Part shown: positions 1-64,000 of the stretch, in pieces
Layout: each line of letters begins with the position of its first letter
How positions within the stretch are numbered: position 1 is the stretch's first letter
NCBI GenBank assembly: GCA_028716665.1
Contig: JAQUPP010000001.1
Span: 555,073 to 619,072 of the forward strand
Length of the DNA stretch: 64,000 nucleotides
Direction of reading: 5' to 3'
DNA from: Patescibacteria group bacterium
Lineage (GTDB): Bacteria > Patescibacteriota > Patescibacteriia > UBA2591 > JAQUPP01
Notes under the pieces: model-generated
Told to the model about the DNA's origin: nothing
Database searches by the model: none
What the model saw: the letters and a program-made list of their open reading frames with translations, nothing else
Made by a program: the position numbers and the translations under genes

Positions 1-3000
1 GCCGGACAAGTTGGTTTATCAAAACCGGAAGAAACAATTACGGAAAATTTTTCCAGCACAACCAAGCGCGATGCCGCTCAAACTACGGCTGATTGGAATA
101 GCGGTACCAACGAACTTACTTTAAAGAAAACAATTACGCCAAGGATAGTTGGTACTTATGATACTCCGGCTACTGCTTATGATGTGGCGATTTCCGGCAA
201 TTACGCGTATGTGGTGGATTATAATCAAGGCTTAGAAATTTTTGATATTTCCACCCCTAGTACTCCGATTTTAAAGAGTAAATTAACCAGCGTAATGGAT
301 GCTTATGGTATTACTATATCAGGCAATTATGCATATATAGCCGGTAATGATTGGGGTTTTTGGATCGTTGATATTTCAAATCCTTTAAGTCCAACCTTAG
401 TTAAACGATATTATCCATGGGGCAGTAATACTTTAAAAGTGGATGTTTTAGGTAATTATGCTTATATAGCTCATGGTGGTGAAGGTTTAAGAATTGTTAA
501 TATCACAGATAGAAGCAATCCTTCAGAAACAGGTTTCTATGACACAACAGGTTCTTGTTATGATGTTAAAGTGCGTCAAGTCGGCGGAAATATTTATGCC
601 TACGTGGCTGACGGAGCACCCGGGTTATTGATTTTTGACGTAACCAATCCGGCCAGTCCGGTTCTTCTTGATACTCTTGATACTGAAAATGCCCGTGATG
701 TTTATGTTTCAGGTGATTACGCTTATGTCAGTGATGGAAATTATTTTAGAATTCTTGATGTTTCTACACCGTCTGATATTAAAGAAAAAAGTATTATAGA
801 TACTTTGGATGGCACTGAAGGAATTGATGTCAGCGGCAATCGCGCTTATCTTGCCAGCCATTCTTATGGAGTGCAGATTATTGATATTACCGATAAATCA
901 AATCCAAGTAAAATATCAATGGTTGATACCCCTCAATATCTTACTGATGCTAATAATTCCGCTTATCAAGTTGCAGTTTCCGGCAATTACGCGTATGTGG
1001 CAAATGGGAATAATATTGGACTCGTGGTTATTGATGTGAGTGAACCGTTTTCGCCGAATTTTTCCGAAAGTTTAAAAACTTTATCCGACAGCCAAGGCGT
1101 TTATGTCTCCGGCGATTACGCGTATATGGCTGAAGGTTATCAAGGACTTCATATTTATGATATAACCGGTGATACGCCAAGTTATGTCGGCAGTTATGAT
1201 ACACCCGGTTATGCTCGCGATGTTTATGTCAGCGGCGATTACGCTTACGTGACAGACAGTGATTGGGGTTTGCAAATTATTAATATTTCTATTCCTTCTG
1301 CGCCAAGTTTTGTCAGTTGGTATAATACTCCGGGTACTGCTTACCAAGTCGTGGTTGATGGTGATTACGCGTATGTAATTGATGCTACTACTTTGCAAAT
1401 TATAAATATCAGCAATAAAGCTTTATTAACCTTAACCGGTTCTTATAACTGTCCCGATAATGCTTATGGTTTGGATAAAGTTGGAAATTATGTTTATGTA
1501 ACCGGTTATGGTCAAAATCCAAGTTTTTCCGCGGTAAACGTAACCAATCCGGCCAGCCCTACATTAGCCGGTTCGTATAATGGCAGCGAATATGGCAATC
1601 AAGCTTATGATGTTAAAGTAAAAACAGTTGGCGCTTCAACTTACGCCTTTTTAGCTTCTTATAATTATGGTTTTCAAGTTTTAAATATTACTAATTTAGG
1701 TTCTATCTCTCGCGCTACTTATTTATATAGTACAGAAACGAGTTATGGTATAAGACTATTCCTGTCCGGCAATTATGCTTATCTTGCAAATGAAAGAGGA
1801 GGATTGGAAGTAATTGATATTTCTAATCCGGCCGCAATAAATCGCCAGCAAAAAATAGACGTACCTGATTATGTAATGGATGTGATGATTGACGGAGATA
1901 ATGCATATATGGCTGCGCGTTCTTCCGGACTTCAAAAAGTTAATATTACTCGGCCGGCTTCATTGTCTTCCACGCCAACCAGTGATTATGGTCGTGAAGT
2001 TTTTGTCAGCGGCAACTATGCTTACATGGCGGAAGAAACCAATAGCAGTTTAAGTATTTTTGACATAACTGATAAAACCGCGCCGGTATTTTTATCTAAT
2101 AAAGATTTAGCAGGCACTTATTGCAATGATGTTAAGGTTGTCGGCAGTTACGCTTACGTTTCCTGTTATGACGCCGGTCTTTATATTGTTGATGTTTCCG
2201 ATCCGGCCAATCCTGTTTATAAAGGCGTTTACAATACACCGAGTTATGCTTATGAAGTAATAGTTGACGGCAGTTATGCTTATGTGGCTGATTACACCAC
2301 TTTGCAAATTATTAATATTTCTGATCCGACAAATCCAACGCTTACAGGTTCATATAATTGTTCCGATTATGCTTATTATTTGGACAAAGTCGGCAATTAT
2401 GTTTATATAACCAGCTATAATCAAAATCCAAATTTAACAATAGTTAACGTAACTAATCCGGCCAGTCCGACTCTGGCTGGTTCTTTATATCAAAATGATC
2501 GTCAGTTAAATGGTATTAAGGTTAATGGCAGTTATGCTTACGTGGCCTATAGTGCTGCTTCCGGCGGAGTGGCAGTTTATAATATTTCCAATCCGGCTTC
2601 TATTTCTAAAACTGGTCAATGGGGTTTGAATGATTCAACAACCAATAGCAGTTTTATTACTTATAGCAATAATAAAGTTTATTTGTCAGCCGGCACCGGG
2701 GGTTTGCATGTGGTTGATGTAACTACGGCGGCCACTCCTGCTTATGTCGGGACTTTTGATACCACCAATACCGTGCGCGGCAGTTATATTTCCGGCAATT
2801 ATCTTTATTTTTCAGATTACATAGGCGGATTGAAAATTTTGGATATTTCACAAACCATGGGAGCGCCAACTTTGGAAGGTTCTCTCGACACGCCCGGCAA
2901 TTCTTATCGTTTGGATAAATTGGGCGATTATGCTTATGTGGCGGATTACAGCGGTGATTTAAGAATTATCAATGTTTCCAATCCGGCTTCGCCTTCGGCA

Positions 3001-6000
3001 ACCGGCAATCTTTCTTTAACAGGCAACAGTTATGATGTTAAGGCAAAAGTTCAGGGCAGCAAAACTTACGCTTATGTTGGAACAGATCAACTCGGACTTC
3101 AGATTGTAGACGCGACTACGCCGGCCAGTCCTACATTGGCGAACTCGGTTAATATTGGAAGCAATATTTATGGAGTTGAGCTTAACAATAATTATGCTTA
3201 TTTGGCCAGTGATACCGGAGGTTTAAATATCGTTGCTATTGGTGGGACAAATGGTTCGGATTCTGCGCAAGAATCTTCTGATAATGAAACTTTTCCATAT
3301 AAAAAATCAATTGCTTTGACCGGAGCCGGCGACGCCAGTACGAATTATCAAATTATGGTTAAGGTCGGTTATAGCAGCGCCGCAACAGGAGTAAATTTAA
3401 CGTGTTCCGGTAATTGTCAAGCCGATTTTGACGATATCAGATTTTATGATAATGACGGTGTGACAGAACTTGATTATTTTAAAGAAACATACACTTTGGG
3501 TGATAAAGCCACTTTTTGGGTGGAAGTAAAAGATAGTTTGTCCAGCGGACAAAACCCGACCATATATATGTATTATGGCGACAATGATGCCAGCACCACT
3601 TCCAGCGGCGCCAATACTTTCCCGTTATTTTTTGATGATTTTACCGGCACAACAATTGATACCGGAAAATGGAGCGAAACAGATACATCCAGTAAAATCA
3701 GTCAAAGTGATAAAATTGTTGTTACCGGCGGCGCGGGTTGGGGAAATACCAGTTTATACAGTGTGAGTGATTTTGCCAGAGCTGATAATTTGGAATTATT
3801 ATTTGATTATAAACCGACTGGCGGAACTTCTGTAATGTTTGGTTGGAAAGATAGCACTTCCGGCAAGAGCTATACGGATTTAATTTATTCTTTCTATGAT
3901 ACTAGTGATACAAATCGTATTTACGAAGACAATGGTGACAGAGGACAATTTTCCGGTGGTTGGATCGCCAATAACACTTATAAAGTCAGAATGCCGTTGA
4001 AAACCGGTGGCGGAGCAAAATATATGCGCAGTACTGATGGCGGACGAACATGGGTATTAAATTATGATTCTTCGTATTCCACTGAAGCGACTGAAAAAAT
4101 CGGTTTTATTAATTCTGATGCTGCTTATGAGATTGATAATGCTTTTATTCGTAAGGTTTCTTCTGCTGATCCGAAAATAAATAATTATATTTATAATGCC
4201 GGCGGTTCTGATTTAACAGAGCAAGCTTCGGGTAACGGAGATTTTCCATACAAAAAAACCATTGGTTTATTGGGCCAGGGTGATGCGGGAACGAATTATC
4301 AAATTGAAATTAAAGTTGGTTATGCTCCTACAACCAATGGAGTTAATTTAAGTTGTTCCAGCCATTGCCAAACTGATTTTGACGATATCAGATTTTATGA
4401 TAATGATGGTACGACCGAATTGGATTATTGGCGAGAAACTTATACTGCTTCTGATCAGGCCACTTTTTGGGTAGAAGTTAAAGATAGTTTGTCAGACGGT
4501 GAAAATCCGAATATTTATATGTATTATGGAAATGAAACGGCGGATACCGCTTCTAATTCCGCTAATACTTTTACTGAAACAAATCCTGACACATTTGATG
4601 TGGGAAGCTGGCACATGGAAGAAGGTTCTGGATCTACTACTGACGATGCTTCTGCTAATAGTAATACAGCCACTATTAATGGCGCGACATGGACTTCATC
4701 TGGGAAATTCGGGAACGCGCTAGACTTTGATGGAGCTGATAATGTCAGTGTTCCTTCAAGTTCTGAATTAAGCCCAACAGACGCGATTAGCGTGGAATTT
4801 TGGATTTATCCAAAGGGTCGTTATTCGGATTGGGGAAATATTATTTATAAATCAGGCAGTTATGGTCTTAATTGGGAGGGTTGGAATGCAAGAATGAGGT
4901 GGACAATAGGCGCAAGTTGCGGCGGCAGTTGGGGTGGAGGAGGTCTCCCCACTTTAGCCTATAATACCTGGACTCATGTCGTGGCCACTTATGATAAAAA
5001 TTTACCCAGCAATCAGATGAATATGTATTTTAATGGTGTTGTTGGCGAAACTTTAACCTGTACTAATGCTATTCCTGTTAATTCCAATGCTCTTGTAATG
5101 AAGATTGATAACAATATTCCTGTGGATCAATCAGAAAGATTAGATGAAGTAAAAGTTTATAATCGTGCTTTATCTGCCGATGAAGTTTCATCTTTATATA
5201 ATTATAACTTAATTAGAACTCGTAAGTCTTCTTCTGTTGATCCGGAAGTGGCTAATACTATTTCACCGTTTACACCCGAAATAATCAGTTCTTTTGATAC
5301 GCCGGGTAATGCTTGGGATGTGAAAGTGAAAACTATTGGCGCTGTAACTTATGCTTTTGTGGCAGATTATTCCGGCGGCGGATTAAGAATTATCAATGTA
5401 ACCGATCCTGCCAATCCGGTTGAAGTTTCATCAATCGGTTCCGGAAATACTTTTAGATCAGTTGATGTTGTTGGTAATTATGCTTATTTGGCTCTTGAAG
5501 GCAGCGATCTTTATATTTATGATATTTCCAATATAGCTGTTCCTTTTTTTGTCGGTAATTACAGTATAGTAAATTATGAAGCTTACGATATACAAGTTAT
5601 CAGTAATTATGCTTATTTGGCTAACAGACAAGGAGGTTTGTATATAATAGATGTCAGTAATCCGTATCGGCCGGGCATGGTCAGTCAATATAACACTTAT
5701 CCGGATTATACTTGGGGGTTGATTGTTGAAGGGGACTACGCTTATTTGGCTACTTATACTACTGGTTTAAAAATAATTGACTTAGGTGATTTATCACCGC
5801 CGGTTCAAGTTTCAACTACAATGGCAGTTGGAATTAGTAATGCTCAAGATGTGGCGGTTTCCGGTAATTATGCATATGTGGCGGAATACAATTGGGGATT
5901 AATAGTTATTGACGTCTCAAGCACAAGTACACCAAGCATTGTCGGGTCAGCTCAATCTTTTGGTAATCCATATGCTATTACAGTGGACGGCGATTACGCG

Positions 6001-9000
6001 TATGTGGCGAGCCAGAATAGAGGTTTGGAAATATTTGACATTTCCGATCCGACAGCGCCGATTTTAACCAAATCTTATATTTGGACGGGCAGCGGTTCGG
6101 TTTATGATATTGAAGTAATTGGCAATTATGCGTATCTTGCCAATTATACTTATGGTATTAAAATAATTGATATTACTGATAAATATAATCCACTTTTAGT
6201 CGGCAGTGCAGGCGTAAGTGGAAGCGCAGCCGGTATTGATATACAAGGTGATTATGCTTATGTCACAGACTATGGTGCTTATATGCATATTTTTAATATT
6301 TCCAATAAAACTTCGCCGCAATGGATAAGCAGTTATAATATTACCGGAGGTCAAGGCTTGGTGTGGAGAATAGCTGTTTCCGGCGATTATGCTTACGTGG
6401 CTGACAAAGGATATAATTTATATATTTTTAATATTGCCGACCCATATAATATCGCGCTTGTCGGCACTCTTGATTCTGACATATCAGGACAGAGTGACAG
6501 GGGTGCTTTAAATCTTTTTGTCAGCGGTACGCGTGTTTATATTGCGGATTACACTCGCGGTCTGCAAGTAATTGATATCAGCGATCCGACTGCTCCTTAT
6601 ATTTTATCTTGCATTGACAGAGTTAAAGATAATCAATTGTGGGCTGGAGCTTATTTTGGCGGAGTTATATCTGTATCTATCTCCGGACATTATGCTTATT
6701 TGATTGACACTTTAAGGGGTCTTTGGATTGTTGACCTTGATCAATTATCAGAAACACCGGCAGTGAATACTGCCAGTGGCGGTTATGTGACAGATATAGA
6801 AGTGCAAGGAGATTATACTTATGTTTTGGCGAATAGCAGTGCCGGGAGCGGTTCAACGGCATTTTCTGTTTTATCAATTTTTGATACCAGTACCAATCCG
6901 GCCACTTTAAAGAGTCGAATAAAAATTTATGATGCTTTGGGGATAACGGTCAGTGGTAATTATGTTTATGTGGCAAATCTTGGCAAGGGATTATTAATTA
7001 TTGATGTTTCAAATAAATCTGCTCCGCAGGGAGTCGGCGTTTATGATTCAACCGGTTCTACTTATGACGTGGCGGTCTCAGGAAATTATGCATACTTGGC
7101 GGATTATTCCGGCGGATTTAAAGTAATTGATATTTCTACTAAAACCAGCCCGGTTTATAAGACAGTTATTAATACAGGTGTCGCAACCCAGAGAGTTCAA
7201 GTAAAAGGCAATTATGCTTATGTGACTGATGCCACTACCGGTTTTCATATTATTAATATTACCACCCCCACTTCGCCTTCAGAAACAGGTTCAACTTTAC
7301 CGGTCAATGCTCATTATGACTTCTTTGTTGAAGGAAGTTATGTTTATGTCGGCGACAATACATCGGGTCTAACAATATACAACATTTCCAATCCGGCCGC
7401 GCCTTATTTGGTTGGTACTTATGATACCATGGGTAATGTTTATGACGTAAAAGTTTCCGGCGGATACGCTTATATCAGCGATTATGGCGGCGGACTTTTA
7501 ATTTTGGATGTTTCAATTCCTTCATCGCCGGCTTATGTTGGTAACTACATCAGCAAAAGCTCAACTTACAGACTTTTTGTCAAAAGGAATAAAATATATT
7601 TGGCTACGCAATATCACGGCGTGGAAGTTATAAATTTAAAAACACAAAATTCAAACGTTGTTTCAACCGGACTTGATACTTTGGCTGCTCCGATTTTAAA
7701 AGGTTCTTTAACCGCCACTGACACTGAGCCGACCGGCACTTCTATTACTTATTATTTAAGTGTTGATAACGGCACTACTTGGGAGGCAATTACGCCTGAT
7801 GGCAGTGAATATACTTTTACCGCTTTTGGTTCTGATTTAAAATGGAAGGCGGTTATGACCACTGATGATTCAACAATAACTCCAACTATTTCTCAAGTTG
7901 TAATTTGGGCTTCAACCGGAATGAGCAATACCGGTTATCTTATTTCTTCGGTTTTTGAGCAAAAATCTCCAAATTTTGCTTGGGAAACCATAGAATGGAC
8001 TGACAACGAAATACAAACTACAAGAGTAAAAGTTCGTACTGACGAGACTGCCGATATGGCCACAGCCACGACTTGGACAAATTGTCCATACGCGGTAGAC
8101 GAAGGCGATCTTGGCGATTTATCTTCTGTTTCCTCAACTCAACCTTATATCCAATATCGTCTTGAATTCGCCACTTCGGATATTGATGAAACTCCGATTC
8201 TTAGCGATATTGATATAACCTCAGCGGTTTATGCCACCGCGACTTATGATTATAGTCAAACTAATCCGGTTGGTTGGTATCACATTGATTGGGTTAATTC
8301 CGGCGGCACAGACACGGCTGTAAAAGTTAGAACTAAAGAAGCGGATACTCAAGAAGGATTAGACGATGATACTTGGAGTGATTGGGTAACTACCAGCGGC
8401 CAAGATATCAGAGAAATGGCCAGTCCGACAAAATGGATCAGGCTTGAAGTTCAAATAGAAACAAGAAAAAATAATGTTTCACCGATTCTGGAAAGTTTAA
8501 GTCTTTTTTACGCGGTCAATGTTACGCCAACAGTCTCAGAAATTTCGGCTCAGGAAAACGAAAATGGAGTGGTTCAAATTTCTTATACAGTTTTAGACGA
8601 GGACAGTGATAGTATTAGCACAACTTTTCAATATTGGGATGGTGATTCTTGGGAAGATTGCGATACCACTACGGGTGAAGGCAGTCATGATGTCACTCCG
8701 GGTTTGCAGACAGAATTAACCGGCACGTGGAATGTAAAAACAGATTATAATAATCAATATCTTGCCAATTCTCGCATTAAAATTATTATTGATGACAGTT
8801 CGCCTTATTTAAATCTTGGCGAAGATCAATCTACTACTTTTGTAATTGATACGAAAAAACCGACTACTCCGACTTTAAGTATTAACTCAGGCGCAGCGAT
8901 TACCAACTCTTTGTTTGTAACTTTAACTCCGGCTTGTGTTGATGACAGTGATTTAAAAGTTCAGTTTTCCAATGATGATTTAACTTATGGCACGGTCACC

Positions 9001-11928
9001 AATGTTGAAGGCGTGATAACTAATTCCGGCGAATGGGAGGCCAAGAGTATTGGTAAAAGTTGGATAATGAAAGCAATTGACGGCAGCACAAGAACAGCTT
9101 GGTTTAAATGTAAAGATATTTATGGCAATCAATCCGATACCGGCGGTTCGGCGACCATTAATTACGATACAGGTTTGCCCGGAGTAGTTGATAATGTCAG
9201 TATTGCCGATGCGTCAAATGAATATGTAGAACGTTATGCGTTGACTATTATGTGGGACGCTCTTAGTACTGAAGACAATCCTGATTTTTCAGCTTACAGT
9301 ATTGAGAGATCAACTGATGGTGTAACTTATTCACCGGCAGCCAGTATAAGTGATATCACCACTTCTGTTTATACCAATATCGGTCTTTCCAAAGATATTA
9401 CTTATTTTTATCGCATTAAATCAAAAGACACGGCTGATAATTATTCTTTACCTTCAAGTGTGGTTTCTTATCAACCGGCTTCGGAAGACGATATTCCCCC
9501 GGCTTTAACCGGCGGCTCTCCGGTTGCTACTTCGCACGAAGATTATGCCTTATTCACTTGGGCGACTGATGAACCTTCTGATTCTCACGTGGAATATGGA
9601 ATTATTTCCGGGACTTACACTTCCATGCAAGGTAATGACACTCAAACTGTTTCTCATTCAGTTCAGGTTTATGGATTAAATCCTTTAACCACATATTATT
9701 ATCGTATCAGATCCAAAGATGCCTCTGGTAATCCTTTGGTTTCTCCGGAATACTCTTTTATTTATTGGCCCCCTGAACTTGACGACATTCCATCTATTTC
9801 CGGAGAACAAGCTCAATCTCCGTCGGCTGTTGGCACTGAGGTAACTATTACTTGGATTACTGACAAATATACCACCAGTCAAGTTTACTATGGTTCGACT
9901 CAAACCGGAACTTGTGGAGAACTTAGCAGCTATACCACGGAAGATACAACTTTAAATAAATCGCATACCGTTTTATTAAGAAGTCTTCCTTATGACACTA
10001 CTTATTACTATTGCACACGTTCCAAAGATACTTACGATCATATCACTTGGGGAAGCATGAGAAATTTCACTACTGAAGCAGAACCAAGTCCGGATGACAC
10101 AACCGCTCCGGTTATTTCTGAAATCAATTCGTATCCCACAGAAACGCTTTGCACGATAATTTGGACCACTGATGATTCCGCCAATTCTCAAATTGAATAT
10201 GGTTCAACCACTGCTTACGGAACTTCAAGCACTCTTGATTCAACTTTAACCGCCAAACACGTGGTTCGCTTGACTGATTTAACCACTGAACAAGTTTATC
10301 ATTATCGAATCAAATCAAAAAATGCGGCCGATCTTGAAACCGTTAGCCAGGACTATACTTTTACTCCTCAATATGTTTCTCAGGAAGTAAGAGTGATTAA
10401 TGCAGGAGGAGGAGGCAGCGCAGCTGTCCCGACCAAAGACACAACTTCTCCGGTTATCAGCAACATATCTGCGTCTTCAATCAGCGACAACAGCGCCAAA
10501 ATTTCTTGGACTACTGATGAAAATGCCACCAGTCTAATTAGCTATGGTTTAACCACTGATTACAGTAATTATGTCTTCAGTGATATGACTAGCTTAATCA
10601 CTTCGCATCAAATCACTCTTTCCAATTTGACCAAGTCCACCGTCTATCATTATCAAGTCCTATCTCAAGACGCTTCGGGTAATCTTGCTCAAAGCGCTGA
10701 CGCCGTCTTCACCACTTTAAGTGTATCGGGTGGAACCACCCCGACTCAGGAAACCACGCCTGAAACTCCGGTTACTCCGGAAACACCGGTTGAACCAACA
10801 ACACCAATTGAACCGACTCCAACTCCTGTTACCGCCATAGATCAATCTTTTGTCACGGCCATGGAAGCAGCCAGACAAATCTCCACTCAAGTTACCGGAC
10901 CGGTTCTTGAAACAACTTTCCAGAATTTCTTGAACACTTTGAAAGACATCACGCCGGGTTTGTCGCTTGAAGCAGCTCCTGAGATTGAGATCTCAGCCAC
11001 TGACGCGATTATCAAATGGAAAACAAACAAACGTTCCAACTCTCAAATCGCTTTTGCCAAAGTTGCCGATTACGACGACACCAAATCAGAACCATATTCG
11101 CAAATTGTTGGCCAATCAAATGAGAAAGAATTAAATCACAATGTTAAAATTATCAACCTGACTCCTTCCACCGATTACTATTTCCAAATTCGCTCCAAGA
11201 GCATTATCGGTTCAGAAGCAAAATCAAAAAGATATACTTTCACCACGGCTTCGCAATTGCCCGAAGTGACTAATTTCTCCATCAAAAATATTTCTGAGAG
11301 AGCAGCCACTTTTGTTTGGCAGACAAATATCCCGACTGATTCGCAAGTGAAATTCATCCCTTATCGCAACAATGAACTGGCGGTGGGCGAAGCCCAGACT
11401 GTCAGCAAATCTGATTTCAATGTGGCTCACGAAATCGCAGTCAAGAATCTTGAACCGGGCACGACTTTCAATGTTTCGCTTGAAGGAAAAGATTTGCAGG
11501 GCAACAACTATTCTTTCCTGATTCCAAACTTCACCACCACCAAAGACAAAAATGCGCCAATCATTTCGCAAATCAGAACCTCAATCGCTTTGTCATCAAG
11601 AGGCGATGAAGTCCAGACCATTATTACTTGGAATACCAATGAACCTTCAACCTCGCAGGTTGAATACCAGGTTGGATTTGGTGAGGATGCTCCGACTGTC
11701 CAAATGACCGAAGATATCAGTTTGAGACAAGAACATTTAATGGTTATTACTTCGTTTAAACCCGGATCCATTTACAGATTCAGAGTCATTTCTGAGGATT
11801 CTTCGGGCAACAAAACTCAATCAACAACCAATACTTTACTGACTCCTCAAAAGAGATTGACCGTAACCGAATTGATTTTCCAAAACTTCCAACAGACCTT
11901 CGGATGGATGAAAGGATTGGGTAAATAA
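1..11928 (+). CDS. Giant surface protein, 5'-truncated by the window edge (frame open from nt 1; track start 184 is an internal Met). About 25 LVIVD-type beta-propeller repeats, two DUF2341-like modules, a LamG/ConA-like lectin domain, a second LVIVD block, a long Fn3-like array, a Pro/Thr linker, and a conserved C-terminal three-Fn3 module plus tail.
   Basis: Frame 1 has no stop from nt 1. Repeated 'GNYAYVAD..GL.I.D.S.P..P' units match LVIVD repeats. 'DIRFYDNDG..ELDY..ETY....ATFWVEV..L....NP.IYMYYGN' appears twice (DUF2341-like). 'LDFDGADNVSVP...ISVEFWIYPKG...WTHVVATYD' is LamG-like. Many 'YYYRI(R/K)SKD..GN' Fn3/PAP-N-like units. The C-terminal 600 aa are near-identical to ORF2 and ORF3. Confidence 0.8.
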   Translation, partial: AGQVGLSKPEETITENFSSTTKRDAAQTTADWNSGTNELTLKKTITPRIVGTYDTPATAYDVAISGNYAYVVDYNQGLEIFDISTPSTPILKSKLTSVMDAYGITISGNYAYIAGNDWGFWIVDISNPLSPTLVKRYYPWGSNTLKVDVLGNYAYIAHGGEGLRIVNITDRSNPSETGFYDTTGSCYDVKVRQVGGNIYAYVADGAPGLLIFDVTNPASPVLLDTLDTENARDVYVSGDYAYVSDGNYFRILDVSTPSDIKEKSIIDTLDGTEGIDVSGNRAYLASHSYGVQIIDITDKSNPSKISMVDTPQYLTDANNSAYQVAVSGNYAYVANGNNIGLVVIDVSEPFSPNFSESLKTLSDSQGVYVSGDYAYMAEGYQGLHIYDITGDTPSYVGSYDTPGYARDVYVSGDYAYVTDSDWGLQIINISIPSAPSFVSWYNTPGTAYQVVVDGDYAYVIDATTLQIINISNKALLTLTGSYNCPDNAYGLDKVGNYVYVTGYGQNPSFSAVNVTNPASPTLAGSYNGSEYGNQAYDVKVKTVGASTYAFLASYNYGFQVLNITNLGSISRATYLYSTETSYGIRLFLSGNYAYLANERGGLEVIDISNPAAINRQQKIDVPDYVMDVMIDGDNAYMAARSSGLQKVNITRPASLSSTPTSDYGREVFVSGNYAYMAEETNSSLSIFDITDKTAPVFLSNKDLAGTYCNDVKVVGSYAYVSCYDAGLYIVDVSDPANPVYKGVYNTPSYAYEVIVDGSYAYVADYTTLQIINISDPTNPTLTGSYNCSDYAYYLDKVGNYVYITSYNQNPNLTIVNVTNPASPTLAGSLYQNDRQLNGIKVNGSYAYVAYSAASGGVAVYNISNPASISKTGQWGLNDSTTNSSFITYSNNKVYLSAGTGGLHVVDVTTAATPAYVGTFDTTNTVRGSYISGNYLYFSDYIGGLKILDISQTMGAPTLEGSLDTPGNSYRLDKLGDYAYVADYSGDLRIINVSNPASPSATGNLSLTGNSYDVKAKVQGSKTYAYVGTDQLGLQIVDATTPASPTLANSVNIGSNIYGVELNNNYAYLASDTGGLNIVAIGGTNGSDSAQESSDNETFPYKKSIALTGAGDASTNYQIMVKVGYSSAATGVNLTCSGNCQADFDDIRFYDNDGVTELDYFKETYTLGDKATFWVEVKDSLSSGQNPTIYMYYGDNDASTTSSGANTFPLFFDDFTGTTIDTGKWSETDTSSKISQSDKIVVTGGAGWGNTSLYSVSDFARADNLELLFDYKPTGGTSVMFGWKDSTSGKSYTDLIYSFYDTSDTNRIYEDNGDRGQFSGGWIANNTYKVRMPLKTGGGAKYMRSTDGGRTWVLNYDSSYSTEATEKIGFINSDAAYEIDNAFIRKVSSADPKINNYIYNAGGSDLTEQASGNGDFPYKKTIGLLGQGDAGTNYQIEIKVGYAPTTNGVNLSCSSHCQTDFDDIRFYDNDGTTELDYWRETYTASDQATFWVEVKDSLSDGENPNIYMYYGNETADTASNSANTFTETNPDTFDVGSWHMEEGSGSTTDDASANSNTATINGATWTSSGKFGNALDFDGADNVSVPSSSELSPTDAISVEFWIYPKGRYSDWGNIIYKSGSYGLNWEGWNARMRWTIGASCGGSWGGGGLPTLAYNTWTHVVATYDKNLPSNQMNMYFNGVVGETLTCTNAIPVNSNALVMKIDNNIPVDQSERLDEVKVYNRALSADEVSSLYNYNLIRTRKSSSVDPEVANTISPFTPEIISSFDTPGNAWDVKVKTIGAVTYAFVADYSGGGLRIINVTDPANPVEVSSIGSGNTFRSVDVVGNYAYLALEGSDLYIYDISNIAVPFFVGNYSIVNYEAYDIQVISNYAYLANRQGGLYIIDVSNPYRPGMVSQYNTYPDYTWGLIVEGDYAYLATYTTGLKIIDLGDLSPPVQVSTTMAVGISNAQDVAVSGNYAYVAEYNWGLIVIDVSSTSTPSIVGSAQSFGNPYAITVDGDYAYVASQNRGLEIFDISDPTAPILTKSYIWTGSGSVYDIEVIGNYAYLANYTYGIKIIDITDKYNPLLVGSAGVSGSAAGIDIQGDYAYVTDYGAYMHIFNISNKTSPQWISSYNITGGQGLVWRIAVSGDYAYVADKGYNLYIFNIADPYNIALVGTLDSDISGQSDRGALNLFVSGTRVYIADYTRGLQVIDISDPTAPYILSCIDRVKDNQLWAGAYFGGVISVSISGHYAYLIDTLRGLWIVDLDQLSETPAVNTASGGYVTDIEVQGDYTYVLANSSAGSGSTAFSVLSIFDTSTNPATLKSRIKIYDALGITVSGNYVYVANLGKGLLIIDVSNKSAPQGVGVYDSTGSTYDVAVSGNYAYLADYSGGFKVIDISTKTSPVYKTVINTGVATQRVQVKGNYAYVTDATTGFHIINITTPTSPSETGSTLPVNAHYDFFVEGSYVYVGDNTSGLTIYNISNPAAPYLVGTYDTMGNVYDVKVSGGYAYISDYGGGLLILDVSIPSSPAYVGNYISKSSTYRLFVKRNKIYLATQYHGVEVINLKTQNSNVVSTGLDTLAAPILKGSLTATDTEPTGTSITYYLSVDNGTTWEAITPDGSEYTFTAFGSDLKWKAVMTTDDSTITPTISQVVIWASTGMSNTGYLISSVFEQKSPNFAWETIEWTDNEIQTTRVKVRTDETADMATATTWTNCPYAVDEGDLGDLSSVSSTQPYIQYRLEFATSDIDETPILSDIDITSAVYATATYDYSQTNPVGWYHIDWVNSGGTDTAVKVRTKEADTQEGLDDDTWSDWVTTSGQDIREMASPTKWIRLEVQIETRKNNVSPILESLSLFYAVNVTPTVSEISAQENENGVVQISYTVLDEDSDSISTTFQYWDGDSWEDCDTTTGEGSHDVTPGLQTELTGTWNVKTDYNNQYLANSRIKIIIDDSSPYLNLGEDQSTTFVIDTKKPTTPTLSINSGAAITNSLFVTLTPACVDDSDLKVQFSNDDLTYGTVTNVEGVITNSGEWEAKSIGKSWIMKAIDGSTRTAWFKCKDIYGNQSDTGGSATINYDTGLPGVVDNVSIADASNEYVERYALTIMWDALSTEDNPDFSAYSIERSTDGVTYSPAASISDITTSVYTNIGLSKDITYFYRIKSKDTADNYSLPSSVVSYQPASEDDIPPALTGGSPVATSHEDYALFTWATDEPSDSHVEYGIISGTYTSMQGNDTQTVSHSVQVYGLNPLTTYYYRIRSKDASGNPLVSPEYSFIYWPPELDDIPSISGEQAQSPSAVGTEVTITWITDKYTTSQVYYGSTQTGTCGELSSYTTEDTTLNKSHTVLLRSLPYDTTYYYCTRSKDTYDHITWGSMRNFTTEAEPSPDDTTAPVISEINSYPTETLCTIIWTTDDSANSQIEYGSTTAYGTSSTLDSTLTAKHVVRLTDLTTEQVYHYRIKSKNAADLETVSQDYTFTPQYVSQEVRVINAGGGGSAAVPTKDTTSPVISNISASSISDNSAKISWTTDENATSLISYGLTTDYSNYVFSDMTSLITSHQITLSNLTKSTVYHYQVLSQDASGNLAQSADAVFTTLSVSGGTTPTQETTPETPVTPETPVEPTTPIEPTPTPVTAIDQSFVTAMEAARQISTQVTGPVLETTFQNFLNTLKDITPGLSLEAAPEIEISATDAIIKWKTNKRSNSQIAFAKVADYDDTKSEPYSQIVGQSNEKELNHNVKIINLTPSTDYYFQIRSKSIIGSEAKSKRYTFTTASQLPEVTNFSIKNISERAATFVWQTNIPTDSQVKFIPYRNNELAVGEAQTVSKSDFNVAHEIAVKNLEPGTTFNVSLEGKDLQGNNYSFLIPNFTTTKDKNAPIISQIRTSIALSSRGDEVQTIITWNTNEPSTSQVEYQVGFGEDAPTVQMTEDISLRQEHLMVITSFKPGSIYRFRVISEDSSGNKTQSTTNTLLTPQKRLTVTELIFQNFQQTFGWMKGLGK
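10075..11928 (+). repeat. Conserved 3' gene module, copy 1 of 3, inverted relative to copies at 53355..55200 and 61368..63210. Encodes Fn3-like domains plus the C-terminal tail.
   Basis: Protein stretches such as 'FTTASQLPEVTNFSIKNISERAATFVWQTNIPTDSQVK' are 100% identical between ORF1 and ORF2. Spot nucleotide comparison of 11236-11350 against the reverse complement of about 53940-54060 gives roughly 90% identity. Boundaries are approximate. Confidence 0.7.
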
Positions 11929-11948
11929 ATCTTAAAATAAAAAATATA

Positions 11949-12356
11949 ATGTATTTATTAATTAATAATTTGGAAGAAAGCAGAAATTATTTGGCTTTAA
12001 TAATGGACAAGTCCGCGAAAAAATATTTTTTTTTAACTTTGAAAAACAAAAGAGGACAAGACAATAATATTTTGAAAGGATTGGACAATCTTTTATCAAA
12101 AGTAAATAAAAGATTAAAAGATATTAAGGGTATTATTGTTGTTAATGGTCCGGGCTCATTTGTCGGCATTAGGGTGGCCTTGTCAGTGGCGAATACTTTG
12201 GCTTGGTTGTTAAAAGTTCCCGTGGTCGGCCTTAAGAATGGAGAGAAATTTAATTTGATTAAAATCGGAATTAAAAAATTAAACAAGAAAACAAAAACAG
12301 TCAGGCCGTTTTATGGGAAACTGCCAAATATAAGCCAACCTAAAGAGTTTTGTTGA
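11949..12356 (+). CDS. tsaB: tRNA t6A biosynthesis protein TsaB (YeaZ)-like, short form of 135 aa
   Basis: 'IIVVNGPGSFVGIRVALSVANTLAWLLKVPVVGL' matches the TsaB/YeaZ N-terminal signature (GPGSFTGLR). It lacks the C-terminal half of canonical TsaB. Confidence 0.5.
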   Translation: MYLLINNLEESRNYLALIMDKSAKKYFFLTLKNKRGQDNNILKGLDNLLSKVNKRLKDIKGIIVVNGPGSFVGIRVALSVANTLAWLLKVPVVGLKNGEKFNLIKIGIKKLNKKTKTVRPFYGKLPNISQPKEFC

Positions 12357-12409
12357 AAATTTAGAGGTTGGAAGCCGAATAAATTTTTACTACAAAACCT
12401 TTACCACCT

Positions 12410-12516
12410 TCTTTATCCCAACGATAAACTTTCGATAATCGTTAGGAATAAGGCGAAGCCGCTTCGCTTACGGCGTATCGTAAAAGGGTAGACCCCCGAT
12501 GGAGTAAAGGAGGGGG
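12410..12516. repeat. GC-rich, hairpin-rich intergenic element bounded by imperfect 14 bp inverted repeats (TACCACCTTCTTTA / TAAAGGAGGGGGTA), sitting in the same conserved sequence frame as the element at 14472..14630
   Basis: Hairpins GCGAAGC-C-GCTTCGC and ACCCCC..GGGGGT. Flanked by 'acaaaaccttt' on the left and 'gcaaaattatagttaaaaattt' on the right, the same flanks seen at 14461 and 14631. Confidence 0.5.
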
Positions 12517-12584
12517 TACGCAAAATTATAGTTAAAAATTTCGCCCCGCCAGCTGGCGGATTAAATAATTTAAATAAATTTACT

Positions 12585-13160
12585 ATGATCAATAAAATAA
12601 TGTTGCAGAAATTAAGCAAGGAATACAAAAATCACGTTTCAATGTTTTATTTGGTGAATCAGCAATCAAATGTCGCTTTGCACAAATCAAAACAGGCGAT
12701 TTTTTCTTTGCAGCGTGATCAAATCAGTGAAGCTGAAAAAAGTCTTAAAGAAGTTGAACAGATTTTTATTAAGCTTCAAGGTTCATTAACCAAGTCGCCG
12801 CAACTTTTATATGCAGGTGCTTATAAAGCGGCATTGGAAGAATATGCGGAAGCCAAACTATTTTGGCAAGCCATAAAATTCGGACAATTGAAAGAAATTT
12901 CCGAAATCAAGCTTGGTTTTGAAAGCTATTTGGGCGGTATTTGCGATTTAACCGGCGAATTGGTTAGAAAAATTGTTCTCTTGGCCACTGAAGATAAAGT
13001 TGAAAAAGCGCGAGAACTTAAAGAATTAATCACTCAAGTCGTTGGCGAATTGATTAAATTGGATTTAACCGGTTATTTAAGGACAAAATATGATGATGCC
13101 AAGAGAAATTTGAAAAAAGCGGAAGAAATATTGTACGATTTGAAAATAAGAAGCAAATAA
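12585..13160 (+). CDS. Helical protein, possibly translin family
   Basis: 'ESYLGGICDLTGELVRKIV' resembles the translin/TRAX 'G..DLTGEL.R' motif. Predicted all-helical, about 190 aa. Weak call. Confidence 0.35.
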   Translation: MINKIMLQKLSKEYKNHVSMFYLVNQQSNVALHKSKQAIFSLQRDQISEAEKSLKEVEQIFIKLQGSLTKSPQLLYAGAYKAALEEYAEAKLFWQAIKFGQLKEISEIKLGFESYLGGICDLTGELVRKIVLLATEDKVEKARELKELITQVVGELIKLDLTGYLRTKYDDAKRNLKKAEEILYDLKIRSK

Positions 13161-13164
13161 TTTT

Positions 13165-13395
13165 ATGTCATCACTCGGAGACATGGGGTCATTCTTAAAA
13201 ACAATAATAGGTACTTTTATTTTTGGCATAAAAAATGCTCCTTTGGTTTATATTCCCATTTTAATTTTTGTCGTTTTAATAATCATTTTGATTATTTTTA
13301 CCGGCAGAAAAAAATTATCAAAAACTAATTTTCCGGCAGAGCCAAAAACTTTAATGAAGAAAAAATTTCCGCCTCGTCCACCTTTTATCAAATAA
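13165..13395 (+). CDS. Small hypothetical membrane protein (one TM segment)
   Basis: Hydrophobic stretch 'LVYIPILIFVVLIIILIIF'. No recognisable domain. Confidence 0.3.
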   Translation: MSSLGDMGSFLKTIIGTFIFGIKNAPLVYIPILIFVVLIIILIIFTGRKKLSKTNFPAEPKTLMKKKFPPRPPFIK

Positions 13396-13432
13396 AGGCG
13401 TCGAGAATTTCGCTATAAGTAATAAATGTTAT

Positions 13433-14107
13433 ATGAAAGAAAATAAAAAGAGAATAAGGGCGCAAATTATTCCCGCTGTTTTGGAGAAAGATTTTAAAGA
13501 AGTTGAAGAAAAAATAAATATTTGCCGAGGAATATTCAAATTGATTCAAATTGATATTGGCGACAATATTTTTGTTAAAAATAAAACTTGGCAAAACGCT
13601 TCAGATCTTAAAAATTTTAATGTTCAAATGAATTTTGAGGTTCATTTGATGGTTGAAAATCCAAGGTTGGTTGTTAAAAAATGGTTTTTCAAAAAAATAA
13701 AAAGGATTATCTTTCATCTTGAAGCTGATAAAAATCCAAAACAAATTTTAAAATTGATCAAGCAAAAAGGTTTCCAAGCCGGATTGGCCATTAATCCAAG
13801 AACATCTTTAGAAAAATTAAAAAATATTCCGCCTGAATTGTTGGATGAAGTGCTTTTTATGGGCGTGGAACCGGGGTTTAGCGGGCAAAAATTCGAAAAA
13901 TCAATTTTGAAAAAAATTAAATCTTTCCACAAAATGTTTCCGAAAGTAAAAATAGGCGTTGACGGCGGCGTAAATCCAAAAACAGCGTCATTGCTTGAAA
14001 AATCAGGCGCAAATTATTTATTTGTCGGTTCTTATTTCTGGAAAAATTTAAAGAAATATCCTGGTCAAGAAAAGAAAAAAATAAAAGAGTTAGTGAGACT
14101 CTTTTAA
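13433..14107 (+). CDS. rpe: Ribulose-phosphate 3-epimerase
   Basis: 'IIPAVLEKDF', 'HLMVENP', 'HLEA', 'MGVEPGFSGQKF' and 'VDGGV' match Rpe catalytic and binding motifs. Confidence 0.75.
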   Translation: MKENKKRIRAQIIPAVLEKDFKEVEEKINICRGIFKLIQIDIGDNIFVKNKTWQNASDLKNFNVQMNFEVHLMVENPRLVVKKWFFKKIKRIIFHLEADKNPKQILKLIKQKGFQAGLAINPRTSLEKLKNIPPELLDEVLFMGVEPGFSGQKFEKSILKKIKSFHKMFPKVKIGVDGGVNPKTASLLEKSGANYLFVGSYFWKNLKKYPGQEKKKIKELVRLF

Positions 14108-14114
14108 AAATTAT

Positions 14115-14453
14115 ATGTATTTTAAAGCTCCAAAAAATGATTTTAAAACAATCTGGACCCGACACGCTGTTTCAAAAATGCGCCAATACGGGCTTTCGGA
14201 AAATTGTTTGAAAAAATTGCTTCGCAATTCAATTCGTCAGGAAGAGGGGATTGCGCCGGGAACTACGGCCATAATGCAAGTTTCGGGCAGCAAAAAACAT
14301 CCGACTGAAATTTGGCTGATGTATCAAAAATCAGGCGCGAAAATAAAAATTATTACCGTTTGGCGTTATCCGGGCATAAGCCCGAAAAAAGAAATACCCA
14401 TACCCGAAGACATAAAGGGCTTTGTCCAAAATTACAAGTCGGAGACGCAGTAA
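14115..14453 (+). CDS. Hypothetical protein, DUF4258-like (possible orphan toxin-like domain)
   Basis: 'WTRHAVSKMRQYGLSENCLKKLL...IKIITVWRYPG' resembles the DUF4258 pattern. No partner gene seen. Confidence 0.35.
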   Translation: MYFKAPKNDFKTIWTRHAVSKMRQYGLSENCLKKLLRNSIRQEEGIAPGTTAIMQVSGSKKHPTEIWLMYQKSGAKIKIITVWRYPGISPKKEIPIPEDIKGFVQNYKSETQ

Positions 14454-14471
14454 TTTTGGCAACAAAACCTT

Positions 14472-14630
14472 TACCGAGCACTCAATTTATTCTTTTTTTA
14501 TGTATTACGTTTATATAATCAAAAATCAGATAAAGAAAAAAATATATATTGGCTATACTGATGATTTAAAAAGAAGACTTAAAGAACGTCTCAAATCTAG
14601 TTTAGAGGAATAAATTGAGTGCTCGGTACT
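14472..14630. mobile_element. Miniature TIR-flanked element carrying a truncated GIY-YIG nuclease ORF. Perfect 20 bp terminal inverted repeats: TACCGAGCACTCAATTTATT at 14472-14491 and AATAAATTGAGTGCTCGGTA at 14611-14630.
   Basis: The inverted repeats are read directly from the sequence and are perfect over 20 of 20 bp. The internal ORF encodes 'MYYVYIIKNQIKKKIYIGYTDDLKRRLKE...'. Confidence 0.7.
14500..14613 (+). pseudogene. Truncated GIY-YIG nuclease remnant (37 aa, N-terminal GIY..YIG half only), paralogous to the intact gene at 52443..52691
   Basis: 'YYVYIIKNQ...IYIGYTDDLKRRLKE' aligns with '[28 protein letters not shown]' of the 82-aa GIY-YIG protein. It ends before the catalytic Glu region. 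Confidence 0.6.
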
Positions 14631-14650
14631 CAAAATTATAGTTAAAAATT

Positions 14651-15814
14651 TTGCGTTTTCAACTTAAATTTTCAAATAATTTTGGTATGAAAAGAAAATA
14701 CAGATTCATTAAAGCATTGGCATGTTTTGCCGGAACCATTATCGGAGTCGGATTTTTTTGTTTGCCTTATGTGGCGCGACAAGCGGGATTTTTTGTCGTT
14801 GTCGCGTATTTTATTTTAATGTCCGGCATAGTTATTGTCATTCATTCTCTCTTGGGTGAAGTGACTTGCGACACCCATAGAGTTGCCAGAATTCCCGGTT
14901 ACGCCGAAGAATATCTCGGCAAAAGAGCAAAAAAAATAAGCTTTACGGTTTCTTTACTCAGTTTAACCGGAGCGCTCTTGGCTTATCTTATTATGGGTGG
15001 AGAGTTTTTGTATTTATTATTATCGCCATTGATCGGGGGCGCTGTTATTTATTATGTCTTGGCTTATTTTATTTTGGGATCAATTATAATTTATCGCGAT
15101 CGGTGCGCTATGGTGCCGATTCAATTGATTTTAGGAGTTGTTTTTGTATTGATACTTTTATTTTTCTTTTTCAGAGGCCTACCCTATGTTCATTTGAAGA
15201 ATTTAGTCACCTTTGATTATCGTCTTTTAACAATGCCTTACGGAGTAGTATTGTTTTCTCTTTGGGGCATTACTTTGGTGCCGGAAGCCAAGGAAATCGT
15301 GGATCGAAACCGCAAAAAACTTTTTAAAGTAATCGGTTTTGGCGTTATTATTGCCGCCATTTGCTATCTGCTTTTTATTTTTACTATTTTGGGCGTCAGC
15401 GGTGCAGAAACAACCAATGACGCTATTTTGGGATTTAGTAAAATTATTGATCCCAGATTGATTTATTTGGGTTTCTTTTTGGGATTAATCACCACTTTTA
15501 CTTCTTTTATCAGCATCGGGACGACTTTGAAGAAAATTTTTTGGTATGATTTGAAATTATCCAAAAAGAAATCTTGGGCTTTTGCTTGTTTTATTCCTCT
15601 TGCCTTGTATTTATTGGGTTTTAAAAATTGCATTGATGTTATCGGTCTGACCGGCGGGATTTTTTTGGGGCTGGAAGGAATTATTGTCATTCTAATTTAT
15701 CAGCATTTTGTTAAAAAAAGATTTCAATATCGCATACCGTTTTTCACTTATCTTTTGATAATTTTGCTTTTATTGGGCATGGTTTCGGAAATCGCTTATT
15801 TATTTATCCGTTAA
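14651..15814 (+). CDS. Amino acid permease-like integral membrane transporter (AAAP/aromatic amino acid permease-like)
   Basis: Ten or more predicted TM segments. N-terminal 'AGTIIGVGFFCLPY' resembles the amino-acid transporter signature. Confidence 0.45.
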   Translation: MRFQLKFSNNFGMKRKYRFIKALACFAGTIIGVGFFCLPYVARQAGFFVVVAYFILMSGIVIVIHSLLGEVTCDTHRVARIPGYAEEYLGKRAKKISFTVSLLSLTGALLAYLIMGGEFLYLLLSPLIGGAVIYYVLAYFILGSIIIYRDRCAMVPIQLILGVVFVLILLFFFFRGLPYVHLKNLVTFDYRLLTMPYGVVLFSLWGITLVPEAKEIVDRNRKKLFKVIGFGVIIAAICYLLFIFTILGVSGAETTNDAILGFSKIIDPRLIYLGFFLGLITTFTSFISIGTTLKKIFWYDLKLSKKKSWAFACFIPLALYLLGFKNCIDVIGLTGGIFLGLEGIIVILIYQHFVKKRFQYRIPFFTYLLIILLLLGMVSEIAYLFIR

Positions 15815-15821
15815 ATATATT

Positions 15822-17318
15822 ATGTGGCACCCGAGTGATCGCCAAAAATATCGTTTTTATGAAATGTTTCCCGGAATTATCGTTTGGGTAATATTATTGG
15901 GAAGTCTTTTATTGTCATTTATAAGACCCATTTGGGTTATTTATTTTATTATTGTTTTTGATCTTTATTGGCTGACCCAGGTTTTATATTTGTCAATTTT
16001 GCTTATTTACGCTTGGCGCAAATATCGCAAAAATTTAAAAATTAATTGGCGCGAAAGAGCGGAAAAGTTGCCCGGTTATGCGGATATTCATCATTTGGTA
16101 TTCTTCGCAACTTATAAAGAAGAAATAGATGTTGTCGGACCGACTTTTGAAGCTTTAATAAAATCAGATTATCCTTTGGACAAATTGATAGTTGTTTTGG
16201 CGGGGGAAGAAAAAGATAAAGATAATTTCTTAAAAATGGCGGAAGAAATTAGAAATAGATATGCCGATAAATTTTTTAAATTTTTAATAACCGTTCACCC
16301 GAAAAATTTACCTGATGAAATTCCTGGCAAGGGTTCCAATTTGCATTTTTCCGGACAAGAAGCGCAAAAAATAATCGATGAATTGGGTCTGCCTTATGAA
16401 AAAATAATAGTTTCCAGTTTTGATGTTGATACCTGTGTTCATCCTTTGTATCTTCCATATTTAACTTATGTTTATCTCACTCATCCGGATCCCACTCATT
16501 GTTCTTATCAGCCCGTAGCGGTGTTTAATAATAATATTTGGGACTCGCCGGCGCTTACGAGAGTGGTGGCCAGAGGAACAACTTTTTGGCTTTTAACCGA
16601 ACTTACCAAGCCGCATATTTATTTTACTTTTTCCAGCCATGCCATGAGTTTTAAGGCTTTAACTGACATTGGTTTTTGGCAAAAAGACGTGGTCAGCGAG
16701 GACTCCAGAATTTTTCTGCAATGTTACAATTATTATAACGGCAATTATCAAACAGTTCCGCTTTATATGTCTGTCTCAATGGATACGGTTTATGTCGGTT
16801 CAATTAAAAAAACTTTGATTAATCAGTATAAGCAAATAATGCGTTGGGGTTATGGAGTTGAAAATGTTCCCTGGATGATATGTAATTTTTTAAAAAACAA
16901 AAAAATGCCTTTTAAAAAAAAGATACCCCCATTTTGGGTTCAATTTGAAGGTTCATGCACTTGGGCCACGGTGCCGCTTTTAATTTTTATTTTGGGCAAC
17001 TTGCCGATGCGCATCGCTCATTTGCAAAATAAAACAGAAGCGATTGTTCATAACGCTCCTTTCGTTTTGGAAAAATTGATGACTTTTACTTTAGTCGGAA
17101 TTTTCTTGTCTGCTATTTTAAGCACTATTTTATTGCCTCCAAAGCCTCAAAAACATAAAATCACTCAATATTTTTTTATGATTTTTCAATGGCTTCTTTT
17201 TCCGATTACAATGATTATTTTCGGTTCTATTCCGGCCGGAGAGGGAATCACCAGATTAATGCTGGGTAAATATATCGGTTTCAGGGTGACGGAAAAAAAG
17301 AGAAAAGTTATAAAATAG
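15822..17318 (+). CDS. Membrane-embedded family-2 glycosyltransferase, processive type (cellulose/chitin-synthase-like)
   Basis: N-terminal and C-terminal TM segments. 'SSFDVDTCVHP' (DxD-like), 'SEDSRIF' and the 'KQIMRWGYG' QxxRW motif. Confidence 0.55.
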   Translation: MWHPSDRQKYRFYEMFPGIIVWVILLGSLLLSFIRPIWVIYFIIVFDLYWLTQVLYLSILLIYAWRKYRKNLKINWRERAEKLPGYADIHHLVFFATYKEEIDVVGPTFEALIKSDYPLDKLIVVLAGEEKDKDNFLKMAEEIRNRYADKFFKFLITVHPKNLPDEIPGKGSNLHFSGQEAQKIIDELGLPYEKIIVSSFDVDTCVHPLYLPYLTYVYLTHPDPTHCSYQPVAVFNNNIWDSPALTRVVARGTTFWLLTELTKPHIYFTFSSHAMSFKALTDIGFWQKDVVSEDSRIFLQCYNYYNGNYQTVPLYMSVSMDTVYVGSIKKTLINQYKQIMRWGYGVENVPWMICNFLKNKKMPFKKKIPPFWVQFEGSCTWATVPLLIFILGNLPMRIAHLQNKTEAIVHNAPFVLEKLMTFTLVGIFLSAILSTILLPPKPQKHKITQYFFMIFQWLLFPITMIIFGSIPAGEGITRLMLGKYIGFRVTEKKRKVIK

Positions 17319-17508
17319 CGTTGATTATTTTCGGATAACCGTTTAAAAAATGCCGATTTTGTCTGAACGAAGTGAAGGTACAAAATCGAGCACCCCGTAC
17401 AAATTCTCAAAAAAAAGCAATGTGTTAAAAAATAATTAGCCGTAGGCGATTCAGCGAAAGAAAAATAATTTTAAAATAAATTTTGTCGGGATTTGGTGCG
17501 GGGTTAAT

Positions 17509-18447
17509 TTAATTCAAAATAGAATCAATTATCCGCGGGTATCCATTAAGGAATTCTTTACTATTCATAACCTTTTTCCCTTCTAATTGAATTTCTTTCA
17601 AAATTAAAGCATTTTCGCCGCAAACTACTGCTAGTTGTTTGTCTGTTGTTAGAAATACTGTTCCGGATTTTTTATTATCTTGAGTTTCCAAAAAATCCGC
17701 TTTAATGATTTTTAATTTTTTATTGTCAAAATTGGTAAAAATTCCAGGCCAAGGATAATAAGCTCGCAACATTTTTTCAATTTTTTTCGCCGGAGAAGAC
17801 CAATCAATCAATCCGTCCTCTTTCTTGATTTGTCGCGTAAAAGTTACTTTGGTTTCGTCTTGAATGTTTGGTTTAATTTCTCCTGCCATCCATTTTGGCA
17901 AGGTTTCTATTAAAAGTTTTGCTCCCAGTTCCGCCAGTTCTTTTGATAATTTTGGTAATTGATAATTGGCAATTGGCGATCCCAATTGTTGTTGCGCGAC
18001 AATTGGTCCGTGATCCATTTTTTCGTCCATTAAAATAATACTGACTCCGGTTGTTTTGTCACCGTTTAAAATGGCGGTTTGAATAGGAGTGGCGCCGCGA
18101 TAAAGAGGCAATAATGAAGGATGAATATTAAGACAACCGTATTTCGGAATATCCAATATTTCTTTTGGCAAAAATTTTCCATAAGCGGCGACGATAAAAA
18201 GATCCGGTTTAGAATTTAGAATTTGGAATTTAGAATCTAGAATTTTGTCAGGTTGAAGAACGGGAATGTCATATTTGAGAGCTAATTCTTTTACTGGTGG
18301 AGCGGTTAAAATTTGTTTTCTGCCCACTGGTTTATCTGATTCAGTGATAACTTTGATTGGTTTAAATTCAGTTTGGCTCAGTAAATCTAAAACAATAGCC
18401 CCAAATTCAGGCGTACCCCAAAAAATAATTTTATTTTGACTGTTCAT
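17509..18447 (-). CDS. fmt: Methionyl-tRNA formyltransferase
   Basis: 'IIFWGTPEFG', 'NIHPSLLPLYRGATPIQTAILNGDKTTGVSI' and a C-terminal Fmt domain. Confidence 0.85.
   Translation of the reverse strand: MNSQNKIIFWGTPEFGAIVLDLLSQTEFKPIKVITESDKPVGRKQILTAPPVKELALKYDIPVLQPDKILDSKFQILNSKPDLFIVAAYGKFLPKEILDIPKYGCLNIHPSLLPLYRGATPIQTAILNGDKTTGVSIILMDEKMDHGPIVAQQQLGSPIANYQLPKLSKELAELGAKLLIETLPKWMAGEIKPNIQDETKVTFTRQIKKEDGLIDWSSPAKKIEKMLRAYYPWPGIFTNFDNKKLKIIKADFLETQDNKKSGTVFLTTDKQLAVVCGENALILKEIQLEGKKVMNSKEFLNGYPRIIDSILN
18208..18245. repeat. GAATTTRGA-type short tandem repeat block inside fmt, near-identical to 34111..34143
   Basis: 'tttagaatttagaatttggaatttagaatctagaatt' compared with 'agaatttggaatttggaatttggaatctagaat' at 34111. 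Confidence 0.6.
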
Positions 18448-18491
18448 ATTAAATATTATATCATTTTTTTAAAAAAATTACCATACAAAAT

Positions 18492-20339
18492 ATGATTGAT
18501 AAATTAAAAAAATTATCCAAATTAATCCGCTATTATATTTTATTTTCCACCACTGAAGCCGGTTCCGGTCATCCAACTTCTTCGCTTTCGGCGACTGATT
18601 TGATGGCTGTTTTATTTTTTGGCGGATTTTTTCGTGTAAATCTTCAAGATCCTAAATTTGTCAATAATGACAGATTTATTCTTTCAAAAGGCCACGCTGT
18701 GCCGGCGCTTTACGCTGTTTATGCTGCGGCCGGAATTTTGACCGAAACTGATCTTAAAAAATTGCGTAAATTCGACAGCCCTTTAGAAGGACATCCAGTG
18801 CCGCGTTTTCCATACAGTGAAGTCGCCACCGGTTCTTTGGGTCAAGGTTTGTCAGTCGGTGTTGGTATGGCTATTAATGCTAAATATTTGGATAAATTGC
18901 CTTATCGCACTTATGTCCTTTTAGGTGACAGCGAAATGGCCGAGGGTTCGGTTTGGGAAGCCATTGAATTGGCCAGTTATTATAAACTTGATAATTTAAT
19001 CGGTATTATTGACGTGAATCGCTTGGGACAAAGAGGTGAGACAATGCTCGGTCATAAAGTTAACGAATATGCCAAGCGAATTTCGGCTTTTGGTTGGCAG
19101 ACAATTGTTATTGACGGACATAATTTAAAAGAAATTGAAAAAACTTTTAAAAAAGCCAATCAAATTAAAAATAAACCGATAATGATAATTGCCAAAACCA
19201 TCAAGGGTAAAGGAGTTTCTTTTTTGGAAAATAAAAACGGTTGGCACGGGAAAGCGCTTTCAAAAGAAGAGTTTAATAAAGCTGTGCAAGAATTAGGAGA
19301 AATTGATAAAAAAATAAAGGGAGAAATTCAAGAACCAGAGAAAGGGCAAAAATCAACCCCGACGCCAATGGGTCGGGGCTCCGACCGAAGCGTCGGAGAA
19401 TTTAAAATTATAGAGTATCCAATAAATACTCCGGTCGCAACACGCAAGGCTTTTGGCAATGCCATAACCCGTTTGGCTGAAAAATATCCGGAAATAGTTG
19501 TTTTGGACGGCGAAGTTGGAAATTCAACTTACGCGGAAATTTTTGAAAAAAAATTTCCAAAAAGATTTTTTCAGATGTTTATTGCCGAACAAAATATGGT
19601 TGGTACGGCGCTGGGATTGGACAAGCGCGGAAAAATTCCTTTTGTCCCGACTTTTGGCGCTTTTTTAATCAGAGCTTTTGATCAAATCAGAATGTCGCAA
19701 TATTCAGAAGCTAATCTTAAATTTATCGGTTCGCACGCCGGCGTTTCCATTGGTGAAGACGGACCGTCGCAGATGGCGCTTGAAGATATTGCCATGTTTA
19801 GAACGATTTTAAACAGCGTAGTTTTATATCCGTCTGACGCGATTAGTACGGAAAAATTGGTTGAAGAAATGATAAAATTCAAAGGAATAGCTTATCTTCG
19901 CACCACGCGTTCGGCCACACCGATAATTTATAAACCAAATGAAAATTTTCCCATTGGCGGAAGCAAGGTTTTGAAGAAAAGCGAAAAAGATGCGGTGACC
20001 GTAGTCGCGGCCGGTATTACTCTTTTTGAAGCGTTAAAAGCTTATGAAATATTAAAAAAAGAGGGGATTAATATCAGAATAATTGACCTTTACAGTATCA
20101 AACCGATTGACGCAGCCACTTTGCAACAAGCGGCTAAAGAAACAAAAGCCATTATTACGGTTGAAGATCATTTTGCCGAAGGCGGAATGGGCGAAGCCGT
20201 GCGCAGTATTGGTATAAATATTAATTCATTAGCGGTGAGAAAAATGCCACGCAGCGGTAGGCCGGAAGAATTATTGGATTTTGAAGAAATTTCCGCCAAG
20301 GCGATTATTAAAAAAATCAGAGAAATTATGAAAGTTTAA
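18492..20339 (+). CDS. tkt: Transketolase (single fused polypeptide, 615 aa)
   Basis: 'TEAGSGHPTSSLSATDLMAV' (TPP-binding GHPG region), 'GDSEMAEGSVWEA', and C-terminal pyrimidine-binding and TKC domains. Confidence 0.85.
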   Translation: MIDKLKKLSKLIRYYILFSTTEAGSGHPTSSLSATDLMAVLFFGGFFRVNLQDPKFVNNDRFILSKGHAVPALYAVYAAAGILTETDLKKLRKFDSPLEGHPVPRFPYSEVATGSLGQGLSVGVGMAINAKYLDKLPYRTYVLLGDSEMAEGSVWEAIELASYYKLDNLIGIIDVNRLGQRGETMLGHKVNEYAKRISAFGWQTIVIDGHNLKEIEKTFKKANQIKNKPIMIIAKTIKGKGVSFLENKNGWHGKALSKEEFNKAVQELGEIDKKIKGEIQEPEKGQKSTPTPMGRGSDRSVGEFKIIEYPINTPVATRKAFGNAITRLAEKYPEIVVLDGEVGNSTYAEIFEKKFPKRFFQMFIAEQNMVGTALGLDKRGKIPFVPTFGAFLIRAFDQIRMSQYSEANLKFIGSHAGVSIGEDGPSQMALEDIAMFRTILNSVVLYPSDAISTEKLVEEMIKFKGIAYLRTTRSATPIIYKPNENFPIGGSKVLKKSEKDAVTVVAAGITLFEALKAYEILKKEGINIRIIDLYSIKPIDAATLQQAAKETKAIITVEDHFAEGGMGEAVRSIGININSLAVRKMPRSGRPEELLDFEEISAKAIIKKIREIMKV

Positions 20340-20363
20340 ATTATTAATAAATAGTCCTAATAT

Positions 20364-20393
20364 AAAAAGAGCTTTTTTAAAAGCTCTTTTTAT
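20364..20393. terminator. Bidirectional rho-independent terminator between convergent tkt and 20416..20901
   Basis: 'aaaagagctttt ttaa aagctctttt' palindrome with A-run and T-run flanks. Confidence 0.7.
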
Positions 20394-20415
20394 ATATTTA
20401 ATTAATTTAATATAT

Positions 20416-20901
20416 TTAACTTACTCGCCATTCAATTTCTTTGTCATCTCCGGCAAATTCGCGCCATTCTCCGTCTTCGGCTACGACAAACCATTTTTGT
20501 TTGGTTTGGCTCCAGACCATGGGATTGTCAAGAAAAAAAGGTTTTTTAACAATTTCTTTCGGCTGCAACTTATCAAGTTCCAGCCATTTTTTAAACACGG
20601 TTTCAATAGCATAATCAAGGCGGCGCGACTTAGCCCATTCGGATACTTTATTAATGGCTGTTTTGGCTTGTTCCACGGAACCGGCTAAATCCAATAATTG
20701 TTTTGCTGGACGGGTAAATCTTGAATAAATTATTTTTTTCTTTTTCGCGTCGTCTTTAATTTGTTCAAGCGTTAGACCCTTGCTGTAAAAATAATGATTA
20801 ACTATTTCTTGAATAGCCGTTCCTTTGTCTTCTTTAGGAGCCGCCGGAGGGGTGACTTTGATTTTTTTATTTTTAGGCAGTTTTAGTTTTTGTTCAGTCA
20901 T
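20416..20901 (-). CDS. Hypothetical protein (161 aa, Lys-rich)
   Basis: Clean ORF with no recognisable motifs. Its start codon abuts the repeat element at 20902. Confidence 0.45.
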   Translation of the reverse strand: MTEQKLKLPKNKKIKVTPPAAPKEDKGTAIQEIVNHYFYSKGLTLEQIKDDAKKKKIIYSRFTRPAKQLLDLAGSVEQAKTAINKVSEWAKSRRLDYAIETVFKKWLELDKLQPKEIVKKPFFLDNPMVWSQTKQKWFVVAEDGEWREFAGDDKEIEWRVS

Positions 20902-21041
20902 ACCAGGTAGTAGAAATTTGACTAATTAATATTAAATATTTTTTTAAACTTAGGCTAAGCGCCGAAATAGTAAGAATTTGATTTATTAATACCTATTTTT
21001 ACAGCCCACCTTAGTGGGCGGTCAAATTTTCACTACCTGGC
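20902..21041. repeat. MITE-like intergenic element copy A, about 140 bp, with 21 bp terminal inverted repeats ACCAGGTAGTAGAAATTTGAC / GTCAAATTTTCACTACCTGGC
   Basis: The inverted repeats are read directly. The same repeats bound a second element at 26213..26356. There is an internal hairpin 'gcccac ctta gtgggc'. Confidence 0.65.
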
Positions 21042-21145
21042 ATAATAAAAGTATTTTATCACTTTTGTAAAATTAGGCAAGGTGAAAAAGTTATCCACAG
21101 ATTAAGACTTGTTAATTTTATTTGGGTATGTTACTATGTGTATAG

Positions 21146-21182
21146 ATAACACTAAGTTAATGTATAAATAACATTAAGTTAA
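21146..21182 (+). promoter_or_regulatory. 15 bp direct repeat (ATAACACTAAGTTAA / ATAACATTAAGTTAA, 7 bp spacer) ending 5 bp upstream of the nrtR-like start. Candidate operator.
   Basis: Read directly from the sequence. Its position immediately 5' of a predicted transcription-factor gene heading an operon supports the call. Confidence 0.4.
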
Positions 21183-21186
21183 AAAT

Positions 21187-21888
21187 ATGAAAAACAAAAA
21201 TAAAATTGCCCGTTGGCAAGAAAAACCGGAGAAACCGCAAATAGCGGTGGATACAGTTATTTTTAATATCATTAATAATGATTTAAAAATTCTGTTAATC
21301 AAACGTGGATCGAAAACATTTAAAAATATGTGGGCCATACCCGGCGGCCGAGTTAATAAAAATGAACCGTTAGAGGAAGCGGCAAAAAGAGAGTTAGAAG
21401 AAGAAACCGGAGTGAAAGATGTTTATTTGGAACAGCTTTATACCTTCGGCGACCCTAAAAGAGATCCGAGAGGCAGGGTCATTTCTGTGGCTTATTTCGC
21501 TTTAATCGGCGAAGAACCGCGATTGAGGGCTGACACGGACGCTATAGACACAGACTGGTTTAGTGTTAAGAAATTGCCCCCATTGGCCTTTGACCATAAA
21601 AAAATTGTTAATTATGCTTTAAAACGTTTATCTTGGAAATTGGAATACACCAATATAGGCCGCAATCTTTTACCGAAAGTTTTTACTCTTTCGGAGTTAA
21701 GAGAAGTCTATGAAATTATTTTAGGCAAGAAAATTGATAAAAGAAATTTTCAGAAAAAAATATTATCCTTAAATCTCATTAAACCGGTGCATCAGTTAAA
21801 GAAAAATGTTTCTTACCGGCCGCCCAAGCTTTGGAAATTCATAACCGGTCAAAATGTGATCTTAGAAAAACGGGGATTGAATTTTTAA
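21187..21888 (+). CDS. nrtR: Nudix-domain transcriptional regulator of NAD metabolism (NrtR-like): N-terminal Nudix fold plus C-terminal winged-helix
   Basis: Nudix box 'GGRVNKNEPLEEAAKRELEEETGV'. About 100-aa C-terminal extension. The gene heads a pnuC-nadR operon. Confidence 0.55.
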   Translation: MKNKNKIARWQEKPEKPQIAVDTVIFNIINNDLKILLIKRGSKTFKNMWAIPGGRVNKNEPLEEAAKRELEEETGVKDVYLEQLYTFGDPKRDPRGRVISVAYFALIGEEPRLRADTDAIDTDWFSVKKLPPLAFDHKKIVNYALKRLSWKLEYTNIGRNLLPKVFTLSELREVYEIILGKKIDKRNFQKKILSLNLIKPVHQLKKNVSYRPPKLWKFITGQNVILEKRGLNF

Positions 21889-21910
21889 ATAAATTATTTA
21901 ATATTATAAT

Positions 21911-22585
21911 ATGCATAATTTTTTAAACATTAACAATATATTCTTCACATTTATCGGTTATCAGATGAGTTATTTGGAATTTTTCGGCACTATTTTTAAT
22001 TTATGGTGCGTTTATTTGGCGGCTAAAAATAAAATTTTAACTTGGCCTATCGGTATCGCGGGAATCATACTTTATCTTTTCCTTTTTTATCAAATTCAAC
22101 TGTATTCTGATTTTTTTGAACAAATCTACTTTTTAATTACAAGTTTTTACGGATGGTTTTTATGGCGAAAAATCATGTTAAAAAATAAGTCAGGCGAATC
22201 CAAACAACTGCAAATCAGCTATAATGTTCTTAAAAATAATATCATTGTTATAAGTTTAATAATTTTAGGAACAGCGTTAACTGGTTATTTCATGCAACAC
22301 ATACATCTTTATTTTCCCAAGATTTTCCCCGTGCAAGCATCATTTCCATTTTTAGATGCACTTACAACCGTAATGAGTTTTATTGCTCAATTTTTAATGG
22401 CAAAAAGAAAAATAGAATGTTGGTATCTTTGGATATTGGTGGATATCATCGGCATTGGCCTTTATTATATCAAAGGCGTTAAATTTATTTCTTTGGAATA
22501 TTTAATATTTCTTTGCCTGGCAATAAAAGGATTGGTTGATTGGCAAAAACAATATCATAATCAAATAATCAAGGGAAAAATATGA
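21911..22585 (+). CDS. pnuC: Nicotinamide riboside transporter PnuC-like membrane protein
   Basis: 224 aa with seven or eight TM segments and Trp-rich helices. Located between the nrtR-like gene and nadR. Confidence 0.5.
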   Translation: MHNFLNINNIFFTFIGYQMSYLEFFGTIFNLWCVYLAAKNKILTWPIGIAGIILYLFLFYQIQLYSDFFEQIYFLITSFYGWFLWRKIMLKNKSGESKQLQISYNVLKNNIIVISLIILGTALTGYFMQHIHLYFPKIFPVQASFPFLDALTTVMSFIAQFLMAKRKIECWYLWILVDIIGIGLYYIKGVKFISLEYLIFLCLAIKGLVDWQKQYHNQIIKGKI

Positions 22586-23613
22586 AAAATAATATCGCCG
22601 GTAAAAAAATAGGGAGCGGCCTGGTTTTCGGGAAATTCATGCCTCTGCACGAAGGTCATGTTTATTTATTGAATTTTGCCCTTAAATCATGCAATAAATT
22701 AACCATACTTGTCTGTTCGTTAAAAGACGAACCTATTCCGGGAGAGATAAGATTTTTATGGGTAAAACAATTATTTCCCAACGCAAACGTTATTCATCAT
22801 TATGCCGATATTCCGCAAGAGCCAAAAGAGGATCCTGATTTTTGGAATATTTGGAAAGAAAGTATCAAGAAACATTGCCCGGGAGAGGAATTCGACGCCT
22901 TGTTCGGTTCAGAAGATTATGGCTGGAAAATGGCCGAGACAATGGGAATTGAATATATTCCGGTAAATCGTCAAAGAGATTTGGTGCCGATTTCGGGCAC
23001 AACCATAAGAAAAAATCCGATAAAATATTGGAGATTTCTGCCTGAAATAACAAGACCTTATTTTGTAAAAAAAGTATGCATTGTTGGTCCGGAATCTACG
23101 GGAAAAACAACGCTTGTTAAAAAATTGGCAAAAAAATATAAAACTGTTTTTGTGGATGAATATGCCCGTCAATTATTGGATGAATATGTCAAGCATGCCG
23201 GTTATAAAGAAGGGGAGGTTCGTTATAAAGATATTTTCAATATTGCTCGCGGACAAATAGCAACGGAAGATTCTCAAGTTAAAAGAGCGAATAAAATACT
23301 TTTTTGCGACACGGATTTGAATACAACTGTTTTTTGGTCAAATTTTTATTTTAAAAAATGTCCTCAATGGATCAAGAAAGAAGCTGAAAATAGAATTTAT
23401 GACCTTTATTTATTGCTCGATATTGATGTTCCATGGGTAAAGGATCCTCAAAGGCCGATACCAAAAATAAACGAACGCAAGAAATACTTGAAATGGTGGC
23501 AAGAAGAATTAAAAAAACAAAAAAGACCGTACATTATAATTAAAGGAAACTGGGAAGAGAGACTTAAATTGGCCAATCAATCCATAAATAAATTATTTGT
23601 TAATTCTAAATAA
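22582..23613 (+). CDS. nadR: Bifunctional NMN adenylyltransferase / ribosylnicotinamide kinase (NadR-type, without HTH domain)
   Basis: 'GKFMPLHEGHVYLL' ((H/T)xGH nucleotidyltransferase motif) and 'GPESTGKTTLVKKL' (P-loop of the RNK domain). Confidence 0.8.
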   Translation: MKNNIAGKKIGSGLVFGKFMPLHEGHVYLLNFALKSCNKLTILVCSLKDEPIPGEIRFLWVKQLFPNANVIHHYADIPQEPKEDPDFWNIWKESIKKHCPGEEFDALFGSEDYGWKMAETMGIEYIPVNRQRDLVPISGTTIRKNPIKYWRFLPEITRPYFVKKVCIVGPESTGKTTLVKKLAKKYKTVFVDEYARQLLDEYVKHAGYKEGEVRYKDIFNIARGQIATEDSQVKRANKILFCDTDLNTTVFWSNFYFKKCPQWIKKEAENRIYDLYLLLDIDVPWVKDPQRPIPKINERKKYLKWWQEELKKQKRPYIIIKGNWEERLKLANQSINKLFVNSK

Positions 23614-23627
23614 TTTAAAAAATAAAT

Positions 23628-24491
23628 ATGCGAATTCAAACTTACAGCGTTTTAATAGGAAATCGTAAATGCAATGCTCGTTGTCCTTATTGTGTTTCCA
23701 AAATGACGCCGGCGCAAGGAGTTGATTCTAAAAAATCAAAAATAAATTGGAGAAATTTCAATATTGGCTGTCAATTTGCTCAAAATAACGAGGTTTCCAC
23801 CATTTTGCTTACCGGCAAAGGAGAACCGCTTTTATTTCCAAAAGAAATTACAGCTTTTTTGAAACACCTTAAACCTTACAAATTTCCTTTTATAGAGCTT
23901 CAAACTAACGGCATCCTCATTTTCCAAAAAAGAAATTTATACAAAAAATATCTGAAAGAATGGTATCAGCTTGGTTTAACAACTATTGCTATTTCCATAG
24001 TTCATTATAAAGATGAAAAAAATAAAATAATTTATCAGCCAGAAGGTTCTTATATGAAATTGGTTGATTTAATAAAAATTATTCATTCAGCAGGACTTTC
24101 AGTAAGATTTTCCTGTACGATGTTAAAAAATTTTATAGACAGCCCAACAGAAGTTAAAAAATTAGTTAATTTCGCCAAAGAAAACAAAGTGGAACAAATA
24201 TCCACAAGGTCGCTGGAAAAACCGATTAAAAGTGAAAATAAGGAAATTTCTCAATGGGTTGCCAAACATCAGATAAATGAAACCCAACTTAGAAATTATC
24301 TTAAGAATAATGCCGTTGAAGTGATGAAGCTGGTTCACGGGGCTACTGTTTATGATTTAGACGGTCAAAATATTTGTTTAACCAATGCTCTAACTTTAGA
24401 TCCATCTTCAGAGGAACTTAGACAATTAATATTTTTTCCGGACGGTCATTTAAGATATGACTGGCAATATCCGGGGGCTAACTTAATTTAA
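23628..24491 (+). CDS. Radical SAM enzyme of unknown specificity
   Basis: 'CNARCPYC' is a CX3CX2C cluster motif near the N-terminus. 287 aa with no SPASM extension. Confidence 0.65.
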   Translation: MRIQTYSVLIGNRKCNARCPYCVSKMTPAQGVDSKKSKINWRNFNIGCQFAQNNEVSTILLTGKGEPLLFPKEITAFLKHLKPYKFPFIELQTNGILIFQKRNLYKKYLKEWYQLGLTTIAISIVHYKDEKNKIIYQPEGSYMKLVDLIKIIHSAGLSVRFSCTMLKNFIDSPTEVKKLVNFAKENKVEQISTRSLEKPIKSENKEISQWVAKHQINETQLRNYLKNNAVEVMKLVHGATVYDLDGQNICLTNALTLDPSSEELRQLIFFPDGHLRYDWQYPGANLI

Positions 24492-24496
24492 TAAAT

Positions 24497-25450
24497 ATGA
24501 AAAAATTTAACGCCATTACCACTGTTTACAGTTATTATTTTCCCGAAATCAGAAAAATAATAACTGATTTAACCAAAAATTATCCTCATCAGATATTTCT
24601 TAAATCCATAGATCCCGGTTTGGACGATTTTCATTTTCCGATTATTGATCAATTTTTAAAATTTCAATCCGAGGCAATACCGCGTCTTAAAGATTTTGCT
24701 TTTAAATATCCGATCGGCGGCGCGGAAGAAGGAATACGCGAGATTTTAACCATGCTACAGAGTAAGGGGATTAAACAAATATATGTTTTAAAAGGGGACT
24801 ATGAAGGTTATCAGGCCGTAGCCGAGACGCGCAACATTAAAACGATTGAGGTTGATAAAAATACAGATCCGACAAAAATTAGAAAGGGTTATTGGTTTAT
24901 TTCCAATCCTTCGGCCTGCGACGGCAATATTTTATCCGATGAATTTATAAATAATATCTGTCAGGCCGGTCATAAAATTATTTATGATTTAACTTATCTC
25001 GGCATGACCGATTTGCACCATTTTGATATCAGTCATCCGAACATTATCGCTGTTCTTGTGTCTTTTAGTAAACCGTACGGATTATTTTACTATCGTTTGG
25101 GATTTGCTTTCAGTCGAATATCCATTCCGTCATTATATGGAAACAAGTGGTTTAAAAATATTTTATCGCTGTTGATTATACGGAGAATAATGGTAAAATT
25201 CAATTGTCGATATTTTTCTAAAAAATATAAACCCGTTCAGAAAAAAATCGTTAATGAAATTAATAAGCAGTTTGAATTGAATTTAAAACCAAGTGATGCC
25301 TTGCTTTTGGCTTATTTAAATAAAAAAGATGCAAAAAAACTTAATTCGCAGCAATTAAAATTAATTAAAAAATTTAAACGAGGCGATAATTATAGATTTT
25401 GCCTCACTCCTTATTACCAAGAGTATGAAAAAAATATGCGTTTTCATTAA
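24497..25450 (+). CDS. Hypothetical protein with weak PLP fold-type-I (aminotransferase-like) motif resemblance
   Basis: 'FISNPSACDGNIL' resembles NP.NPTG, and 'VSFSKPYGLFYYRLGFAFS' resembles SFSK..G..G.R.G with a PLP lysine. It is short (317 aa). Weak call. Confidence 0.3.
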   Translation: MKKFNAITTVYSYYFPEIRKIITDLTKNYPHQIFLKSIDPGLDDFHFPIIDQFLKFQSEAIPRLKDFAFKYPIGGAEEGIREILTMLQSKGIKQIYVLKGDYEGYQAVAETRNIKTIEVDKNTDPTKIRKGYWFISNPSACDGNILSDEFINNICQAGHKIIYDLTYLGMTDLHHFDISHPNIIAVLVSFSKPYGLFYYRLGFAFSRISIPSLYGNKWFKNILSLLIIRRIMVKFNCRYFSKKYKPVQKKIVNEINKQFELNLKPSDALLLAYLNKKDAKKLNSQQLKLIKKFKRGDNYRFCLTPYYQEYEKNMRFH

Positions 25451-26213
25451 AACAACCAAGCCCGGCGTGCGTCAAACGGCAAAAGAAATAGAAAAATATT
25501 TCAAAGAACGGAATTATCAGGTTTTTAATAAAATAAATTCATCAGTTTTAAAAAAGGGATTAGACTGGATTATGGTTCTTGGCGGAGACGGATCAATACT
25601 TCATACGGCTAATAAAGTGGCGATTCAGAAAGTTCCCTTAGTAGGCGTTAATTTTGGCTGCAAGGGTTATCTCTGCCGCATTTCAAAAGAACAATTATTA
25701 AAAAAAATGGAAGAGCTTCATCAAGGAAATTTTTCCGTTGATTCTTATACGCGAATTAAAGCGCGGATCACCAGAAAAAATAAAATTATCAAAGAAATAG
25801 ACGCGCTTAACGATATAGTGGTCGGTGGAATCAATCGGGTGGTTTGGTTAAAACTTAAAATTATTCATGGTAATCAAAGGAAATTAGCCAATGTCGTTGG
25901 CGATGGTATAATTTTTTCCACTCAAATAGGTTCAACTGCTTATAATCTTTATGCCGGCGGGCCGGTGCTTTTCAATGATTCTTTCAGCGTGGTTGCCTGC
26001 AACGCGTTCTTTGAATCTGATTATTTTTCGCCCAATACAAGAGCATTTGTCGCGCCAACCAGCGCTTCATTTGAAGTGATAACCTTGCGGAGCGGTCAGC
26101 ATTTGCCTTATGTTGTGGCCGACGGACAGAGAGACTATCGTCTTAATGAAGGCGATAAAGTGGTTATTTCAAAATCATTAATGACCACAAAATTAATAAA
26201 ATTCAAGGATTGA
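25425..26213 (+). CDS. nadK: NAD+ kinase
   Basis: 'WIMVLGGDGSILH' (GGDG) and 'DGIIFSTQIGSTAYNLYAGGPVL' (NAD kinase signature). Confidence 0.85.
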   Translation: MKKICVFIKTTKPGVRQTAKEIEKYFKERNYQVFNKINSSVLKKGLDWIMVLGGDGSILHTANKVAIQKVPLVGVNFGCKGYLCRISKEQLLKKMEELHQGNFSVDSYTRIKARITRKNKIIKEIDALNDIVVGGINRVVWLKLKIIHGNQRKLANVVGDGIIFSTQIGSTAYNLYAGGPVLFNDSFSVVACNAFFESDYFSPNTRAFVAPTSASFEVITLRSGQHLPYVVADGQRDYRLNEGDKVVISKSLMTTKLIKFKD

Positions 26214-26356
26214 CCAGGTAGTAGAATTTTGACTTATTTTTTTTAAGGGCGGTAAGAGGTAATTAATAAATTTTTAAGCTAATAAATTGATAAGTATATA
26301 TAAATAAAGAAATTAAATAAAAAATTAAAGGCCCTGTCAAAATTTCACTACCTGGT
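26213..26356. repeat. MITE-like intergenic element copy B: ACCAGGTAGTAGAATTTTGAC ... GTCAAAATTTCACTACCTGGT
   Basis: Same terminal inverted repeats as 20902..21041. It starts at the last base of the nadK stop codon. The AT-rich interior differs from copy A. Confidence 0.65.
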
Positions 26357-26413
26357 TGACAAATAGCAATTTTTTTGATATTATAATAATAATTTTGCAG
26401 CTCTTTACAATAT

Positions 26414-26427
26414 CCGCTAAATAGCGG
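26414..26427 (+). promoter_or_regulatory. Perfect palindrome CCGCTAAATAGCGG immediately 5' of the pncB ribosome-binding site (AAAGGAGG). Candidate operator.
   Basis: Read directly from the sequence. It lies 4 bp before a strong SD and 15 bp before the ATG. Confidence 0.35.
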
Positions 26428-26441
26428 AAAAGGAGGAAAAG

Positions 26442-27656
26442 ATGGAACATATTATTAATTCATTGTTGGACCTGGATTATTACAAATTGACCATGGCCCA
26501 AGTATCTTGGAAATATTATCCTGAAGTTCCGGTACAGTATAGTTTTATAAATCGCACCGCTCGTGTGAATTTATCCGATTATATTTCCCTTGAAGTTTTA
26601 AAGTCGGAGTTTGACCATGTTAAAACGCTCAAATATCTTCCTGAAGAAATTGATTATCTGCGCGGTTTGAAAATTTTCGAAGAAGGTTTTTTAAATTTCT
26701 TAAACGGCGTAAGGTTGGACGGTATTTCTTTTCGCACTCAACCGAAATTTGAAATTGAAGTGGAAGGTAATTGGAGTGAACGAATTTTTTGGGAAACCAT
26801 AAAATTATGCATCGTTACAGAGTTGTATAATCGGGTTTTAGTAAAACGATCCGGCATGTCCATGGAAGAAGTTTGGAGAGAAGGAGAAAGGCGATTGGAT
26901 GAGAAAATTAGAATTATTCAAAAACATCCGGAAATTAAATTTATAGATTTCGGCACTCGGCGCAGATTCAGCAGAGATTGGCATGATTATGCTGCAAGGA
27001 AATTAAAAAATGAATTATCGCCGGAACAGTTTTTGGGAGTATCAAATGTTTACCTTGCCAAAAAATACGGTTTAGCCTCAAAAGGCACTTATGCTCATGA
27101 AAAAGACATGATTCTTTACGGAGTTTTCTATGACAGTAAAGATCCTGTCCGCGAGTCGCATAACAGGGTTATGGAAATATGGTGGGAAACATACGGTAAG
27201 GGATTATCAATTGCTTTGTCTGATACTTATGGCAGCGATTTCTTTCTTGAAAATTTTACATTAGAACAGGCTCAAAATTGGAATGGATTACGTCAAGATT
27301 CAGGTGATCCTTTTAGATGGGGCGAGAAAGTATTTGATTTTTATCTTAAAAAAACCATTAACCCCACCACTAAAACAGTTATTTTCAGTGACGGATTGGA
27401 CATTACAATGATGTTGAAATTATCAGGATATTTTCGGAATTGCTTCAATGTTTTGTTCGGTTGGGGTACGAATCTGACAAATGATTGCGGTTTTGAGGCG
27501 CTTTCCTTGGTTTCAAAGCCAACGTATTCTTGCGGTCACCCGGTAATTAAATTGAGTGATAATATCGCCAAAGCTACCGGAGATCTCAAAGAAATCGAAA
27601 GAGTTAAACGTATTCTCAGTTATACCAACGACTTTAACGAAACCTGTGTGTATTAA
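26442..27656 (+). CDS. pncB: Nicotinate phosphoribosyltransferase
   Basis: The N-terminal 'LLDLDYYKLTMAQV' is characteristic of NAPRTase. 404 aa. Confidence 0.75.
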   Translation: MEHIINSLLDLDYYKLTMAQVSWKYYPEVPVQYSFINRTARVNLSDYISLEVLKSEFDHVKTLKYLPEEIDYLRGLKIFEEGFLNFLNGVRLDGISFRTQPKFEIEVEGNWSERIFWETIKLCIVTELYNRVLVKRSGMSMEEVWREGERRLDEKIRIIQKHPEIKFIDFGTRRRFSRDWHDYAARKLKNELSPEQFLGVSNVYLAKKYGLASKGTYAHEKDMILYGVFYDSKDPVRESHNRVMEIWWETYGKGLSIALSDTYGSDFFLENFTLEQAQNWNGLRQDSGDPFRWGEKVFDFYLKKTINPTTKTVIFSDGLDITMMLKLSGYFRNCFNVLFGWGTNLTNDCGFEALSLVSKPTYSCGHPVIKLSDNIAKATGDLKEIERVKRILSYTNDFNETCVY

Positions 27657-27707
27657 TAATTTTTTCCGTCTTTAAAAAATAAAAAATCCAAAAAAAGAAA
27701 AAGGGAG

Positions 27708-28319
27708 GTGATTAAAATGAAAGGAAAGATTATCAGGATAAATTTGATAGTGGATGGGATTATTGGTTTTCTTGAAGAAGGTCCGCTTTTCAGTCCGAGA
27801 ACCAGAATAATTATTCCGCACATTGATGAGTATTTAAAAAAGGAATGGACCGAAGAGAGAAGACATAATCAAGAAACCATTTTTGTCGGAGATGCGCATG
27901 GTAAGAATGATCTGGAAAACAAAATATTCGGTGTTCATTGTCAAAAGGGAAGCAAGGAAGCTCAAATTATTCAAGAATTGCGTTGGTGCGCGGAAAATAG
28001 TTATAGCTCGGTTTATACTAAAAAAAGTCACAGCGCGCTTTTTGAAACAGGTTTATTGGATCATCTACAGGCGTATCATCCGTTTAACGCTCCGGTTCCG
28101 GAGAATATGGAAATAGTAATTATGGGAGCTTGGACTGACGTTTGTGTTTTGCACACAATAATTGACCTTGTGAGATACGGTTATAATAAAATTATTGTAT
28201 CAAAGGATTGTGTGGAAACCGGCGATTTACCTTGGCATCCGGGCGATGAAGTGCAAAAATGGGCGCTGGTTTATATAGAAAAAGTATTGGGCGCGAAAGT
28301 AGTAGACCATTTGGATTAA
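27708..28319 (+). CDS. pncA: Isochorismatase-family hydrolase, likely nicotinamidase
   Basis: 'MGAWTDVCVLHT' is the catalytic Cys context of the isochorismatase/nicotinamidase family. The gene lies downstream of pncB. Confidence 0.55.
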   Translation: MIKMKGKIIRINLIVDGIIGFLEEGPLFSPRTRIIIPHIDEYLKKEWTEERRHNQETIFVGDAHGKNDLENKIFGVHCQKGSKEAQIIQELRWCAENSYSSVYTKKSHSALFETGLLDHLQAYHPFNAPVPENMEIVIMGAWTDVCVLHTIIDLVRYGYNKIIVSKDCVETGDLPWHPGDEVQKWALVYIEKVLGAKVVDHLD

Positions 28320-28321
28320 AT

Positions 28322-28354
28322 AAAAAAGCCCTCTCAATAATCGAGAGGGCTTTT
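28322..28354. terminator. Bidirectional terminator between convergent pncA and lemA
   Basis: 'aaaaagccctctc aataatc gagagggcttttt'. Confidence 0.75.
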
Positions 28355-28373
28355 TAAATTATCCGAATATAAT

Positions 28374-28931
28374 TTAGAATTCAACTTTCGGCGCAGTGCG
28401 AGCCGCTTCTTCTTTAAGTTCAAAAAATTCCACTGTTTTAAAACCGAGTTTTCCGGCAATTAAATTGGACGGAAACACTTCGCATTTGACATTGAAATCT
28501 CTGGCATTGCTATTGTAAAATCTACGGGAAGCTTGAATTTTATTTTCCGTATCAGTCAGTTCATCTTGCAGTTTTTGAAAATTTTCCGAAGCTCTTAACT
28601 GAGGATAATTTTCAGCCACGGCGAATAAAGTTTTTAAAGCGCCGGTCAAACCATCTTCCGCTTCCGCTTTTTGCGACATTGTTTGCGCTCCCATGGCTTG
28701 AGTTCTGGCTTGAGTGACATTTTCAAATGTTTCTTTTTCATGAGCCGCGTATCCTTTGACGGCATTAACCAAATTCGGAATAAGGTCGTATCTTCGTTTA
28801 AGTTGAACGTCGATATCAGACCAGGATTCATTTACGCGATTGTGCCAAGTAATTAAGCCGTTATAAGTGGAAATAATCCACCAAACAAACCAAATTACTA
28901 TGACGACGATAATCCAAAGATAAGTAGGCAT
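28374..28931 (-). CDS. lemA: LemA family membrane protein
   Basis: N-terminal TM segment, then 'YNGLITWHNRVNESWSDIDVQLKRRYDLIPNLV...FAVAENYPQLRA...RRFYNSNARDFN', which is canonical LemA. Confidence 0.85.
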   Translation of the reverse strand: MPTYLWIIVVIVIWFVWWIISTYNGLITWHNRVNESWSDIDVQLKRRYDLIPNLVNAVKGYAAHEKETFENVTQARTQAMGAQTMSQKAEAEDGLTGALKTLFAVAENYPQLRASENFQKLQDELTDTENKIQASRRFYNSNARDFNVKCEVFPSNLIAGKLGFKTVEFFELKEEAARTAPKVEF

Positions 28932-28975
28932 ATTTTTATAAATTAAAATTATTAATTAAATTATTATAACACGTT

Positions 28976-29782
28976 TTAAGAAATTTTGAAATGAGCCACC
29001 AGAGTGCCGACGCCAAATGGCGCTTCGTAAGAAAGTATCTCCGGTTTGTAATTTAAATTGTCCAAAACTCCCAAAAGAACGATAATCGGACGCAGACCGC
29101 ATTCTTTAGCTTCTTGAACTAAATTAGGATCAAAATTTATGATTTTATCAATATTTTTTTGTTTGAGAAACTTGATTAATTTTTTATCAAATTCGTTTTC
29201 AACGGGATTCTCCGTTTGACTCAAGGCATGAGATAAATCTCCGGAAGCGATGACGGCGATTTTTTTATCACTTTGCATGATTTCTTCTTTCAATCCTTGT
29301 CCGAATTCAAAATGTTTTTGATAATCCAATTCGGAAACACTGATTGGAATAAGAGAAAAATTTGAAATAGAATCATTGGTCGCGGGTGTTTTTTGAGTTA
29401 AATAATATAACGGTACTGTAACGCCATAATCCAAATTTTGTTCGCTGATCATTGTTAAAAAGGGCGGGGGATTGGCGGTTTCAAAACGTTCTCTGATTCT
29501 GTATGTTAATTTTGAGTCGCTCTTGAATTCCATCTTGGTGGTTAAGTCTCCGAATAATTCAAGGCTGCTGGAATATTTTTCAGCCAAGTTTAAACAAAAA
29601 GCATCGGCGAAAATCAAACCGTGCGGAGAAATAACAATAATTATATCCGGTTTTATTTTAACCAATTTATTTTTTAATTTTTCCATTGCTTCAACGGTCT
29701 GTTTGGCCATTTCAAGTTTTTCTTGGCCAATAGACGGGATGAGAATGGGATGATGAGGAATAATAGCGGCAAAAGAAATCAT
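28976..29782 (-). CDS. Class III extradiol dioxygenase / Memo-like family protein (uncertain)
   Basis: 'AAIIPHHPILIP' ... 'IIVISPHGL' resembles the His-containing motifs of LigB/DODA-Memo superfamily members. Confidence 0.35.
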   Translation of the reverse strand: MISFAAIIPHHPILIPSIGQEKLEMAKQTVEAMEKLKNKLVKIKPDIIIVISPHGLIFADAFCLNLAEKYSSSLELFGDLTTKMEFKSDSKLTYRIRERFETANPPPFLTMISEQNLDYGVTVPLYYLTQKTPATNDSISNFSLIPISVSELDYQKHFEFGQGLKEEIMQSDKKIAVIASGDLSHALSQTENPVENEFDKKLIKFLKQKNIDKIINFDPNLVQEAKECGLRPIIVLLGVLDNLNYKPEILSYEAPFGVGTLVAHFKIS

Positions 29783-29789
29783 AGTATTA

Positions 29790-29828
29790 GCTTTTTAGGA
29801 AGTTAGCTTATTAGCTTTTTAGGAATTA
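29790..29828. repeat. Tandem direct repeat TAGCTTTTTAGGAA (2 copies) in a promoter region
   Basis: 'tagctttttaggaagttagcttattagctttttaggaatt'. Confidence 0.4.
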
Positions 29829-29911
29829 AAAATTTAAAATATTTTTGAAAATTTTGAAGTTTTTCTAATTTTGAATTTTGCTCTGTCATTTTGCACTTTG
29901 ATTTTTACATT

Positions 29912-31267
29912 TTAAATTTTTAACGATTCACCCAGAGTGTACATATATAATACGGTCTCCGGAACAGTCAGGATGGCGCTCCATTGATAACCCAAGGCGT
30001 CAAAAATTTCTTCAGAAGGGATAGGCAGGCGTTGTCCTTGAGTTATTAAATAAACATTCGGTTCATTGGCGGTTTTCACCAAGGTTCCGTCTCTGAATTT
30101 AACCGGTTCGCCATTTTTAAATTCGGTTAAGTATTTTGGTTCACTCTTAACAATATGAGAATAAGGGAAATTAACGTTTAAAATAGACTGATCAACAATA
30201 GGGTACTTTATGTCTTCTTCGACATAATAGACGCTTTTAGAGGCCTTATCTTGAAGCAGGGCGCCTGAAGGATAAGGAGTAAGTATCGGTCTTCCTTCTT
30301 TATAAGTTAATAAATCATTCGGTTCAACTTTAATAATTTCTTCCGGATTAAACCCGATAGCTTTGAATATTTTTTCTGAAATGGAACGTTTGACGCCGTC
30401 AATTAACATAAAAATTTCTCCGGTGGAAGCTTTGACAAGCGAGTAATTCGGGAAAGTCATCGGCTCACCGATTTCAAAATTTTTAAGTTCTTCAAGGCTC
30501 ACTTCTCTTACATTCTTAAAACTGTGATTAAGCAAGAAAACCGTCTTTGAATAAAATGGCCGTCGCTGGTTGTTTTGAATAAGCCAAATACCATTGTCTC
30601 CCTCAGCTTTTAAAAGTGTCCCATCGGCAAATTTAGATTCCGTTTTTTTAACAAACCATTTTTGCCAAATCGACCAAAATAATTTATTGCCGGTAACATA
30701 AGGCGTGTAATTATAAAGGGCGGCCGTGGCTGAATTTTGCGGACTTACTTTTTGATAGCTTATTCTATATGTTTGTCCGGCGCGATAAAAGAATTCCCAT
30801 GGATGCTCTATGAAATAACGCAGTCGCCAGGTGGCGCGATCAACTTGCGTGGCAAAACCGGAAAAACGTTGAACCGGTTTGCGATAATCGTAACATCCGA
30901 ATCCGGTCGCCCAATCGTATTGTGAAGATTTTTTTGGGGGCTGGGAAACAAGAGTTTGTTCTTTTTGGAGCACGGTAATGATAATTTGAGGATTAACTTT
31001 GTATTCTTGGGCGGCTCGATAAATTATTTCCGAAGCTAATTTTTTTTTGCCATCTATGTCCGTACATTGATATGTATCGAGCGTTCCGCCTGCATTTTCC
31101 AAGAATTTTTGAATTTCTTCCAAAGTCATGCTTTGATAATTAGTTAAGTCATAATCGGAAATGATGGAATTTGGATTAAAAAAAACTTCGGCCCGACATA
31201 TTAACGGCCAATTAAGACTGACTAAAACAAGAATCAATAAAACAGCAATTTTTTTTATAAAAGACAT
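29912..31267 (-). CDS. Secreted hypothetical protein (451 aa)
   Basis: Signal peptide 'MSFIKKIAVLLILVLVSLNWPLICRAEV'. No recognisable catalytic motif. Confidence 0.5.
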   Translation of the reverse strand: MSFIKKIAVLLILVLVSLNWPLICRAEVFFNPNSIISDYDLTNYQSMTLEEIQKFLENAGGTLDTYQCTDIDGKKKLASEIIYRAAQEYKVNPQIIITVLQKEQTLVSQPPKKSSQYDWATGFGCYDYRKPVQRFSGFATQVDRATWRLRYFIEHPWEFFYRAGQTYRISYQKVSPQNSATAALYNYTPYVTGNKLFWSIWQKWFVKKTESKFADGTLLKAEGDNGIWLIQNNQRRPFYSKTVFLLNHSFKNVREVSLEELKNFEIGEPMTFPNYSLVKASTGEIFMLIDGVKRSISEKIFKAIGFNPEEIIKVEPNDLLTYKEGRPILTPYPSGALLQDKASKSVYYVEEDIKYPIVDQSILNVNFPYSHIVKSEPKYLTEFKNGEPVKFRDGTLVKTANEPNVYLITQGQRLPIPSEEIFDALGYQWSAILTVPETVLYMYTLGESLKI

Positions 31268-31334
31268 AGAATACTATATTTTATTATATTTATAACTTAT
31301 GGTCAAGGGTTGAATTCTATGTTAAGATGTTTAA

Positions 31335-32207
31335 ATGATGAATTTCAACAAAAAATCTATTTATTTTTGGGAGACCATTTTGTTTATTTTGACCCTAGGA
31401 TTGGGGATATCGGCTGTTTTCAGATTACGTTCATTTTTTACACCGGGCGCTGCCGGTATTCCACCGCTTAATATTTGGCACTTTATGGGACAATTCTTTT
31501 CAGTCACTTTATTTGTTTTTATCATTTCAATATTAGGCGCAAAAGCAGCTAAAATAAAAGACATAATATTTAAAACTATTTTTATTTTAGCTGTATTTTC
31601 GGGTGGATTTATTTTATTGAATTTATGGATGCCGAGTATTTTCGCCTTGATTTTAATAATTGCTTTGATTTTAGTTTGGTTAATCAAGCCGACGGTTTTA
31701 ATTCATGATTTGTCAGTGATTTTGGCAATATCAAGTATTGGCGCCATAATGGGTTTGGGATTTAAACCAATGGAAGTAATTGTGCTGTTATTGATTTTTT
31801 CCGTTTACGATTTTATTGCTGTTTATAAGACCAAGCATATGGTTAAAATGGCCAGAGAAATGATCAGGAGTCAAGCTATTTTGGGTTTTATTATTCCGTC
31901 AAATTTTTCCGCCCAAGGCGGATCGGCCTTGGGCGGAAAAGATTGGATGGAAAATTTAAAAAAAGTGGAACCTGGTGGAAATTTTTTAATTTTAGGCGGC
32001 GGCGATATTATTTTTCCATTGCTTTTGTGCGCGTCTTTGGCAGGAAGGGGGATTATGGATGTTTTGATCGTCGCTATCTTTGCTTTAATCGGACTTTTGA
32101 CAAGCTTTTGGATTTTTAACCGACAATCAAATCGTCAACCGATTCCCGCTCTTCCGCCCATTGCCTTATTTTCCATTATTGGATATTTATTAAGCTTGAT
32201 TGTTTAA
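31335..32207 (+). CDS. Presenilin / signal-peptide-peptidase family (A22) intramembrane aspartyl protease homolog
   Basis: Polytopic. 'FSVYDFIAV' (YD motif), 'LILGGGDIIFPLLL' (GxGD motif) and C-terminal 'QPIPALPPIA' (PAL motif) occur in canonical order. Confidence 0.5.
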   Translation: MMNFNKKSIYFWETILFILTLGLGISAVFRLRSFFTPGAAGIPPLNIWHFMGQFFSVTLFVFIISILGAKAAKIKDIIFKTIFILAVFSGGFILLNLWMPSIFALILIIALILVWLIKPTVLIHDLSVILAISSIGAIMGLGFKPMEVIVLLLIFSVYDFIAVYKTKHMVKMAREMIRSQAILGFIIPSNFSAQGGSALGGKDWMENLKKVEPGGNFLILGGGDIIFPLLLCASLAGRGIMDVLIVAIFALIGLLTSFWIFNRQSNRQPIPALPPIALFSIIGYLLSLIV

Positions 32208-32293
32208 ATATTGACAAATTTTAATAAATCGCTATGATTAAATCAGTTATTTTAAAATTGGGATAAAATATTTCAATAAAAAGGGAGGTAAAG

Positions 32294-32788
32294 ATGTGGT
32301 GGAAAAAAGATAAACAGGCAAAAGTTAATTTTTTGGCGCTTGATTTGGCCAAGAAATTGGCTCCCGTATTGGAAAAAAGACTCAATGAAATGAGTCAACC
32401 ATTTGAACGTTGTCCGGATGAATATGATAGTAAACAATATGGTTCAACCCCAGAATCACCATATACAGTTAGGGTGGAGAGTGGTAGTAATAAAAAAAGA
32501 TGCTTTGTGAGATTTGATATTAACCGAGGCCATATACCTGGTCATAGTTCCTATTTTATTTCGTTCGTATTAGTAGTATCTCTCTCTGACCCCTCAGATA
32601 TTGAACATAAACTTCAATACCTGGATGTTGCGGCCTATAAGGAAAAATTAGACCCAAGGGAGTATCAAGAAATAAGGAATATTTTAAGTGATTTTTTTGG
32701 TGGTAATTGGGAAGAACAGAAATACGATTCTTGCGGCGACAATGAGTATATAGATAAAAACACAAGAGAATTAGTTACGGTTTATTAA
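32294..32788 (+). CDS. Hypothetical protein (164 aa)
   Basis: Strong SD 'aaagggaggtaaag' followed by ATG, and a terminator immediately downstream. No motifs recognised. Confidence 0.5.
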   Translation: MWWKKDKQAKVNFLALDLAKKLAPVLEKRLNEMSQPFERCPDEYDSKQYGSTPESPYTVRVESGSNKKRCFVRFDINRGHIPGHSSYFISFVLVVSLSDPSDIEHKLQYLDVAAYKEKLDPREYQEIRNILSDFFGGNWEEQKYDSCGDNEYIDKNTRELVTVY

Positions 32789-32792
32789 AACA

Positions 32793-32832
32793 GAAAGGCT
32801 TAATTTTTTAATCAAATTAAGCCTTTTTTTAT
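32793..32832 (+). terminator. Rho-independent terminator
   Basis: 'aaaggcttaatttttt aatca aattaagccttttttt'. Confidence 0.7.
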
Positions 32833-32916
32833 TGGTATTGACAAAAGGCTGAATTTGTGTTATGTTTTTATTATATAAAGTTCTTTGATTCAAAAAATAA
32901 AAAGGAGGTGAGTAAT

Positions 32917-33378
32917 ATGGATAACAAAAATACAGAGGATAAAGAGAGAATTTCTCGTATGGCTACTCATGATTTAGTTGAAAAACATCATGAAGATATG
33001 AAGATTATCAGGGGATTATTCCAGAACTCTGCTTTATTGTCAAAAGAAGAGGGGAATAAACTGATTAATTTTTTTAACAGCATAACTGAATTTGAACAGA
33101 GAGCAGCTCTGATGGTTTATGTTCTAATGGAATTCAAATGGCGAGTTGAAAGTAAAATGGATGCCATTTCGGTAGATATTCACGGTGGAGATAAAAAACA
33201 AATAGAGGCGATCAGAGAATCACTTAAGCTATCCTCACAAAACACCGACGAGTTAGGAATCAAACTTACACGACATCTGGACGATTCATTACCGGATAAA
33301 AAATGCGAGTTAATGCTCACTATCTTGAGTGTGGCATTAAACGTAATACATAGAAACAAAAAAGGCTCAATTTATTAA
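32917..33378 (+). CDS. Hypothetical protein (153 aa). Start revised from the track's 32857 to the Met preceded by SD 'aaaaggaggtgagtaat'.
   Basis: A strong SD lies 8 nt upstream of ATG 32917. No motifs recognised. Confidence 0.45.
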   Translation: MDNKNTEDKERISRMATHDLVEKHHEDMKIIRGLFQNSALLSKEEGNKLINFFNSITEFEQRAALMVYVLMEFKWRVESKMDAISVDIHGGDKKQIEAIRESLKLSSQNTDELGIKLTRHLDDSLPDKKCELMLTILSVALNVIHRNKKGSIY

Positions 33379-33457
33379 ATTGGGCCTTTTCTTTTTAAAC
33401 TAAATCAGTATTTATCCACTTAATAAATAGTCTAAATAATGATATACTATACATATA

Positions 33458-34345
33458 ATGATTTCTATTATTATCACCACCAATAAAGAGCCGAAGAGTT
33501 TGCCGCAAGCCATTCAGTCATTTTTGGATTCCAATTTATTAAAAGCGGATGACGAAATTTTAATTGTCGGTCCTGACGAAGAATCTGAAAAAATAGCAAA
33601 AGAATTTCAAATAAGATTTCCTGTTATAAAATATTTAAAAGACAAAGGAAAAGGTAAGCCGGCTGCTTTAAATTTGGTCTTTCAACAAGCAAGGGGAGAG
33701 ATTTTAATTTTAAGCGACGGTGATGTTAAAATAAAGAAAGAAGATTTGGAATATTTAATAACTCCTTTTGAAAATAATAAAGTCGGCGCGGTCAGCGGTC
33801 AACCGATTTCAACCAGTTCTCGCAATAATTTATTCGGTTATTGGTCTCATTTTCTGACTTTTGCCGCTCATCAAATGAGATTAAAAAATAGAAATTTTCC
33901 TTGTTCGGGTTATCTTTTTGCCATTTTAAAAAAAATTATTGATCAAATTCCCGAGAATATGCTGGCTGAAGATGCGGTTATGACTCAGATGGCCAGAAAT
34001 CAGGGTTATCAAGTAGTTTACGCGCCGCAAGCCAAGGTTTATATTAAATATCCTGATAATTTTAAAGATTGGTTAAAACAGAAAGTTCGTTCAACCGGCG
34101 GCTATGTACAAGAATTTGGAATTTGGAATTTGGAATCTAGAATAAAAAAAATGAGAAATTTTTGGCAAGAAGTGCAGAGTGGCATTAAACTATTTTTCAT
34201 TTTTCCAAAGACCATAAAAGAATTTTTTTGGACAATTTTACTTTATTTGGCGAGAATTTATCTTTGGTTGGCCATTTTTTGGCAAATAAAAATAAGAAAA
34301 AAAACCTTTGCTCATATTTGGCAAAGGATAGAAAGTACAAAGTAA
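33458..34345 (+). CDS. Family-2 glycosyltransferase
   Basis: 'ISIIITTNKEP' ... 'DEILIVGPDEESEKIAKEF' ... 'KGKPAALNLVFQQARGEILILSDGDV' is a classic GT2 N-terminal domain. Confidence 0.8.
   Translation: MISIIITTNKEPKSLPQAIQSFLDSNLLKADDEILIVGPDEESEKIAKEFQIRFPVIKYLKDKGKGKPAALNLVFQQARGEILILSDGDVKIKKEDLEYLITPFENNKVGAVSGQPISTSSRNNLFGYWSHFLTFAAHQMRLKNRNFPCSGYLFAILKKIIDQIPENMLAEDAVMTQMARNQGYQVVYAPQAKVYIKYPDNFKDWLKQKVRSTGGYVQEFGIWNLESRIKKMRNFWQEVQSGIKLFFIFPKTIKEFFWTILLYLARIYLWLAIFWQIKIRKKTFAHIWQRIESTK
34111..34143. repeat. GAATTTGGA-type short tandem repeat block inside the GT2 gene, near-identical to 18208..18245
   Basis: 'agaatttggaatttggaatttggaatctagaat'. Confidence 0.6.
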
Positions 34346-34526
34346 AATTCATAGTTATTAGTTAATGGTTCTTAGTTTTGGTTTATTGGTTTCCGGTTTC
34401 TAACTGACGACTGAATAACTATAACCAATAAACTATGAACTAAAAACTATTATTTATTTGTATGATTAGTGGACAAGTCCGCTTGAGGCGGACGAATTAA
34501 ATTAGTAGAGTAATTAATGTTTTAAT

Positions 34527-35996
34527 ATGATCAGAACTCGTTTTGCTCCATCACCAACAGGATTTTTGCATGTCGGCGGCTTGCGGACCTGTCTTTATAG
34601 TTGGCTTTTTGCCAAAAAGAACAACGGCAAATTTATTTTGCGCGTTGAAGACACCGATCGTCAAAGATATGTGGAAAATGCGGTGGAAAATTTACTAAAA
34701 ATGCTGCAAACCATGGGTCTGGATTGGGATGAAGGACCTTTTATTGAAAATAATAAAATAGTTCAAAAAGGAAATTGCGGACCGTATATTCAATCTGAAC
34801 GGCTGGAAATTTATCAAAATTTGGCGAAAAAATTAGTGGAAGAAGACAAGGCATATTATTGTTTTTGCACTTCGGAAGAATTGGATAAAATGAAACAAGA
34901 CCAAATGGCGCAAAAACTTCCGCCCAGATATGACGAAAGATGCAGAAAATTAACCAAAGATGAAATAGCTCTTCGGCTTAGTTCGGGACAACCTTATGTT
35001 ATTAGGTTAAAAGTTCCGGAAGAGGGGACGATTGCTTTTACGGATTTGATCAGAGGTGAAATAAAATTTGATTTAAAAGATATTGACGATCAAGTTTTAT
35101 TGAAATCAGACGGTTTCCCGACTTATCATTTAGCCGTGGTCATTGATGATTACAAAATGGAAATCACTCATATTATTAGGGGAGAAGAATGGATTCCTTC
35201 AGTGCCAAAACATATTTTGCTTTATCAATATTTTAATTGGCCATTGCCTCAATTTGCTCATTTGCCATTATTGCTTAATCCGGATCATTCCAAATTATCC
35301 AAGCGGCAGGGAGATGTTACAGTGGAAGATTATCTATCAAAAGGATATTTAAAAGAAGCTATTTTGAATTTTATCGCTTTCTTGGGTTGGAATCCCGGGA
35401 CCGAACAGGAAATTTTCAGTCTTGAAGAATTGATTAAAACGTTTTCTTTGGAAAAAATTCAAAAAGCCGGAGCTGTTTTTAATGTGGAAAAATTGGATTG
35501 GCTGAATGGATGTTATATACGGCAAATGGATACGGACGAGCTGACAAAAAAATGCATGCCATATTTGGAGCAAACAGGCTTGATAAAGTCATCAAATTTT
35601 GACTGGATTAAAAAAATTGTCGCGCTTGAGCAGGAACGGCTTAAACGGTTGAACGAGATAGGAGATTTAACCAAATTTTTCTTTTTAGATACTTTGGAAT
35701 ATGAACCGGAACTGTTGCAATGGAAAAAAATGGATAATCAGCAAATTAAAGACAGTTTAAGTCAAACCGGAGTTATTTTGGAAAAAATTTCAAGCGATCA
35801 ATTTACTGCTAAAAATATAATGGACAATTTATTACCATTAAAGGAGAAAATCGGAGTAGGAGAGACACTTTGGCCTTTAAGAGCGGCTTTAAGCGGCCTT
35901 AAATCTTCACCTCCGCCCGAAGCGATAGCCGAAGTTTTAGGCAAAGAAAAAACTATAAACAGGGTTAATCAGGCTATTGAAAAATTGAAACAATGA
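34527..35996 (+). CDS. gltX: Glutamate--tRNA ligase
   Basis: 'RFAPSPTGFLHVGGLRT' (HIGH region) and 'KLSKRQG' (KMSKS). 489 aa. Confidence 0.9.
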   Translation: MIRTRFAPSPTGFLHVGGLRTCLYSWLFAKKNNGKFILRVEDTDRQRYVENAVENLLKMLQTMGLDWDEGPFIENNKIVQKGNCGPYIQSERLEIYQNLAKKLVEEDKAYYCFCTSEELDKMKQDQMAQKLPPRYDERCRKLTKDEIALRLSSGQPYVIRLKVPEEGTIAFTDLIRGEIKFDLKDIDDQVLLKSDGFPTYHLAVVIDDYKMEITHIIRGEEWIPSVPKHILLYQYFNWPLPQFAHLPLLLNPDHSKLSKRQGDVTVEDYLSKGYLKEAILNFIAFLGWNPGTEQEIFSLEELIKTFSLEKIQKAGAVFNVEKLDWLNGCYIRQMDTDELTKKCMPYLEQTGLIKSSNFDWIKKIVALEQERLKRLNEIGDLTKFFFLDTLEYEPELLQWKKMDNQQIKDSLSQTGVILEKISSDQFTAKNIMDNLLPLKEKIGVGETLWPLRAALSGLKSSPPPEAIAEVLGKEKTINRVNQAIEKLKQ

Positions 35997-37237
35997 AAAA
36001 AAATATAAAACAATTTTTGACTATTTTTATTTTGGCAAGTTTTATTTTTTTATTTAATTTTGTAAAAACGCCGATAACGGCCGCTCAGGATTATACTCAA
36101 GAGATTGACCAAATTCAGAAAGAGATTGACTCTCACCAGAGTTATCTTAAAAAGTTGGAAGAGCAAAAGAAAGTTTATGAAAAAAATATAGAAATCAAGA
36201 GAAAAGAGGCGGTTAATCTTAAAAATCAATTAAGTATTTTAAAAAATCAAGTCTCAAAAACAAAAGTGGAGATAGAAGAAAAAGAAACAGAGATAACGAC
36301 CACAGATTTATCAATTAAAAATATTCAATTTAAAATTTTGGAAAAGCAAAAAGAAATTCAGGATCAGAAAGAAAATTTACAGCAAATTTTAAGATTGATT
36401 AATCGATATGACAATAAAAATCTTTTGACAATTATTGTTTTAAGCGATTCCATCTCTGATATTTTGAGTCACGTGCGCTATTTAAACACTTTTCAAGGAA
36501 GCCTGTCTCATTCTCTTGAACAAATCAAATTAATCAAAGAAGGGATGGAACTGCAAGAAAAAGATTTACGCACCAATTTGCAGAACATAACCAATCTGCA
36601 GAATGATTTATTGGATAAAAAATCTCAGTTAACAACTGAGAAAAATGCCAATGAAAATATTTTGGAAAAAACACAAGGCGCGGAATGGAAATTTCAAAGT
36701 TTATTGGCCGATGCTGTCGCCGAACAGCGAAGAACGGAAAATGAAATTTCAAATTTGGAAACAAGCATCAGGACAAAATTAGCAGAAGAGAAAGAAAAAA
36801 AAGATCAAATCATGGAGCAAGAGGGTTCAATTGTTTTTTCCTGGCCGGTGCCGAATAATGGTATAACTTGTTCCTTTCATGATCCTGATTATCCTTATAG
36901 AAAATGGATTGGAGAGCATCCGGCTATTGATATTCGCGCCTCTCAGGGTATAAATATCAGAGCGGCAGCCTCGGGTTATGTGGCAAAAGCAAAAAATGGC
37001 GGAATGGGTTACAGTTATATTATGATTATCAATAATGACACCTTTTCCACTGTTTACGGGCATGTAAGTCAAATTTTTGTAAGAGAAGACGAATATGTCA
37101 GAAGGGGTACGGTTATAGGAAAAAGCGGGGGACTACCGGGAACCAGCGGCGCAGGAAATTTTTCTACCGGTCCGCATTTGCATTTTGAAATAAGAAAAAA
37201 TGGTATTCCTGTCAATCCGGAAGATTATTTATTGTAA
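35993..37237 (+). CDS. M23 family metallopeptidase with N-terminal coiled coil (EnvC-like)
   Basis: Signal/TM segment, a long heptad-rich region, then 'HPAIDIRAS', 'GHVSQIF' and 'GPHLHFEIRKNG' (M23 HxxxD / HxH). Confidence 0.8.
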   Translation: MKKNIKQFLTIFILASFIFLFNFVKTPITAAQDYTQEIDQIQKEIDSHQSYLKKLEEQKKVYEKNIEIKRKEAVNLKNQLSILKNQVSKTKVEIEEKETEITTTDLSIKNIQFKILEKQKEIQDQKENLQQILRLINRYDNKNLLTIIVLSDSISDILSHVRYLNTFQGSLSHSLEQIKLIKEGMELQEKDLRTNLQNITNLQNDLLDKKSQLTTEKNANENILEKTQGAEWKFQSLLADAVAEQRRTENEISNLETSIRTKLAEEKEKKDQIMEQEGSIVFSWPVPNNGITCSFHDPDYPYRKWIGEHPAIDIRASQGINIRAAASGYVAKAKNGGMGYSYIMIINNDTFSTVYGHVSQIFVREDEYVRRGTVIGKSGGLPGTSGAGNFSTGPHLHFEIRKNGIPVNPEDYLL

Positions 37238-37359
37238 AAATTCAAACTTATCAGTATTTTATTGATCAGTGGGTTAGTGGTCAAAAATGAGAGGGAATAG
37301 CGTTTTTCCTCTATATACCACGTCGCACAATATTCCTTTTACGTCGCTACCCTTATCTT

Positions 37360-37398
37360 AAACCACTTTTGGAGATAGTGCCCCAAAAGTGGTTTTTT
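37360..37398 (+). terminator. Rho-independent terminator after the M23 peptidase gene
   Basis: 'aaaccacttttgg agatagtgcc ccaaaagtggtttttt'. Confidence 0.75.
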
Positions 37399-37406
37399 AT
37401 TATATT

Positions 37407-38297
37407 CTATGGTATTTGTTTATTTAAATACCATAAATCTCTGAAGCGCAGGTCAATGTGGTCTAACGCTTGCCTATCTTTTAATTGATCTTTTAAAACT
37501 AAATTAAGACTCTCCTCTTGTTTCTTGAAATCCGTCTCAGAATTGACCAATATCTTCCATCCTTCCAATGTGGTGATTTCTGCCTCCAAAATACTCCCTT
37601 TTTCGTTAATTTTAACAATAGTGGCTGTTATGTTGTTTTGCCTTAAAATATTGCCTCTAATTAGGTCTAGAATGCCTTTAATGAAGTTTATATAGGTCTG
37701 ATTATGGAAGTTGGCTGAACCTTGATCATAAAAAATTATCAAATCATTATTTTTCTCTTCATTATTATTTAGTGTCGTAAAATATTGAGTGGATTCTGAT
37801 TTTATTATGATCACTTGGCCGTTAGAATTGAAATAATACTCCCCTTCATAGCCTAAAATTTCCAAACGAGCAACCGGTTGATATTCTTCTATGTTTAATT
37901 CCAATGTATTGGTCATTTTTTTGTTAATTTTAAATGAACGGATACGGGAATCCACACTGAGTATTTTGGACAAACAATTATTGTTAAAAAGAATCAAGTT
38001 GGAACCAAATGGTCTCTTTACTACAGAATTAATCAAATCTTTTAATTCCGCTTCAGAGGTTAAATTATAGTCATTAATTTTGGTGATTGTAATATTTTTA
38101 ATTTTAAAAATCGGACTGAATAATAAAATATAGCCGCCGCCCAAAATTAAAACAAATGCCGAAATGATTAAAATCATCAATTTTAATTTCGTTGTTCTTT
38201 TCTTTATAAAATCTTTCCTTGAGGCGCGTACAGCTTTGACCTCAGGTCTAAAATTTTGTTTTTTTTCGTATCTGGTTGGTTTCTTCCGCGTAAACAT
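37407..38297 (-). CDS. FtsQ/DivIB-like cell-division protein (uncertain)
   Basis: Basic N-terminus, a single TM segment, then a POTRA-like 'IKNITITKINDYNLTSEAELKDLI...GSNLILFN' region. Confidence 0.45.
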   Translation of the reverse strand: MFTRKKPTRYEKKQNFRPEVKAVRASRKDFIKKRTTKLKLMILIISAFVLILGGGYILLFSPIFKIKNITITKINDYNLTSEAELKDLINSVVKRPFGSNLILFNNNCLSKILSVDSRIRSFKINKKMTNTLELNIEEYQPVARLEILGYEGEYYFNSNGQVIIIKSESTQYFTTLNNNEEKNNDLIIFYDQGSANFHNQTYINFIKGILDLIRGNILRQNNITATIVKINEKGSILEAEITTLEGWKILVNSETDFKKQEESLNLVLKDQLKDRQALDHIDLRFRDLWYLNKQIP

Positions 38298-38330
38298 AAT
38301 ATAGTAAATTTTATCCTATTTTTGTAAAAA

Positions 38331-38367
38331 AACAAGAAGGTAATTTTTTAAAATTACCTTCTTGTTA
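38331..38367. terminator. Perfect palindromic terminator between the Zn-ribbon ORF and the ftsQ-like gene
   Basis: 'aacaagaaggtaattttttaaaattaccttcttgtt'. Confidence 0.65.
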
Positions 38368-38382
38368 AGATATTCTGTTCAA

Positions 38383-38556
38383 CTAGACAACTTTAGGAGC
38401 ATCCTTGCCTAAGATTTTATACATCTTGGTTCCGCATTTTGCGCAAGTGCCGGTGGCAGCTCTGCGCTTTACGTCACCCTTGCCATTCATGACAACTTCT
38501 TTAACGTCTTTCATTTCACTGTCTTTGGCTTTACATTTTACACAATAACCTTGCAT
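38383..38556 (-). CDS. Small zinc-ribbon protein (57 aa, two CxxC pairs). Not in the ORF track because it is under 60 aa.
   Basis: Reverse-strand ORF 'MQGYCVKCKAKDSEMKDVKEVVMNGKGDVKRRAATGTCAKCGTKMYKILGKDAPKVV' with CVKC and CAKC motifs. Followed by a perfect terminator. Confidence 0.5.
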   Translation of the reverse strand: MQGYCVKCKAKDSEMKDVKEVVMNGKGDVKRRAATGTCAKCGTKMYKILGKDAPKVV

Positions 38557-38622
38557 AGTTTTAAAATTTAATTGATTAATTTGATTATATTATAGCACAG
38601 ATATAAGATATTAGAAAGGGCC

Positions 38623-39294
38623 TTATTCGTCAAAAACCCCTTGTTGATACAGATGATTAATTATCTCTTTTTCATCTTCATCCGAATAAGTCTTTATTAA
38701 AAGTTGATGAATTTCAGCGGGTTTTAATTTTTTAGTTATGTCCGAATTTCTATCTGTTCTGGTCGAGGCCGCATCATAGAAATCGATAATCGACAAGATT
38801 TTGGCGTATTTTTCAATTATTTTTATTGTTTCTGGACTGGCGGTAAAATTTAATTCGGGTAAATTTTGAGGATATTTTTTTTCGCCAAAATAATGATGAC
38901 GCAATAAAATTTCCGCCGAAAAAGGAAAATCATCTTTTAACAAGAAATAACCGTAAAGAGGATGAGATTTCATCGTTTCCATATCCTGCTCGGTGAATTT
39001 CTCGGTTTTTTGTAAAATTTCTTCGTCTATTGCCACTTTACCCAAGTCATGTAATAAGCCGGCGTAGAAAAATGGTTTAGGGTCTATTTTTAATGATTCG
39101 GCCACCAGGGCGCCGGTTAAACCAACTCTTAATGAATGATTGTATGTGGCAGTATCTTTTCTTTTAATCCAATTTAAATATTCTTTTAAAGAGTTTTGTT
39201 GATTAGGATCAATATTAAATTGATCTATTCTCTGATATAAAAGTTTTTCTAGATTTTTTTCTTCTTGCGTTTGTTCAAGCCCTTCTTTAAACAT
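38623..39294 (-). CDS. HD-domain phosphohydrolase
   Basis: 'HSLRVGLTGALVA...GLLHDLGKVAI' H..HD motif. Confidence 0.7.
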   Translation of the reverse strand: MFKEGLEQTQEEKNLEKLLYQRIDQFNIDPNQQNSLKEYLNWIKRKDTATYNHSLRVGLTGALVAESLKIDPKPFFYAGLLHDLGKVAIDEEILQKTEKFTEQDMETMKSHPLYGYFLLKDDFPFSAEILLRHHYFGEKKYPQNLPELNFTASPETIKIIEKYAKILSIIDFYDAASTRTDRNSDITKKLKPAEIHQLLIKTYSDEDEKEIINHLYQQGVFDE

Positions 39295-39343
39295 GACTTA
39301 ATTATAGCATGTTTTAAAGATAAAACAAGGGGTTTCGGTGAGC

Positions 39344-40165
39344 CTAAAAAGGCTTTTTAAGGGCAAAATTAGGGATTAAAACCCTAGAACTATCCTTCTC
39401 TTGGACCCAACCATTCTTAAAGCCCAGATTTAAAGCATATTTGCAGACCTTATTAAATTCTTCATTATCAACGCATTGGTTGATTTCTTTGAAGTCAGCA
39501 GCTTTATATAGTGGATAATATTGATTCATAAGGCTTAAATGAATGTTTTTATCGATTAAGGCTGTTTGTTCTAGAACTTGCAAACTGTTTTTGGTATTAT
39601 TTGGTAAAACTAAGTGTCGTAAAATAATTCCTTTATAGGCAATGTTATTTTTTGTTTTTAAATGACCGACCTGTCTTAACATTTCTTTAATGGCGTTTGT
39701 GGCGGTGGTTGTGTAATTTTTAATTCCCGAATATTTAAGAGCTATTTCATCATCTCCATATTTAAAATCAGGCAAATAAATATCCACCAATTTTTCCATT
39801 TGTTTAAGCGTCTCCACTTTTTCATAGGCGTTGGAATTCCATACAATTGGTATGATTAGTCCCCTCTTTTTAGCCGCGATGATTGCTTTTTTTATGTATG
39901 GCAGCCAAATAGTTGGTGTTACCAGATCAATATTGACTGCTTTTTGTTTCTGCAGACTTAACATAATATCAGCCAGTTCTTCAATAGAATATTTTTTTTC
40001 AATCAATCTTTGCTGAGAAATTTGAAAATTTTGACAAAAAACGCAACGTAGGTTGCAACCGCTAAAAAAAATTCCGCCGGCTCCTTGATTTTTATTTCCG
40101 ACCAACGGCGGCTCTTCGCCAACATGCTTGCCAAACCAGGCAATTTTAATTATTTTTTCGGTCAT
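39344..40165 (-). CDS. Radical SAM protein, PflA/activating-enzyme-like (COG1180-type)
   Basis: 'GGIFFSGCNLRCVFCQN' is a CX3CX2C motif with the glycine-rich lead typical of activase-like enzymes. Confidence 0.6.
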   Translation of the reverse strand: MTEKIIKIAWFGKHVGEEPPLVGNKNQGAGGIFFSGCNLRCVFCQNFQISQQRLIEKKYSIEELADIMLSLQKQKAVNIDLVTPTIWLPYIKKAIIAAKKRGLIIPIVWNSNAYEKVETLKQMEKLVDIYLPDFKYGDDEIALKYSGIKNYTTTATNAIKEMLRQVGHLKTKNNIAYKGIILRHLVLPNNTKNSLQVLEQTALIDKNIHLSLMNQYYPLYKAADFKEINQCVDNEEFNKVCKYALNLGFKNGWVQEKDSSRVLIPNFALKKPF

Positions 40166-40389
40166 ATTACGTCGATAATATCAAAAATTTTATTTCTTGT
40201 TTTGGCCCCTCTGATTAATCTGATTTTAGATTCGGGTAAATTAAAATGCATGGACAGCATTGTTATTACGCGCTTAGTGGCTCGTCCTTGCTCAGGCTTT
40301 TCTTTGGTTTTAATTTCAAAACTGTCTTTATTTTTTTGAAGAATGTTTTCCTTTTTTGAACTAGGAAAAACTTTTACCTTGATTAACAT
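40162..40389 (-). CDS. DUF167 (YggU-like) small protein
   Basis: 'IKVKVFPSSKKENI...EIKTKEKPEQGRATKRVITMLSMHFNLPESKIRLIRGAKTRNKIF' matches the DUF167 pattern. 4 nt overlap with the radical SAM gene. Confidence 0.55.
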   Translation of the reverse strand: MLIKVKVFPSSKKENILQKNKDSFEIKTKEKPEQGRATKRVITMLSMHFNLPESKIRLIRGAKTRNKIFDIIDVI

Positions 40390-40465
40390 ATCAATATTTT
40401 TTTAGAATAATTTATAATATTATTATACTTCTTTTTGTGATTAGTGTAAAATATCATCAAAAATA

Positions 40466-40502
40466 AAAATACCTTTGATACATTTTATCAAAGGTATTTT
40501 TA
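40466..40502. terminator. Bidirectional terminator
   Basis: 'aaaaatacctttgata cattt tatcaaaggtattttt'. Confidence 0.7.
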
Positions 40503-40515
40503 TTATATAAAAAAT

Positions 40516-40794
40516 TTATTTTTTCGGTTCAATATTATCCGCTGAAAATCCACCGGCCAGCATCATTATAATTCCCAAAAGTATTCCGGTTATTCCGCAT
40601 CCGATGAAAACTTGATTGATATTTTGTTGAGCCTCCAGATATGGATCCATGTTGATAATGGCTTGTTTTAAAGAGTACACTCCGTTAAAACCAATAACCG
40701 CCAGAACAATACCTGCAATTAATAAAATCGCCCCTACCCAAATTAATTGTTGCTTAACACCGAATCCGCGAATATAAATTTTAAATGCTTTCAT
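40516..40794 (-). CDS. Small membrane protein (two TM segments)
   Basis: Hydrophobic helices, no motifs. Confidence 0.4.
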   Translation of the reverse strand: MKAFKIYIRGFGVKQQLIWVGAILLIAGIVLAVIGFNGVYSLKQAIINMDPYLEAQQNINQVFIGCGITGILLGIIMMLAGGFSADNIEPKK

Positions 40795-40859
40795 ATATTT
40801 ATTATTTTTTAAATTAATTTAGATAACTGAATTAATTATATCTTATCCCTGGATAATTG

Positions 40860-43316
40860 TTAGTTATTGTTTTCCACAGGCATTTGATTATTGGAATTAC
40901 GTCCATTTTTGATATATTTTATCAGTTCTACCCAGAAAACAGTAATTAGGGCCACGCCGATAACAATAAACCAATAAAATGGTTTTAAAGGCATTGTTTC
41001 CAGAACTTTATTCAAGACGGGGATATAAATAGCCGCAACTACTAATAATAATCCGTAAATTACCGCCCATATTAAGCGTTTATTATCAAATAAATTTTTG
41101 GTTTTGAATAATGAATTTTTTAAATCTTTAAAAGCAAAAATATAAATCAAATCCACTGTTGCTACGGTGGCAAAAGTTATGGTTCTGGCTAAATTTATCT
41201 GGCCGGTTTGTTTTAAGAAATACGTAAATATAAAAAGTGAGGAAAGTCCGACAGTTAAACTGATTAAAATGATCAGGGCGATAATCGGCTTGTCCAAAAT
41301 TTCTTCCCTTCTTAAGATTTTAGGATCTTCTTCGTGCAGGGCTTTATTTCTTGTTTCAAATCCTAAAACTATGTCAGGCGGCCCGTCGCATATCAAATGA
41401 GCCCATAAAATTTGAATAATGGTCAAAGGGGTTGGTAATCCCATCAAAATAGCGCCGAAAATTAAAACTATTTCGGCAAAAGAATTTGAAAGAACATAAG
41501 CTACTACTTTTTTAATGTTGGAAAAAATTAATCTGCCTTCTTTGCAGGCGGCAATAATGGTTTTAAAATTATTATTTAATAAAATTAAATCAGCCGCTTC
41601 TTTGGCAACGTCAGTCGCATTATTCACGGCTATGCCGATATCAGCTTTTTTAAGAGCCGTGGCGTCATTGATTCCGTCGCCGGTCATTGCCACCACTTCT
41701 CCTTTTTCCTGTAAAACTTTAACTATTTTCAGTTTTTGACGGGGTGTTACCCGACTAAATATGATAATATCGTCGATTTTTTCTTTTAATTCGTCTTCGC
41801 TGATAATTTCCAGAGTACTTCCTTCCATGATGTTTTTTTCAGTAATATTAAATCCTAAACTGCGAGCGATTTTTTCCGCTGTCTTACGATAATCACCGGT
41901 TACTATTTTGACTTTAATTCCGGCTTCCATGGCCACTCTAATTGCTTCTTTAACTCCTTTTCTGATCGGATCTTGAATTCCTATCAGACCCAGCCAAGTA
42001 AAATTATTTTTATCTTTCAAATCTCCTTGATTTTTAGAAATAACTCCTAAAACTTTTAATCCTTCTTCCGCCCAGCAGCTTATTTTTTCCAAAATATCTT
42101 GTTTTTTATCAGCCTCAATGTCGCACATCTGTAAAATAATTTCCGGCGCGCCGATAATAGAAGCGGCTTCATTACCATCTATTTGATTAATGCTTAACAT
42201 GTATTTTTTTTCATTATCAAACGGTTCTTCAAAAGTTCTGGCCATGGAATTAAAAATATCTTGAGGATTAAAGTGTTTTTTTCTGATATAATCCCAAATC
42301 GCCGTTTCCAAATTAGATCTTTGATTGTTGGCCAGGGTTAACCCCAAAAGAGCTTTTTCCTGATCCATGAAATCGGTTTTGACAACTTTCATGACTCCTT
42401 CAGTCAAAGTGCCTGTTTTGTCAGTGCAAATCACAGAAGTTACGCCGAGTGTTTCCATGGCTAATAATTTTTTAACCAATCCTTTCCGTTTTAAAACTTT
42501 TTTCATTCCGAGGGACAAGATGACCATAATTGCTACCGGCAATCCCTCTGGAATGGCTGCAACAGCCAAAATTATCGACATTTTTAACATTTGCAATATG
42601 TTTTGATGGCGCAAAATGCCGACTAAAAAAATAATAGAACAAATAACAATTATTAAATAAACCAATTTTGTGGCGAATTTTTCCAATTTAATTTGCAATG
42701 GTGTTTTTTCTTCTTTAATTTCAGCCAAGCTTTGGCCAATCTTACCGATTTCTGTCTGAGTGCCGATTTTAGTTACTTTCATAATTCCTCTGCCATAAAT
42801 AACAACCGTACCCATAAAAACCAGATTATTTTTATCAATGCTGGATTTTAAAATTGCCTCTTCTTCGCCTGTTAAAATCGCCTCTTTGACCAAAAAATTA
42901 ACGTCTTCAATTAATTCGCCATCGGCCGGAATTTTATCTCCGGGTCCCAAGACAACCAAATCGCCGACAACGATATCTTTTGCTTCTATTTTTTTATTAA
43001 TACCGTCTCTGATGACAATTGTCTCTGGTTTTAAAAGATTTTTTAAAGCGATTAAAGTTTTTTGAGCGTTATATTCCTGAAAGAATCCCATTAACAAATT
43101 AAAAGTTACCACCAAAGCCATTAATCCGGCGTTAATATATTCTTTTAAAATTAAAGAAATGATTGCCGTGGCAACCAAAATATAAATCAAAGGGCTTTTG
43201 AATTGCGACAATAAAATAATAAACCAAGAATTATTTTCCTTGGTTGGCAAAATATTTTCACCGAATTTTTGTCGCGATTCTAAAACTTGATTTTCATTGA
43301 GTCCCTGCCTAATCAT
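40860..43316 (-). CDS. P-type cation-transporting ATPase (type II, Ca2+/Mg2+-like)
   Basis: 'ICTDKTGTLTEG' (DKTGT phosphorylation site), 'MTGDGINDATALKKADIGIA' and the TGES-equivalent region. 818 aa. Confidence 0.85.
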   Translation of the reverse strand: MIRQGLNENQVLESRQKFGENILPTKENNSWFIILLSQFKSPLIYILVATAIISLILKEYINAGLMALVVTFNLLMGFFQEYNAQKTLIALKNLLKPETIVIRDGINKKIEAKDIVVGDLVVLGPGDKIPADGELIEDVNFLVKEAILTGEEEAILKSSIDKNNLVFMGTVVIYGRGIMKVTKIGTQTEIGKIGQSLAEIKEEKTPLQIKLEKFATKLVYLIIVICSIIFLVGILRHQNILQMLKMSIILAVAAIPEGLPVAIMVILSLGMKKVLKRKGLVKKLLAMETLGVTSVICTDKTGTLTEGVMKVVKTDFMDQEKALLGLTLANNQRSNLETAIWDYIRKKHFNPQDIFNSMARTFEEPFDNEKKYMLSINQIDGNEAASIIGAPEIILQMCDIEADKKQDILEKISCWAEEGLKVLGVISKNQGDLKDKNNFTWLGLIGIQDPIRKGVKEAIRVAMEAGIKVKIVTGDYRKTAEKIARSLGFNITEKNIMEGSTLEIISEDELKEKIDDIIIFSRVTPRQKLKIVKVLQEKGEVVAMTGDGINDATALKKADIGIAVNNATDVAKEAADLILLNNNFKTIIAACKEGRLIFSNIKKVVAYVLSNSFAEIVLIFGAILMGLPTPLTIIQILWAHLICDGPPDIVLGFETRNKALHEEDPKILRREEILDKPIIALIILISLTVGLSSLFIFTYFLKQTGQINLARTITFATVATVDLIYIFAFKDLKNSLFKTKNLFDNKRLIWAVIYGLLLVVAAIYIPVLNKVLETMPLKPFYWFIVIGVALITVFWVELIKYIKNGRNSNNQMPVENNN

Positions 43317-43321
43317 AAAAT

Positions 43322-44389
43322 TTAAGCATTACTTTTAATTTCAATTACGTCTCCGTCTTGAATAATATAATCCTTACCCTCAGTGCGAATTAGTCCCTTT
43401 TTGAGCGCTTCGCCAAATCCGCCCACATTCAATAAATCAAGCCAATTAATGACATCTGCTTTGATAAAATGCGTCTCAAAATCGCTATGAATGACTCCGC
43501 CGGCCTGCGGCGCTGTTCCTCCTTTTTTTAACGTCCAGGCGCGAGTTTCGTCAGGCCCGGTGGTTAAAAAAGTGATTAGATCAAGCAGTTTATAAGATTC
43601 TTTAACTAAATCGTTTATTTTTAAATCCGTAGGCAGGTCAAAATCTTTTCTTTCTTCCGGTTTTAAATCCGCAGCATCAAACTCGGTTAAAATATCAATA
43701 ATCAAATATGACCAATTATTTTTTTTGAAGATTTCCATTGTTGCCGAATCAATTTCCGTTTCTGTGCCGTTCAATAAAAATAATCGAGGCTTCATGGTTA
43801 ACAATTGATAATTTTGCAATATTTTTTTCTCTTCTTCTTCCCAAATTTTTTCACTCAATATCTCCCCTTTTTCCAACAAATCATACGCTTTTTTTACAAC
43901 GTCCATTTCTTTGATCGCTTCTTTTTTTCCGGCCCTAACATCTCTATTCAAAGCTTGTTTTCTTTTCTCCATAGTTTCCAAATCCTTAAGAGCCAATTCC
44001 GTGTCCAGAACTTCTTTATCTCTGACAATGTCAATATTTTGCTGGGTATTGATAATTTTTTCATTTTTAAATCCGCGCAAAACATAAACTATTGAATCAA
44101 CTTCTCTGATATTGGTTAAAAATTTATTTCCCAAACCTTCACCCTTTGACGCTCCCTTAACCAATCCGGCAATATCAACAAACTCTACGGTAGTGTAAAT
44201 TTTTTTAGCTGATTTGGTTAATTCGGCTAATTTATCCACTCTTTCATCAGGCACGGCCACGACGCCGATATTTGGATCAATGGTGCAGAAAGGATAGTTG
44301 GAATGATCCACTTGTTTTCTGGTAATCGCCTGAAATAAAGTTGATTTGCCGACATTTGGCAGTCCGACTATTCCGACTCTTAAAGACAT
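43322..44389 (-). CDS. ychF: Ribosome-binding ATPase YchF
   Basis: '[16 protein letters not shown]' G1 motif, '[14 protein letters not shown]' and a C-terminal TGS domain. 355 aa. Confidence 0.9.
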
Positions 44390-44461
44390 ATTAAAATTAA
44401 ATTATAATTAATGATATGATTATAGCAAATAATTCATTATAAAGCAATTAAACAAAAAGAA

Positions 44462-44494
44462 AAAAGGGAGAAAATATAAATTCTCCCTTTTTAG
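44462..44494. terminator. Bidirectional terminator
   Basis: 'aaagggagaaaatataaattctcccttttt' with T-run. Confidence 0.7.
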
Positions 44495-44498
44495 TTTT

Positions 44499-44924
44499 TT
44501 AAAATTCATTTTTTTCGTTTTTCGGCTTAACAACCATTATAATAGCGATTGTTGGACTATATGTACTTTCAACATATCCTGCTTCTGTTGCTATGGGTGC
44601 CATACTAAGTATTTGATACTTCGTGGCGACTTCTTTAATGCCCTTTTTCCAATTTTCAATACTCACGTCCCATTCAGATGTCAAGCGCAGAATAATTATA
44701 TTTTCATCTATTTTTTCTATAGTATACGGATTAACAACCGCAATTTCTTGCGCCGTATTGAAGGTTTTGTTTTCATTGGAATTTGAGCATCCGGAAAAAA
44801 TTCCGGCAATAAAAAATATACAAATTATCCCTGCAATAATGATTGCATAAGTCATTATTGTGTTTCGCCTCCATCTTTCTTTGACTGTCATTTCTTTCCC
44901 CCTTTTTATTTTTTTGTTAAACAA
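44499..44924 (-). CDS. Hypothetical lipoprotein-like protein
   Basis: TM/signal segment then 'FSGCSNS' lipobox-like. The start is uncertain (several in-frame Met). Confidence 0.4.
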   Translation of the reverse strand: MFNKKIKRGKEMTVKERWRRNTIMTYAIIIAGIICIFFIAGIFSGCSNSNENKTFNTAQEIAVVNPYTIEKIDENIIILRLTSEWDVSIENWKKGIKEVATKYQILSMAPIATEAGYVESTYSPTIAIIMVVKPKNEKNEF

Positions 44925-44961
44925 CTTCTATATGTTTTAATAATAGCAAATTTTTGATTTT

Positions 44962-45037
44962 TGTCAACCTCGCACCTTTCGGCGATGGTATTTTTCAAAT
45001 GCGGAGCATATCGCCGAAAGGTGCGGGGTCAAGGTTG
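44962..45037. repeat. Large GC-rich palindrome: perfect 16 bp arms CGCACCTTTCGGCGAT / ATCGCCGAAAGGTGCG with a 23 nt spacer, extended by imperfect outer arms (tgtcaacct / aggttg)
   Basis: Read directly from the sequence. It is an unusually GC-rich structure for this genome, lying between two same-strand genes. Confidence 0.6.
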
Positions 45038-46054
45038 TTATAATTGTGATTTGAATAATTCTTGAACAAAATTAAAAATTTCCGGATGGCCTTGATTTTT
45101 CAACCAGTACCACCACTCCACTCCCCAAAGATAATATTCACTGAAACCGGTACGGCGGGCATAAATTACCACATTTTTCATATAATCCAAGTTGACGATT
45201 TTAAGTTGTTCGTCAAGAGACATTGTCAGAAGCGATCCGCTGGGAGTCCATGGTTCGGCTTGCAATTCCGCGACAATGATTTTTTTTACGCCGGTTAAAA
45301 GTTTTACTATCTCGCCTTTCAAATAATAAGAAGCTTCGGGAAAAGGATAATAAAAATATTTTACGTATTTATTCCAAACCACCCGATACATCGTAATGCC
45401 TAAAGCATCTCCATAATGTCCTCCGCCCAGCCAAGTGGAAAGTTCTCCGCTCTCGGTAACAATAATCGGTCGATTATCAAGAGATTTTACCAAAGCCAAT
45501 TCTTGTCTGAAAAAATCGCGATCAATCGGCGGGCAAATGCCAAAAGTCCTTAAAAAGGGTTCATTTTCAACTTGCCAAGCCGAAATTTGAGGATCTGATT
45601 TATAGCGATTAACTGTCTCTTTGATTAAATTTGAAATTTGTTCTTGTCGTTCTTGCTCGCTTAAATCAGTCGCCCAATTTGGAGTATGGCATTCTGGCCA
45701 ACCCGGTAAACGCCAGCCAATGGCTAAAATAATTTTTGCCTGATGATTTCCGGCTTCATCAACCATCCAATCAAGGTCGGAAAAATTATAAACATCTTTT
45801 TTCGGCATTATATCAGGCCAATAAGCGCCCAGTCGTAAATATTTTACTTGTAACTCATCAAGAATAGATGAATAAGTATTGTGCCAATCAAGTCCTAAAT
45901 ATTCCGCCCTGCCTATGGAAAAAGTTACGCCGAATTTACCTTCAGGCATTTGGCTGATTCTCTTATCGCAAATTTTGATTGCTAAAAAAACAGCTATTAC
46001 TAAAACAGCGATTATCAAAATAATAAATAATATTTTTCTTTTAATGGATGACAT
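45038..46054 (-). CDS. Clan GH-A glycoside hydrolase (GH5-like), membrane-anchored
   Basis: N-terminal TM segment. 'AWQVENEP' (acid/base NEP) and 'IIVTESG' (nucleophile) are the characteristic GH-A motifs. Confidence 0.55.
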   Translation of the reverse strand: MSSIKRKILFIILIIAVLVIAVFLAIKICDKRISQMPEGKFGVTFSIGRAEYLGLDWHNTYSSILDELQVKYLRLGAYWPDIMPKKDVYNFSDLDWMVDEAGNHQAKIILAIGWRLPGWPECHTPNWATDLSEQERQEQISNLIKETVNRYKSDPQISAWQVENEPFLRTFGICPPIDRDFFRQELALVKSLDNRPIIVTESGELSTWLGGGHYGDALGITMYRVVWNKYVKYFYYPFPEASYYLKGEIVKLLTGVKKIIVAELQAEPWTPSGSLLTMSLDEQLKIVNLDYMKNVVIYARRTGFSEYYLWGVEWWYWLKNQGHPEIFNFVQELFKSQL

Positions 46055-46055
46055 T

Positions 46056-46964
46056 TTAGAAATTAATCAGGAAAATACCCGCTCCGATCAATAAAATGGC
46101 GATAATTTTTTGAATAATCACCGATTTATTGACTTCTTCAACTAGAATGCGCGGATATCTGACCAAAAATAAGCTGATTAAAAATATAAACGCGTATTGA
46201 ACGCCTTGCATGGCATTCACCAACGCGACACTGGCCATGGAAATAGCCCAATTAATAAGAATAAAATTTGTTCCGCCCATCAATTGATTTGAAAGAAAAA
46301 GTATTGATGTCAATTTCCCGCTCTTGGCAGGATTTTTTTCTTTTGATTTTTTAAAGACAGACTTGGCGACTGAAGGAATAAATAATAAGAATAAAGCAAA
46401 AATCACTCCGCCAAATCGAGACCAAATAAATCCGCTGATAAACGGCTGATGGAGATAAATATATTTTGTCAAAATATAAAATATTGAAAAAATTAAACTT
46501 GCCAAAATAGCAAGTAAAAATTTACAATCAAATTTTTCTCGTTTCTTGGTCAAACGAAGACTGATCAAAATACTGCCTGCCAATAATAATAGAAATGCGG
46601 ATGTAAATTTCGGGGTTAAAGTTTCGCCCAAAAATATCGTGCTTAAAATTAAAACAAAAACAGCGCTGAAACTGCCGACTACCGGCACTACTCTTGATGC
46701 TTCATTCACTTTTAATGCCTGATAAAAAACCCAACAGGCCAAAATATAAATACCACCGGTTAAAAAATCAATCAGCAGTCCATTCATCCCCGGAAAACTT
46801 AATCCGCCAAACGGAATTAGAACCACGCCGATTACACCCAACATGCCGACATAAAAAGCGTATAATGCCGGTTTGTCTATTCGACCGCTGCCCAGCAGAT
46901 ATTTGTCAAATAAAAAAACTATGGCATTAAGAAATTGAGCGATCAAAACGATAATTAACCACAT
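46056..46964 (-). CDS. EamA/DMT-superfamily transporter-like membrane protein
   Basis: Ten TM segments in two halves. 1 nt gap to the hydrolase gene. Confidence 0.45.
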   Translation of the reverse strand: MWLIIVLIAQFLNAIVFLFDKYLLGSGRIDKPALYAFYVGMLGVIGVVLIPFGGLSFPGMNGLLIDFLTGGIYILACWVFYQALKVNEASRVVPVVGSFSAVFVLILSTIFLGETLTPKFTSAFLLLLAGSILISLRLTKKREKFDCKFLLAILASLIFSIFYILTKYIYLHQPFISGFIWSRFGGVIFALFLLFIPSVAKSVFKKSKEKNPAKSGKLTSILFLSNQLMGGTNFILINWAISMASVALVNAMQGVQYAFIFLISLFLVRYPRILVEEVNKSVIIQKIIAILLIGAGIFLINF

Positions 46965-47026
46965 ACCAAATTTTTTAAAATTTTTAAGTTATTTATAACG
47001 CGAAAAATTTTACTAAAAATTTGAGT

Positions 47027-47064
47027 ACCCGCCCAAGTTTTTCTTTGAAAAATCTGGGCGGGTG
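47027..47064 (-). terminator. Probable terminator for the gene at 47119..48435
   Basis: 'acccgcccaag tttttctttgaaaaat ctgggcgggt'. Confidence 0.5.
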
Positions 47065-47118
47065 AAAGTTTTGTTGCTAAATTTTGTTCGTCTTACAGAC
47101 TCCAAAATTCAGACAAAA

Positions 47119-48435
47119 CTATTTCATTTCTTCTCCGTTAAGCACTTTTTCTATATTAAAAACTCCAAGATTTCTGGCTTCAACAAAACCGTGCATAGCC
47201 GCGTCCGCCAAAGAACCTGTTTTTAAAAAGTCAAAAAGCCATTCATTGGTGTATTTTGGGTCATTTTGAATAATAGCGGCGTGATGTTGAATAAGCCAAT
47301 CGCGATTAAAATTTTCTTGCGAACCGACCGAAGGGGCAATGATAATCGGCAAACCAAGTCCGGAATAAAAGGACAATTCACTTGGCTTAGTCCATAAAAT
47401 ATCCGTTACTCTCAAGGCGGCATTAAATTTTTCAAAGTATTCTTTCATGTTTTTTGCGTAAATAATTTCGATCCCGCTCCTAGCGGGATCATTTTCAAAA
47501 TCTAAATTTTTTAATTCTCCGATAAAGAAATTTTTAACCCAATTTTTAATGCCCGCGACCAAAATAATTTTAATTTCTTCTCTGTTGATTTTTTCTTTTA
47601 AACTTTTAACCACGTTAATGGCTATTTCTTTCTGAGCGCCGGCACCGCCGACAGCGAACATCAGAGTTAAAGGATGTTCTGATTTTTCCGGACAATTATC
47701 CAAATATTGACTGATTAATGTTTCATAACGTTGGTGATAAAGGCCTTTTGGATCAAGATTATCAATTCTTTGACAAAGGTCTGATTTTAAAATTTCCATT
47801 TTTTCCGAACCGATATTTTCATTCGGCAAAGGATAACCGGTTAAAAATATATTTTCTTTTCTGACTCCGTAAAGCTGCAATCGGCTGGCTACCCGGCTGG
47901 TAGGCGCGAAATATTTAATTTTGCTTCTTCGAGGATTGAAAGGAGCCCAAGCTCTGGCGATATCGGCGTCACAAACCACGCAATAAATGTCTCCCGGATA
48001 ATCATAAAATTCCGCCATGTAAGCCGGAACAAAAAAAGTGGTAATAATGGGAATCGGATTTTGTTTTAATTTTTCAATTAAATGTTTTCCCCATCCCTTT
48101 TTAATCGTACCGAGAGTTTGTTTGAGAAATAAATTCGGCTGTGAAAGATTTCTTCTGGGATAAAAATCGGCGATTTTTTGAAATTGGTCAAAAATAAAAA
48201 AACATAAATCGCCTATTAAAGGGACTCTTTTAAAACCGGAAATAAATTCATAAAATTTTCTGCTTGCCTCCCAAACATTTTTATCGGAATTGGGAATTCC
48301 CGGATAATTATTGGCGCTGATCACTTGTCCATCAGGCGCAAGATGTTTCAAGGGATTGGCCGTTCTTTGATGTCCGTAACCCATACTGACATCAATAATC
48401 CAAGCTTGTGTGTATTGTTTTTTAAAAGTATTCAT
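47119..48435 (-). CDS. Hypothetical protein, possibly GT-B fold glycosyltransferase (MurG/MGDG-synthase-like)
   Basis: The N-terminal 'IIDVSMGYGHQRTANPL' resembles the G-rich loop of GT28/MGDG synthases. Weak call. Confidence 0.3.
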   Translation of the reverse strand: MNTFKKQYTQAWIIDVSMGYGHQRTANPLKHLAPDGQVISANNYPGIPNSDKNVWEASRKFYEFISGFKRVPLIGDLCFFIFDQFQKIADFYPRRNLSQPNLFLKQTLGTIKKGWGKHLIEKLKQNPIPIITTFFVPAYMAEFYDYPGDIYCVVCDADIARAWAPFNPRRSKIKYFAPTSRVASRLQLYGVRKENIFLTGYPLPNENIGSEKMEILKSDLCQRIDNLDPKGLYHQRYETLISQYLDNCPEKSEHPLTLMFAVGGAGAQKEIAINVVKSLKEKINREEIKIILVAGIKNWVKNFFIGELKNLDFENDPARSGIEIIYAKNMKEYFEKFNAALRVTDILWTKPSELSFYSGLGLPIIIAPSVGSQENFNRDWLIQHHAAIIQNDPKYTNEWLFDFLKTGSLADAAMHGFVEARNLGVFNIEKVLNGEEMK

Positions 48436-48639
48436 ATTATTTAATTCCCCATTTTTTCAGAGAAAATAATATTATTGTTAAAATTATTATAGATGACAAT
48501 ACTGTTAATATAACATACCAGGGAACTTTCATATAAAACATAAAATTAATCATTATGCTGATTGTACTGATAATTGGCACTAAATATTTTTCCATATTTT
48601 TTTTGTTAAATTGTTTAAAATATAAAAAATGTATTTTTA

Positions 48640-50352
48640 TTATTCTTTTAACATCATTCTGGCTATTCTTAATTCTGTATATGAATATGCCCCATTGAAT
48701 TTTTTAAAAACAGGCAGAAGTGAATTGGTATCAAGTTCGTAAAATGCGGCATAAATTTCAGCAAGAGCGCAAGAAAGAGAAGGCGTGACAAGACGAGACA
48801 GATCTGCTGTATTAATCTTATCACTTAAAACAAGTTTTTCAATATGGCTCAGAATTGTTTCTTCCTTTACTCCGCGCGTTTTGGCAATTTGCGAAATAGT
48901 TTGTCCTTGATTCCATAAGACGAGAGTTTTATCGCGCGTATTGCCATTTTTTTTATTTTTACCGTATGTGTATAAATTTTTCTTTTTGCCGGATTTTGGC
49001 TCTCCTCCGCAAACAGTGATGAAATTTTGATATATTTTTTCAAGTTCAGCGGGTGGAATTTTGGCAAATTCTTTTTCAATCTGTTCTGATAATGACCGGA
49101 ATAATTCATCTTTAACAAGAATTTCCGGATGCACTTGAAAAGCGCGTTCATTCCAACCGAGCAAATAAAGTCCGGAAAGTTTTCTTACCCGAGAAAGCGC
49201 GACATAGCCTTGTCCAAATTCAAAAACATCAGAAAGATCCATAACTGCTTCGTCCAAAGTCATTCCCTGGCTTTTGTGCACGGTAATCGCCCAAGCAAGA
49301 CGAAGCGGTATTTGCGTAATTCGGCCGCGCACGCTGCCATTTTCATCTATTGTCCAATCCATTGGTTCAACCTTAATTTTCATTCCGTTTCTCGTTTTAA
49401 CGATCGGATTGCCGATTTGGTTGAATTCTTCAATAAGGCCGAGCGTGCCGTTTACAAATCCTTTGTTGGGATTATTTTTTGTAAACATTACCGTTGCGCC
49501 GATTTTTAAATAAAGCGTTTCCGGCGAAAGACAGCCTTTTTTAAGAGAAGCGGTAAAAATATCATGGCCCTGCGAAATCATATTAAAAACTTTTGATTCG
49601 CCTTTAATATTAGCCAACATTTCATTATTGATGCGATCTACTTCAATATTGTGCGTAAAAAGTTTGGGTATATTGTTCGGCGCCAGATGATATTCAATTT
49701 TTCGCGCTTCAAGATGGCATAAATGATTATTTTTAAATGAGTTGCGCCTGATTGAAGAAAGTATGGAAAGAAAATTATCGTCTTCCTGGCGAAATTGTTC
49801 ATCAAGATAACAAACGGCTAAATTTGCTCTTTCCCATGACGGAGAATCATAAGCGAAATGAGCGGATGATTTTCCAAGCAGAGAAGTTTGGGAATTATTT
49901 TCATTTTTTATTTTAATAATCGGCGGGAGCTGGAAAAAATCGCCGACAAAAATCACTATTATGCCGCCGAACGGTTCGGAATTTTGCTTGACTTCGCGGC
50001 AAACCAAATCAATCATGGTAATCGTTTCGGGCGGAAGCATTGATACTTCATCAATAATAAGAACTTTGGTTTGATTAATGCGTTTTTCAATATATTTGGT
50101 TGAAGCGATTTTATCCAAATCATGCCTGTCCAATTTGGTTTTAATTCCAATTCCGCACCAGGAATGAATTGTCATGCCGCCGATATGCGTTGCGGCAATG
50201 CCAGTGGATGCGGTAATCGCCGGTTCAATGCCATTTTCGCGCAAATACGCCACATATTTATTTACCAAATATGTTTTTCCTGATCCGGGTTCGCCGGTCA
50301 AATACACGTTTGCCCCGGCCTTAAGTATTGAAAACGCTTGAGCTTGATTCAT
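48640..50352 (-). CDS. PIF1/RecD-family SF1 DNA helicase with C-terminal helix-turn-helix extension
   Basis: 'LTGEPGSGKTYL' Walker A, 'LIIDEVSM' Walker B, 'ITVHKSQGMTLD', and a C-terminal 'TISQIAKTRGVKEETILSHIEKL' HTH-like segment. Confidence 0.7.
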   Translation of the reverse strand: MNQAQAFSILKAGANVYLTGEPGSGKTYLVNKYVAYLRENGIEPAITASTGIAATHIGGMTIHSWCGIGIKTKLDRHDLDKIASTKYIEKRINQTKVLIIDEVSMLPPETITMIDLVCREVKQNSEPFGGIIVIFVGDFFQLPPIIKIKNENNSQTSLLGKSSAHFAYDSPSWERANLAVCYLDEQFRQEDDNFLSILSSIRRNSFKNNHLCHLEARKIEYHLAPNNIPKLFTHNIEVDRINNEMLANIKGESKVFNMISQGHDIFTASLKKGCLSPETLYLKIGATVMFTKNNPNKGFVNGTLGLIEEFNQIGNPIVKTRNGMKIKVEPMDWTIDENGSVRGRITQIPLRLAWAITVHKSQGMTLDEAVMDLSDVFEFGQGYVALSRVRKLSGLYLLGWNERAFQVHPEILVKDELFRSLSEQIEKEFAKIPPAELEKIYQNFITVCGGEPKSGKKKNLYTYGKNKKNGNTRDKTLVLWNQGQTISQIAKTRGVKEETILSHIEKLVLSDKINTADLSRLVTPSLSCALAEIYAAFYELDTNSLLPVFKKFNGAYSYTELRIARMMLKE

Positions 50353-50353
50353 T

Positions 50354-51307
50354 TTATTTTAATTTAGCTTTATACAATTCCGGGTCAATTGTTCTTGTAA
50401 AACAAGTTTTTCCCGTTTCGTGATCCCAATTTTGTTGAAGAGAACCAAATTGATTTAATGCAGGAGAAGATCTTAATTTGGCAGGAGAAATTGATTTGGG
50501 ATTTTTACTTGAAGCGTTAAATGTGGCGCATAATTCAAAAGAAAGAGGACCAGTCACATTATATTCGTATGAAACAACGGTTTCCGGATCTTGAGGAACG
50601 ATAAATCCGGAAATACTGTCTTCCAGCTCGCCAAGATTTTGCGGTAATTTTTCTTTTTGCGTCCAATAATTGACAATTCTTTCTTGAATTTCCTGAAGAT
50701 TGCTGACTCTTTGCTCGTCAAGTCGTCTGTCTCTTTGGATAGCCGGTGTTCCAAGAATAAAAAATCCCCAAATAATACTGATCAAAACAACGCCGGAAAT
50801 AACCCAAGCAAGTATTTTTGGCAACTTGGAAGTTTCCGGATCTTTTCTTTTTAAATCCCAAATGTAATAACCGAAAACGGCCACCGCGACCAAAAGCACG
50901 GTTAAAATTTTCAAAAAGAATTGAATGGTTAATTCGCCGCTTAAAAAATTATTGATAAAAACAATAAGATCTATAATAATAGTTAAGGCGGAAATAAAAA
51001 GGGTGAAATAAAGCAGCCATTTTCTCAATTTCATTTCTCTTTTTTCAGGGTTGTTTTTGAGGTCTTTTCCCAGCATCCAAGAAGTTAATATAAAGACTGG
51101 AATGGATATTATCAATATTGAAGTGGAACTTTGAATCGCTCTTGTTATGCCGTTATAATAAAAACTGAGAGCGTCGGGGAAAATAACGCTGATATATTCG
51201 GTTATAAGCAGAATGAAATTCACAATGCTTAAATAAAAAATAATGATGTTAAAAAGATGCAAGAAAACATCTTTTGGCGTGTTATAAGCGGTGTTTGTTT
51301 TTTCCAT
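50354..51307 (-). CDS. Hypothetical polytopic membrane protein
   Basis: Five or six TM segments then a soluble C-terminal domain. 2 nt gap to the helicase gene. Confidence 0.4.
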   Translation of the reverse strand: MEKTNTAYNTPKDVFLHLFNIIIFYLSIVNFILLITEYISVIFPDALSFYYNGITRAIQSSTSILIISIPVFILTSWMLGKDLKNNPEKREMKLRKWLLYFTLFISALTIIIDLIVFINNFLSGELTIQFFLKILTVLLVAVAVFGYYIWDLKRKDPETSKLPKILAWVISGVVLISIIWGFFILGTPAIQRDRRLDEQRVSNLQEIQERIVNYWTQKEKLPQNLGELEDSISGFIVPQDPETVVSYEYNVTGPLSFELCATFNASSKNPKSISPAKLRSSPALNQFGSLQQNWDHETGKTCFTRTIDPELYKAKLK

Positions 51308-51319
51308 AATTTTATTTTT

Positions 51320-52303
51320 TTAATGTTTTAAAATAGTGATTTTAATTAATTTATTTTTAACTGCAAGGCTCGCTGTTCCGCCAATAGGAAAAGTAATAAT
51401 CGGACTGGTGTGGCCAAAATCAACATTGGCAACAATCGGTATTTTGAAGAGTTGAGGACGAATTTTAATCAACCGTTGCATTTTAGCCAAAGTCATATCG
51501 CTTTCATTCTGAAAACGGCCAAAAATAATACCGCGAATATTTTTTATCCCGAACATTTGAAGGAGTGATTCAAAATCACGATCAAAATGAACATAGTCTG
51601 ATTCGCTGTCATCTTCAATAAAAAGAATAACATTTTTTTTCAAAGGAAAATAAGATGTTCCCTGCAATAAATTCAAAGTGCATAAATTGCCGCCGATTAT
51701 TGTTCCTTCGGCTTCGCCATTGGAAATATTCCAATAACCGCTATTTTCTATCAATACGCGCTTGTCTTGATCAAGATACCACGCGTCATCTGTCCATTTT
51801 GGCGATGGTTTAAGGATAATTGATTGATTATCCATGAGACATTTTTTAAAACAATCCAACGTATAATCAAAGTGTAATTTTTGACCAAAAGTGGAATAGG
51901 CCGGACCGTAATAAGTGACAAGACCGGTTTTTGTCAAAATAGCATTTTGCAGGGCGGTAGTGTCGGAAAAACCGATAAAAATTTTTGGATTTTTCTTAAT
52001 CAAATTCCAATCAAGATAAGGTAAAAGTTGATTGCAATTGAATCCTCCGATTACCGTGAAAATTCCTTTTACATTTTTATCGGCAAAGGCTTTGTGCAAA
52101 TCTTCAACGCGCGATTTGATGGACGAAGAAATAAATTCATCTTTTTCTTCAACGTTTTTGCTGAAACTGAGACTCAAACCAAGCTCTTTAAATTTTTGAT
52201 TGGCAATATCGCGAACGCCCTGTGAAATCAAACCGAGCGATGATGATGGGGCGACAATTCTGATCGTATCCCCTATTTTAAGTTTATTCGGAACAATATT
52301 CAT
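51320..52303 (-). CDS. ldcA: LD-carboxypeptidase (peptidase S66)
   Basis: 'IRIVAPSSS' and 'GFSDTTAL' (catalytic Ser context) with a C-terminal His/Glu domain. Confidence 0.8.
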   Translation of the reverse strand: MNIVPNKLKIGDTIRIVAPSSSLGLISQGVRDIANQKFKELGLSLSFSKNVEEKDEFISSSIKSRVEDLHKAFADKNVKGIFTVIGGFNCNQLLPYLDWNLIKKNPKIFIGFSDTTALQNAILTKTGLVTYYGPAYSTFGQKLHFDYTLDCFKKCLMDNQSIILKPSPKWTDDAWYLDQDKRVLIENSGYWNISNGEAEGTIIGGNLCTLNLLQGTSYFPLKKNVILFIEDDSESDYVHFDRDFESLLQMFGIKNIRGIIFGRFQNESDMTLAKMQRLIKIRPQLFKIPIVANVDFGHTSPIITFPIGGTASLAVKNKLIKITILKH

Positions 52304-52442
52304 AAATTAACTTTATAGTATGATAAATCTACTTTTAGTATATCAAAAATATCACAAAAAGAAAAGAGGAAAGAACCCACTTCTATCCCCTTTTAACGCT
52401 TATTTTTAAAATCAATCATTTTTCCGTCCTTAAAAAATAAAT

Positions 52443-52691
52443 TTAATTATCTTTAATTAATGCTATTTTTTTATTTCTATCCCAACTTTTTATTTCGGCT
52501 TCACGTTTTCTTGCCTCTTTCAAATTTTCGTAAGTTTCCGAATATTTTAAGATTACCGGACGTCGCAATTTTGTATAATGAGCGCCGCACTTGGAATTAT
52601 TATGCTGTTTTAAGCGTTTTTCAAGATTATTGGTTGAACCAGAATATAAGGATTTATCAGCGCATTCAAGGATGTAAACATAGTATTTCAT
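52443..52691 (-). CDS. GIY-YIG nuclease superfamily small protein (UPF0213/YhbQ-like)
   Basis: 'YYVYILECADKSLYSGSTNNLEKRLKQHN' ... 'ENLKEARKREAEIKSW'. Confidence 0.8.
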   Translation of the reverse strand: MKYYVYILECADKSLYSGSTNNLEKRLKQHNNSKCGAHYTKLRRPVILKYSETYENLKEARKREAEIKSWDRNKKIALIKDN

Positions 52692-53323
52692 TCAGATATT
52701 GTTACTGTTTCCATTATGACAGGAGAAAGCGGACGATCATTTGAATCTTTTTTCACTTTGGCAATTGCGTCAACCACTTCTTGTCCGGAAATCACTTTCC
52801 CGAAAATAGTGTATTGGTTTGGTAAAGGATAATCGGCAACCATAATAAAAAATTGACTGCCATTGGTGTCAGGTCCGGCATTGGCCATGGCGACCACGCC
52901 TTTTTTATAACCTTGTTTATAGGAATCGGTTTGAGGATCAAGCTCATCGGCAAATTGATATCCCGGTCCGCCCATTCCTGTTCCGTCAGGATCCCCTCCT
53001 TGAATCATAAATCCGTCTATAACCCGATGAAAAATAACTTTGTCATAAAATCCTTTTTTGGCAAGAGTAAGAAAATTACTAACCGCTCTTGGCGCATCGG
53101 CATCATAAGTGGCGAAACGAATTTCGCCCATATTTGTTTTAATGGTTACAATGTGGTTCATATTTTTTATTTTAGAATTATTAGTTTGATTAGAAGAGTC
53201 TATTTTAATGTTATCAACTTTTTTATTTTGAGAATCATTTTTGGCCGGCGCTTTAAAAAACGAGACACTGAAAATCATCGCCGCGGCCACTATGATAATC
53301 AGTATAATATAAATTTTCTTCAT
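52688..53323 (-). CDS. ppiB: Cyclophilin-type peptidyl-prolyl cis-trans isomerase, secreted
   Basis: Signal peptide, then 'FHRVIDGFMIQGGDP', 'GGPGYQFADE' and 'MANAGPDTNGSQFFI'. Confidence 0.85.
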   Translation of the reverse strand: MKKIYIILIIIVAAAMIFSVSFFKAPAKNDSQNKKVDNIKIDSSNQTNNSKIKNMNHIVTIKTNMGEIRFATYDADAPRAVSNFLTLAKKGFYDKVIFHRVIDGFMIQGGDPDGTGMGGPGYQFADELDPQTDSYKQGYKKGVVAMANAGPDTNGSQFFIMVADYPLPNQYTIFGKVISGQEVVDAIAKVKKDSNDRPLSPVIMETVTISE

Positions 53324-53354
53324 AAATTATAAATTAAAATTTTATTAAATTAAT

Positions 53355-55200
53355 TTATTTACCCAATCCTTTCATCCATCCGAAAGTCTGTTGGAAGTTC
53401 TTGAAGATAAGTTCGGTTACAGTCAATCTTCTCTGCGGAGTCAGTAAAGTATTGGTCGTTGATTGAGTTTTGTTGCCCGAAGAATCTTCAGAGATGACTC
53501 TGAACCTGTAAATTGAGCCCGGTTTAAAGGAAGTGATAACCATTAGATGTTCTTGTCTTAAACTGATATCTTTAGCCATTTGGATAATTGGAGTGTCATT
53601 AGCAAAGCCGACTTGATATTCAACTTGCGAAGTTGATACTTCATTGGTATTCCAGGTAATGATAGTTTGGACTTCGTCGCCTCTTGATGACAAAGCGATT
53701 GAGGTTCTGATTTGCGAAATGATTGGCGCGTTTTTGTCTTTGGTGGTGGTGAAGTTTGGAATCAGGAAAGAATAGTTATTGCCTTGTAAATCTTTTCCTT
53801 CAAGAGAGACATTAAAGGTCGTGCCCGGTTCAAGATTTTTGACTGTAATCTCATGAGTAATACTGGAATCAGATTTGCTAACTACTTGAACTTCATTTGG
53901 AGATAATTTGTTGTTGCGATACGGAATGTATTTCACTTGCGAATCAGTCGGGATATTTGTCTGCCAAACAAAAGTGGCCGCTCGTTCAGAGATGTTTTTA
54001 ATTGAGAAATTTGTCACTTCGGGCAATTGCGAAGCAGTGGTGAAAGTATATTGTTTAGATCTTGTTTCAGAACCGATAATGCTCTTTGATCGAATTTGGA
54101 AATAGTAATCAGTAGAAGGAACCAAATTAATAATGTTGACATTATGCGCTAATTCATATTCGCTTGATTGACCAACCACTTGCGAATACGGTTCTGATTT
54201 GGTTTTATCAAAATCAGCAACCTTGGTGATAGCGACCACACTATTTGCCTTTCTATCAGTCGTCCATTTAACTCTTGCTTCAGTGGCTGATATTTCAATG
54301 CCTGGAGAACCCTCTAATATCGGACCGGGAATAAATCCTTTAAAAATATTAGCGAGTTCTGTAAAACCATTTTCGGCAACAGACAAAGAAATAGTACTGG
54401 AAACTTTTTTAATCATTTCCATTGCCGTCGTAAATGTTTCTTGAGAAACTGTTTGTTCTTCAATCTTTTTTATCTCTTGCGCTTTTTCTTCCGGAGTTTT
54501 TTCCGCTTCCGGTTCTGTAATTTCTTCATTTTCTGTTATTTCCGGAACAGGAGGAATTACCGAACTTCCCAAAGTTGTAAAAATCAAATCAGCGCCTTGA
54601 GCGAGATTGCCGGAAGCGTCTTGGGACAAGACTTGATAATGATAGACAGTGGCTTTAGTTAAACCAGAAAGAATAGCTTGATGAGAAGTTACAAAAGATG
54701 ATAAACCGGCATGCTGAGTGTCAGTATAGGTTGAGGTTAAACCATAATCTATTAAACTATTTGCATTTTCATTAGTGACCCAGCTGATTGTGGCACTATT
54801 TTCAGTAATATTAGAAGTTAAAATATTGCTGATTATAGGGGTTGTTTTATCTATTAATGTTGCAGAACTGCCTCCTCCTCCGGCATTAATCACTCTTACT
54901 TCCTGAGAAACATATTGAGGCGTGAGAGTATAATCTTGGCTGACGGTTTCAAGATCAGCTGAATTTTTTGATTTGATTCGATAATGATAAACCTGTTCAC
55001 TGATCAAGTCGGTCAAACGAACCACATGTTCGACGGTTAAAGTTGAGTTCAAAGTGGTTGAAGTTCCGTAAGCAGTGGTTGAGCCATATTCAATTTGAGA
55101 AGTGGCCAAATCATCGGTTGTCCAGGTGATTGTGCCGATTGTTTCCGTGGCGTAAGAATTGACCTCGGAAATAACCGGAGCGGTAGCATCTACCGGCTCT
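53355..55200 (-). repeat. Conserved 3' gene module, copy 2 of 3
   Basis: See the copy at 10075..11928. Boundaries are approximate. Confidence 0.7.
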
Positions 55201-58200
55201 GCTTCTTGAGTGGTGATAAAATTATAATCGCCGGAAACACTTTCATTATCATTTGCGTCTTTAGATTTTACCCTGAAATGGTAAGTTCTGTCAGTGGTCA
55301 AATCTGTTAAGTGAATAACGTGTTGAATGGTTAATTGAGAATCAAGATCGGTTTCCGTGCCATAATCGGTGGTAGTTCCATATTCCAATTGGCTGGTTGA
55401 TAATTCATCTGTTTCCCAAGTAATAGTGGAAGTGTAAGCGGTGGCGGATGAATTAACTAAAGAAATTACCGGATCAACTTGATCATCGGCGGTAGTAAAA
55501 TAATAATAACTGCCTTGATTATTATCTTTAGCTGTATTTTCTGAAACATCTGTTGACTCAACATAAAAATAATAAATTACATTCGGATAAAGACCGGTTA
55601 AATTTATAACATGAACAGTGTTTAAAGTTTCATCTGTTTCTTGCTGAGGATTGCTTAAATTTGAAGTAGTGGAATAAACCACTTTGGAATCAGAAGCTGT
55701 ATCAGTAAGCCATCTGACGGTAACTTTTTCATTTACGACGGAAGAAATAATAACATTGGAAATAATCGATCCGGCTTTAGTTATAAACGAATAATCATTG
55801 GACTTAGTTGTTTCATTTTCGGCCGCGTCTTTTGATTTAACCCTGAAATAATAAGGAGTATTTTTAGATAATCCGGTTAGAACAACCGAATGACTTGTTA
55901 CCATTGAAGTGGAATTTTTACTTAAAGAATAAACTCCCGGAGTGGCCGAATATTCCACGGTGGAATCGGACAATTCGTCAGTGGTCCAAGTAATAGTCGC
56001 TTGATTTGTAAAAATAGAAGCGCTTGGCACTTCAGGAGTTGAAATAGTCGGACCGGTTAAATCTCCTTCGCGGGTTGGAGTAAATGTATAATCCGCGGAA
56101 ACGCTTTCATTATTATTCGCGTCTTTTGAATAAACTCTGAAATGATAAGTGGAACCGACAGTCAAACTGCTTAATTTGATAACGTGATCAATGGTAAGGT
56201 CGGTTGTTGTTACCGAGGACGGACTTAAAGTTCCGTAACCATCCGTCAAACCGTATTCAACCTGGCTGGTGGCCAATTCGTCAGTTTCCCAAGTAATAGT
56301 GGAAGTGTAGGCCGTGGTAGACGCGGAAACTTCATTAATAATCGGCGGAGTCAAGTCATAGGTGGTATTAAAAAAATAATAATCAGAGGCATTGTCATTA
56401 ATGCCGAGATTGATAGAAATATCATAAGATTTAACATAAAAATAATAGCGAGTGCCGGGCGTTAAAGAAGAAATTTCCACTGAATGTTCATAATAATCTT
56501 CGCTGTTCGGAGTAAGAACTCTGGTTTCCGTGCCATGCGTTAAAGAACCGGATAAATCTGAGCTGGTGGAATAAACAACATAAGAATTTGAAGAAGTATC
56601 CGTGAGCCAAGTAATTTTTGCCGTACTATTATTAATTTGAGAAACAGAAACATTTGTCAAAGTTGGACCGGGAAGTGTCGTAAAAGTATAATAAGCATTG
56701 GAATGATTATCAACGGTTTCATTATTGCTTGGATCTTCTGATTTTACCAAAAAATAATATGGAGTGTCTTGCGTTAAACCATTTATGGTAAGAGAATGCG
56801 ATGTTCCCATGGTCGGAAGATTGACATAAGTAAAAGTTTCTAAAACTTCAGACGTGGAATAACCGACCGTTGAATCCGAAAATTCATCCGTTGTCCAAGT
56901 TATAGTTGCTTGAGAAGTATAAACATCAGTAGAAGTAACATTGGAAACAGTCGGCGCCGTAATATCAGTGCCTCCCCCGCCTTCACCGGAATCTTGAATG
57001 CCATTTGCCTTGCCGGTAATGGCATTGGAACGATAAGAAATATTATTTAAAGAATCATAAGCGATAATTTTATAATAATGGAGAACATTATAATCCGGCG
57101 TAGTGTCCGTATAATAATTGGTTGTCTTAACATTAACCGTGCCGACTTCCGTAAAATCAGCGTCATTAGTAGTATTTGAACGCAAAATGGAATAATGATC
57201 AAATATTCCTTGAGGCGGATCATCTATTACTTCCCAGGCAATAAAAAGCCGATATTCATTGGGCGTAATTCTGACATTTGAAGTGTCTTGGGTCATAATG
57301 CATGCCGGAGTTGCCGGAGTAATTACTGACGCAGTGGCGGAAACATTTCCTTTGGCGTCTTTAAATTTAACATAAACAGTATCCGGATTATCAGCCAAGG
57401 TGATTGTTGAAGCAGTGTTGTATGTTTGATAACTTGCGCCGGAAAATCCGCTGTCCAAAGAAATCATCATAGAGCCCTTGACGCCGGATTGCATCGTGCT
57501 GTCGGTGGCAGACAAGGTTAAAGTTGCCGCGTTAGAACCGTATTGTGTTGAAGCATTAACTTTAATACTTGGGCTGGCCGGATTTATTGTGTCTAATTCA
57601 AAAGTTGAAGATTCCAAAGTGGCGGTGTTGTAAACCAATTCAAGATCATTGGCTGTAACTTTAATTTTCATTCCATTGGCAGTGTATTGATTATTGTAAT
57701 CTGTTTTTGGATCCCAAGTGCCGGTGTAAGTCGTCCAATCAGTAGCCGGAGAAGTAGCCACATTTTTTACTCCTTCACCGGTTGTAGTCGTTGCTTCTTG
57801 CCATTCATCTCCATCCCAATATTGAAAAGAAATTGTTGCTTTGCCCTGATGGGCTTCTTCACCATCATTGGTATCAGTATCGCGGACTTGATATGAAATA
57901 TTTACCAAGCCATCCGCGCCTTGCGAAGCAGTTAAAGTTTGAAGTTCAGGAGAAGCATTTATTGAATAACTGACAGTAAAATCGTTAATTGTCGGACTTG
58001 TGCCGTCAATCGTACTTTCTAAATATGCTTCTGCTTCGCACCAGCGATTAATTCCTGAAGTAATATCGGCCGGAGAAGAAGTGTACCAATCTGACCATGA
58101 AGCTCCGGATAAACCGCCTTCAGTGGCAGCAGTACGAGTTCTGAATTTAACCAAAGTACCGGAAGGAACAGTCGCGTTCCAAGAAATTGTATTCCAACCG

Positions 58201-61200
58201 GCATCACCGCCGGCATCTTTTTTAAGATTAGTAATGTTGCCGAAATAAAGAAGAGGATAATAATAAAAATCAGTTGTACCTCCATGTAAAGCATAAATAT
58301 TTGTTCCATCATAAGCTAAAGCACCGCCGTCATTAATTGCCACGCTTGTTGAAGATAAGGTTGACCAAGAATTGCCGGAAATATTATATTTGTAAAAATT
58401 AGAAGTATTTCCTCCGCGCAAAGCATAAATATTTGTTCCGTCATAAATTAACGAACCGCCGGCTCCAACCGCACCGGTAATGGAAGTCATAGCACTCCAA
58501 GAATTTCCGGAAATATCGTAACGATAAAAATCCGTGCTGCTTCCGCCGCGCAAAGCGTAAATATAATTTCCTGCTCTTACCATTGCTCCGCCCGCGCCAA
58601 TCACGGCAGAAGGTTGGGCTAAAACTTCCCAGCCAAGCGAAGAAAGACTTATGGAATTTGAACCAGAAGATAAAGTATTATAATCATTTAATGTGCCGGA
58701 AGAATTATACCAATTGGTATTGTCCGGAGAAAATTGAAGTTTAAGAACAGAATCAGCCGGAATTGAAGAAGCGTTGTAATCAAAAGAATCAACACTGCCC
58801 TTTAAGCCAGATAAAAGATTAGTTGAAGTTAAAGTGCCGGAAGAATAATAATATGGAGAATACATGTTGTCTATATAGAAAGTATTATCCGCGTCGGCAT
58901 TAACTATGGTAATCACCATACTGTCTATCGCGTCTTTATTGGCATTAGACACGGCTGATATATCCCAAGAAACTGTTTGAAAAACATTTGCCGAAGTAAT
59001 ATTGGGCGTAATTTCCGTAGTCGTTCCGCCAGAATCATGCATGCTTATTTTTATATTGCTTCCTGTTCTTGTAGAACGAATATCAAAATAAATTAATGAT
59101 TTATCGGTTAAATCTATTGTCGGCGAAATTGTGCGAGTAAGAGTTTTATTTAAACTGCCTGTTATCGCCGCTGATCCTTTTAACGCGTAGGTTCCCTGAG
59201 ATTTAATTGTAGATTCAGAAGATGACTGTAAAGAAAGAAAATCTGAAGTTAAACATCTTATTACCACTATTCCTGAACCTCCGGCACCGGCAGCACCACC
59301 ACTATAAGCACCGCCTCCACCACCGCCGCCGGTATTTGGCGTTCCTGATTGAGCGACAGTATCATTACAAGTTCCGTTTCCACCTCCGCCATTGCCACCA
59401 AGACCAGGATTATTTGAATAAGCAGTTCCATATCCGCCGCCTCCACCGCCGCCAGCATAATAAACATTAGTTCCGCTTAATACTATGTCATATGCAAGTC
59501 CAACTCCTCCGCCGGATGTTCCTCCTTCACTCCTTGATGTGCTTCCTACAGCTCCAGCTCCGCCGCCACCGCCGCCGGTAAAAGGGTTTGCATAATAAAG
59601 ATCAGAAGAACCTCCTCCATTATTTCCTTGACCAGAAGTGCCTGCTCCACCGGGAACTAATTGATAGTTACCTTCTTGTCCGCCTCCACCTGAACCACCA
59701 CTTTTAGGAAGTCCCCACGTGCTAGCTCCGCCGCCGCCTCCACCGCCTATTGCAGTTTTTGTACTAAAAACAGAATTTTCGCCATTTCCACCAGCGCTAT
59801 TGCCACCCGTAGGTCCTTTGACACCGCCAGCGCCAACTGTAATAGGATATGCTTGCGCGGTAATTGCAAAATTTGCGTCATAAATTAAACCTCCTCCTCC
59901 ACCGCCGCCAGACATTCCTTGACCACCTCCACCACCGCCGGCAACTACAAGAGTTGCTACATTAGCAGCTTTTGTAGAAGTAAATGTTCCTGATGAAGTA
60001 AATTTATGAACAGTATAATTTCCATTTGTAGTTATCGTTCCACCGGTATTGCCATAAGTGGCATTTGTTACATACGCCGCTTGAGCAAGTGAATTGGAAG
60101 AATATTCCATATAATCAATAGTTACTGCCGATGTATCAAGTTTTATTTGGCCATTTCCCGCGTCAATAACAGTATTTGATTTACTGGCCACTTTGGTTTC
60201 ATCGGTAAAACTATCAGAAACAGAACTGCCGCTATTATAATTAATGGCAATACTGTCCAAAAGCGGAGCGAGATTTTGAGCCGGATTTGATTGAAGAGTT
60301 GTTTTGTAATAAAAACCCGCGCTTCCTGTCCAAAAATTTTCACTGATATCATATCTATAAAAATCAGCAGTGCCGCCGCCGCGCAAGGCATAAATATATG
60401 TTCCGTCATAAGTTAATGAACCGCCGGTTCCAACTGTACCAAGAACAGAAGTCATTGCACTCCAAGAATTTCCGGAAATATCGTAACGATAAAAATCTGT
60501 TGTGCTTCCGCCTCTTAAGGCATAAATATATGTTCCGTCATAAGTTAAGGCTCCTCCTGCGCCAATTGCGGCTGTAACAGAAGTCATTGCACTCCAAGAA
60601 TTTCCGGAAATATCGTAACGATAAAAATCCGTGCTGCTTCCGCCGCGCAAAGCGTAAATATAATTGCCGACTCTAACTGATGAACCGCCGGCACCAGTTG
60701 CACCGGTTATGGCAGTTAAAGATGACCAGACACTGCTAAACGCTGCGTCTGATAATTTAATATCGCCCTCTGAAGTAGTTGTGTCTAATTTTGTTATCGT
60801 CCCTGCTTCCCAATTAGCCTTGGAAGTTACTGTCCAATTATAAGTTGCCGCTTTGGAAAAATGAGGAAAATATTGAACGCTGTTTGTAACAATCAAACCA
60901 ATACATAATGTTACGGCAATAATTCGGCTGATGCCCAATTTTACCAATGATTGGCGGAATTGTTTTTCTAAAATAAAAAATCGCTTTTGTAAAGCAATAA
61001 ATTGTTTTTGCAAATCAAAATATTTTTCTTTCCAATCTAAATTCTCCGACGCTTCAGTCGGAGCCCCGACCCTTCGGCGTCGGGATTTTATTTTTATCGG
61101 CTCGGTTGAGACGATTGATTTTATATACCAACCCGAATAAATTTTTTTGCAAGATTTATCTTTTTTTATATGAATTAAATAAAAAAATCTAAATTCTTTT

Positions 61201-61295
61201 AAAAATTTAGATAATAAAATACTTCCCTGTTTATAAAGGTAAATTAAAATTTGTCTCAAATTTTCTTTTTTGAGGTTCATTTGCCGCTTATTCAA
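53355..61295 (-). CDS. Giant surface protein (2646 aa): N-terminal basic tail and TM anchor, two Kelch-type beta-propeller blocks, a glycine-rich domain, a long Fn3-like array, and the conserved C-terminal module
   Basis: 'GNYIYALRGGSSTDFYRYDISGNSWSAMTSV' Kelch-like repeats occur twice in three-repeat blocks. 'LVVAGGGGGGQGMSGGGGGGG...GSGIVVIRC' is a glycine-rich domain. Many 'YYF.VKSKD' Fn3-like units. The C-terminus is near-identical to ORF1 and ORF3. Confidence 0.8.
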   Translation of the reverse strand: MNKRQMNLKKENLRQILIYLYKQGSILLSKFLKEFRFFYLIHIKKDKSCKKIYSGWYIKSIVSTEPIKIKSRRRRVGAPTEASENLDWKEKYFDLQKQFIALQKRFFILEKQFRQSLVKLGISRIIAVTLCIGLIVTNSVQYFPHFSKAATYNWTVTSKANWEAGTITKLDTTTSEGDIKLSDAAFSSVWSSLTAITGATGAGGSSVRVGNYIYALRGGSSTDFYRYDISGNSWSAMTSVTAAIGAGGALTYDGTYIYALRGGSTTDFYRYDISGNSWSAMTSVLGTVGTGGSLTYDGTYIYALRGGGTADFYRYDISENFWTGSAGFYYKTTLQSNPAQNLAPLLDSIAINYNSGSSVSDSFTDETKVASKSNTVIDAGNGQIKLDTSAVTIDYMEYSSNSLAQAAYVTNATYGNTGGTITTNGNYTVHKFTSSGTFTSTKAANVATLVVAGGGGGGQGMSGGGGGGGLIYDANFAITAQAYPITVGAGGVKGPTGGNSAGGNGENSVFSTKTAIGGGGGGGASTWGLPKSGGSGGGGQEGNYQLVPGGAGTSGQGNNGGGSSDLYYANPFTGGGGGGAGAVGSTSRSEGGTSGGGVGLAYDIVLSGTNVYYAGGGGGGGYGTAYSNNPGLGGNGGGGNGTCNDTVAQSGTPNTGGGGGGGAYSGGAAGAGGSGIVVIRCLTSDFLSLQSSSESTIKSQGTYALKGSAAITGSLNKTLTRTISPTIDLTDKSLIYFDIRSTRTGSNIKISMHDSGGTTTEITPNITSANVFQTVSWDISAVSNANKDAIDSMVITIVNADADNTFYIDNMYSPYYYSSGTLTSTNLLSGLKGSVDSFDYNASSIPADSVLKLQFSPDNTNWYNSSGTLNDYNTLSSGSNSISLSSLGWEVLAQPSAVIGAGGAMVRAGNYIYALRGGSSTDFYRYDISGNSWSAMTSITGAVGAGGSLIYDGTNIYALRGGNTSNFYKYNISGNSWSTLSSTSVAINDGGALAYDGTNIYALHGGTTDFYYYPLLYFGNITNLKKDAGGDAGWNTISWNATVPSGTLVKFRTRTAATEGGLSGASWSDWYTSSPADITSGINRWCEAEAYLESTIDGTSPTINDFTVSYSINASPELQTLTASQGADGLVNISYQVRDTDTNDGEEAHQGKATISFQYWDGDEWQEATTTTGEGVKNVATSPATDWTTYTGTWDPKTDYNNQYTANGMKIKVTANDLELVYNTATLESSTFELDTINPASPSIKVNASTQYGSNAATLTLSATDSTMQSGVKGSMMISLDSGFSGASYQTYNTASTITLADNPDTVYVKFKDAKGNVSATASVITPATPACIMTQDTSNVRITPNEYRLFIAWEVIDDPPQGIFDHYSILRSNTTNDADFTEVGTVNVKTTNYYTDTTPDYNVLHYYKIIAYDSLNNISYRSNAITGKANGIQDSGEGGGGTDITAPTVSNVTSTDVYTSQATITWTTDEFSDSTVGYSTSEVLETFTYVNLPTMGTSHSLTINGLTQDTPYYFLVKSEDPSNNETVDNHSNAYYTFTTLPGPTLTNVSVSQINNSTAKITWLTDTSSNSYVVYSTSSDLSGSLTHGTETRVLTPNSEDYYEHSVEISSLTPGTRYYFYVKSYDISINLGINDNASDYYFFNTTYDLTPPIINEVSASTTAYTSTITWETDELATSQVEYGLTDGYGTLSPSSVTTTDLTIDHVIKLSSLTVGSTYHFRVYSKDANNNESVSADYTFTPTREGDLTGPTISTPEVPSASIFTNQATITWTTDELSDSTVEYSATPGVYSLSKNSTSMVTSHSVVLTGLSKNTPYYFRVKSKDAAENETTKSNDYSFITKAGSIISNVIISSVVNEKVTVRWLTDTASDSKVVYSTTSNLSNPQQETDETLNTVHVINLTGLYPNVIYYFYVESTDVSENTAKDNNQGSYYYFTTADDQVDPVISLVNSSATAYTSTITWETDELSTSQLEYGTTTDYGTETDLDSQLTIQHVIHLTDLTTDRTYHFRVKSKDANDNESVSGDYNFITTQEAEPVDATAPVISEVNSYATETIGTITWTTDDLATSQIEYGSTTAYGTSTTLNSTLTVEHVVRLTDLISEQVYHYRIKSKNSADLETVSQDYTLTPQYVSQEVRVINAGGGGSSATLIDKTTPIISNILTSNITENSATISWVTNENANSLIDYGLTSTYTDTQHAGLSSFVTSHQAILSGLTKATVYHYQVLSQDASGNLAQGADLIFTTLGSSVIPPVPEITENEEITEPEAEKTPEEKAQEIKKIEEQTVSQETFTTAMEMIKKVSSTISLSVAENGFTELANIFKGFIPGPILEGSPGIEISATEARVKWTTDRKANSVVAITKVADFDKTKSEPYSQVVGQSSEYELAHNVNIINLVPSTDYYFQIRSKSIIGSETRSKQYTFTTASQLPEVTNFSIKNISERAATFVWQTNIPTDSQVKYIPYRNNKLSPNEVQVVSKSDSSITHEITVKNLEPGTTFNVSLEGKDLQGNNYSFLIPNFTTTKDKNAPIISQIRTSIALSSRGDEVQTIITWNTNEVSTSQVEYQVGFANDTPIIQMAKDISLRQEHLMVITSFKPGSIYRFRVISEDSSGNKTQSTTNTLLTPQRRLTVTELIFKNFQQTFGWMKGLGK
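58270..60740 (-). repeat. Two near-identical nucleotide blocks (about 58270-58620 and about 60330-60740) encoding the Kelch-type repeats
   Basis: Roughly 55-nt stretches such as 'ggaaatatcgtaacgataaaaatccgtgctgcttccgccgcgcaaagcgtaaatataatt' recur exactly at about 58508 and 60616. Confidence 0.6.
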
Positions 61296-61367
61296 TTAAT
61301 ACCCTTGTATTTAATATTATATAGAAAAAACATTAATAAATCAATATAATAACCATTATTTTAAAGT

Positions 61368-63210
61368 TTATTTACCCATACCTTTCATCCATCCGAAAGT
61401 CTGTTGGAAGTTCTTAAAGATGAGCTCGGTCACGGTCATTCTCTTTTGAGGGGTCAATAAAGTATTGGTTATTGATTGAGCTCTATTGCCCGAAGAATCT
61501 TCAGAAATGACTCTGAATCTGTAGATGGATCCGGGTTTAAAAGATGTAACAACTATTAAATGATCCTGTTTTAAAGTGATATCTTTGGCCATTTGGATAA
61601 TTGGAGCGTCATTGGCAAAGCCGACCTGGTATTCAAATTGAGAATTTGCGGGTTCATCAGTATTCCAGGTGATAATGGTTTGGACTTCATCGCCCCTTGA
61701 TGATAAAGCAACCGAGGTTCTGATTTGAAAAATGATTGGCGAAGTATTATCTTTAACAGTCGTAAAATTCGGGATCAGGAAAGAATAATTATTTCCTTCC
61801 GAATCTTTTCCTTCAAGTGAAATATTGTAAGTAGTGCCGGGCGCGAAATTTTTAATCATAATTTCGTGAGTAGTGTTAAATTCTGATTTATTGACGGTCT
61901 GCGCTTCGCCTGAAGATATTTTATTATTGCGATACGGGATATATTTAACTTGAGAGTTGGTAGGAATATTGGTTTGCCAATCAAAAGTGGCGGCTCGCGC
62001 GGAAACATCTTTAATGGAAAAAGTGATTACCTCCGGCACTTGCGAAGCTGTTTTAAAATTATATTGTTTGGATTTTGTTTCAGAACCGATCAATCCTTTG
62101 GAACGAGTTTGGAAATAGTATTCAGTGGACGGAGTCAAATTAATAATTCTAACGCCATGCGTCAATTGATGTTCATTTGATTGACCGACAACTTGCGAAT
62201 ACGGTTCTGATTTATTTTTATCAAAATCAGAAGCTTTAACAAAAGCAATCATTGAATTGGAACGCTTATTGGTTTCCCATCTGATTATGGCTTCGGTCGC
62301 GGAAACTTCAATGACAGGATTTTTTTCAATGACCGGTCCGGGAGTAATATCTTTTAAAGTATCCAAAATATCTTGAAAAGCGCTTTCCAAAACCGGAGCG
62401 GTTACTTGAGAAGAAAGACTTTTGGCTTCTTCCATGGCGGTAATAAAATTCTGATCCACGCTATTAACGGGTGTTATTACTGTTGATTCTCCCTCTCCTT
62501 CCGAAGAAGTTGGAGTTGAAGGATTTTGATTTTCTGGTGTCGGAGTAACCGGAATTATTCCACCCAAAGTGGTAAAAATAGCATCGGAACTTCGTCTTAA
62601 ATTAGAAGAAGAATCTTGAGACAAAACTTGATAATGATAAACAGCGCCTTTTGTCAAATTAGAAAGAGTGACTTGATGAGTCGTAGCTAAAGTTGACAAA
62701 CCGTCATGCGCGGTATTGGTATAAGCAGCGGTTAAACCATAGTCAATCAAACTGGTGGCTTTTTCATCGGTTGTCCAAGCAATAACAGCGCTGGTTTCTT
62801 TAATATCAGAAACTTTAATATTACTGACAATAGGAGGAATCTCATCTTTAATTGTTGTACTGCCGCCGCCGGCATTAATCACTCTGACCTCCTGAGAAAC
62901 ATATTGAGGTGTGAGAGTATAATCTTGACTGATGGTTTCAAGGTCGGCTAAATTTTTTGATTTGATTCGATAATGATAAAGTTGATTAGAGGTCAAATCA
63001 GTCAAACGAACCACATGTTCAACGGTTAAAGTTGAATTCAAAGTGGTCGAAGTTCCGTAAGCAGTGGTTGAACCATATTCAATTTGAGAAGTGGCAGAGT
63101 CATCCGTTTTCCAAGTGATCGTGCCGATTGTTTCCGTGGTATAAGAATTAACCTCTGAAATAACCGGAGCAGTAGCATCTACCGGCTCTGCTTCTTGAGT
63201 GGTGACAAAA
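61368..63210 (-). repeat. Conserved 3' gene module, copy 3 of 3
   Basis: The tail 'TNTLLTPQKRMTVTELIFKNFQQTFGWMKGMGK' and the preceding three Fn3-like domains are shared with ORF1 and ORF2. Confidence 0.7.
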
Positions 63211-64000
63211 CTGTAATCAATTGAGGTTGATTCGTTGTTGTTCGCGTCTTTGGACTTGACTCTGAAATGATAAGTTTGATCATTGGTCAAGTCAGTCAGA
63301 TGAATAACATGTTGAATTGTTAATCCGGAATCAATATCTGTGATTGTTCCATAATCAGTGGTAGATCCGTATTCCATTTGGCTGGTTGCCAATTCGTCGG
63401 TTTTCCAAGTAATGGTGGCCGTGTAAGCAGTGGCGGCCGAAGAAATGCTGCTGATTACGGGCGCGGATTGATCATCAGCAGTGGTGAAATAATAATAGAC
63501 GCCTTGGTTGTCGGAACGGCTGACATTGTCCAGAGCATCCGTTGATTCCACGTAAAAATAATAGATAACGTTAGGATAAAGACTTACCAAATCCACCGAA
63601 TGAGTGGTGGTTAAAACCGCGTCTGTCTTGGTTTGAGGATTTGAAAGATTAGCCGAACTTGAATAAACAACTTTGGAATCTGAATTTGAATTAGTAGACC
63701 ATTTGATGGTTGCTGTTTCATTAACCACACTGGCCACATAAACATTTGAAATAATTGAACCTAATTTAGTAGTTAAAGAATAACCGACTCCGCCATTATT
63801 ATCAGTTTGAGTATTGGTTGAAAAATCAGTTGACTTGACTCGGAAATAATAAATAGTGCCCGGAGTGAGATCAGTGATGACCAAAGAGTGGCTGATAACC
63901 ATTGAAGTGGAATTTTTGCTTAAAGAATAAACTCCCTGCGTAGCTGAATATTCCACGGTTGAATCGCTTAACTCATTGGTGGTCCAAGTGATTGTCGCTT
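61368..64000 (-). CDS. Giant surface protein paralog, 5'-truncated by the window edge. The visible portion is Fn3-like array plus the conserved C-terminal module, collinear with the C-terminal 870 aa of ORF2.
   Basis: The visible 862 aa align end-to-end with the ORF2 C-terminus. The frame remains open to nt 64000 and the track's Met at 63956 lies inside an Fn3 domain. Confidence 0.75.
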   Translation of the reverse strand, partial: ATITWTTNELSDSTVEYSATQGVYSLSKNSTSMVISHSLVITDLTPGTIYYFRVKSTDFSTNTQTDNNGGVGYSLTTKLGSIISNVYVASVVNETATIKWSTNSNSDSKVVYSSSANLSNPQTKTDAVLTTTHSVDLVSLYPNVIYYFYVESTDALDNVSRSDNQGVYYYFTTADDQSAPVISSISSAATAYTATITWKTDELATSQMEYGSTTDYGTITDIDSGLTIQHVIHLTDLTNDQTYHFRVKSKDANNNESTSIDYSFVTTQEAEPVDATAPVISEVNSYTTETIGTITWKTDDSATSQIEYGSTTAYGTSTTLNSTLTVEHVVRLTDLTSNQLYHYRIKSKNLADLETISQDYTLTPQYVSQEVRVINAGGGSTTIKDEIPPIVSNIKVSDIKETSAVIAWTTDEKATSLIDYGLTAAYTNTAHDGLSTLATTHQVTLSNLTKGAVYHYQVLSQDSSSNLRRSSDAIFTTLGGIIPVTPTPENQNPSTPTSSEGEGESTVITPVNSVDQNFITAMEEAKSLSSQVTAPVLESAFQDILDTLKDITPGPVIEKNPVIEVSATEAIIRWETNKRSNSMIAFVKASDFDKNKSEPYSQVVGQSNEHQLTHGVRIINLTPSTEYYFQTRSKGLIGSETKSKQYNFKTASQVPEVITFSIKDVSARAATFDWQTNIPTNSQVKYIPYRNNKISSGEAQTVNKSEFNTTHEIMIKNFAPGTTYNISLEGKDSEGNNYSFLIPNFTTVKDNTSPIIFQIRTSVALSSRGDEVQTIITWNTDEPANSQFEYQVGFANDAPIIQMAKDITLKQDHLIVVTSFKPGSIYRFRVISEDSSGNRAQSITNTLLTPQKRMTVTELIFKNFQQTFGWMKGMGK

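Follow-up and report, generated by a model that had tools for sequence, protein, structure and literature searches.

A decayed GIY-YIG gene enclosed by an inverted repeat in a Patescibacteria genome, probably a miniature of an Ssn-like nuclease cassette

The inverted repeat and the enclosed ORF

We analysed a 64-kb stretch of a Patescibacteria group bacterium contig (hereafter the window; 64,000 nt, coordinates counted from its first base). The intergenic region between a DUF4258-like gene and a permease gene contains a perfect inverted repeat with 21-nt arms, which brackets a small GIY-YIG ORF. The left arm (TACCGAGCACTCAATTTATTC, 14472-14492, plus strand) ends 7 nt before the ATG of the ORF (14500-14616, plus strand; 37 codons followed by a stop codon at 14614-14616), and the right arm (GAATAAATTGAGTGCTCGGTA, 14608-14628, plus strand) overlaps its final two codons and the stop codon. 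A sequence-only reading of this DNA had described the repeat as perfect over 20 bp, with the right arm at 14611-14630; the repeat is real and actually spans 21 nt, while these right-arm coordinates are 2 nt off, the reverse complement of the 20-mer being located at 14609-14628. That reading had suggested a search of the genome for the 20-mer; in the window, it returned the two arm sites only, even with up to three mismatches allowed (0 matches expected in 100 shuffles), and the exact 20-mer occurs in only 7 contigs across the metagenome collection.

The segment 14455-14650 is predicted to fold with the two arms as one long stem (-45.9 kcal/mol, z = -5.3), which encloses a loop of 115 nt; the loops of the related cassettes described below range from 115 to 230 nt. 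Scans of the window for tRNAs and for Rfam families (the latter also run on 12300-14750) gave no match, which rules out an intron, a riboswitch or another known RNA family at this locus. Downstream of the right arm there is a second, weaker inverted repeat (14631-14684, plus strand), in which CAAAATTAT (14631-14639) pairs with ATAATTTTG (14676-14684) and whose 3' end lies 2 nt before the permease ATG (14687). This repeat covaries, because the counterpart pair in a further copy of the flanking sequence (termed here E3, see below) is CAAATTTTT / AAAAATTTG. A small terminator-like hairpin is predicted in the right arm and its flank (14615-14633). A candidate sigma-70 promoter in the right arm and flank (TTGAGT-16-TATAGT, 9/12) was rejected, as its -35-like part belongs to the variable arm and the other copies of the scaffold do not have it.

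The ORF is a deletion derivative

The GIY-YIG similarity noted earlier for 14500-14613 is real and significant in a profile search: the ORF matches the Pfam family PF01541 with E = 4.5e-9 and 36.9 bits (cutoff 22.6) over profile positions 1-29 of 78. It comprises residues 1-27 and the last 10-11 residues (LKERLKSSLEE) of a 76-aa single-domain GIY-YIG nuclease, and these retained parts are 97% identical to the full-length protein P0002. The DNA alignment with the full-length locus L004 contains a single 117-column gap, i.e. 117 nt (39 codons) of the catalytic core are missing in frame. The missing segment lies directly 5' of CTTAAAGAAC (14578-14587, plus strand), the surviving copy of a direct repeat that encodes (R)LKE; in L004, ATAAAAGAAC and CTCAAAGAAC are spaced 117 nt apart. 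Since the ORF has both ends of P0002 and differs from L004 by one 117-nt gap with direct repeats at its junction, these alignments show the window copy to have arisen from a full-length cassette by the in-frame loss of 117 nt between direct repeats of 7-10 nt. The deletion spared both gene termini and both repeat arms. The ORF had been taken for only the GIY..YIG half of a truncated gene, or for a 5' part captured by a MITE; neither description holds, as an internal in-frame block is gone and the 3' end of the gene is present as well.

The ORF is devoid of His30, Tyr39, Arg52 and Glu53, which are invariant in the alignment of the family, and is therefore predicted to be catalytically dead; the window copy would be unable to make a nuclease and would act at best as a passive hairpin. 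A lookup of the 37-aa ORF as an exact called gene returned no record. The 82-aa gene at 52443-52691, with which the remnant had been clearly associated in the sequence-only reading, is related to it at the superfamily level but not closely (44% over 32 aa, E = 1e-6). It was rejected as the parent on this account and in view of its lack of a flanking inverted repeat and its overlap with the upstream gene; the actual parent is a family of 74-76-aa proteins found in other genomes.

The full-length family and its covarying arms

Full-length relatives (97% identical) are present in other Patescibacteria, and intact GIY-YIG genes between the same repeats, which the earlier reading had proposed to look for, were indeed found in L004, L085, L090 and other loci; the window-type arm precedes full-length genes in L004, L005, L013, L085 and L090. 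These proteins (74-76 aa) comprise the catalytic domain only, with no additional DNA-binding or strand-transfer module. PF01541 spans the whole 76-aa protein type, and the predicted structure exhibits a beta-beta-alpha-beta-alpha core (pLDDT 78). NCBIfam contains no specific family for them; its model of group I intron endonucleases gave sub-threshold matches that cover the GIY-YIG motif. The top match of a sequence-profile search of the PDB was UPF0213 BH0048 (E = 5.7e-4), and a fold search of the PDB ranked GIY-YIG structures first, with values that are not significant (E >= 0.1) and too weak for family placement. Where computable, dN/dS is 0.07-0.16, which shows purifying selection on the coding sequences of intact copies.

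A flanking inverted repeat of 13-21 nt is present in 21 of 21 close loci (shuffle maximum 8-14), and a survey of all fetched loci agrees with this result. The repeat-bounded configuration, previously regarded as unusual, is instead a hallmark of the gene subfamily. The ATG and the stop codon either adjoin an arm or fall within it, and the two arms change together: 95.7% of cells are paired (shuffles, 77%; slid controls, 32-43%), and both-sided changes are seen in 13 of 19 pairs, a value reached by 0 of 500 shuffles. By alignment the arms are better conserved than the protein; between L004 and L090 the proteins share 64% amino-acid identity and synonymous sites are saturated (pS 0.81), while the arms are identical at 20/20 and 19/20 positions. 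Across many Patescibacteria genomes, such comparisons show the arms to be a conserved, covarying part of the element, and one that is under selection.

These data bear on the trivial explanation that the repeat is due to chance or is specific to this locus and has no connection with the ORF, being the hairpin of a terminator or attenuator or the product of a local inverted duplication. The small hairpin at 14615-14633 and the plain hairpins that occupy the same scaffold elsewhere would be in line with it. Its probability is nevertheless negligible, for no match is expected by chance, a 115-nt loop is not that of a terminator, and some cassettes lie within operons such as parA-parB. The same layout recurs, with compensatory changes, around more than 20 homologous genes from different species, and this recurrence already refutes the explanation.

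The scaffold and a relative without the cassette

The conserved unit runs past the arms by 13 nt on the left and by about 26 nt on the right. The left scaffold flank (GCAACAAAACCTT, 14459-14471, plus strand) constitutes, with the adjoining TACC, the conserved left border CAAAACCTTTACC. The locus L084 carries the identical flank, and the window has further copies of it at 12393 (E1) and, with slight divergence, at 47072 (E3, minus strand); it also adjoins cassettes in L004, L009, L011, L015, L022, L030, L085 and L088. The right flank (CTCAAAATTATAGTTAAAAATTTTGC, 14629-14654, plus strand) is near-identical in L084, which has no cassette, in E1 (12515), in E3 (47029, minus strand) and in L004. 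The scaffold flanks occur three to four times in the window and enclose three different stems; only the cassette has the exact arms. The plain scaffold hairpin reads CGCCCAAG...CTGGGCG.

L084 is a close syntenic relative with a 97% identical permease. At the orthologous site it possesses CAAAACCTTTACC followed by a 31-nt hairpin and GGTACGCAAAATTATAGTTAAAAATTTTGC, and its flanks ...TTTACC and GGTAC... match those of the window. The comparison of this locus between relatives, recommended in the sequence-only reading, thus revealed a presence/absence difference, with a plain hairpin in place of the cassette, which substitutes for the resident hairpin exactly between ACC and GGT. The two alleles compared fit both a gain of the cassette and its loss by replacement, which counts against the explanation favoured below. 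An empty scaffold, with ACC joined straight to GGT, was not found in the 567 kb searched, which counts against that explanation as well. In the more distant syntenic relatives L092 and L093 the scaffold is absent upstream of the permease, so that at this site it is young or lineage-restricted. Contigs with an identical upstream gene (L001-L003) are 100% identical over the whole locus and hence of no use as empty-site controls.

Comparison with transposons and homing endonucleases

Of the earlier suggestion of a miniature mobile derivative of a GIY-YIG element, the repeat-bounded miniature stands, while its likeness to a classical TIR transposon or MITE is limited. According to the latter explanation, which we consider improbable, a transposase would bind the repeats, and the window copy, as a deletion derivative that is not autonomous, would depend on it for cut-and-paste movement in trans. 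In accordance with it, the perfect 21-nt repeat is terminal and inverted, and the miniature retains both inverted ends but has lost the coding core of a longer, autonomous-looking copy; such miniaturisation is recurrent and independent (L010b, L021b, L087, L063), and in the distant subfamily adjacent to tRNA genes, and only there, the arms are flanked by a 5-nt direct repeat (CCGTA, CAGTA, GGTTA). However, no target-site duplication exists at the window site, whose flanks (CTT before TACC..., and CTC after ...GGTA) contain no direct repeat, and at window-type sites a hairpin is precisely replaced between ACC and GGT. Furthermore, all that the autonomous form encodes is a hydrolytic nuclease domain of 76 aa; this is no known transposase and has no DNA-binding or strand-transfer module. 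The window holds one copy of the cassette and no second one, and the repeats are sub-terminal within a larger conserved scaffold that also occurs without the cassette.

Classical homing endonucleases of the I-TevI type have a GIY-YIG domain and a C-terminal DNA-binding domain, and are about 250 aa long. The family considered here has no such C-terminal domain in its 74-76 aa, and its members are found in at least 13 contexts, without an Rfam intron at the window locus, rather than in a self-splicing intron or beside a conserved target gene. The presence/absence polymorphism at a precise site, a classical trait of homing endonucleases, is observed between the window and L084. Given the lack of a target-site duplication and of a DNA-binding domain or intron context, neither a TIR transposon or MITE nor a classical homing endonuclease, as invoked in the sequence-only reading, fits the data.

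REP-associated tyrosine transposases (RAYTs, of the HUH/Y1 type) are flanked by inverted REPs. The REP/RAYT/BIME systems, also discussed in PMC11893778, are similar to the cassettes in that a small nuclease gene lies between inverted short palindromic repeats and that the repeat also occurs without the gene, in mosaic intergenic modules. They differ in the type of enzyme (HUH/Y1 transposase instead of a hydrolytic GIY-YIG nuclease) and in that here the gene is inside the hairpin loop and the exact repeat seems to occur in few copies.

Genomic distribution and decay

The cassettes occupy many unrelated intergenic sites in sense orientation. They were found in at least 13 different operon spacers, with co-oriented upstream neighbors at 18 of 19 loci and co-oriented downstream neighbors at 17 of 18. 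The downstream genes are those of ParB, MraZ, LigA, rplE, rplK, rpsL, NusA, SerRS, trigger factor, NDK, an SDR, MacB and a permease, and distant relatives are located immediately 5' of tRNA genes and within 23S and 16S rRNA genes. About 40% of the copies (~12/30) are pseudogenes or miniatures, including an independent 117-nt deletion in L063 and a different deletion, of 155 nt, in L087. Tandem or multiple copies are present in one locus in L027 and L010. The copies in L007 and L018 are both located upstream of mraZ and their synonymous divergence is saturated, so some copies go back a long way by vertical inheritance and have not moved recently, which counts against the explanation favoured below.

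Relationship to Ssn nucleases

The closest known system appears to be that of the Ssn nucleases (CDD family cd10448) and their NTS-SRM hairpins, i.e. single-domain GIY-YIG ssDNA nucleases flanked by cognate hairpins, such as SsnA of Neisseria meningitidis (Chenal et al. 2025, PMC11893778). Common features are a single-domain GIY-YIG protein of less than 100 aa with no extra DNA-binding domain, an IS-like arrangement in which cognate inverted sequences that form hairpins enclose the gene, and co-variation of protein and repeat between lineages. Flavobacterial homologs (93 aa) are 39-46% identical to P0002 in blastp (E = 1e-11 to 2e-16), and their flanking hairpins match the published Neisseria NTS at 21/25 positions (PMC11893778). 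Solo hairpins with cognate arms are present near the genes in L007, L016 and L017; in the latter two, the gene is framed by complete hairpins, of which the upstream one is inverted, and this canonical hairpin-gene-hairpin order is shared by the Flavobacterial homologs.

There are also clear differences. The family proteins are shorter than those of the Ssn type (74-76 vs 93-94 aa), lacking both the W..K..LI..NP.W.DL tail at the C-terminus and an insert of ~17 aa that follows the His. In most copies the gene is within the loop of one split hairpin and not between two complete ones, copies reside in rRNA genes and tRNA leaders, many are decayed, and the activity is only putative here. The published SRM search motif, HGTCWYN(0-2)YYVSBRHN(0-5)WNVSBRGN(0-2)RNCYNB, is matched nowhere in the window and at no cassette of the subfamily, which counts against Ssn-like recognition; canonical matches were found only in L037, L044, L046 and L057, away from the cassettes.

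On balance, the feature probably derives from a selfish, Ssn-like nuclease cassette embedded in a hairpin, of which it is a dead copy reduced to a miniature. In the intact form, a 74-76-aa single-domain GIY-YIG gene would lie in the loop of a hairpin whose 21-nt arms abut the start and stop codons. By homology to Ssn, the nuclease may recognise and nick its own hairpin (the stem with the asymmetric flanks CAAAACCTTTACC / GGT(A/G)CTCAAA) in ssDNA. Repair or recombination between scaffold copies would then swap a plain hairpin for the gene-bearing one, a homing-like gene conversion with no target-site duplication. At the RNA level, this stem probably enables host transcripts to tolerate the cassette or to process it out, which would explain copies in operons, tRNA leaders and rRNA helices. 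Further points argue against this explanation: Ssn sites are short complete hairpins, and a loop of 115-230 nt may fold poorly in ssDNA; the exact arm sequence is confined to one cassette in the 64-kb window, where cognate sites are thus not seen as a dispersed population; and the fold comparison with GIY-YIG structures is not significant.

A host role in the fate of ssDNA has been proposed for Neisseria SsnA/NTS (PMC11893778). By analogy, the nuclease and its hairpins could be a domesticated system that controls incoming or replicating ssDNA in DNA-scavenging bacteria, with the window copy as a pseudogene. This precedent, the strong purifying selection on intact genes and the long persistence upstream of mraZ (L007, L018) speak for such a role; we find it unlikely, however, because the high share of decayed copies, the multiple copies per locus (L027, L010), the insertions in rRNA genes, the variation of contexts between species and that of presence or absence between near-identical strains are all typical of selfish elements.

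rRNA genes and the RNA context

Homologs whose arms are of the same type lie inside 23S rRNA genes (L023 and L034, identified with Rfam) and inside a 16S rRNA gene, in the V1 region (L038). In these three loci an extended repeat helix is positioned at the tip of an rRNA helix, while the window copy is intergenic. The site in L023 and L034 is in the 5' part of the 23S rRNA, at what we take to be the helix-25 position of intervening sequences. GIY-YIG ORFs have been reported in non-intron rRNA insertions of Patescibacteria (CPR) (Tsurumaki et al. 2024, PMC11270868), having first been noted by Brown et al. 2015 (as cited in PMC11270868). Those insertions come from the same phylum, contain small GIY-YIG ORFs and are neither group I nor group II introns; L023, L034 and L038 are such cases, homologous to the parent family of the remnant. 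In contrast to the elements analysed here, a flanking covarying repeat, intergenic or tRNA-adjacent copies and miniatures were not described there, and the window copy is not in rRNA. The 23S intervening sequences excised by RNase III in Salmonella, Leptospira and Coxiella (as summarised in PMC11270868) likewise have an extended inverted-repeat stem, an optional small ORF in the loop, a location at rRNA helix tips and a sporadic distribution. Their ORF is, however, S23p instead of a GIY-YIG nuclease, processing is only putative for the cassettes, and the window copy and most of its relatives are in mRNA spacers.

It is possible, although not our preferred solution, that the element acts primarily in RNA, with the stem serving in read-through transcripts as an RNase III-type processing or insulating helix like that of rRNA intervening sequences. 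The stem would cut the cassette from host RNA or mask the start codon, making it harmless in operons, tRNA leaders and rRNA, and the nuclease would recognise DNA only secondarily or not at all. This possibility, which overlaps with the Ssn-like one, agrees with the position of the arms at the ATG and stop codon, the predicted single stem of 14455-14650, the strong bias for sense orientation within co-directional gene runs, the relatives in the 5' part of 23S and in 16S V1, the published non-intron insertions (PMC11270868), and a U.G closing pair (TACC...GGTG) kept on the sense strand in 10/23 copies. On the other hand, G.U pairs within the stem are not enriched over other mismatches (4 vs about 12 cells), the covariation fits a DNA hairpin or concerted evolution of terminal repeats equally well, and both the spread to new sites and the purifying selection on the protein are left unexplained.

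Returning to the Ssn-like selfish cassette, we tentatively extend it to a previously undescribed class of minimal (~300 bp) "hairpin-loop cassettes" of Patescibacteria, which would combine nicking, hairpin conversion, RNA excision or insulation and recurrent self-miniaturisation. A 75-aa Ssn-like gene would reside in the loop of its own target hairpin, nicked in ssDNA, and would spread by converting plain scaffold hairpins, reaching tRNA leaders and the tips of rRNA helices as well. The stem in RNA would act as an excision or insulation signal, rendering insertion into essential transcripts neutral, and the direct repeats encoding RRLKE would make the gene prone to recurrent 117-nt miniaturisation, as in the window.

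If the Ssn-like cassette is the correct explanation, the newly described partnership of Ssn nucleases and hairpins also occurs in the candidate phyla radiation, where it is more compact and plainly selfish, with the gene carried in the hairpin, copies that often decay and presence or absence that varies between strains, and where it is scattered over intergenic spacers, tRNA leaders and rRNA genes of the ultra-small Patescibacteria. It would offer a possible explanation for the non-intron GIY-YIG insertions in their rRNA genes, and would supply candidate site-specific ssDNA nucleases of very small size (about 75 aa), with probable recognition sites that can be read from the flanks. Annotation is affected as well, in that many short "GIY-YIG" ORFs and N-terminally extended calls in Patescibacteria MAGs are copies or remnants of cassettes read through the arms. 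Among the called proteins, the left arm is read through as an N-terminal extension in P0001 and P0010, and the right arm as the C-terminal extension of P0004 (...EEQIECSVLKF).

The window remnant and its parent gene

The GIY-YIG gene remnant in the window lies within a perfect inverted repeat of 21 nt, whose arms are TACCGAGCACTCAATTTATTC (14472-14492) and its complement (14608-14628); the sequence-only reading had recognized the perfect repeat, but gave its length as 20 bp and placed the right arm 2 nt too high. The 20-mer of the arm occurs only twice in the 64 kb with up to 3 mismatches allowed (0 in 100 shuffles). In the predicted RNA fold of 14455-14650 (-45.9 kcal/mol, z = -5.3) the arms pair as a single long stem. 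The window comes from a Patescibacteria MAG; GCA_028713475.1, GCA_028690995.1 and one Logan assembly share the locus at 100% identity. Chance and a terminator are both excluded as the origin of the repeat. The ORF between the arms (14500-14613, plus strand, MYYVYIIKNQIKKKIYIGYTDDLKRRLKERLKSSLEE), whose last two codons and stop are overlapped by the right arm, had been proposed to resemble GIY-YIG nucleases, and it indeed passes the Pfam GIY-YIG threshold (E = 4.5e-9), with coverage limited to profile positions 1-29 of 78.

With the extended ORF as query, proteins of 74-76 aa were retrieved from other Patescibacteria. The nearest, P0002 (MYYVYIIKNQIKKKIYIGYTDDLKRRIKEHKNKDPELIYYEAYKLEKDARNRERKLKQRGQAIRHLKERLKSSLEE, encoded at locus L004 of another genome), agrees with the window ORF at both ends, i.e. 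in residues 1-27 and in the terminal LKERLKSSLEE. The DNA alignment of the window with L004 contains a single clean gap of 117 nt (39 codons), with the direct repeats ATAAAAGAAC (coding for RRIKE-H) and CTCAAAGAAC (RHLKE-R) at its borders; the window retains one CTTAAAGAAC. Because both gene ends are present around one in-frame internal gap, the gene is not truncated to its GIY..YIG half, as had been supposed; the remnant arose by internal deletion of a P0002-type gene. The residues lost include His30, Tyr39, Arg52 and Glu53, all invariant in the alignment of family proteins, so the remnant is predicted to be, and should be, catalytically dead; the window copy is a fossil. A 117-nt deletion at the same direct-repeat pair was also found in L063, a locus with a different arm lineage, and is therefore of independent origin.

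The intact 82-aa GIY-YIG gene of the window (52443-52691, minus strand), to which the ORF had been called clearly related, is similar to it only at the superfamily level (44% identity over 32 aa). It belongs to another subfamily, with a GAHYTKLRRP insert as in UPF0213/Ssn-like proteins. No inverted repeat flanks it, and it shares 4 nt with the gene upstream; it seems to be resident in an operon and not to be a repeat-bounded cassette. A six-frame profile scan of the window revealed no GIY-YIG sequence beyond these two.

Repeat arms across the family

We took 80 loci coding for relatives from species-representative genomes; the family profile is matched by 467 representatives (50% clustering) at E <= 1e-10. 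For each of the 21 close-type loci (74-76 aa), the 50 nt upstream of the gene were searched against the 50 nt downstream. The best flanking repeat measures 13-21 nt in 21/21 loci (shuffle maximum 8-14) and directly adjoins or runs into both the ATG and the stop codon; a wider survey of the fetched loci gave a concordant picture. Full-length GIY-YIG genes between such repeats, for which a search had been suggested, thus exist, and the layout earlier regarded as unusual is normal for this gene family.

The arms vary by lineage yet remain complementary, e.g. ACCGAGCACTCAATTT, ACCGAGCACATAAATT, ACCCAGCACATAACTT, ACCCCGCACATAAAT and ACCCCGCCCTTTCT. Across 23 copies they covary: the share of paired cells is 95.7% (shuffles, 77%; slid partner, 32-43%), and 13/19 pairs are altered on both sides, a value reached by 0/500 shuffles. 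Conservation is also higher in the arms than in the gene: between L004 and L090, amino-acid identity is 64% and synonymous sites are saturated (pS 0.81), yet the arms are identical at 20/20 and 19/20 positions. Intact genes are under purifying selection (dN/dS 0.07-0.16, where computable), and the GIY-YIG beta-beta-alpha-beta-alpha core is present in the protein model (pLDDT 78). A reading of the repeat as RNA only is kept as a rival.

Relatives in tRNA leaders and rRNA genes

An 83-aa subfamily (L025-L028, L032, L033) is located ~20 nt upstream of tRNA-Ala/Ile genes or, in L027, next to tRNA-Val; L027 contains two tandem copies (3001-3554). Its arms (GCCCCTCAC.../...GTGAGGGGC) are flanked by a 5-nt direct repeat (CCGTA, CAGTA, GGTTA), and the last 5 nt of the right arm, GGGGC, equal tRNA positions 1-5. 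Together, this end and the direct repeat read as an insertion signature that would restore the tRNA 5' end.

Other homologs, with arms of 13-16 nt such as CCCAGCACTTTCT, reside within rRNA genes: in 23S genes at L023 (3001-3234) and L034 (3001-3267), where Rfam LSU matches span the gene and which we would place at the helix-25 region, and in the 16S V1 region at L038 (3001-3255). About 25 nt separate the left arm from the start codon in these copies, with a Shine-Dalgarno-like GAGGTG there in L023. GIY-YIG ORFs are known from non-intron insertions in rRNA genes of Patescibacteria (CPR), where the repeat-bounded architecture was not described (PMC11270868).

A mosaic intergenic scaffold

Comparison of the same locus in a relative, proposed as a check for an empty site, revealed one without the cassette. 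L084 has a permease 97% identical to that of the window and the same gene order (TsaD, translin, 76-aa gene, rpe, DUF4258-like gene, permease); its orthologous site reads CAAAACCTTTACC, CGCCCAAGTTTTTTATTAAAAAATCTGGGCG, GGTACGCAAAATTATAGTTAAAAATTTTGC, i.e. identical flanks around a plain 31-nt hairpin in place of the 149-nt cassette. The swap boundaries fall exactly after ACC and before GGT, without duplication. The difference reflects either cassette gain in the window lineage or replacement in that of L084. A transposon reading is kept as a rival, with the direct repeats at the tRNA loci to be set against this exchange.

Elsewhere in the window, the cassette flanks enclose other contents. E1 (12394-12523, plus strand), a gene-less copy between the TsaD-like and translin genes, comprises CAAAACCTTTACC, a 109-nt non-coding interior with arms ACCTTCTTTATCC / GGAGTAAAGGAGGG, and GGTACGCAAAATTATAGTTAAAAATTT; its L084 orthologue (2563-2709) has a different 126-nt interior. 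E3 (47072-47021, minus strand), between two minus-strand genes, holds only a 31-nt hairpin (CGCCCAGATTTTTCAAAGAAAAACTTGGGCG), the same as at the L084 cassette site but in opposite orientation, so inner hairpin modules sit both ways round. The same flanks adjoin cassettes in at least 8 other genomes, and no scaffold without a hairpin was found in 567 kb. As the flanks recur with different contents, the cassette occupies one position in an intergenic repeat of mosaic structure. The scaffold is absent from this site in the more distant relatives L092 and L093.

The 126-nt L084 interior weakly encodes YYIYVVGQFSERIYISFFTNLEE on the minus strand (E = 0.38), possibly a decayed GIY-YIG start. A possible fourth, rearranged scaffold copy (17350-17400, plus strand; GATTTTGTCTGAACGAAGTGAAGGTACAAAATC then GAGCACCCCGTACAAATTCTC) resembles the hairpin-A module and left border of L004. 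Between the 76-aa gene and rpe, L084 carries a 214-nt palindromic insertion (3665-3880, outer arms GCGAATTTCG / CGAAATTCGC) in place of the 37-nt spacer of the window (13395-13433), the second hairpin element whose presence differs between these strains. The 112-aa ORF at 14115-14453 (plus strand) has a sub-threshold match to the toxin-like DUF4258 (E = 1.1e-3) and a G+C content of ~0.40 vs ~0.30 nearby; homologous genes of ~107-109 aa precede the permease in L092 and L093. Its last codons (AAGTCGGAGAC) resemble a small GTCTCCGAC..GTCGGAG hairpin module, which precedes the scaffold in L004, L011 and L084.

Genomic contexts and decay

Genes downstream of cassettes encode ParB (with ParA upstream), MraZ, LigA, rplE, rplK, rpsL, NusA, SerRS, trigger factor, NDK, an SDR and MacB/FtsX, and in the window an aromatic amino-acid permease, with gaps of ~40-60 nt on each side. 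Cassettes are inserted in the sense orientation: neighbors are co-oriented upstream in 18/19 loci (binomial p ~4e-5 by our calculation) and downstream in 17/18, although in long co-directional gene runs orientation to transcription is inseparable from orientation to replication. Approximately 12 of 30 copies are decayed, with in-frame stops (L012, L015, L019, L022), broken N-termini (L013/L089, L030) or reduction to miniatures (L010, 2503-2606; L021, 1975-2048; and L087, a 155-nt deletion of an L086-like copy). Varied contexts, non-random orientation and common decay are signs of a selfish mobile element; a domesticated system is kept as a rival, with the purifying selection on intact genes to be weighed against this decay.

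Comparison with Ssn and other known systems

Ssn proteins (Chenal et al. 2025, PMC11893778) are single-domain GIY-YIG nucleases of ~94 aa that cut ssDNA beside a cognate hairpin (NTS/SRM). Such hairpins typically lie on either side of an Ssn gene, an arrangement that the paper describes as 'identical to' an insertion sequence. The cassette family shares this class of architecture, with inverted cognate sequence on both sides of a very small single-domain nuclease, and L016 and L017 (74-76-aa subfamily) have complete solo hairpins on both sides, the upstream one inverted. The sequence TTTCATTTCCGCGAAGGCGGAAATC flanks Flavobacterial homologs of 93 aa, which align to P0002 at 39-46% identity (E = 1e-11 to 2e-16), and equals the Neisseria NTS consensus at 21/25 positions with one compensatory pair. 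In contrast to Ssn, the cassette protein is ~18 aa shorter and is encoded within the loop of a single, split hairpin, whose arms do not conform to the SRM motif as published. Searches of solved structures by sequence and fold ranked UPF0213, I-TevI and Slx1 first, weakly.

Judged from sequence, the family is Ssn-like, and neither a classical homing endonuclease nor a TIR transposon. The earlier view of a miniature repeat-bounded GIY-YIG derivative was largely right and erred in details, namely the truncation, the oddity of the repeat and the homing endonuclease/TIR type; the interest lies in the family-level pattern exposed by the window fossil, not in the fossil itself. Like Ssn, the nuclease would recognize its target in ssDNA, namely the hairpin together with the asymmetric sequences beside it. 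The resulting breaks would drive conversion of plain scaffold hairpins into cassette-bearing ones, and the RNA stem would let operons, tRNA precursors and rRNA tolerate the insertion.

Canonical NTS/SRM-type motifs (TGTCATCCCCGCGCAGGCGGGGATCCAG) were also noticed in some Patescibacteria contigs (L037, 6201; L057, 753 and 833; L046, 122), indicating that classical Ssn-type repeats occur there too, away from the studied cassettes. L091 (PDWI01148308.1), an unrelated contig, shares the exact 20-mer and has no GIY-YIG gene in the 1.6 kb covered; at 400-900, hairpins of the GGTGCTCGGG / CCGAGCAC type are arrayed ahead of ~29-nt tandem repeats. Elsewhere in the window, a hairpin with a 19-bp stem (CCTCGCACCTTTCGGCGAT ... 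ATCGCCGAAAGGTGCGGGG, 44966-45030) between two minus-strand genes adjoins a promoter-like TTGACA-16-TATTAT on the minus strand. The window also contains two giant ORFs, 184-11928 (plus strand, 3914 aa) and 53355-61295 (minus strand, 2646 aa), of a kind frequent in Patescibacteria genomes.

Follow-up and report, generated by a model that had tools for sequence, protein, structure and literature searches.

Introduction

The Ssn family consists of GIY-YIG nucleases of ~94 aa with a single domain, encoded by genes that are bracketed by an oriented hairpin repeat, which is also dispersed through the genome (Chenal et al. 2025, PMC11893778). The Ssn enzymes are specific for ssDNA and cleave it next to the repeat in a hairpin-dependent and strand-specific manner, and the authors likened the NTS-ssnA-NTS arrangement to an insertion sequence (Chenal et al. 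2025, PMC11893778). No target duplication, start-codon association, translated repeat or CPR members are described in that work (Chenal et al. 2025, PMC11893778). We searched the open-access literature and bioRxiv for MITEs or GIY-YIG genes of CPR/Patescibacteria and found no description of the element analyzed here. Among other small elements, the Correia/NEMIS elements of Neisseria have 26-bp ends, a TA duplication and an IS transposase as partner. The IS200/IS605 and REP/RAYT systems use HUH tyrosine (Y1) transposases and insert by a fixed tetra- or pentanucleotide without duplication. The GIY-YIG genes of T-even phages have no inverted repeats, target duplication or ORF-less derivatives and are confined to homologous loci. 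GIY-YIG enzymes are hydrolases; to our knowledge, no prokaryotic transposase of the GIY-YIG type has been established and no autonomous insertion sequence is smaller than ~310 bp.

We analyzed a 64,000-nt stretch of a Patescibacteria group bacterium (the window), in which two copies of a small inverted-repeat element occur, A at the edge of a NAD island and B inside it. The family to which they belong is an ultra-compact GIY-YIG cassette, akin to a MITE and to Ssn-like repeat-nuclease pairs. The CPR nuclease resembles the Ssn enzymes in its single GIY-YIG domain and its size of ~90 aa; as in Ssn, a conserved, oriented repeat stands at either side of the gene and is also dispersed elsewhere in the genome, and by analogy the strand-marking mismatch of the CPR repeat may fit recognition of a single-stranded hairpin. 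However, each Ssn repeat forms its own 20-50-nt hairpin, whereas the 20-bp arms of the CPR element pair across the whole element, and the CPR family further differs in its proven target duplication, an arm that lies within the reading frame and a start-codon location. With Correia/NEMIS the CPR elements share a size of 60-160 bp, terminal inverted repeats, short duplications, long and short size classes, an intergenic location close to genes and the formation of hairpins when transcribed. They differ in arm sequence, in the duplication (4 bp instead of TA), in having a GIY-YIG cassette as partner, in their strong start-codon bias and in two invariant mismatched stem positions. The very small size, hairpin-forming ends, strand polarity and preferred short target recall IS200/IS605 and REP/RAYT, but the CPR element has no HUH gene between its arms and has a proven 4-bp duplication. 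Like the T-even phage GIY-YIG homing genes, the coding form is a small selfish gene between host genes that uses neighbouring expression signals, while inverted repeats, duplication and ORF-less derivatives are features of the CPR element only.

Results

Two copies of an inverted-repeat element in the window

A search of the 64-kb window with CCAGGTAGTAGAAWTTTGAC, allowing up to 3 mismatches, returned exactly 4 matches against a mean of 0.03 in shuffled sequences, which excludes chance. The four arms form copies A (20903-21040) and B (26214-26355), each with 20-bp terminal inverted repeats of the form CCAGGTAGT[AG/GA]AAWTTTGAC. A first-pass annotation of this DNA had correctly reported two inverted-repeat copies with differing interiors; the 21 bp that it gave for the repeat should read 20 bp, since the outermost base is already one of the 4 bp of the direct repeat on either side of the element. 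The features of the two copies are as follows.

20899..20902, no strand: left unit of the CATA duplication of copy A; its CAT (20899-20901) provides the minus-strand 161-aa gene with its start codon
20903..21040, plus strand: copy A of the element (138 bp), running from the AG arm to the GA arm and lacking an ORF of its own
20903..20922, plus strand: AG arm of copy A, CCAGGTAGTAGAAATTTGAC
21021..21040, minus strand: GA arm of copy A, CCAGGTAGTGAAAATTTGAC (as read on the minus strand)
21041..21044, no strand: right unit of the CATA duplication of copy A, TATG on the minus strand, with an orphan ATG
26210..26213, no strand: left unit of the TTGA duplication of copy B; nadK stops at its TGA (26211-26213)
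26214..26355, plus strand: copy B of the element (142 bp), likewise running from the AG arm to the GA arm
26214..26233, plus strand: AG arm of copy B, CCAGGTAGTAGAATTTTGAC
26336..26355, minus strand: GA arm of copy B, CCAGGTAGTGAAATTTTGAC (as read on the minus strand)
26356..26359, no strand: right unit of the TTGA duplication of copy B, which supplies bases 1-4 of the -35 box TTGACA

In both copies the arms of an element differed: one contained GT-AG-AAA and the other GT-GA-AAA, which leaves a fixed A.C plus G.T/U mismatch in the stem (positions 10-11). Copies A and B differ by one A/T exchange in the arm (AAATTTGAC vs AATTTTGAC), which occurred in both arms and is therefore compensated. A single arm was not self-complementary; pairing is of one arm with the other arm of the same element, and the arms were complementary at 18/20 positions in both window copies and in about 175 others. 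Folding of both strands of A and B gave hairpins of -32 to -49 kcal/mol with z values of -4.7 to -8.1 (copy A, -47.6/-49.1 kcal/mol; copy B, -36.1/-31.9 kcal/mol). The only reading frame found in A or B (138 and 142 bp) was a 10-codon ORF of copy A, MPGSENLTAH followed by a stop, which is opened by the orphan ATG (TATG, minus strand) and enters the element. Rfam returned 0 families at the gathering threshold for the whole window, and no intrinsic terminator-like site (GC stem plus T run) was called at copy A or B; the sequence after the 3' arms reads CATAAT.. in copy A and TTGACA.. in copy B. A possible fifth, degenerate copy at 32613 was rejected as a lone 12-mer with 1 mismatch and without a partner arm.

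Neighbourhood of copies A and B

Copy A lies between the 161-aa ORF (20416-20901, minus strand) and the gene for an NrtR-type regulator with NUDIX and NrtR winged-helix domains. The NrtR gene is the first of a NAD-salvage cluster that continues with pnuC, an AAA_28 nadR-like gene, a radical-SAM gene, an aminotransferase-like gene and nadK, and copy B is located between nadK and pncB. The aminotransferase-like gene gave a weak match to class I/II aminotransferases. The following features of the neighbourhood are relevant.

20416..20901, minus strand: host gene hit by copy A at its start codon, 161-aa protein of unknown function
21042..21071, minus strand: promoter-like TTTACA-18-TATTAT, ahead of the orphan ATG, by consensus match only
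26356..26384: best promoter-like site of the region, TTGACA-17-TGnTATTAT, upstream of pncB
20903..28366, no strand: block of 7,464 bp absent from the close relatives L097/L098, comprising copy A and the whole NAD island including copy B

The 161-aa protein had no Pfam match and is highly and widely conserved in Patescibacteria, with 3558 homologues (~70-96% identity among the best 120 of the 3558). Copy A was correctly placed at the CAT start codon of this ORF by the earlier annotation, as was copy B at the nadK stop. On the gene strand copy A duplicated TATG, and the 161-aa gene retains an ATG at the foot of the stem. Copy B duplicated TTGA, and thus both the nadK stop and the -35 box of pncB were kept. 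Because of the target duplication, neither window insertion destroyed a signal. The nearest promoter-like site for the 161-aa gene is the one at 21042-21071, beyond the orphan ATG, and if this site is used the gene is probably transcribed through the element.

Four further contigs with an identical NrtR protein, from two NCBI MAGs of Patescibacteria and two Logan assemblies, have copy A at the same position; copy B is also present in the one contig that extends far enough. In L097/L098 the LemA gene is followed directly by the 161-aa gene (TAActaataTATG). By blastn, L097 1-596 aligned with window 28962-28367 and L097 596-3582 with window 20902-17917. There was no arm at the 161-aa gene in L097 or L098, and arms were absent altogether from L097 and from the contigs of more distant 161-aa-gene homologues (L099-L102). 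Copy A marks a rearrangement point at the edge of the 7.5-kb NAD island; the data do not decide whether it had a role in the arrival of the island. An empty site for copy B was sought through close PncB relatives, the nearest of which was only 55% identical. The possibility that the arms are NrtR operators was ruled out, since arms precede many unrelated genes across many lineages. A separate direct repeat at 21147/21169 is the likelier NrtR site.

Spread and structure of the family

The GTDB species-representative genomes were scanned with CCAGGTAGTRRAAWWTTGAC, and 72 loci were identified, mostly in CPR and distributed over many lineages. Nearly all the loci were in MAGs with the labels Parcubacteria, Portnoybacteria, Saccharibacteria, Gottesmanbacteria, Doudnabacteria, Berkelbacteria and 'Patescibacteria group'. 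A scan of metagenomes gave at least 120 further contigs, almost all of them CPR, so the repeat is not confined to the two sites in the window. Single MAGs contributed several contigs (seven in PEYL01, six in LBYG01 and five in CAYIFS01), of which five, five and four, respectively, had paired elements. Solitary matches in non-CPR MAGs lacked the partner arm and look like chance. Carriage by phages was considered and not supported: in IMG/VR there were no more than two matches, both solitary and both differing from the arm consensus at two bases.

Arms were paired when they were no more than 450 bp apart, which gave 69 GTDB elements, and the metagenome matches listed contained 107 further unique elements. 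Members of the family share two defining features, the 20-bp terminal inverted repeat CCAGGTAGT[AG/GA]AAWTTYGAC and a 4-bp target duplication. One AG arm and one GA arm per element were found in 71/72 elements and, among the metagenome matches listed, in 103/107. Compensated double changes at stem positions 13, 14, 17 and 20 occurred in 20 elements and one-sided changes at these positions in 8. In the 72 elements, T-A replaced A-T at position 14 in 6, position 17 had C-G in 10 and G-C in 1, and T-A was found at positions 20 and 13 in 2 and in 1, respectively. The outer 12-13 nt were the most constant part of the arms; some elements retained only these, with inner halves that were divergent yet complementary. 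The elements fell into three size classes of ~60-90 bp, ~110-160 bp and ~300-360 bp. Interiors were highly variable between genomes and could be near-identical among copies of one genome, and many ORF-less copies had a separate GC hairpin beside the GA arm.

Evidence of movement

With the element taken as CCAGG...CCTGG for scoring of the flanks, exact 4-bp flanking repeats were present at 41/69 GTDB elements and at 69/107 metagenome elements among the matches listed, where chance would give 1/256 each. About 40% of the elements had no perfect 4-bp repeat, and many of these were one base off. A related contig, L098, provided a direct comparison of a filled and an empty site upstream of the LemA gene. 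The 161-aa protein of L098 shares 96% identity with that of the window, and around LemA the DNA is about 94% identical. At 803-941 it reads ...cttaaaaCGTG / 139-bp element / CGTGctataataattt..., while the corresponding site in the window has no element:

28970..28973, minus strand: empty target site, where CGTG occurs once ahead of the LemA gene (window sequence cttaaaaCGTGttataataattt)

The filled site in L098 and the empty site in the window thus represent an insertion difference with a true 4-bp duplication. This pair supports the duplications at copy A (CATA) and copy B (TTGA), for which the first-pass annotation had asked, and it refutes an IS608-like model, in which the element would carry its own tetranucleotide and make no duplication: there is one CGTG in the empty site and two in the filled one. 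A repeat unique to these two sites and strictly conserved in position would have spoken against mobility; the repeat is found well beyond the window and its position is not conserved, as L098 has a copy where the window has none.

Further signs of movement came from single MAGs and contigs. Three elements of MAG CAYIFS01 (L007, L009 and L059) had near-identical interiors and a fourth (L011) a closely similar one, and all four were on the start codons of different ORFs. Nested insertions were seen in L030 and in L043, where a 71-bp form lies within the GA arm of a larger element. Tandem arrays in which neighbours share one CATA were found in L050 and L113 (three copies). Solo arms also exist, and the remaining arm was gene-proximal in 4/4 cases that were read out. 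The window copies meet the working definition of a MITE, having inverted repeats, a duplication, a small gene-less body and multiple copies with movement. The earlier proposal of a MITE-like non-autonomous derivative is therefore supported by the spread, the target duplications, the existence of a longer form with these ends and the non-conserved positions.

Target sites and start-codon bias

The flanks of mid-size and long elements were overwhelmingly N-ATG, most commonly TATG and also AATG, GATG and CATG, and the flanking ATG was the first codon of a long ORF directed away from the element. NATG-flanked elements were at ORF starts in 31/33 cases from GTDB and, among the metagenome matches listed, in 56/58. 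As background we counted TATG sites in the same loci (533 kb), of which 2514 were within ORFs, 605 were non-coding and 188 were predicted ORF starts. Assuming that all coding insertions are lethal and all others are tolerated, 23.7% would be expected at starts, and the binomial probability of the observed bias was 1e-17 for GTDB and 1e-32 for the metagenome matches listed. The AG arm pointed toward the host gene in 31 elements vs 4 (GTDB) and in 43 vs 13 (among the metagenome matches listed). The precise abutment to ORF ends that had been remarked on for A and B is real, and is better described as a strong association with start codons throughout the family than as a coincidence.

A second group of elements was located within Shine-Dalgarno boxes, in the order GGAGG / element / GAGG-N5-8-start. 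In this group the gene-side GAGG was intact and the far (non-functional) copy was often mutated, with the 20-bp arms intact; decayed duplications beside intact arms hint that the arms are under selection or that turnover is rapid. A third group, to which copy B of the window and its closest relatives L010 and L022 belong, was on the TTGA of a TTGACA box. Short forms (60-90 bp) were found at CACA, CAAG, TACG, TTTT and TTGA, mostly away from gene starts, and some mid-size copies were likewise away from start codons, as was the insertion at CGTG in L098. Since short forms and L098 are off starts, the bias is strong and not absolute. It could in part reflect which insertions survive, whether harmless or expressed, and not the specificity of the enzyme, and the two shares are indistinguishable here.

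Three other readings were examined and rejected. CACA and CAAG flanks could not be taken as GTG and TTG start codons, since the elements with these flanks are short forms away from ORF starts. The transcription start of leaderless genes as target was contradicted by copies in Shine-Dalgarno boxes and at operon-internal start codons. An extended -10 promoter directed outward from the element was not supported, as TGnTAnnnT was found in 4/25 elements in gene orientation vs 3/25 in reverse. A -10 box 7-9 nt before the ATG was noted in many regions upstream of elements.

A GIY-YIG nuclease gene is the coding partner

The first-pass annotation had proposed a search for a full-length element that encodes a transposase between the same ends. 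A longer element with these ends does exist; it encodes a small GIY-YIG nuclease and no recognised transposase. This full version, ~300-360 bp, consists of two repeats and one gene for a single-domain nuclease of ~87-90 aa. In L049 (GTDB, 310 bp) the GIY-YIG ORF is in frame with an ATG outside the arm, and the arm reads ATG CCA GGT AGT GAA AAT TTG AC., that is, M-PGSENLT-. In coding copies the arm is read in frame as PGSEN(S/L)T, and the predicted N-terminus reads MPGSENST... A protein search with the L049 ORF returned 1002 clusters (90% identity), typically of 97-105 aa and all with PF01541. Among the best 120 of the 1002 clusters, 105 start with MPGS(E/R)N.. and ten more have the peptide downstream of a longer called start. 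PF01541 was the main domain (precomputed), with PF10544 and PF13455 overlapping it, and the core spans 87-90 aa. An alignment of 40 sequences showed invariant residues of the active-site type at Y14, Y16, Y26, G28, R36, H40, N41 and E72. The closest solved proteins by sequence were UPF0213 (1zg2, E 4e-6; 1ywl) and SLX1, all of them weak matches, and NCBIfam gave only a sub-threshold match. We infer that the nuclease has its kin among structure- or ssDNA-specific nucleases such as UPF0213, SLX1 and Ssn.

Three protein-lookup sets (L077; L079-L088; L089-L096) followed one plan: TATG, arm, nuclease ORF, a stop that abuts or overlaps the far arm, and TATG with the host gene. The host ATG is 20-22 nt after the nuclease stop in coding copies, and often only a few bases separate the first TATG from the end of the preceding gene. 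In 11/11 coding copies examined, five from genome or protein-lookup loci (L049, L077, L079, L080, L089) and six long metagenome elements, the ORF was in frame with the outer ATG and the arms were directly at both ends; nine had the polarity GA-ORF-AG and two AG-ORF-GA. A full-length and a 73-bp copy occur on one contig, L196, where the short copy abuts another element. Partnerless arms were re-checked in 20/72 genome loci and were solo or at contig ends. Across ~190 loci, arm pairs up to 450 bp apart enclosed only non-coding DNA or a GIY-YIG ORF; wider pairs were not searched in the metagenome loci.

There was no full-length copy in the 64-kb window, whose only GIY-YIG ORF (52443-52691) is 39-44% identical to the family and lacks arms. 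The idea that ORF-less interiors are decayed nuclease genes was rejected, as blastx found nothing beyond a nested arm; since the interiors are unlike the nuclease gene, the ORF-less copies are not simple deletion derivatives. In the same loci, paralogous small GIY-YIG genes adjoin tRNA genes with duplicated tRNA 5' segments.

Discussion

Copies A and B are very probably non-autonomous, ORF-less members of a tiny mobile family of CPR bacteria whose partner is a GIY-YIG cassette. They are themselves ordinary passengers of a mobile family.

A different account of the enzyme holds that the arms are the ends of a classical IS, for example of the DDE type, encoded elsewhere, with the GIY-YIG gene as a passenger and all forms moved in trans. 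The staggered-cut DDE transposases of IS families produce target duplications, and the true 4-bp duplication of this family is of the kind that they make; strand transfer by GIY-YIG nucleases is not known, and the ORF-less interiors are unrelated to the GIY-YIG gene. What this account does not explain is the tight link between arm and nuclease. The arm pairs up to 450 bp apart in the ~190 loci enclosed no other gene, and the arm-encoded peptide opens 105 of the best 120 homologues. A passenger would hardly have kept its frame joined to the arm through more than 100 divergent clusters, and we regard an unseen transposase as improbable, short of dismissing it.

The first-pass annotation had also offered the alternative that A and B are regulatory or terminator stems recruited at operon boundaries, and in its general form this would make the elements host RNA or DNA structures such as terminators, insulators or translational hairpins. 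The hairpins are indeed very stable on either strand, conservation is much higher in the arms than in the interiors and also exceeds that of decayed copies of the duplication, surviving solo arms are gene-proximal and, on the mRNA strand, the duplicated UAUG/CAUG can lengthen the stem over the start codon. However, the elements precede unrelated genes of many functions, and they have target duplications, nesting, tandem arrays and presence/absence variation. No terminator-like site was called at A or B and Rfam gave no match there; the 4/25 vs 3/25 count on the two strands leaves the elements without a conserved internal promoter, and conserved orthologous positions across deep lineages were not seen. 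A regulatory origin is thus unsupported and, in our judgement, very doubtful, while secondary effects on expression remain possible. We give almost no credence to homing, in which the nuclease would cut cassette-free alleles and double-strand break repair would copy the cassette, with ORF-less copies as relics in situ: free-standing GIY-YIG homing endonucleases are established in phages and the paralogous genes beside tRNA genes with duplicated 5' segments suggest a site-specific habit, but homing requires flank homology and makes no target duplication, whereas we found an empty/filled pair with a 4-bp duplication, nested elements, ORF-less interiors that are not decayed nuclease genes and one interior at different non-homologous genes of one MAG, which indicates sites without homology to the donor flanks.

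For the mobile family with its GIY-YIG partner, the inverted repeats, duplications, mobility, coding partner and start-codon bias are observations. That the nuclease is the mobilising enzyme, acting through hairpin, mismatch and staggered-cut steps, is an inference to which we give somewhat better than even chances. The fuller proposal, that a ~90-aa GIY-YIG nuclease mobilises a new class of prokaryotic element (~310 bp, with a mismatched hairpin, a 4-bp duplication and start-codon insertion), is more tentative, and we place it slightly below even. No experiment ties the nuclease to movement of the element.

According to the proposed mechanism, the two arms would pair in single-stranded or extruded DNA, where the fixed A.C/G.T mismatch would mark the strand. 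The GIY-YIG nuclease would recognise the arm hairpin and cut at its base, and would make a 4-nt staggered cut in the target; host repair and ligation would complete the insertion. ORF-less copies would be moved in trans. A single-strand 'peel and paste' logic is plausible here by analogy with IS200/IS605. For an insertion at an N-ATG start codon, the duplication would leave an ATG both before and behind the element, the front one opening the nuclease ORF and the rear one serving the host gene. The element would in this way borrow the promoter and ATG of the host and return a regenerated ATG to the host gene. Three weaker inferences may be added: full-length copies may be translated from the borrowed ATG, the host gene may be re-initiated 20 nt after the nuclease stop, and ORF-less copies may be tolerated if the hairpin joins the upstream signals with the regenerated ATG or is processed.

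The chance that the family is a transposable element of a new class is substantial. Should the nuclease be what moves it, a nuclease-only class of transposons would be added to the DDE, HUH, serine and tyrosine systems, and the published mobile-element origin of Ssn-type GIY-YIG genes with flanking repeats would gain comparative support. The pair of enzyme and hairpin is of possible interest for the development of sequence-specific ssDNA nucleases. More than 1000 protein clusters in the databases have the arm-encoded 'MPGSENST' N-terminus, and the starts of host genes beside elements are easily misannotated. The elements also mark points of recent rearrangement. The start-codon habit is an unusual parasitic design that makes a promoter, ribosome-binding site and start codon of the element's own unnecessary; dispensing with these signals may explain why the elements are so small and why they are common in the most gene-dense bacterial genomes.

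Boundary of the NAD-salvage island

The two close relatives that we compared, L097 and L098, lacked the entire NAD-salvage island, and in both of them LemA was followed directly by the 161-aa gene. The outer end of copy A, an ORF-less mobile element, coincided to the base with one boundary of this island.

Window 20903-28366, NAD-salvage island: nrtR, pnuC, nadR-like, radical-SAM, aminotransferase-like, nadK, pncB and one further ORF

Candidate NrtR operator

Directly upstream of the nrtR start codon, TAACAYTAAGTTA was present twice (21147-21159 and 21169-21181) at a spacing of 22 bp, each copy containing the dyad TAAC-N5-GTTA. No further exact copy of TAACAYTAAGTTA was found in the rest of the window. 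Judged from its sequence, this direct repeat is a candidate NrtR operator.

Other repeats in the window

A 57-nt sequence with two GC-rich hairpins, CCCCGACGCCAATGGGTCGGGG and CTCCGACCGAAGCGTCGGAG, occurred at 19348-19404 and 61038-61094, and may represent a further small repeat family. The two copies were 88% identical and inverted relative to each other, one lying within the transketolase ORF and the other within a 2646-aa ORF. Coding repeats of ~126-132 nt made up very large ORFs at 1-7500, 8600-12000 and 53350-63700, and both ends of the window shared diverged paralogous segments of 300-1100 nt in inverted orientation. These features are consistent with giant repetitive surface-type proteins.

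Element insertions at other loci

Short forms of 69-71 bp were recurrently inserted within the GA arm (one of the two terminal inverted-repeat arms) of a larger element, at one recurring site (TTTT) adjoining the mismatch position of the stem.

L043, 2249-2450: nested insertion
L043, 7689-7773: nested insertion
L111: nested insertion
L161: nested insertion

At two metagenome loci (L188 and L209), a GroEL-like gene, whose protein begins MAKQLKF, had an element placed precisely between its Shine-Dalgarno box (AAAGGAG) and its TATG; no flanking duplication was present at either element. Pairing of the element's stem would draw the start codon up to the Shine-Dalgarno box.

Other GIY-YIG genes

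The window also carried a GIY-YIG gene outside the arm-bounded family of full-length elements.

Window 52443-52691, minus strand: GIY-YIG ORF, 82 aa, different subfamily

It was 39-44% identical to the arm-bounded family, no arms were present at the ORF, and its ATG shared bases with the upstream gene's stop codon, in the sequence ATGA. On other contigs, small paralogous GIY-YIG genes (~40-49% identical) directly adjoined tRNA genes (Cys, Asn, Ser, Asn).

L024, 5027-5334: tRNA-adjoining GIY-YIG paralogue
L034, 4413-4733: tRNA-adjoining GIY-YIG paralogue
L036, 415-748: tRNA-adjoining GIY-YIG paralogue
L036, 7563-7903: tRNA-adjoining GIY-YIG paralogue

In L024, ~25 nt from the 5' part of the tRNA were duplicated across the GIY-YIG ORF, on its far side. 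This repeat and the tRNA adjacency in all three contigs suggest, from sequence alone, that these paralogues may form a mobile subfamily targeting tRNA genes.

Follow-up and report, generated by a model that had tools for sequence, protein, structure and literature searches.

A Patescibacteria NAD-vitamin salvage cluster, probably organised as two transcription units, with putative tandem NrtR operators at one of them

Known NrtR regulons include pnuC-nadR, pncA-pncB and nadD-nadE; the majority of NrtR motifs take the form of a 21-bp palindrome with GT-N7-AC as the core, tandem NrtR sites of Shewanella prs-nadV are bound in EMSA, and binding is suppressed by ADP-ribose (PMC2330246). The cluster analyzed here lies in a 64-kb stretch of DNA (the window) from a Patescibacteria (CPR) bacterium with a tiny genome. 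It resembles the described regulons in that a regulator with Nudix and winged-helix domains is clustered with pnuC, nadR, pncA and pncB, and in that a 21-bp GT-N7-AC palindrome is found at the promoter of an operon starting with nrtR. It differs from them in its host, in an operon that also takes in nadK and a pair of radical SAM and PLP genes, in the intact Nudix box of its regulator, and in a pncB-pncA unit that has no recognizable box. Shewanella oneidensis NrtR (3gz5, 3gz6, 3gz8) is a homologous protein that likewise has two adjacent sites at one promoter, but its Nudix box is degenerate, its prs-nadV targets belong to NadV salvage rather than PnuC/NadR, and the second site in the present cluster appears to stem from a 22-bp duplication common only to the closest relatives. 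Haemophilus influenzae-type salvage (1lw7, 8x7f) shares with this locus PnuC and a bifunctional NadR without HTH, which together with NadK make up a complete riboside-to-NADP route. Here, however, the pnuC-nadR pair is apparently under NrtR, in the slot used for nadD by relatives, and PncA/PncB are kept in a window without NadD/NadE.

Pfam and NCBIfam searches bore out the original prediction of six NAD genes on one strand (nrtR, pnuC, nadR, nadK, pncB and pncA-like), and the genes of the cluster with the terminator behind them are as follows:

21187–21888, + strand: nrtR, with a Nudix domain (intact Nudix box) and an NrtR winged-helix domain
21911–22585, + strand: pnuC, predicted nicotinamide riboside transporter (PF04973 at 2.6e-52; TIGR01528)
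22582–23613, + strand: nadR, NMN adenylyltransferase and ribosylnicotinamide kinase (NMNAT and AAA_28 kinase domains; no enterobacterial HTH)
23628–24491, + strand: radical SAM protein of an uncharacterized family (CX3CX2C at C15/C19/C22; no second cluster motif)
24497–25450, + strand: fold-type-I PLP enzyme, HisC/CobD-like (SFSKPYG lysine motif)
25425–26213, + strand: nadK, NAD kinase (N- and C-terminal NAD-kinase domains, PF01513 and PF20143, above cutoff)
26442–27656, + strand: pncB, nicotinate phosphoribosyltransferase (NF003704, 391.1 bits against a cutoff of 379; TIGR01514, 309.3 against 269.55)
27717–28319, + strand: pncA-like amidase of the isochorismatase family (other assemblies start it at the ATG at 27717; a GTG at 27708 opens the reading frame)
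28323–28355, no strand: bidirectional intrinsic terminator (15-bp stem, then a T run) between pncA and the convergent lemA

This is an ordinary, well-preserved NAD-vitamin salvage cluster, as had been proposed, with NrtR as its putative repressor, of a known type. Most probably it consists of two transcription units, one carrying NrtR boxes and the other having its own promoter, no box and an RNA-level leader feature. The first (nrtR-pnuC-nadR-rSAM-PLP-nadK, 21187-26213), in which genes overlap or are closely packed, would be transcribed from a sigma-70-like promoter at 21109-21137 that is covered by two tandem 21-bp NrtR palindromes. The second (pncB-pncA, 26442-28319) would be served by a strong promoter without an NrtR box. 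By analogy with characterized NrtR proteins, one dimer per box would repress the first operon, nrtR included, until released by ADP-ribose, the product of NAD consumption. PnuC would then import nicotinamide riboside, which NadR would convert to NMN and on to NAD, and NadK would supply NADP. This riboside-to-NADP route (PnuC, NadR and NadK) is complete in the cluster. The PncA-PncB branch, on the other hand, yields NaMN, and its onward route needs NadD and NadE, neither of which is encoded in the 64-kb window. The cluster is therefore not demonstrably the complete NAD salvage island it was taken for, although both nadD and nadE are encoded within the orthologous cluster of relatives.

The salvage enzymes were assigned from profile scores, motifs and structural matches. 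PnuC clears the TIGR01528 equivalog cutoff (103 bits against 42.45) as well as that of PF04973 (177.7 bits against 27.3), which confirms the predicted family, and by these matches its product is a predicted nicotinamide riboside transporter. NadR aligns over both of its domains (residues 13-320) with 8x7f at 2.6e-45 and 1lw7 at 4.2e-39, and the motifs GKFMPLHEGH (HxGH-type), ISGTTIR (ISxTxxR-type) and GPESTGKTT (Walker A) are present; its TIGR01526 score of 278 bits is under the equivalog cutoff of 341. NadK carries GGDGS, with all NCBIfam equivalogs under cutoff. The PncA-like protein has the isochorismatase fold (PF00857 at 9.3e-17), the D-x-H...H metal ligands of nicotinamidases and the D/K/C triad, and its alignment with the nicotinamidase 3o90 shows a conserved DAH, PPH/GVH histidine and TD(I/V)CVLHT. 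It scores 23 bits against the NF008623 equivalog, under the cutoff of 174, and its best PDB matches are the uncharacterized isochorismatase-family proteins 3hb7 and 3eef. Homologues adjoin pncB or nrtR in many loci, and together the motifs and this synteny suggest a nicotinamidase-like enzyme.

The regulator was predicted to be NrtR-like, and its domain structure agrees. An N-terminal Nudix-fold effector domain (PF00293 at 1.3e-23, residues 23-141) is followed by a C-terminal winged helix (PF21906 NrtR_WHD at 1.5e-22, 79.9 bits against a cutoff of 27, residues 159-218), so the protein is not a plain Nudix hydrolase without a DNA-binding domain. Full-length matches in the PDB are AraR (5bs6, 1e-42) and Shewanella NrtR (3gz5, 1.3e-31; phmmer). 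On this domain evidence it is a genuine, if so far predicted, member of the NrtR family. The score against the NCBIfam equivalog NF050029 (165.5 bits, cutoff 400) comes from a narrow model and lowers the case for the same orthologue as the seed, not for family membership. Given this score, and given that the nearest relative with a solved structure is AraR, which responds to arabinose, the effector has to be presumed from the neighboring genes. The regulator's Nudix box (G54-x5-E60-x7-R68-E69-L-x-E72-E73-x-G75-V) is intact and invariant in the subfamily, and the protein may for this reason also hydrolyze ADP-ribose.

Upstream of nrtR, a promoter and two NrtR boxes were located:

21109–21137, + strand: inferred nrtR promoter (-35 TTGTTA at 21109-21114, 17-nt spacer, -10 TACTAT at 21132-21137)
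21135–21155, no strand: NrtR box A (TATGTGT-ATAGATA-ACACTAA), overlapping the -10 and +1
21139–21182, + strand: 22-bp tandem duplication, TGTATAGATAACACTAAGTTAA / TGTATAAATAACATTAAGTTAA, two contiguous units with 2 mismatches
21157–21177, no strand: NrtR box B (TTAATGT-ATAAATA-ACATTAA), 22 bp from box A, in the 5'UTR

The promoter is weak (8/12 consensus positions, under the promoter-scan threshold), and no Shine-Dalgarno sequence is visible for nrtR. Two relatives nevertheless have positional homologues, L087 with TTGACG-17-TATACT and L089 with TTGACA-17-TATAAT, and in both the GTGTATA..ACACTAA box comes next. Box A has the best score in the 64 kb for a position weight matrix (PWM) of NrtR sites (17.9), and single orthologous boxes stand in the same position with respect to the -10 in L085, L087 and L089; a box in L175, a 95%-identical variant, scores 19.3. 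Box B has the GT-N7-AC core and is fully palindromic (7-N7-7, 0 mismatches between the arms). Its PWM score of 12.1 is low because the matrix derives mainly from other phyla, which have G/C at the fourth position where box B has A/T. It is also present in L175 and is degenerate in L176, the nearest non-identical relative; the tandem arrangement is common to L175 and L176. Across 80 genomes from many phyla, the consensus upstream of nrtR orthologues is TTAGTGT-N7-ACACTAA, often in pairs 22-25 bp apart. An independent set of 76 metagenome loci gave 2.14 sites per kb upstream of nrtR and 0.082 per kb elsewhere, a 26-fold enrichment, and contained 8 loci with tandem pairs 22-26 bp apart. Random 64-kb Markov sequences had a mean of 0.34 sites and a tandem pair in 0/100. 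Boxes A and B, each a 21-bp palindrome with the GT-N7-AC core at a NAD-gene promoter, are by sequence putative operator units of the published NrtR type.

An operator upstream of nrtR had been proposed, but as a 15-bp direct repeat 5 bp from the gene. The repeat is exact (21146-21160 and 21168-21182) and a putative NrtR operator region is indeed found there; the repeat is, however, part of the longer 22-bp tandem, lies 4 nt from the ATG, and is accompanied by two tandem 21-bp palindromes that we take for the sites. The duplication would have created box B, with the direct repeat as its by-product. The original parse, in which the ATAACAYTAAGTTAA copies are sites for a head-to-tail regulator, for example of the response-regulator type, can draw on the length and near-exactness of the two 22-bp copies and on a small TAAC-N5-GTTA symmetry inside each unit. 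We consider it highly improbable: homologous promoters of relatives have one unit only yet keep the palindromic GTGTATA-N-ACACTAA box, the palindromic consensus conserved across phyla fits the published motif, and no other regulator gene is present in the cluster. It is also unlikely, if somewhat less so, that the protein serves NAD recycling chiefly as an ADP-ribose pyrophosphatase, with the boxes mattering little for regulation. Its fully intact Nudix signature is of the kind that accompanies high ADPR pyrophosphatase activity in NuhA (PMC2330246), but the winged helix is well conserved (80 bits), cognate palindromes are found on the gene's own promoter in dozens of lineages, and catalysis and regulation are compatible with each other.

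The pncB leader has a different arrangement, with two features upstream of the gene:

26356–26384, + strand: pncB promoter (TTGACA, 17-nt spacer, TATTAT preceded by TG)
26401–26435, + strand: predicted pncB 5'UTR structure, whose inner stem is the CCGCTAAATAGCGG palindrome (26414-26427); MFE -13 kcal/mol, z = -2.8

This promoter, with 11/12 consensus positions, is the best promoter-like site in the region and has a homologue, TCTTGACAAAAT..., before pncB in L085, L089 and L090. No PWM match for NrtR was found anywhere upstream of pncB. In L089 and L090 a weak NrtR-like site (TTTTTGT-N7-ACAATAT) is present there, and the sequence aligned with it here (TTTTTGA-N7-ATAATAA, 26372-26392) has lost both cores. 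Since the pncB promoter lacks an NrtR box, we infer that NrtR control would apply to nrtR-pnuC-nadR-rSAM-PLP-nadK only. The "perfect palindrome" that had been noted just 5' of the pncB Shine-Dalgarno sequence is present, 4 nt before GGAGG, and is unique in the window, but it is an imperfect 6+2+6 inverted repeat, with 6-bp arms and a non-symmetric AA center, so that its reverse strand has 2 mismatches. In the predicted fold, an outer stem pairs CUCUUU (26401-26406) with AAGGAG (26430-26435) of the ribosome-binding site. The GC-rich stem and the upstream CUCUUU could occlude this site, which would make it an RNA-level feature and not an operator. The structure rests on one sequence, the L175 leader being identical and those of L176, L087 and L089 differing. 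A search of Rfam, including the nadA and pnuC motifs, gave no gathering-score match in the 64 kb, nor did the leaders match at E <= 5.

On the modeled fold, the most plausible role for CCGCTAAATAGCGG is that of an RNA stem helping to occlude the ribosome-binding site. The main competing possibility, which we hold to be appreciable though doubtful, is that the palindrome has no specific function and is a chance inverted repeat or a generic stabilizing 5' stem-loop. The stem is short (5-6 bp), it is conserved no further than the near-identical strain, and inverted repeats of such size are common: the window holds 25 comparable GC-rich ones, against 5.6 in shuffles, so the palindrome is unexceptional by itself. 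The combined fold with the anti-SD segment nonetheless beats 198/200 shuffles, and in L176 another short inverted repeat (TTGTA-CCT-TACAA) occupies the corresponding pre-SD position, outside the MFE fold of that leader. That the palindrome is instead a second operator, a DNA site at which NrtR in a non-canonical mode or another regulator blocks pncB initiation or elongation, is very unlikely. In its favor, the inverted repeat is GC-rich within AT-rich intergenic DNA, has no second copy in the window and lies about 25 nt downstream of the inferred pncB start site. Against it, the repeat sits in the 5'UTR beyond the promoter, is unlike the NrtR motif and is absent upstream of pncB in L176, L087, L089 and L085; the many comparable repeats and the loss of both cores at the aligned L089/L090 site also count against an operator.

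The two genes between nadR and nadK had been described as unrelated. The radical SAM and fold-type-I PLP genes are, however, co-conserved with NAD genes: the former, often with the latter, is found again within NAD clusters in Patescibacteria, in Woesearchaeota and in one Planctomycetota genome. We surveyed eight contexts of radical SAM members with at least 50% identity. Members in or near NAD clusters came from the source lineage and other Patescibacteria (L089, L090), and L091 has the order nadK, rSAM-PLP, nadE. Among Woesearchaeota, L010 has rSAM-nrtR, and L093 has pncB-pncA-rSAM-PLP-nadE-nadD behind two strong NrtR boxes (25.2 and 20.2). L095 has nadD-rSAM...nrtR, and the Planctomycetota MAG L178 has rSAM-pncB-nadE; L177 was the only one of the eight contexts lacking a nearby NAD gene. 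We tentatively suggest that the conserved family of this 287-aa protein may be part of the NrtR/NAD regulon in bacteria and archaea, often paired with the 317-aa PLP enzyme, and may catalyze a so far undescribed step of pyridine-nucleotide metabolism. If so, it could modify or repair a nicotinate- or NAD-related compound, or supply one by an alternative anaerobic route. Viperin (pVip) and MoaA were considered and rejected as identities, the resemblance being at the fold level only: the best NCBIfam score, to MoaA TIGR02666, is 63.8 bits (cutoff 284), that to viperin NF038283 is 31 bits (cutoff 180), and that to PADLOC pVip is 32 bits, with all NCBIfam scores under cutoff. Compared with the viperin/MoaA/GDGT-MAS branch (5vsl, 1tv7, 7tom), the protein has 15-20% identity and no second cluster motif, and it neighbors NAD genes rather than molybdopterin or defense genes.

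A single repeat element had been noted among the genes. It is real and MITE-like, and was found in two copies:

20902–21041, no strand: MITE-like copy 1, with CCAGGTAGTAGAAATTTGAC / GTCAAATTTTCACTACCTGG as terminal inverted repeats and a 4-bp duplication, CATA, on its flanks
26214–26355, no strand: MITE-like copy 2, with a 4-bp duplication, TTGA, on its flanks

The two copies share their ends only (20-25-bp terminal inverted repeats) and differ in their interiors. The terminal inverted repeats, target-site duplications, presence in two copies, empty site in a relative and lack of coding capacity are those of a MITE, and the length is about 140 bp. No parent transposon was found. Copy 1 is inserted at the start codon of a divergent 161-aa gene, and it is its empty site that is seen in L175. 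Read-through from the first unit across copy 2 into pncB is conceivable. In this second copy, which folds as a long hairpin (z = -4.2), the nadK stop codon falls in the left TTGA, and the pncB -35 box begins with the right one.

The six NAD-related genes of the original prediction (an nrtR-like regulator, pnuC, nadR, nadK, pncB and pncA) were all upheld by searches against Pfam and NCBIfam. The regulator gene, nrtR (21187-21888), encodes a Nudix domain and an NrtR winged-helix domain (PF21906, 79.9 bits against a cutoff of 27), so its product is not a plain Nudix hydrolase. The closest solved structures are those of the NrtR-family AraR (1e-42) and Shewanella NrtR (1e-31). Its Nudix signature, GX5EX7REUXEEXGU, is intact and is invariant in 30 homologues; in NrtR-like proteins an intact signature accompanies real ADP-ribose pyrophosphatase activity (PMC2330246). 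PnuC passed its equivalog cutoff, PncB passed two curated cutoffs, both domains of NadK are present, and NadR matches solved NadR structures across both catalytic domains and is without the enterobacterial HTH. The pncA product is an isochorismatase-family protein with a low score against the PncA equivalog. In an alignment to the Streptococcus pneumoniae nicotinamidase, its metal ligands (D-A-H, then H) and Asp/Lys/Cys triad are conserved, and its homologues come after pncB or nrtR in many other loci. On the strength of these residues and this synteny, we regard it as a probable nicotinamidase.

The first of two predicted operators was a direct repeat upstream of nrtR. Its two 15-mers lie exactly where claimed, and the location is right, but the unit is not: they are part of a contiguous 22-bp tandem (21139-21160 / 21161-21182, two mismatches) that is better parsed as tandem canonical NrtR palindromes, boxes A and B in the list below. 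The direct repeat itself results from duplication of a palindromic operator.

Regulatory and repeat features of the NAD cluster (window positions)
20902-21041: MITE-like element, copy 1, about 140 bp with 20-25-bp terminal inverted repeats
21135-21155: box A, TATGTGT-ATAGATA-ACACTAA, an imperfect palindrome one period upstream of box B
21157-21177: box B, TTAATGT-ATAAATA-ACATTAA, a perfect 7-N7-7 palindrome spanning the tandem junction
26214-26355: MITE-like element, copy 2, of the same size and type
26414-26427: CCGCTAAATAGCGG, inverted repeat in the pncB leader, 6-bp arms around an AA centre, 4 nt before GGAGG
28323-28355: strong bidirectional terminator after pncA

Both boxes carry the GT-N7-AC core of the published NrtR motif, and in gel-shift assays NrtR binds both of the tandem sites at Shewanella prs-nadV and is displaced by ADP-ribose (PMC2330246). 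GT-N7-AC palindromes were sought up to 300 nt upstream of nrtR orthologues (48-61% identical) at 80 loci from many phyla. Among the matches listed, most of these loci have at least one palindrome (consensus TTAGTGT-N7-ACACTAA), and in many a second one lies at a spacing of 22-25 bp. A position weight matrix (PWM) built from 60 sites of this survey ranked box A first (17.9) and box B third (12.1) in the 64-kb window. First-order Markov sequences of the same composition gave 0.34 sites with a score of at least 12 per 64 kb, and none of 100 contained a tandem pair. At 76 independent metagenome loci, again among the matches listed, the density of sites with a score of 11 or more is 2.14 per kb within 250 nt upstream of nrtR and 0.082 per kb elsewhere, a 26-fold enrichment, and eight of these loci have tandem pairs 22-26 bp apart. 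One other PWM match in the window, TTTGTGTTTTGCACACAATAA (28141-28161, score 13.2), is internal to the pncA coding sequence; shuffled sequences give maxima in this range, so it is probably due to chance.

The matches listed in the NrtR searches of genome and metagenome contigs were mostly distant orthologues (at most 62% identity), and close relatives were fetched singly. Among those matches (loci L005-L174), the subfamily retains 48-62% identity over Chloroflexota, Acidobacteriota, Planctomycetota, Proteobacteria, Patescibacteria and DPANN archaea, with an intact, invariant Nudix box and an almost unchanged operator consensus. Such unusual conservation suggests either wide horizontal spread or strong constraint; many bacterial phyla and DPANN archaea have this one subfamily and its operator in common. 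An NrtR identical to that of the window, with the same neighbours, is found in two Patescibacteria-group MAGs (GCA_028690995.1 and GCA_028713475.1) and in two sequencing runs.

Two related loci whose NrtR is ~70% identical to the window's, L087 and L089, have promoters upstream of nrtR (TTGACG-17-TATACT and TTGACA-17-TATAAT, respectively), each followed directly by a GTGTATA..ACACTAA box. Aligned to these, the window has TTGTTA (21109-21114), a 17-nt spacer and TACTAT (21132-21137), which would place box A over the end of the -10 hexamer and a start site near 21144. Box B lies within the ~43-nt nrtR leader. L087, L089 and a further relative, L085, have box A only, while tandem boxes are found in the window, in a 95%-identical variant contig from the same MAG (L175) and in a 76-78%-identical locus (L176), indicating that the 22-bp duplication is a retained feature of this sub-lineage. 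The duplicated boxes converge on an architecture found commonly in other phyla. In L085, a GC-rich, repeat-containing insert of ~330 nt (9676-10000) separates the NrtR box from the nrtR start codon, giving a very long leader that the other relatives do not have. No Shine-Dalgarno sequence is recognisable at nrtR (21183-21189, ..AAGTTAAAAATATG) or at its orthologues in L087 and L089, unlike pncB, which has a strong AAGGAGG.

From nrtR through nadK, neighbouring genes either overlap (pnuC/nadR by 4 nt, PLP/nadK by 26 nt) or lie no more than 22 nt apart, and no convincing terminator was found between nrtR and nadK. The order 3' of nadK is repeat element, pncB promoter, pncB, pncA and terminator. 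This layout of promoters and terminator points to NrtR control of the nrtR-to-nadK unit only; pncB-pncA could be reached through read-through at most. The NrtR-regulated NAD salvage cluster is, as judged from sequence, real and well supported. This main result is confirmatory, and with it the NrtR paradigm (a Nudix-derived repressor, 21-bp palindromes and an ADP-ribose signal) appears to reach Patescibacteria.

The second predicted operator, a palindrome just before pncB, did not gain similar support. It had been called perfect, but the 6-bp arms of CCGCTAAATAGCGG flank a non-symmetric AA. The sequence is unlike the NrtR motif, and the PWM scan found no NrtR box upstream of pncB. The top promoter-like site in the region is TTGACA at 26356 with a 17-nt spacer and TG-n-TATTAT ending at 26384 (11/12), so the palindrome, lying downstream of it and of a predicted start site near 26391, sits in the pncB 5'UTR. 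In L089 and the related locus L090, the homologous pncB promoters have a weak NrtR-like palindrome over the -10 box (TTTTTGT-N7-ACAATAT, score 8.1), and the aligned window segment (26372-26392) has lost both cores. The palindrome is absent from L176, which is the closest relative that differs in sequence here and has a 56%-identical pncB; L175 is identical across the leader and thus uninformative, and the pncB leaders of L085, L087 and L089 are unrelated to the window's. These results speak against a role as an operator. In the predicted RNA fold of the leader (-13 kcal/mol, z = -2.8), CCGCTAAATAGCGG forms the inner stem and CUCUUU (26401-26406) pairs with AAGGAG of the ribosome-binding site in an outer stem; this model makes an RNA-level stem affecting translation or stability the most likely reading. 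The palindrome could also be without a specific role: GC-rich inverted repeats of such size number 25 in the window, five times the shuffled frequency. Rfam gave no riboswitch or other RNA family at the gathering score over the whole 64 kb, and at E <= 5 it gave none over 20300-28500; no NAD+ riboswitch was found in the pncB or nrtR leaders. An apparently conserved pncB leader motif (CTCTTTACAA in the window, GTTCTTTACAAC in L085/L089) was dropped, as the pncB proteins are just 34% identical; the folds also differ, and L085 is without significant structure.

The island had been described as complete, which holds for the riboside route and not for the other branch. PnuC, NadR and NadK would together suffice to take up external nicotinamide riboside and turn it into NAD and NADP. 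PncA and PncB yield nicotinate mononucleotide, and the onward steps need NadD and NadE. With L089 queries, tblastn of the 64-kb window gave no match to either even at E = 5, and no NAD genes were found in the window outside 21187-28319. The orthologous cluster of the relatives (L085-L090) reads nrtR-nadD-(rSAM-PLP)-nadK-nadE-pncB(-pncA) and adjoins the same divergent 161-aa gene. In the window lineage, the nadD slot is occupied by pnuC-nadR (21911-23613) and the nadE slot by the repeat element alone. Two readings fit: nadD and nadE are encoded elsewhere in the genome, or the lineage has moved from the Preiss-Handler route to riboside salvage with PncA/PncB as relics. For reduced genomes of this kind, the comparison with nadD/nadE-bearing close relatives suggests a switch of NAD supply, in this lineage to dependence on external nicotinamide riboside.

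The two genes described as unrelated interruptions of the cluster are a radical SAM gene (rSAM, 23628-24491) and a fold-type-I PLP gene (PLP, 24497-25450). However, rSAM, with or without PLP, recurs in or beside the NAD clusters of other genomes.

NAD-associated contexts of rSAM (members at least 50% identical; a small, non-random sample)
Window, 23628-25450: rSAM-PLP in the NAD cluster
L089, 11276-13114, and L090 likewise: rSAM in the NAD cluster
L091, 7049-8948: nadK / rSAM-PLP / nadE
L095, 3900-4763: nadD-rSAM...nrtR
L010 (Woesearchaeota), 6078-6944: rSAM-nrtR
L093 (Woesearchaeota), 7135-8945: pncB-x-pncA-rSAM-PLP-nadE-nadD
L178 (Planctomycetota MAG), 4244-5119: rSAM-pncB-nadE

Among the rSAM contexts surveyed, the sole one without an NAD gene was a Riflebacteria locus (L177). 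PLP stands beside rSAM in four of the NAD contexts, and at two loci (L092, L094) it occurs without NAD genes. In L093, two strong NrtR boxes (25.2, 20.2) precede pncB, ahead of the operon containing rSAM-PLP. Both families are well conserved (50-67% identity across Patescibacteria, DPANN archaea and other phyla), with about 1700 hits for rSAM and 670 for PLP, and an rSAM protein identical to that of the window is encoded on a 640-kb contig. Guilt by association speaks against a chance interruption of the NAD cluster by the pair. The uncharacterised rSAM family (~290 aa) has a viperin/MoaA-like fold and its frequent PLP partner (~315 aa) is HisC/CobD-like; the PLP product of the window (317 aa) is nearest HisC and CobD, at no more than 16% identity. 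Two candidate members, a 316-aa L176 gene for PLP and an L092 gene for rSAM, gave no match at E < 1e-5 and were left uncounted. The PADLOC similarity of rSAM to prokaryotic viperins (pVip) was weak and generic, so it was not classed as a defence gene. Our literature searches found no paper on a link between radical SAM enzymes and either NrtR or NAD clusters. This rSAM (+/- PLP) module travelling with NAD genes in bacteria and archaea is the most interesting residue of the analysis: if its substrate proves to be a pyridine nucleotide, rSAM would supply a missing enzyme to a pathway that is regarded as fully known.

The two MITE-like copies have little internal sequence in common and are flanked by 4-bp target duplications (CATA for copy 1, TTGA for copy 2). 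In L175 (660-680), copy 1 is absent and its target site is intact and empty, so the element moved recently. Copy 1 lies between the start codon and the likely promoter of the divergent 161-aa gene. Copy 2, predicted to form a long hairpin as RNA (z = -4.2), has the nadK stop codon immediately on its left and the pncB -35 box immediately on its right, both supplied by the duplicated TTGA.

The 161-aa gene (20416-20901, minus strand) shares with nrtR the intergenic region that holds the NrtR boxes, and this adjacency is kept in all close relatives. Its product is 73-75% identical in them, above NrtR's own conservation, and has no Pfam, NCBIfam or PADLOC match. The window is AT-rich (33-40% GC), and neighbouring housekeeping and cell-envelope genes encode transketolase, Fmt, LemA, a LigB/Memo-like protein, GltX and a giant repeat protein. 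A GC-rich element of ~57 nt with two hairpins (CCCCGACGCC..GGGTCGGGG and CTCCGAC..GTCGGAG) occurs at 19348-19404, in frame within the transketolase gene where it encodes ..STPTPMGRGSDRSVGEF.. in a linker, and at 61038-61094, inverted and intergenic; it looks like a REP-like mobile sequence tolerated in a coding region. Giant ORFs at 184-11928, 53355-61295 and 61368-63956 (3914, 2646 and 862 aa) contain dozens of ~126-nt repeats and share long inverted paralogous segments, 76-88% identical and as much as 1.1 kb in length, which lie on opposite strands at either end of the window.
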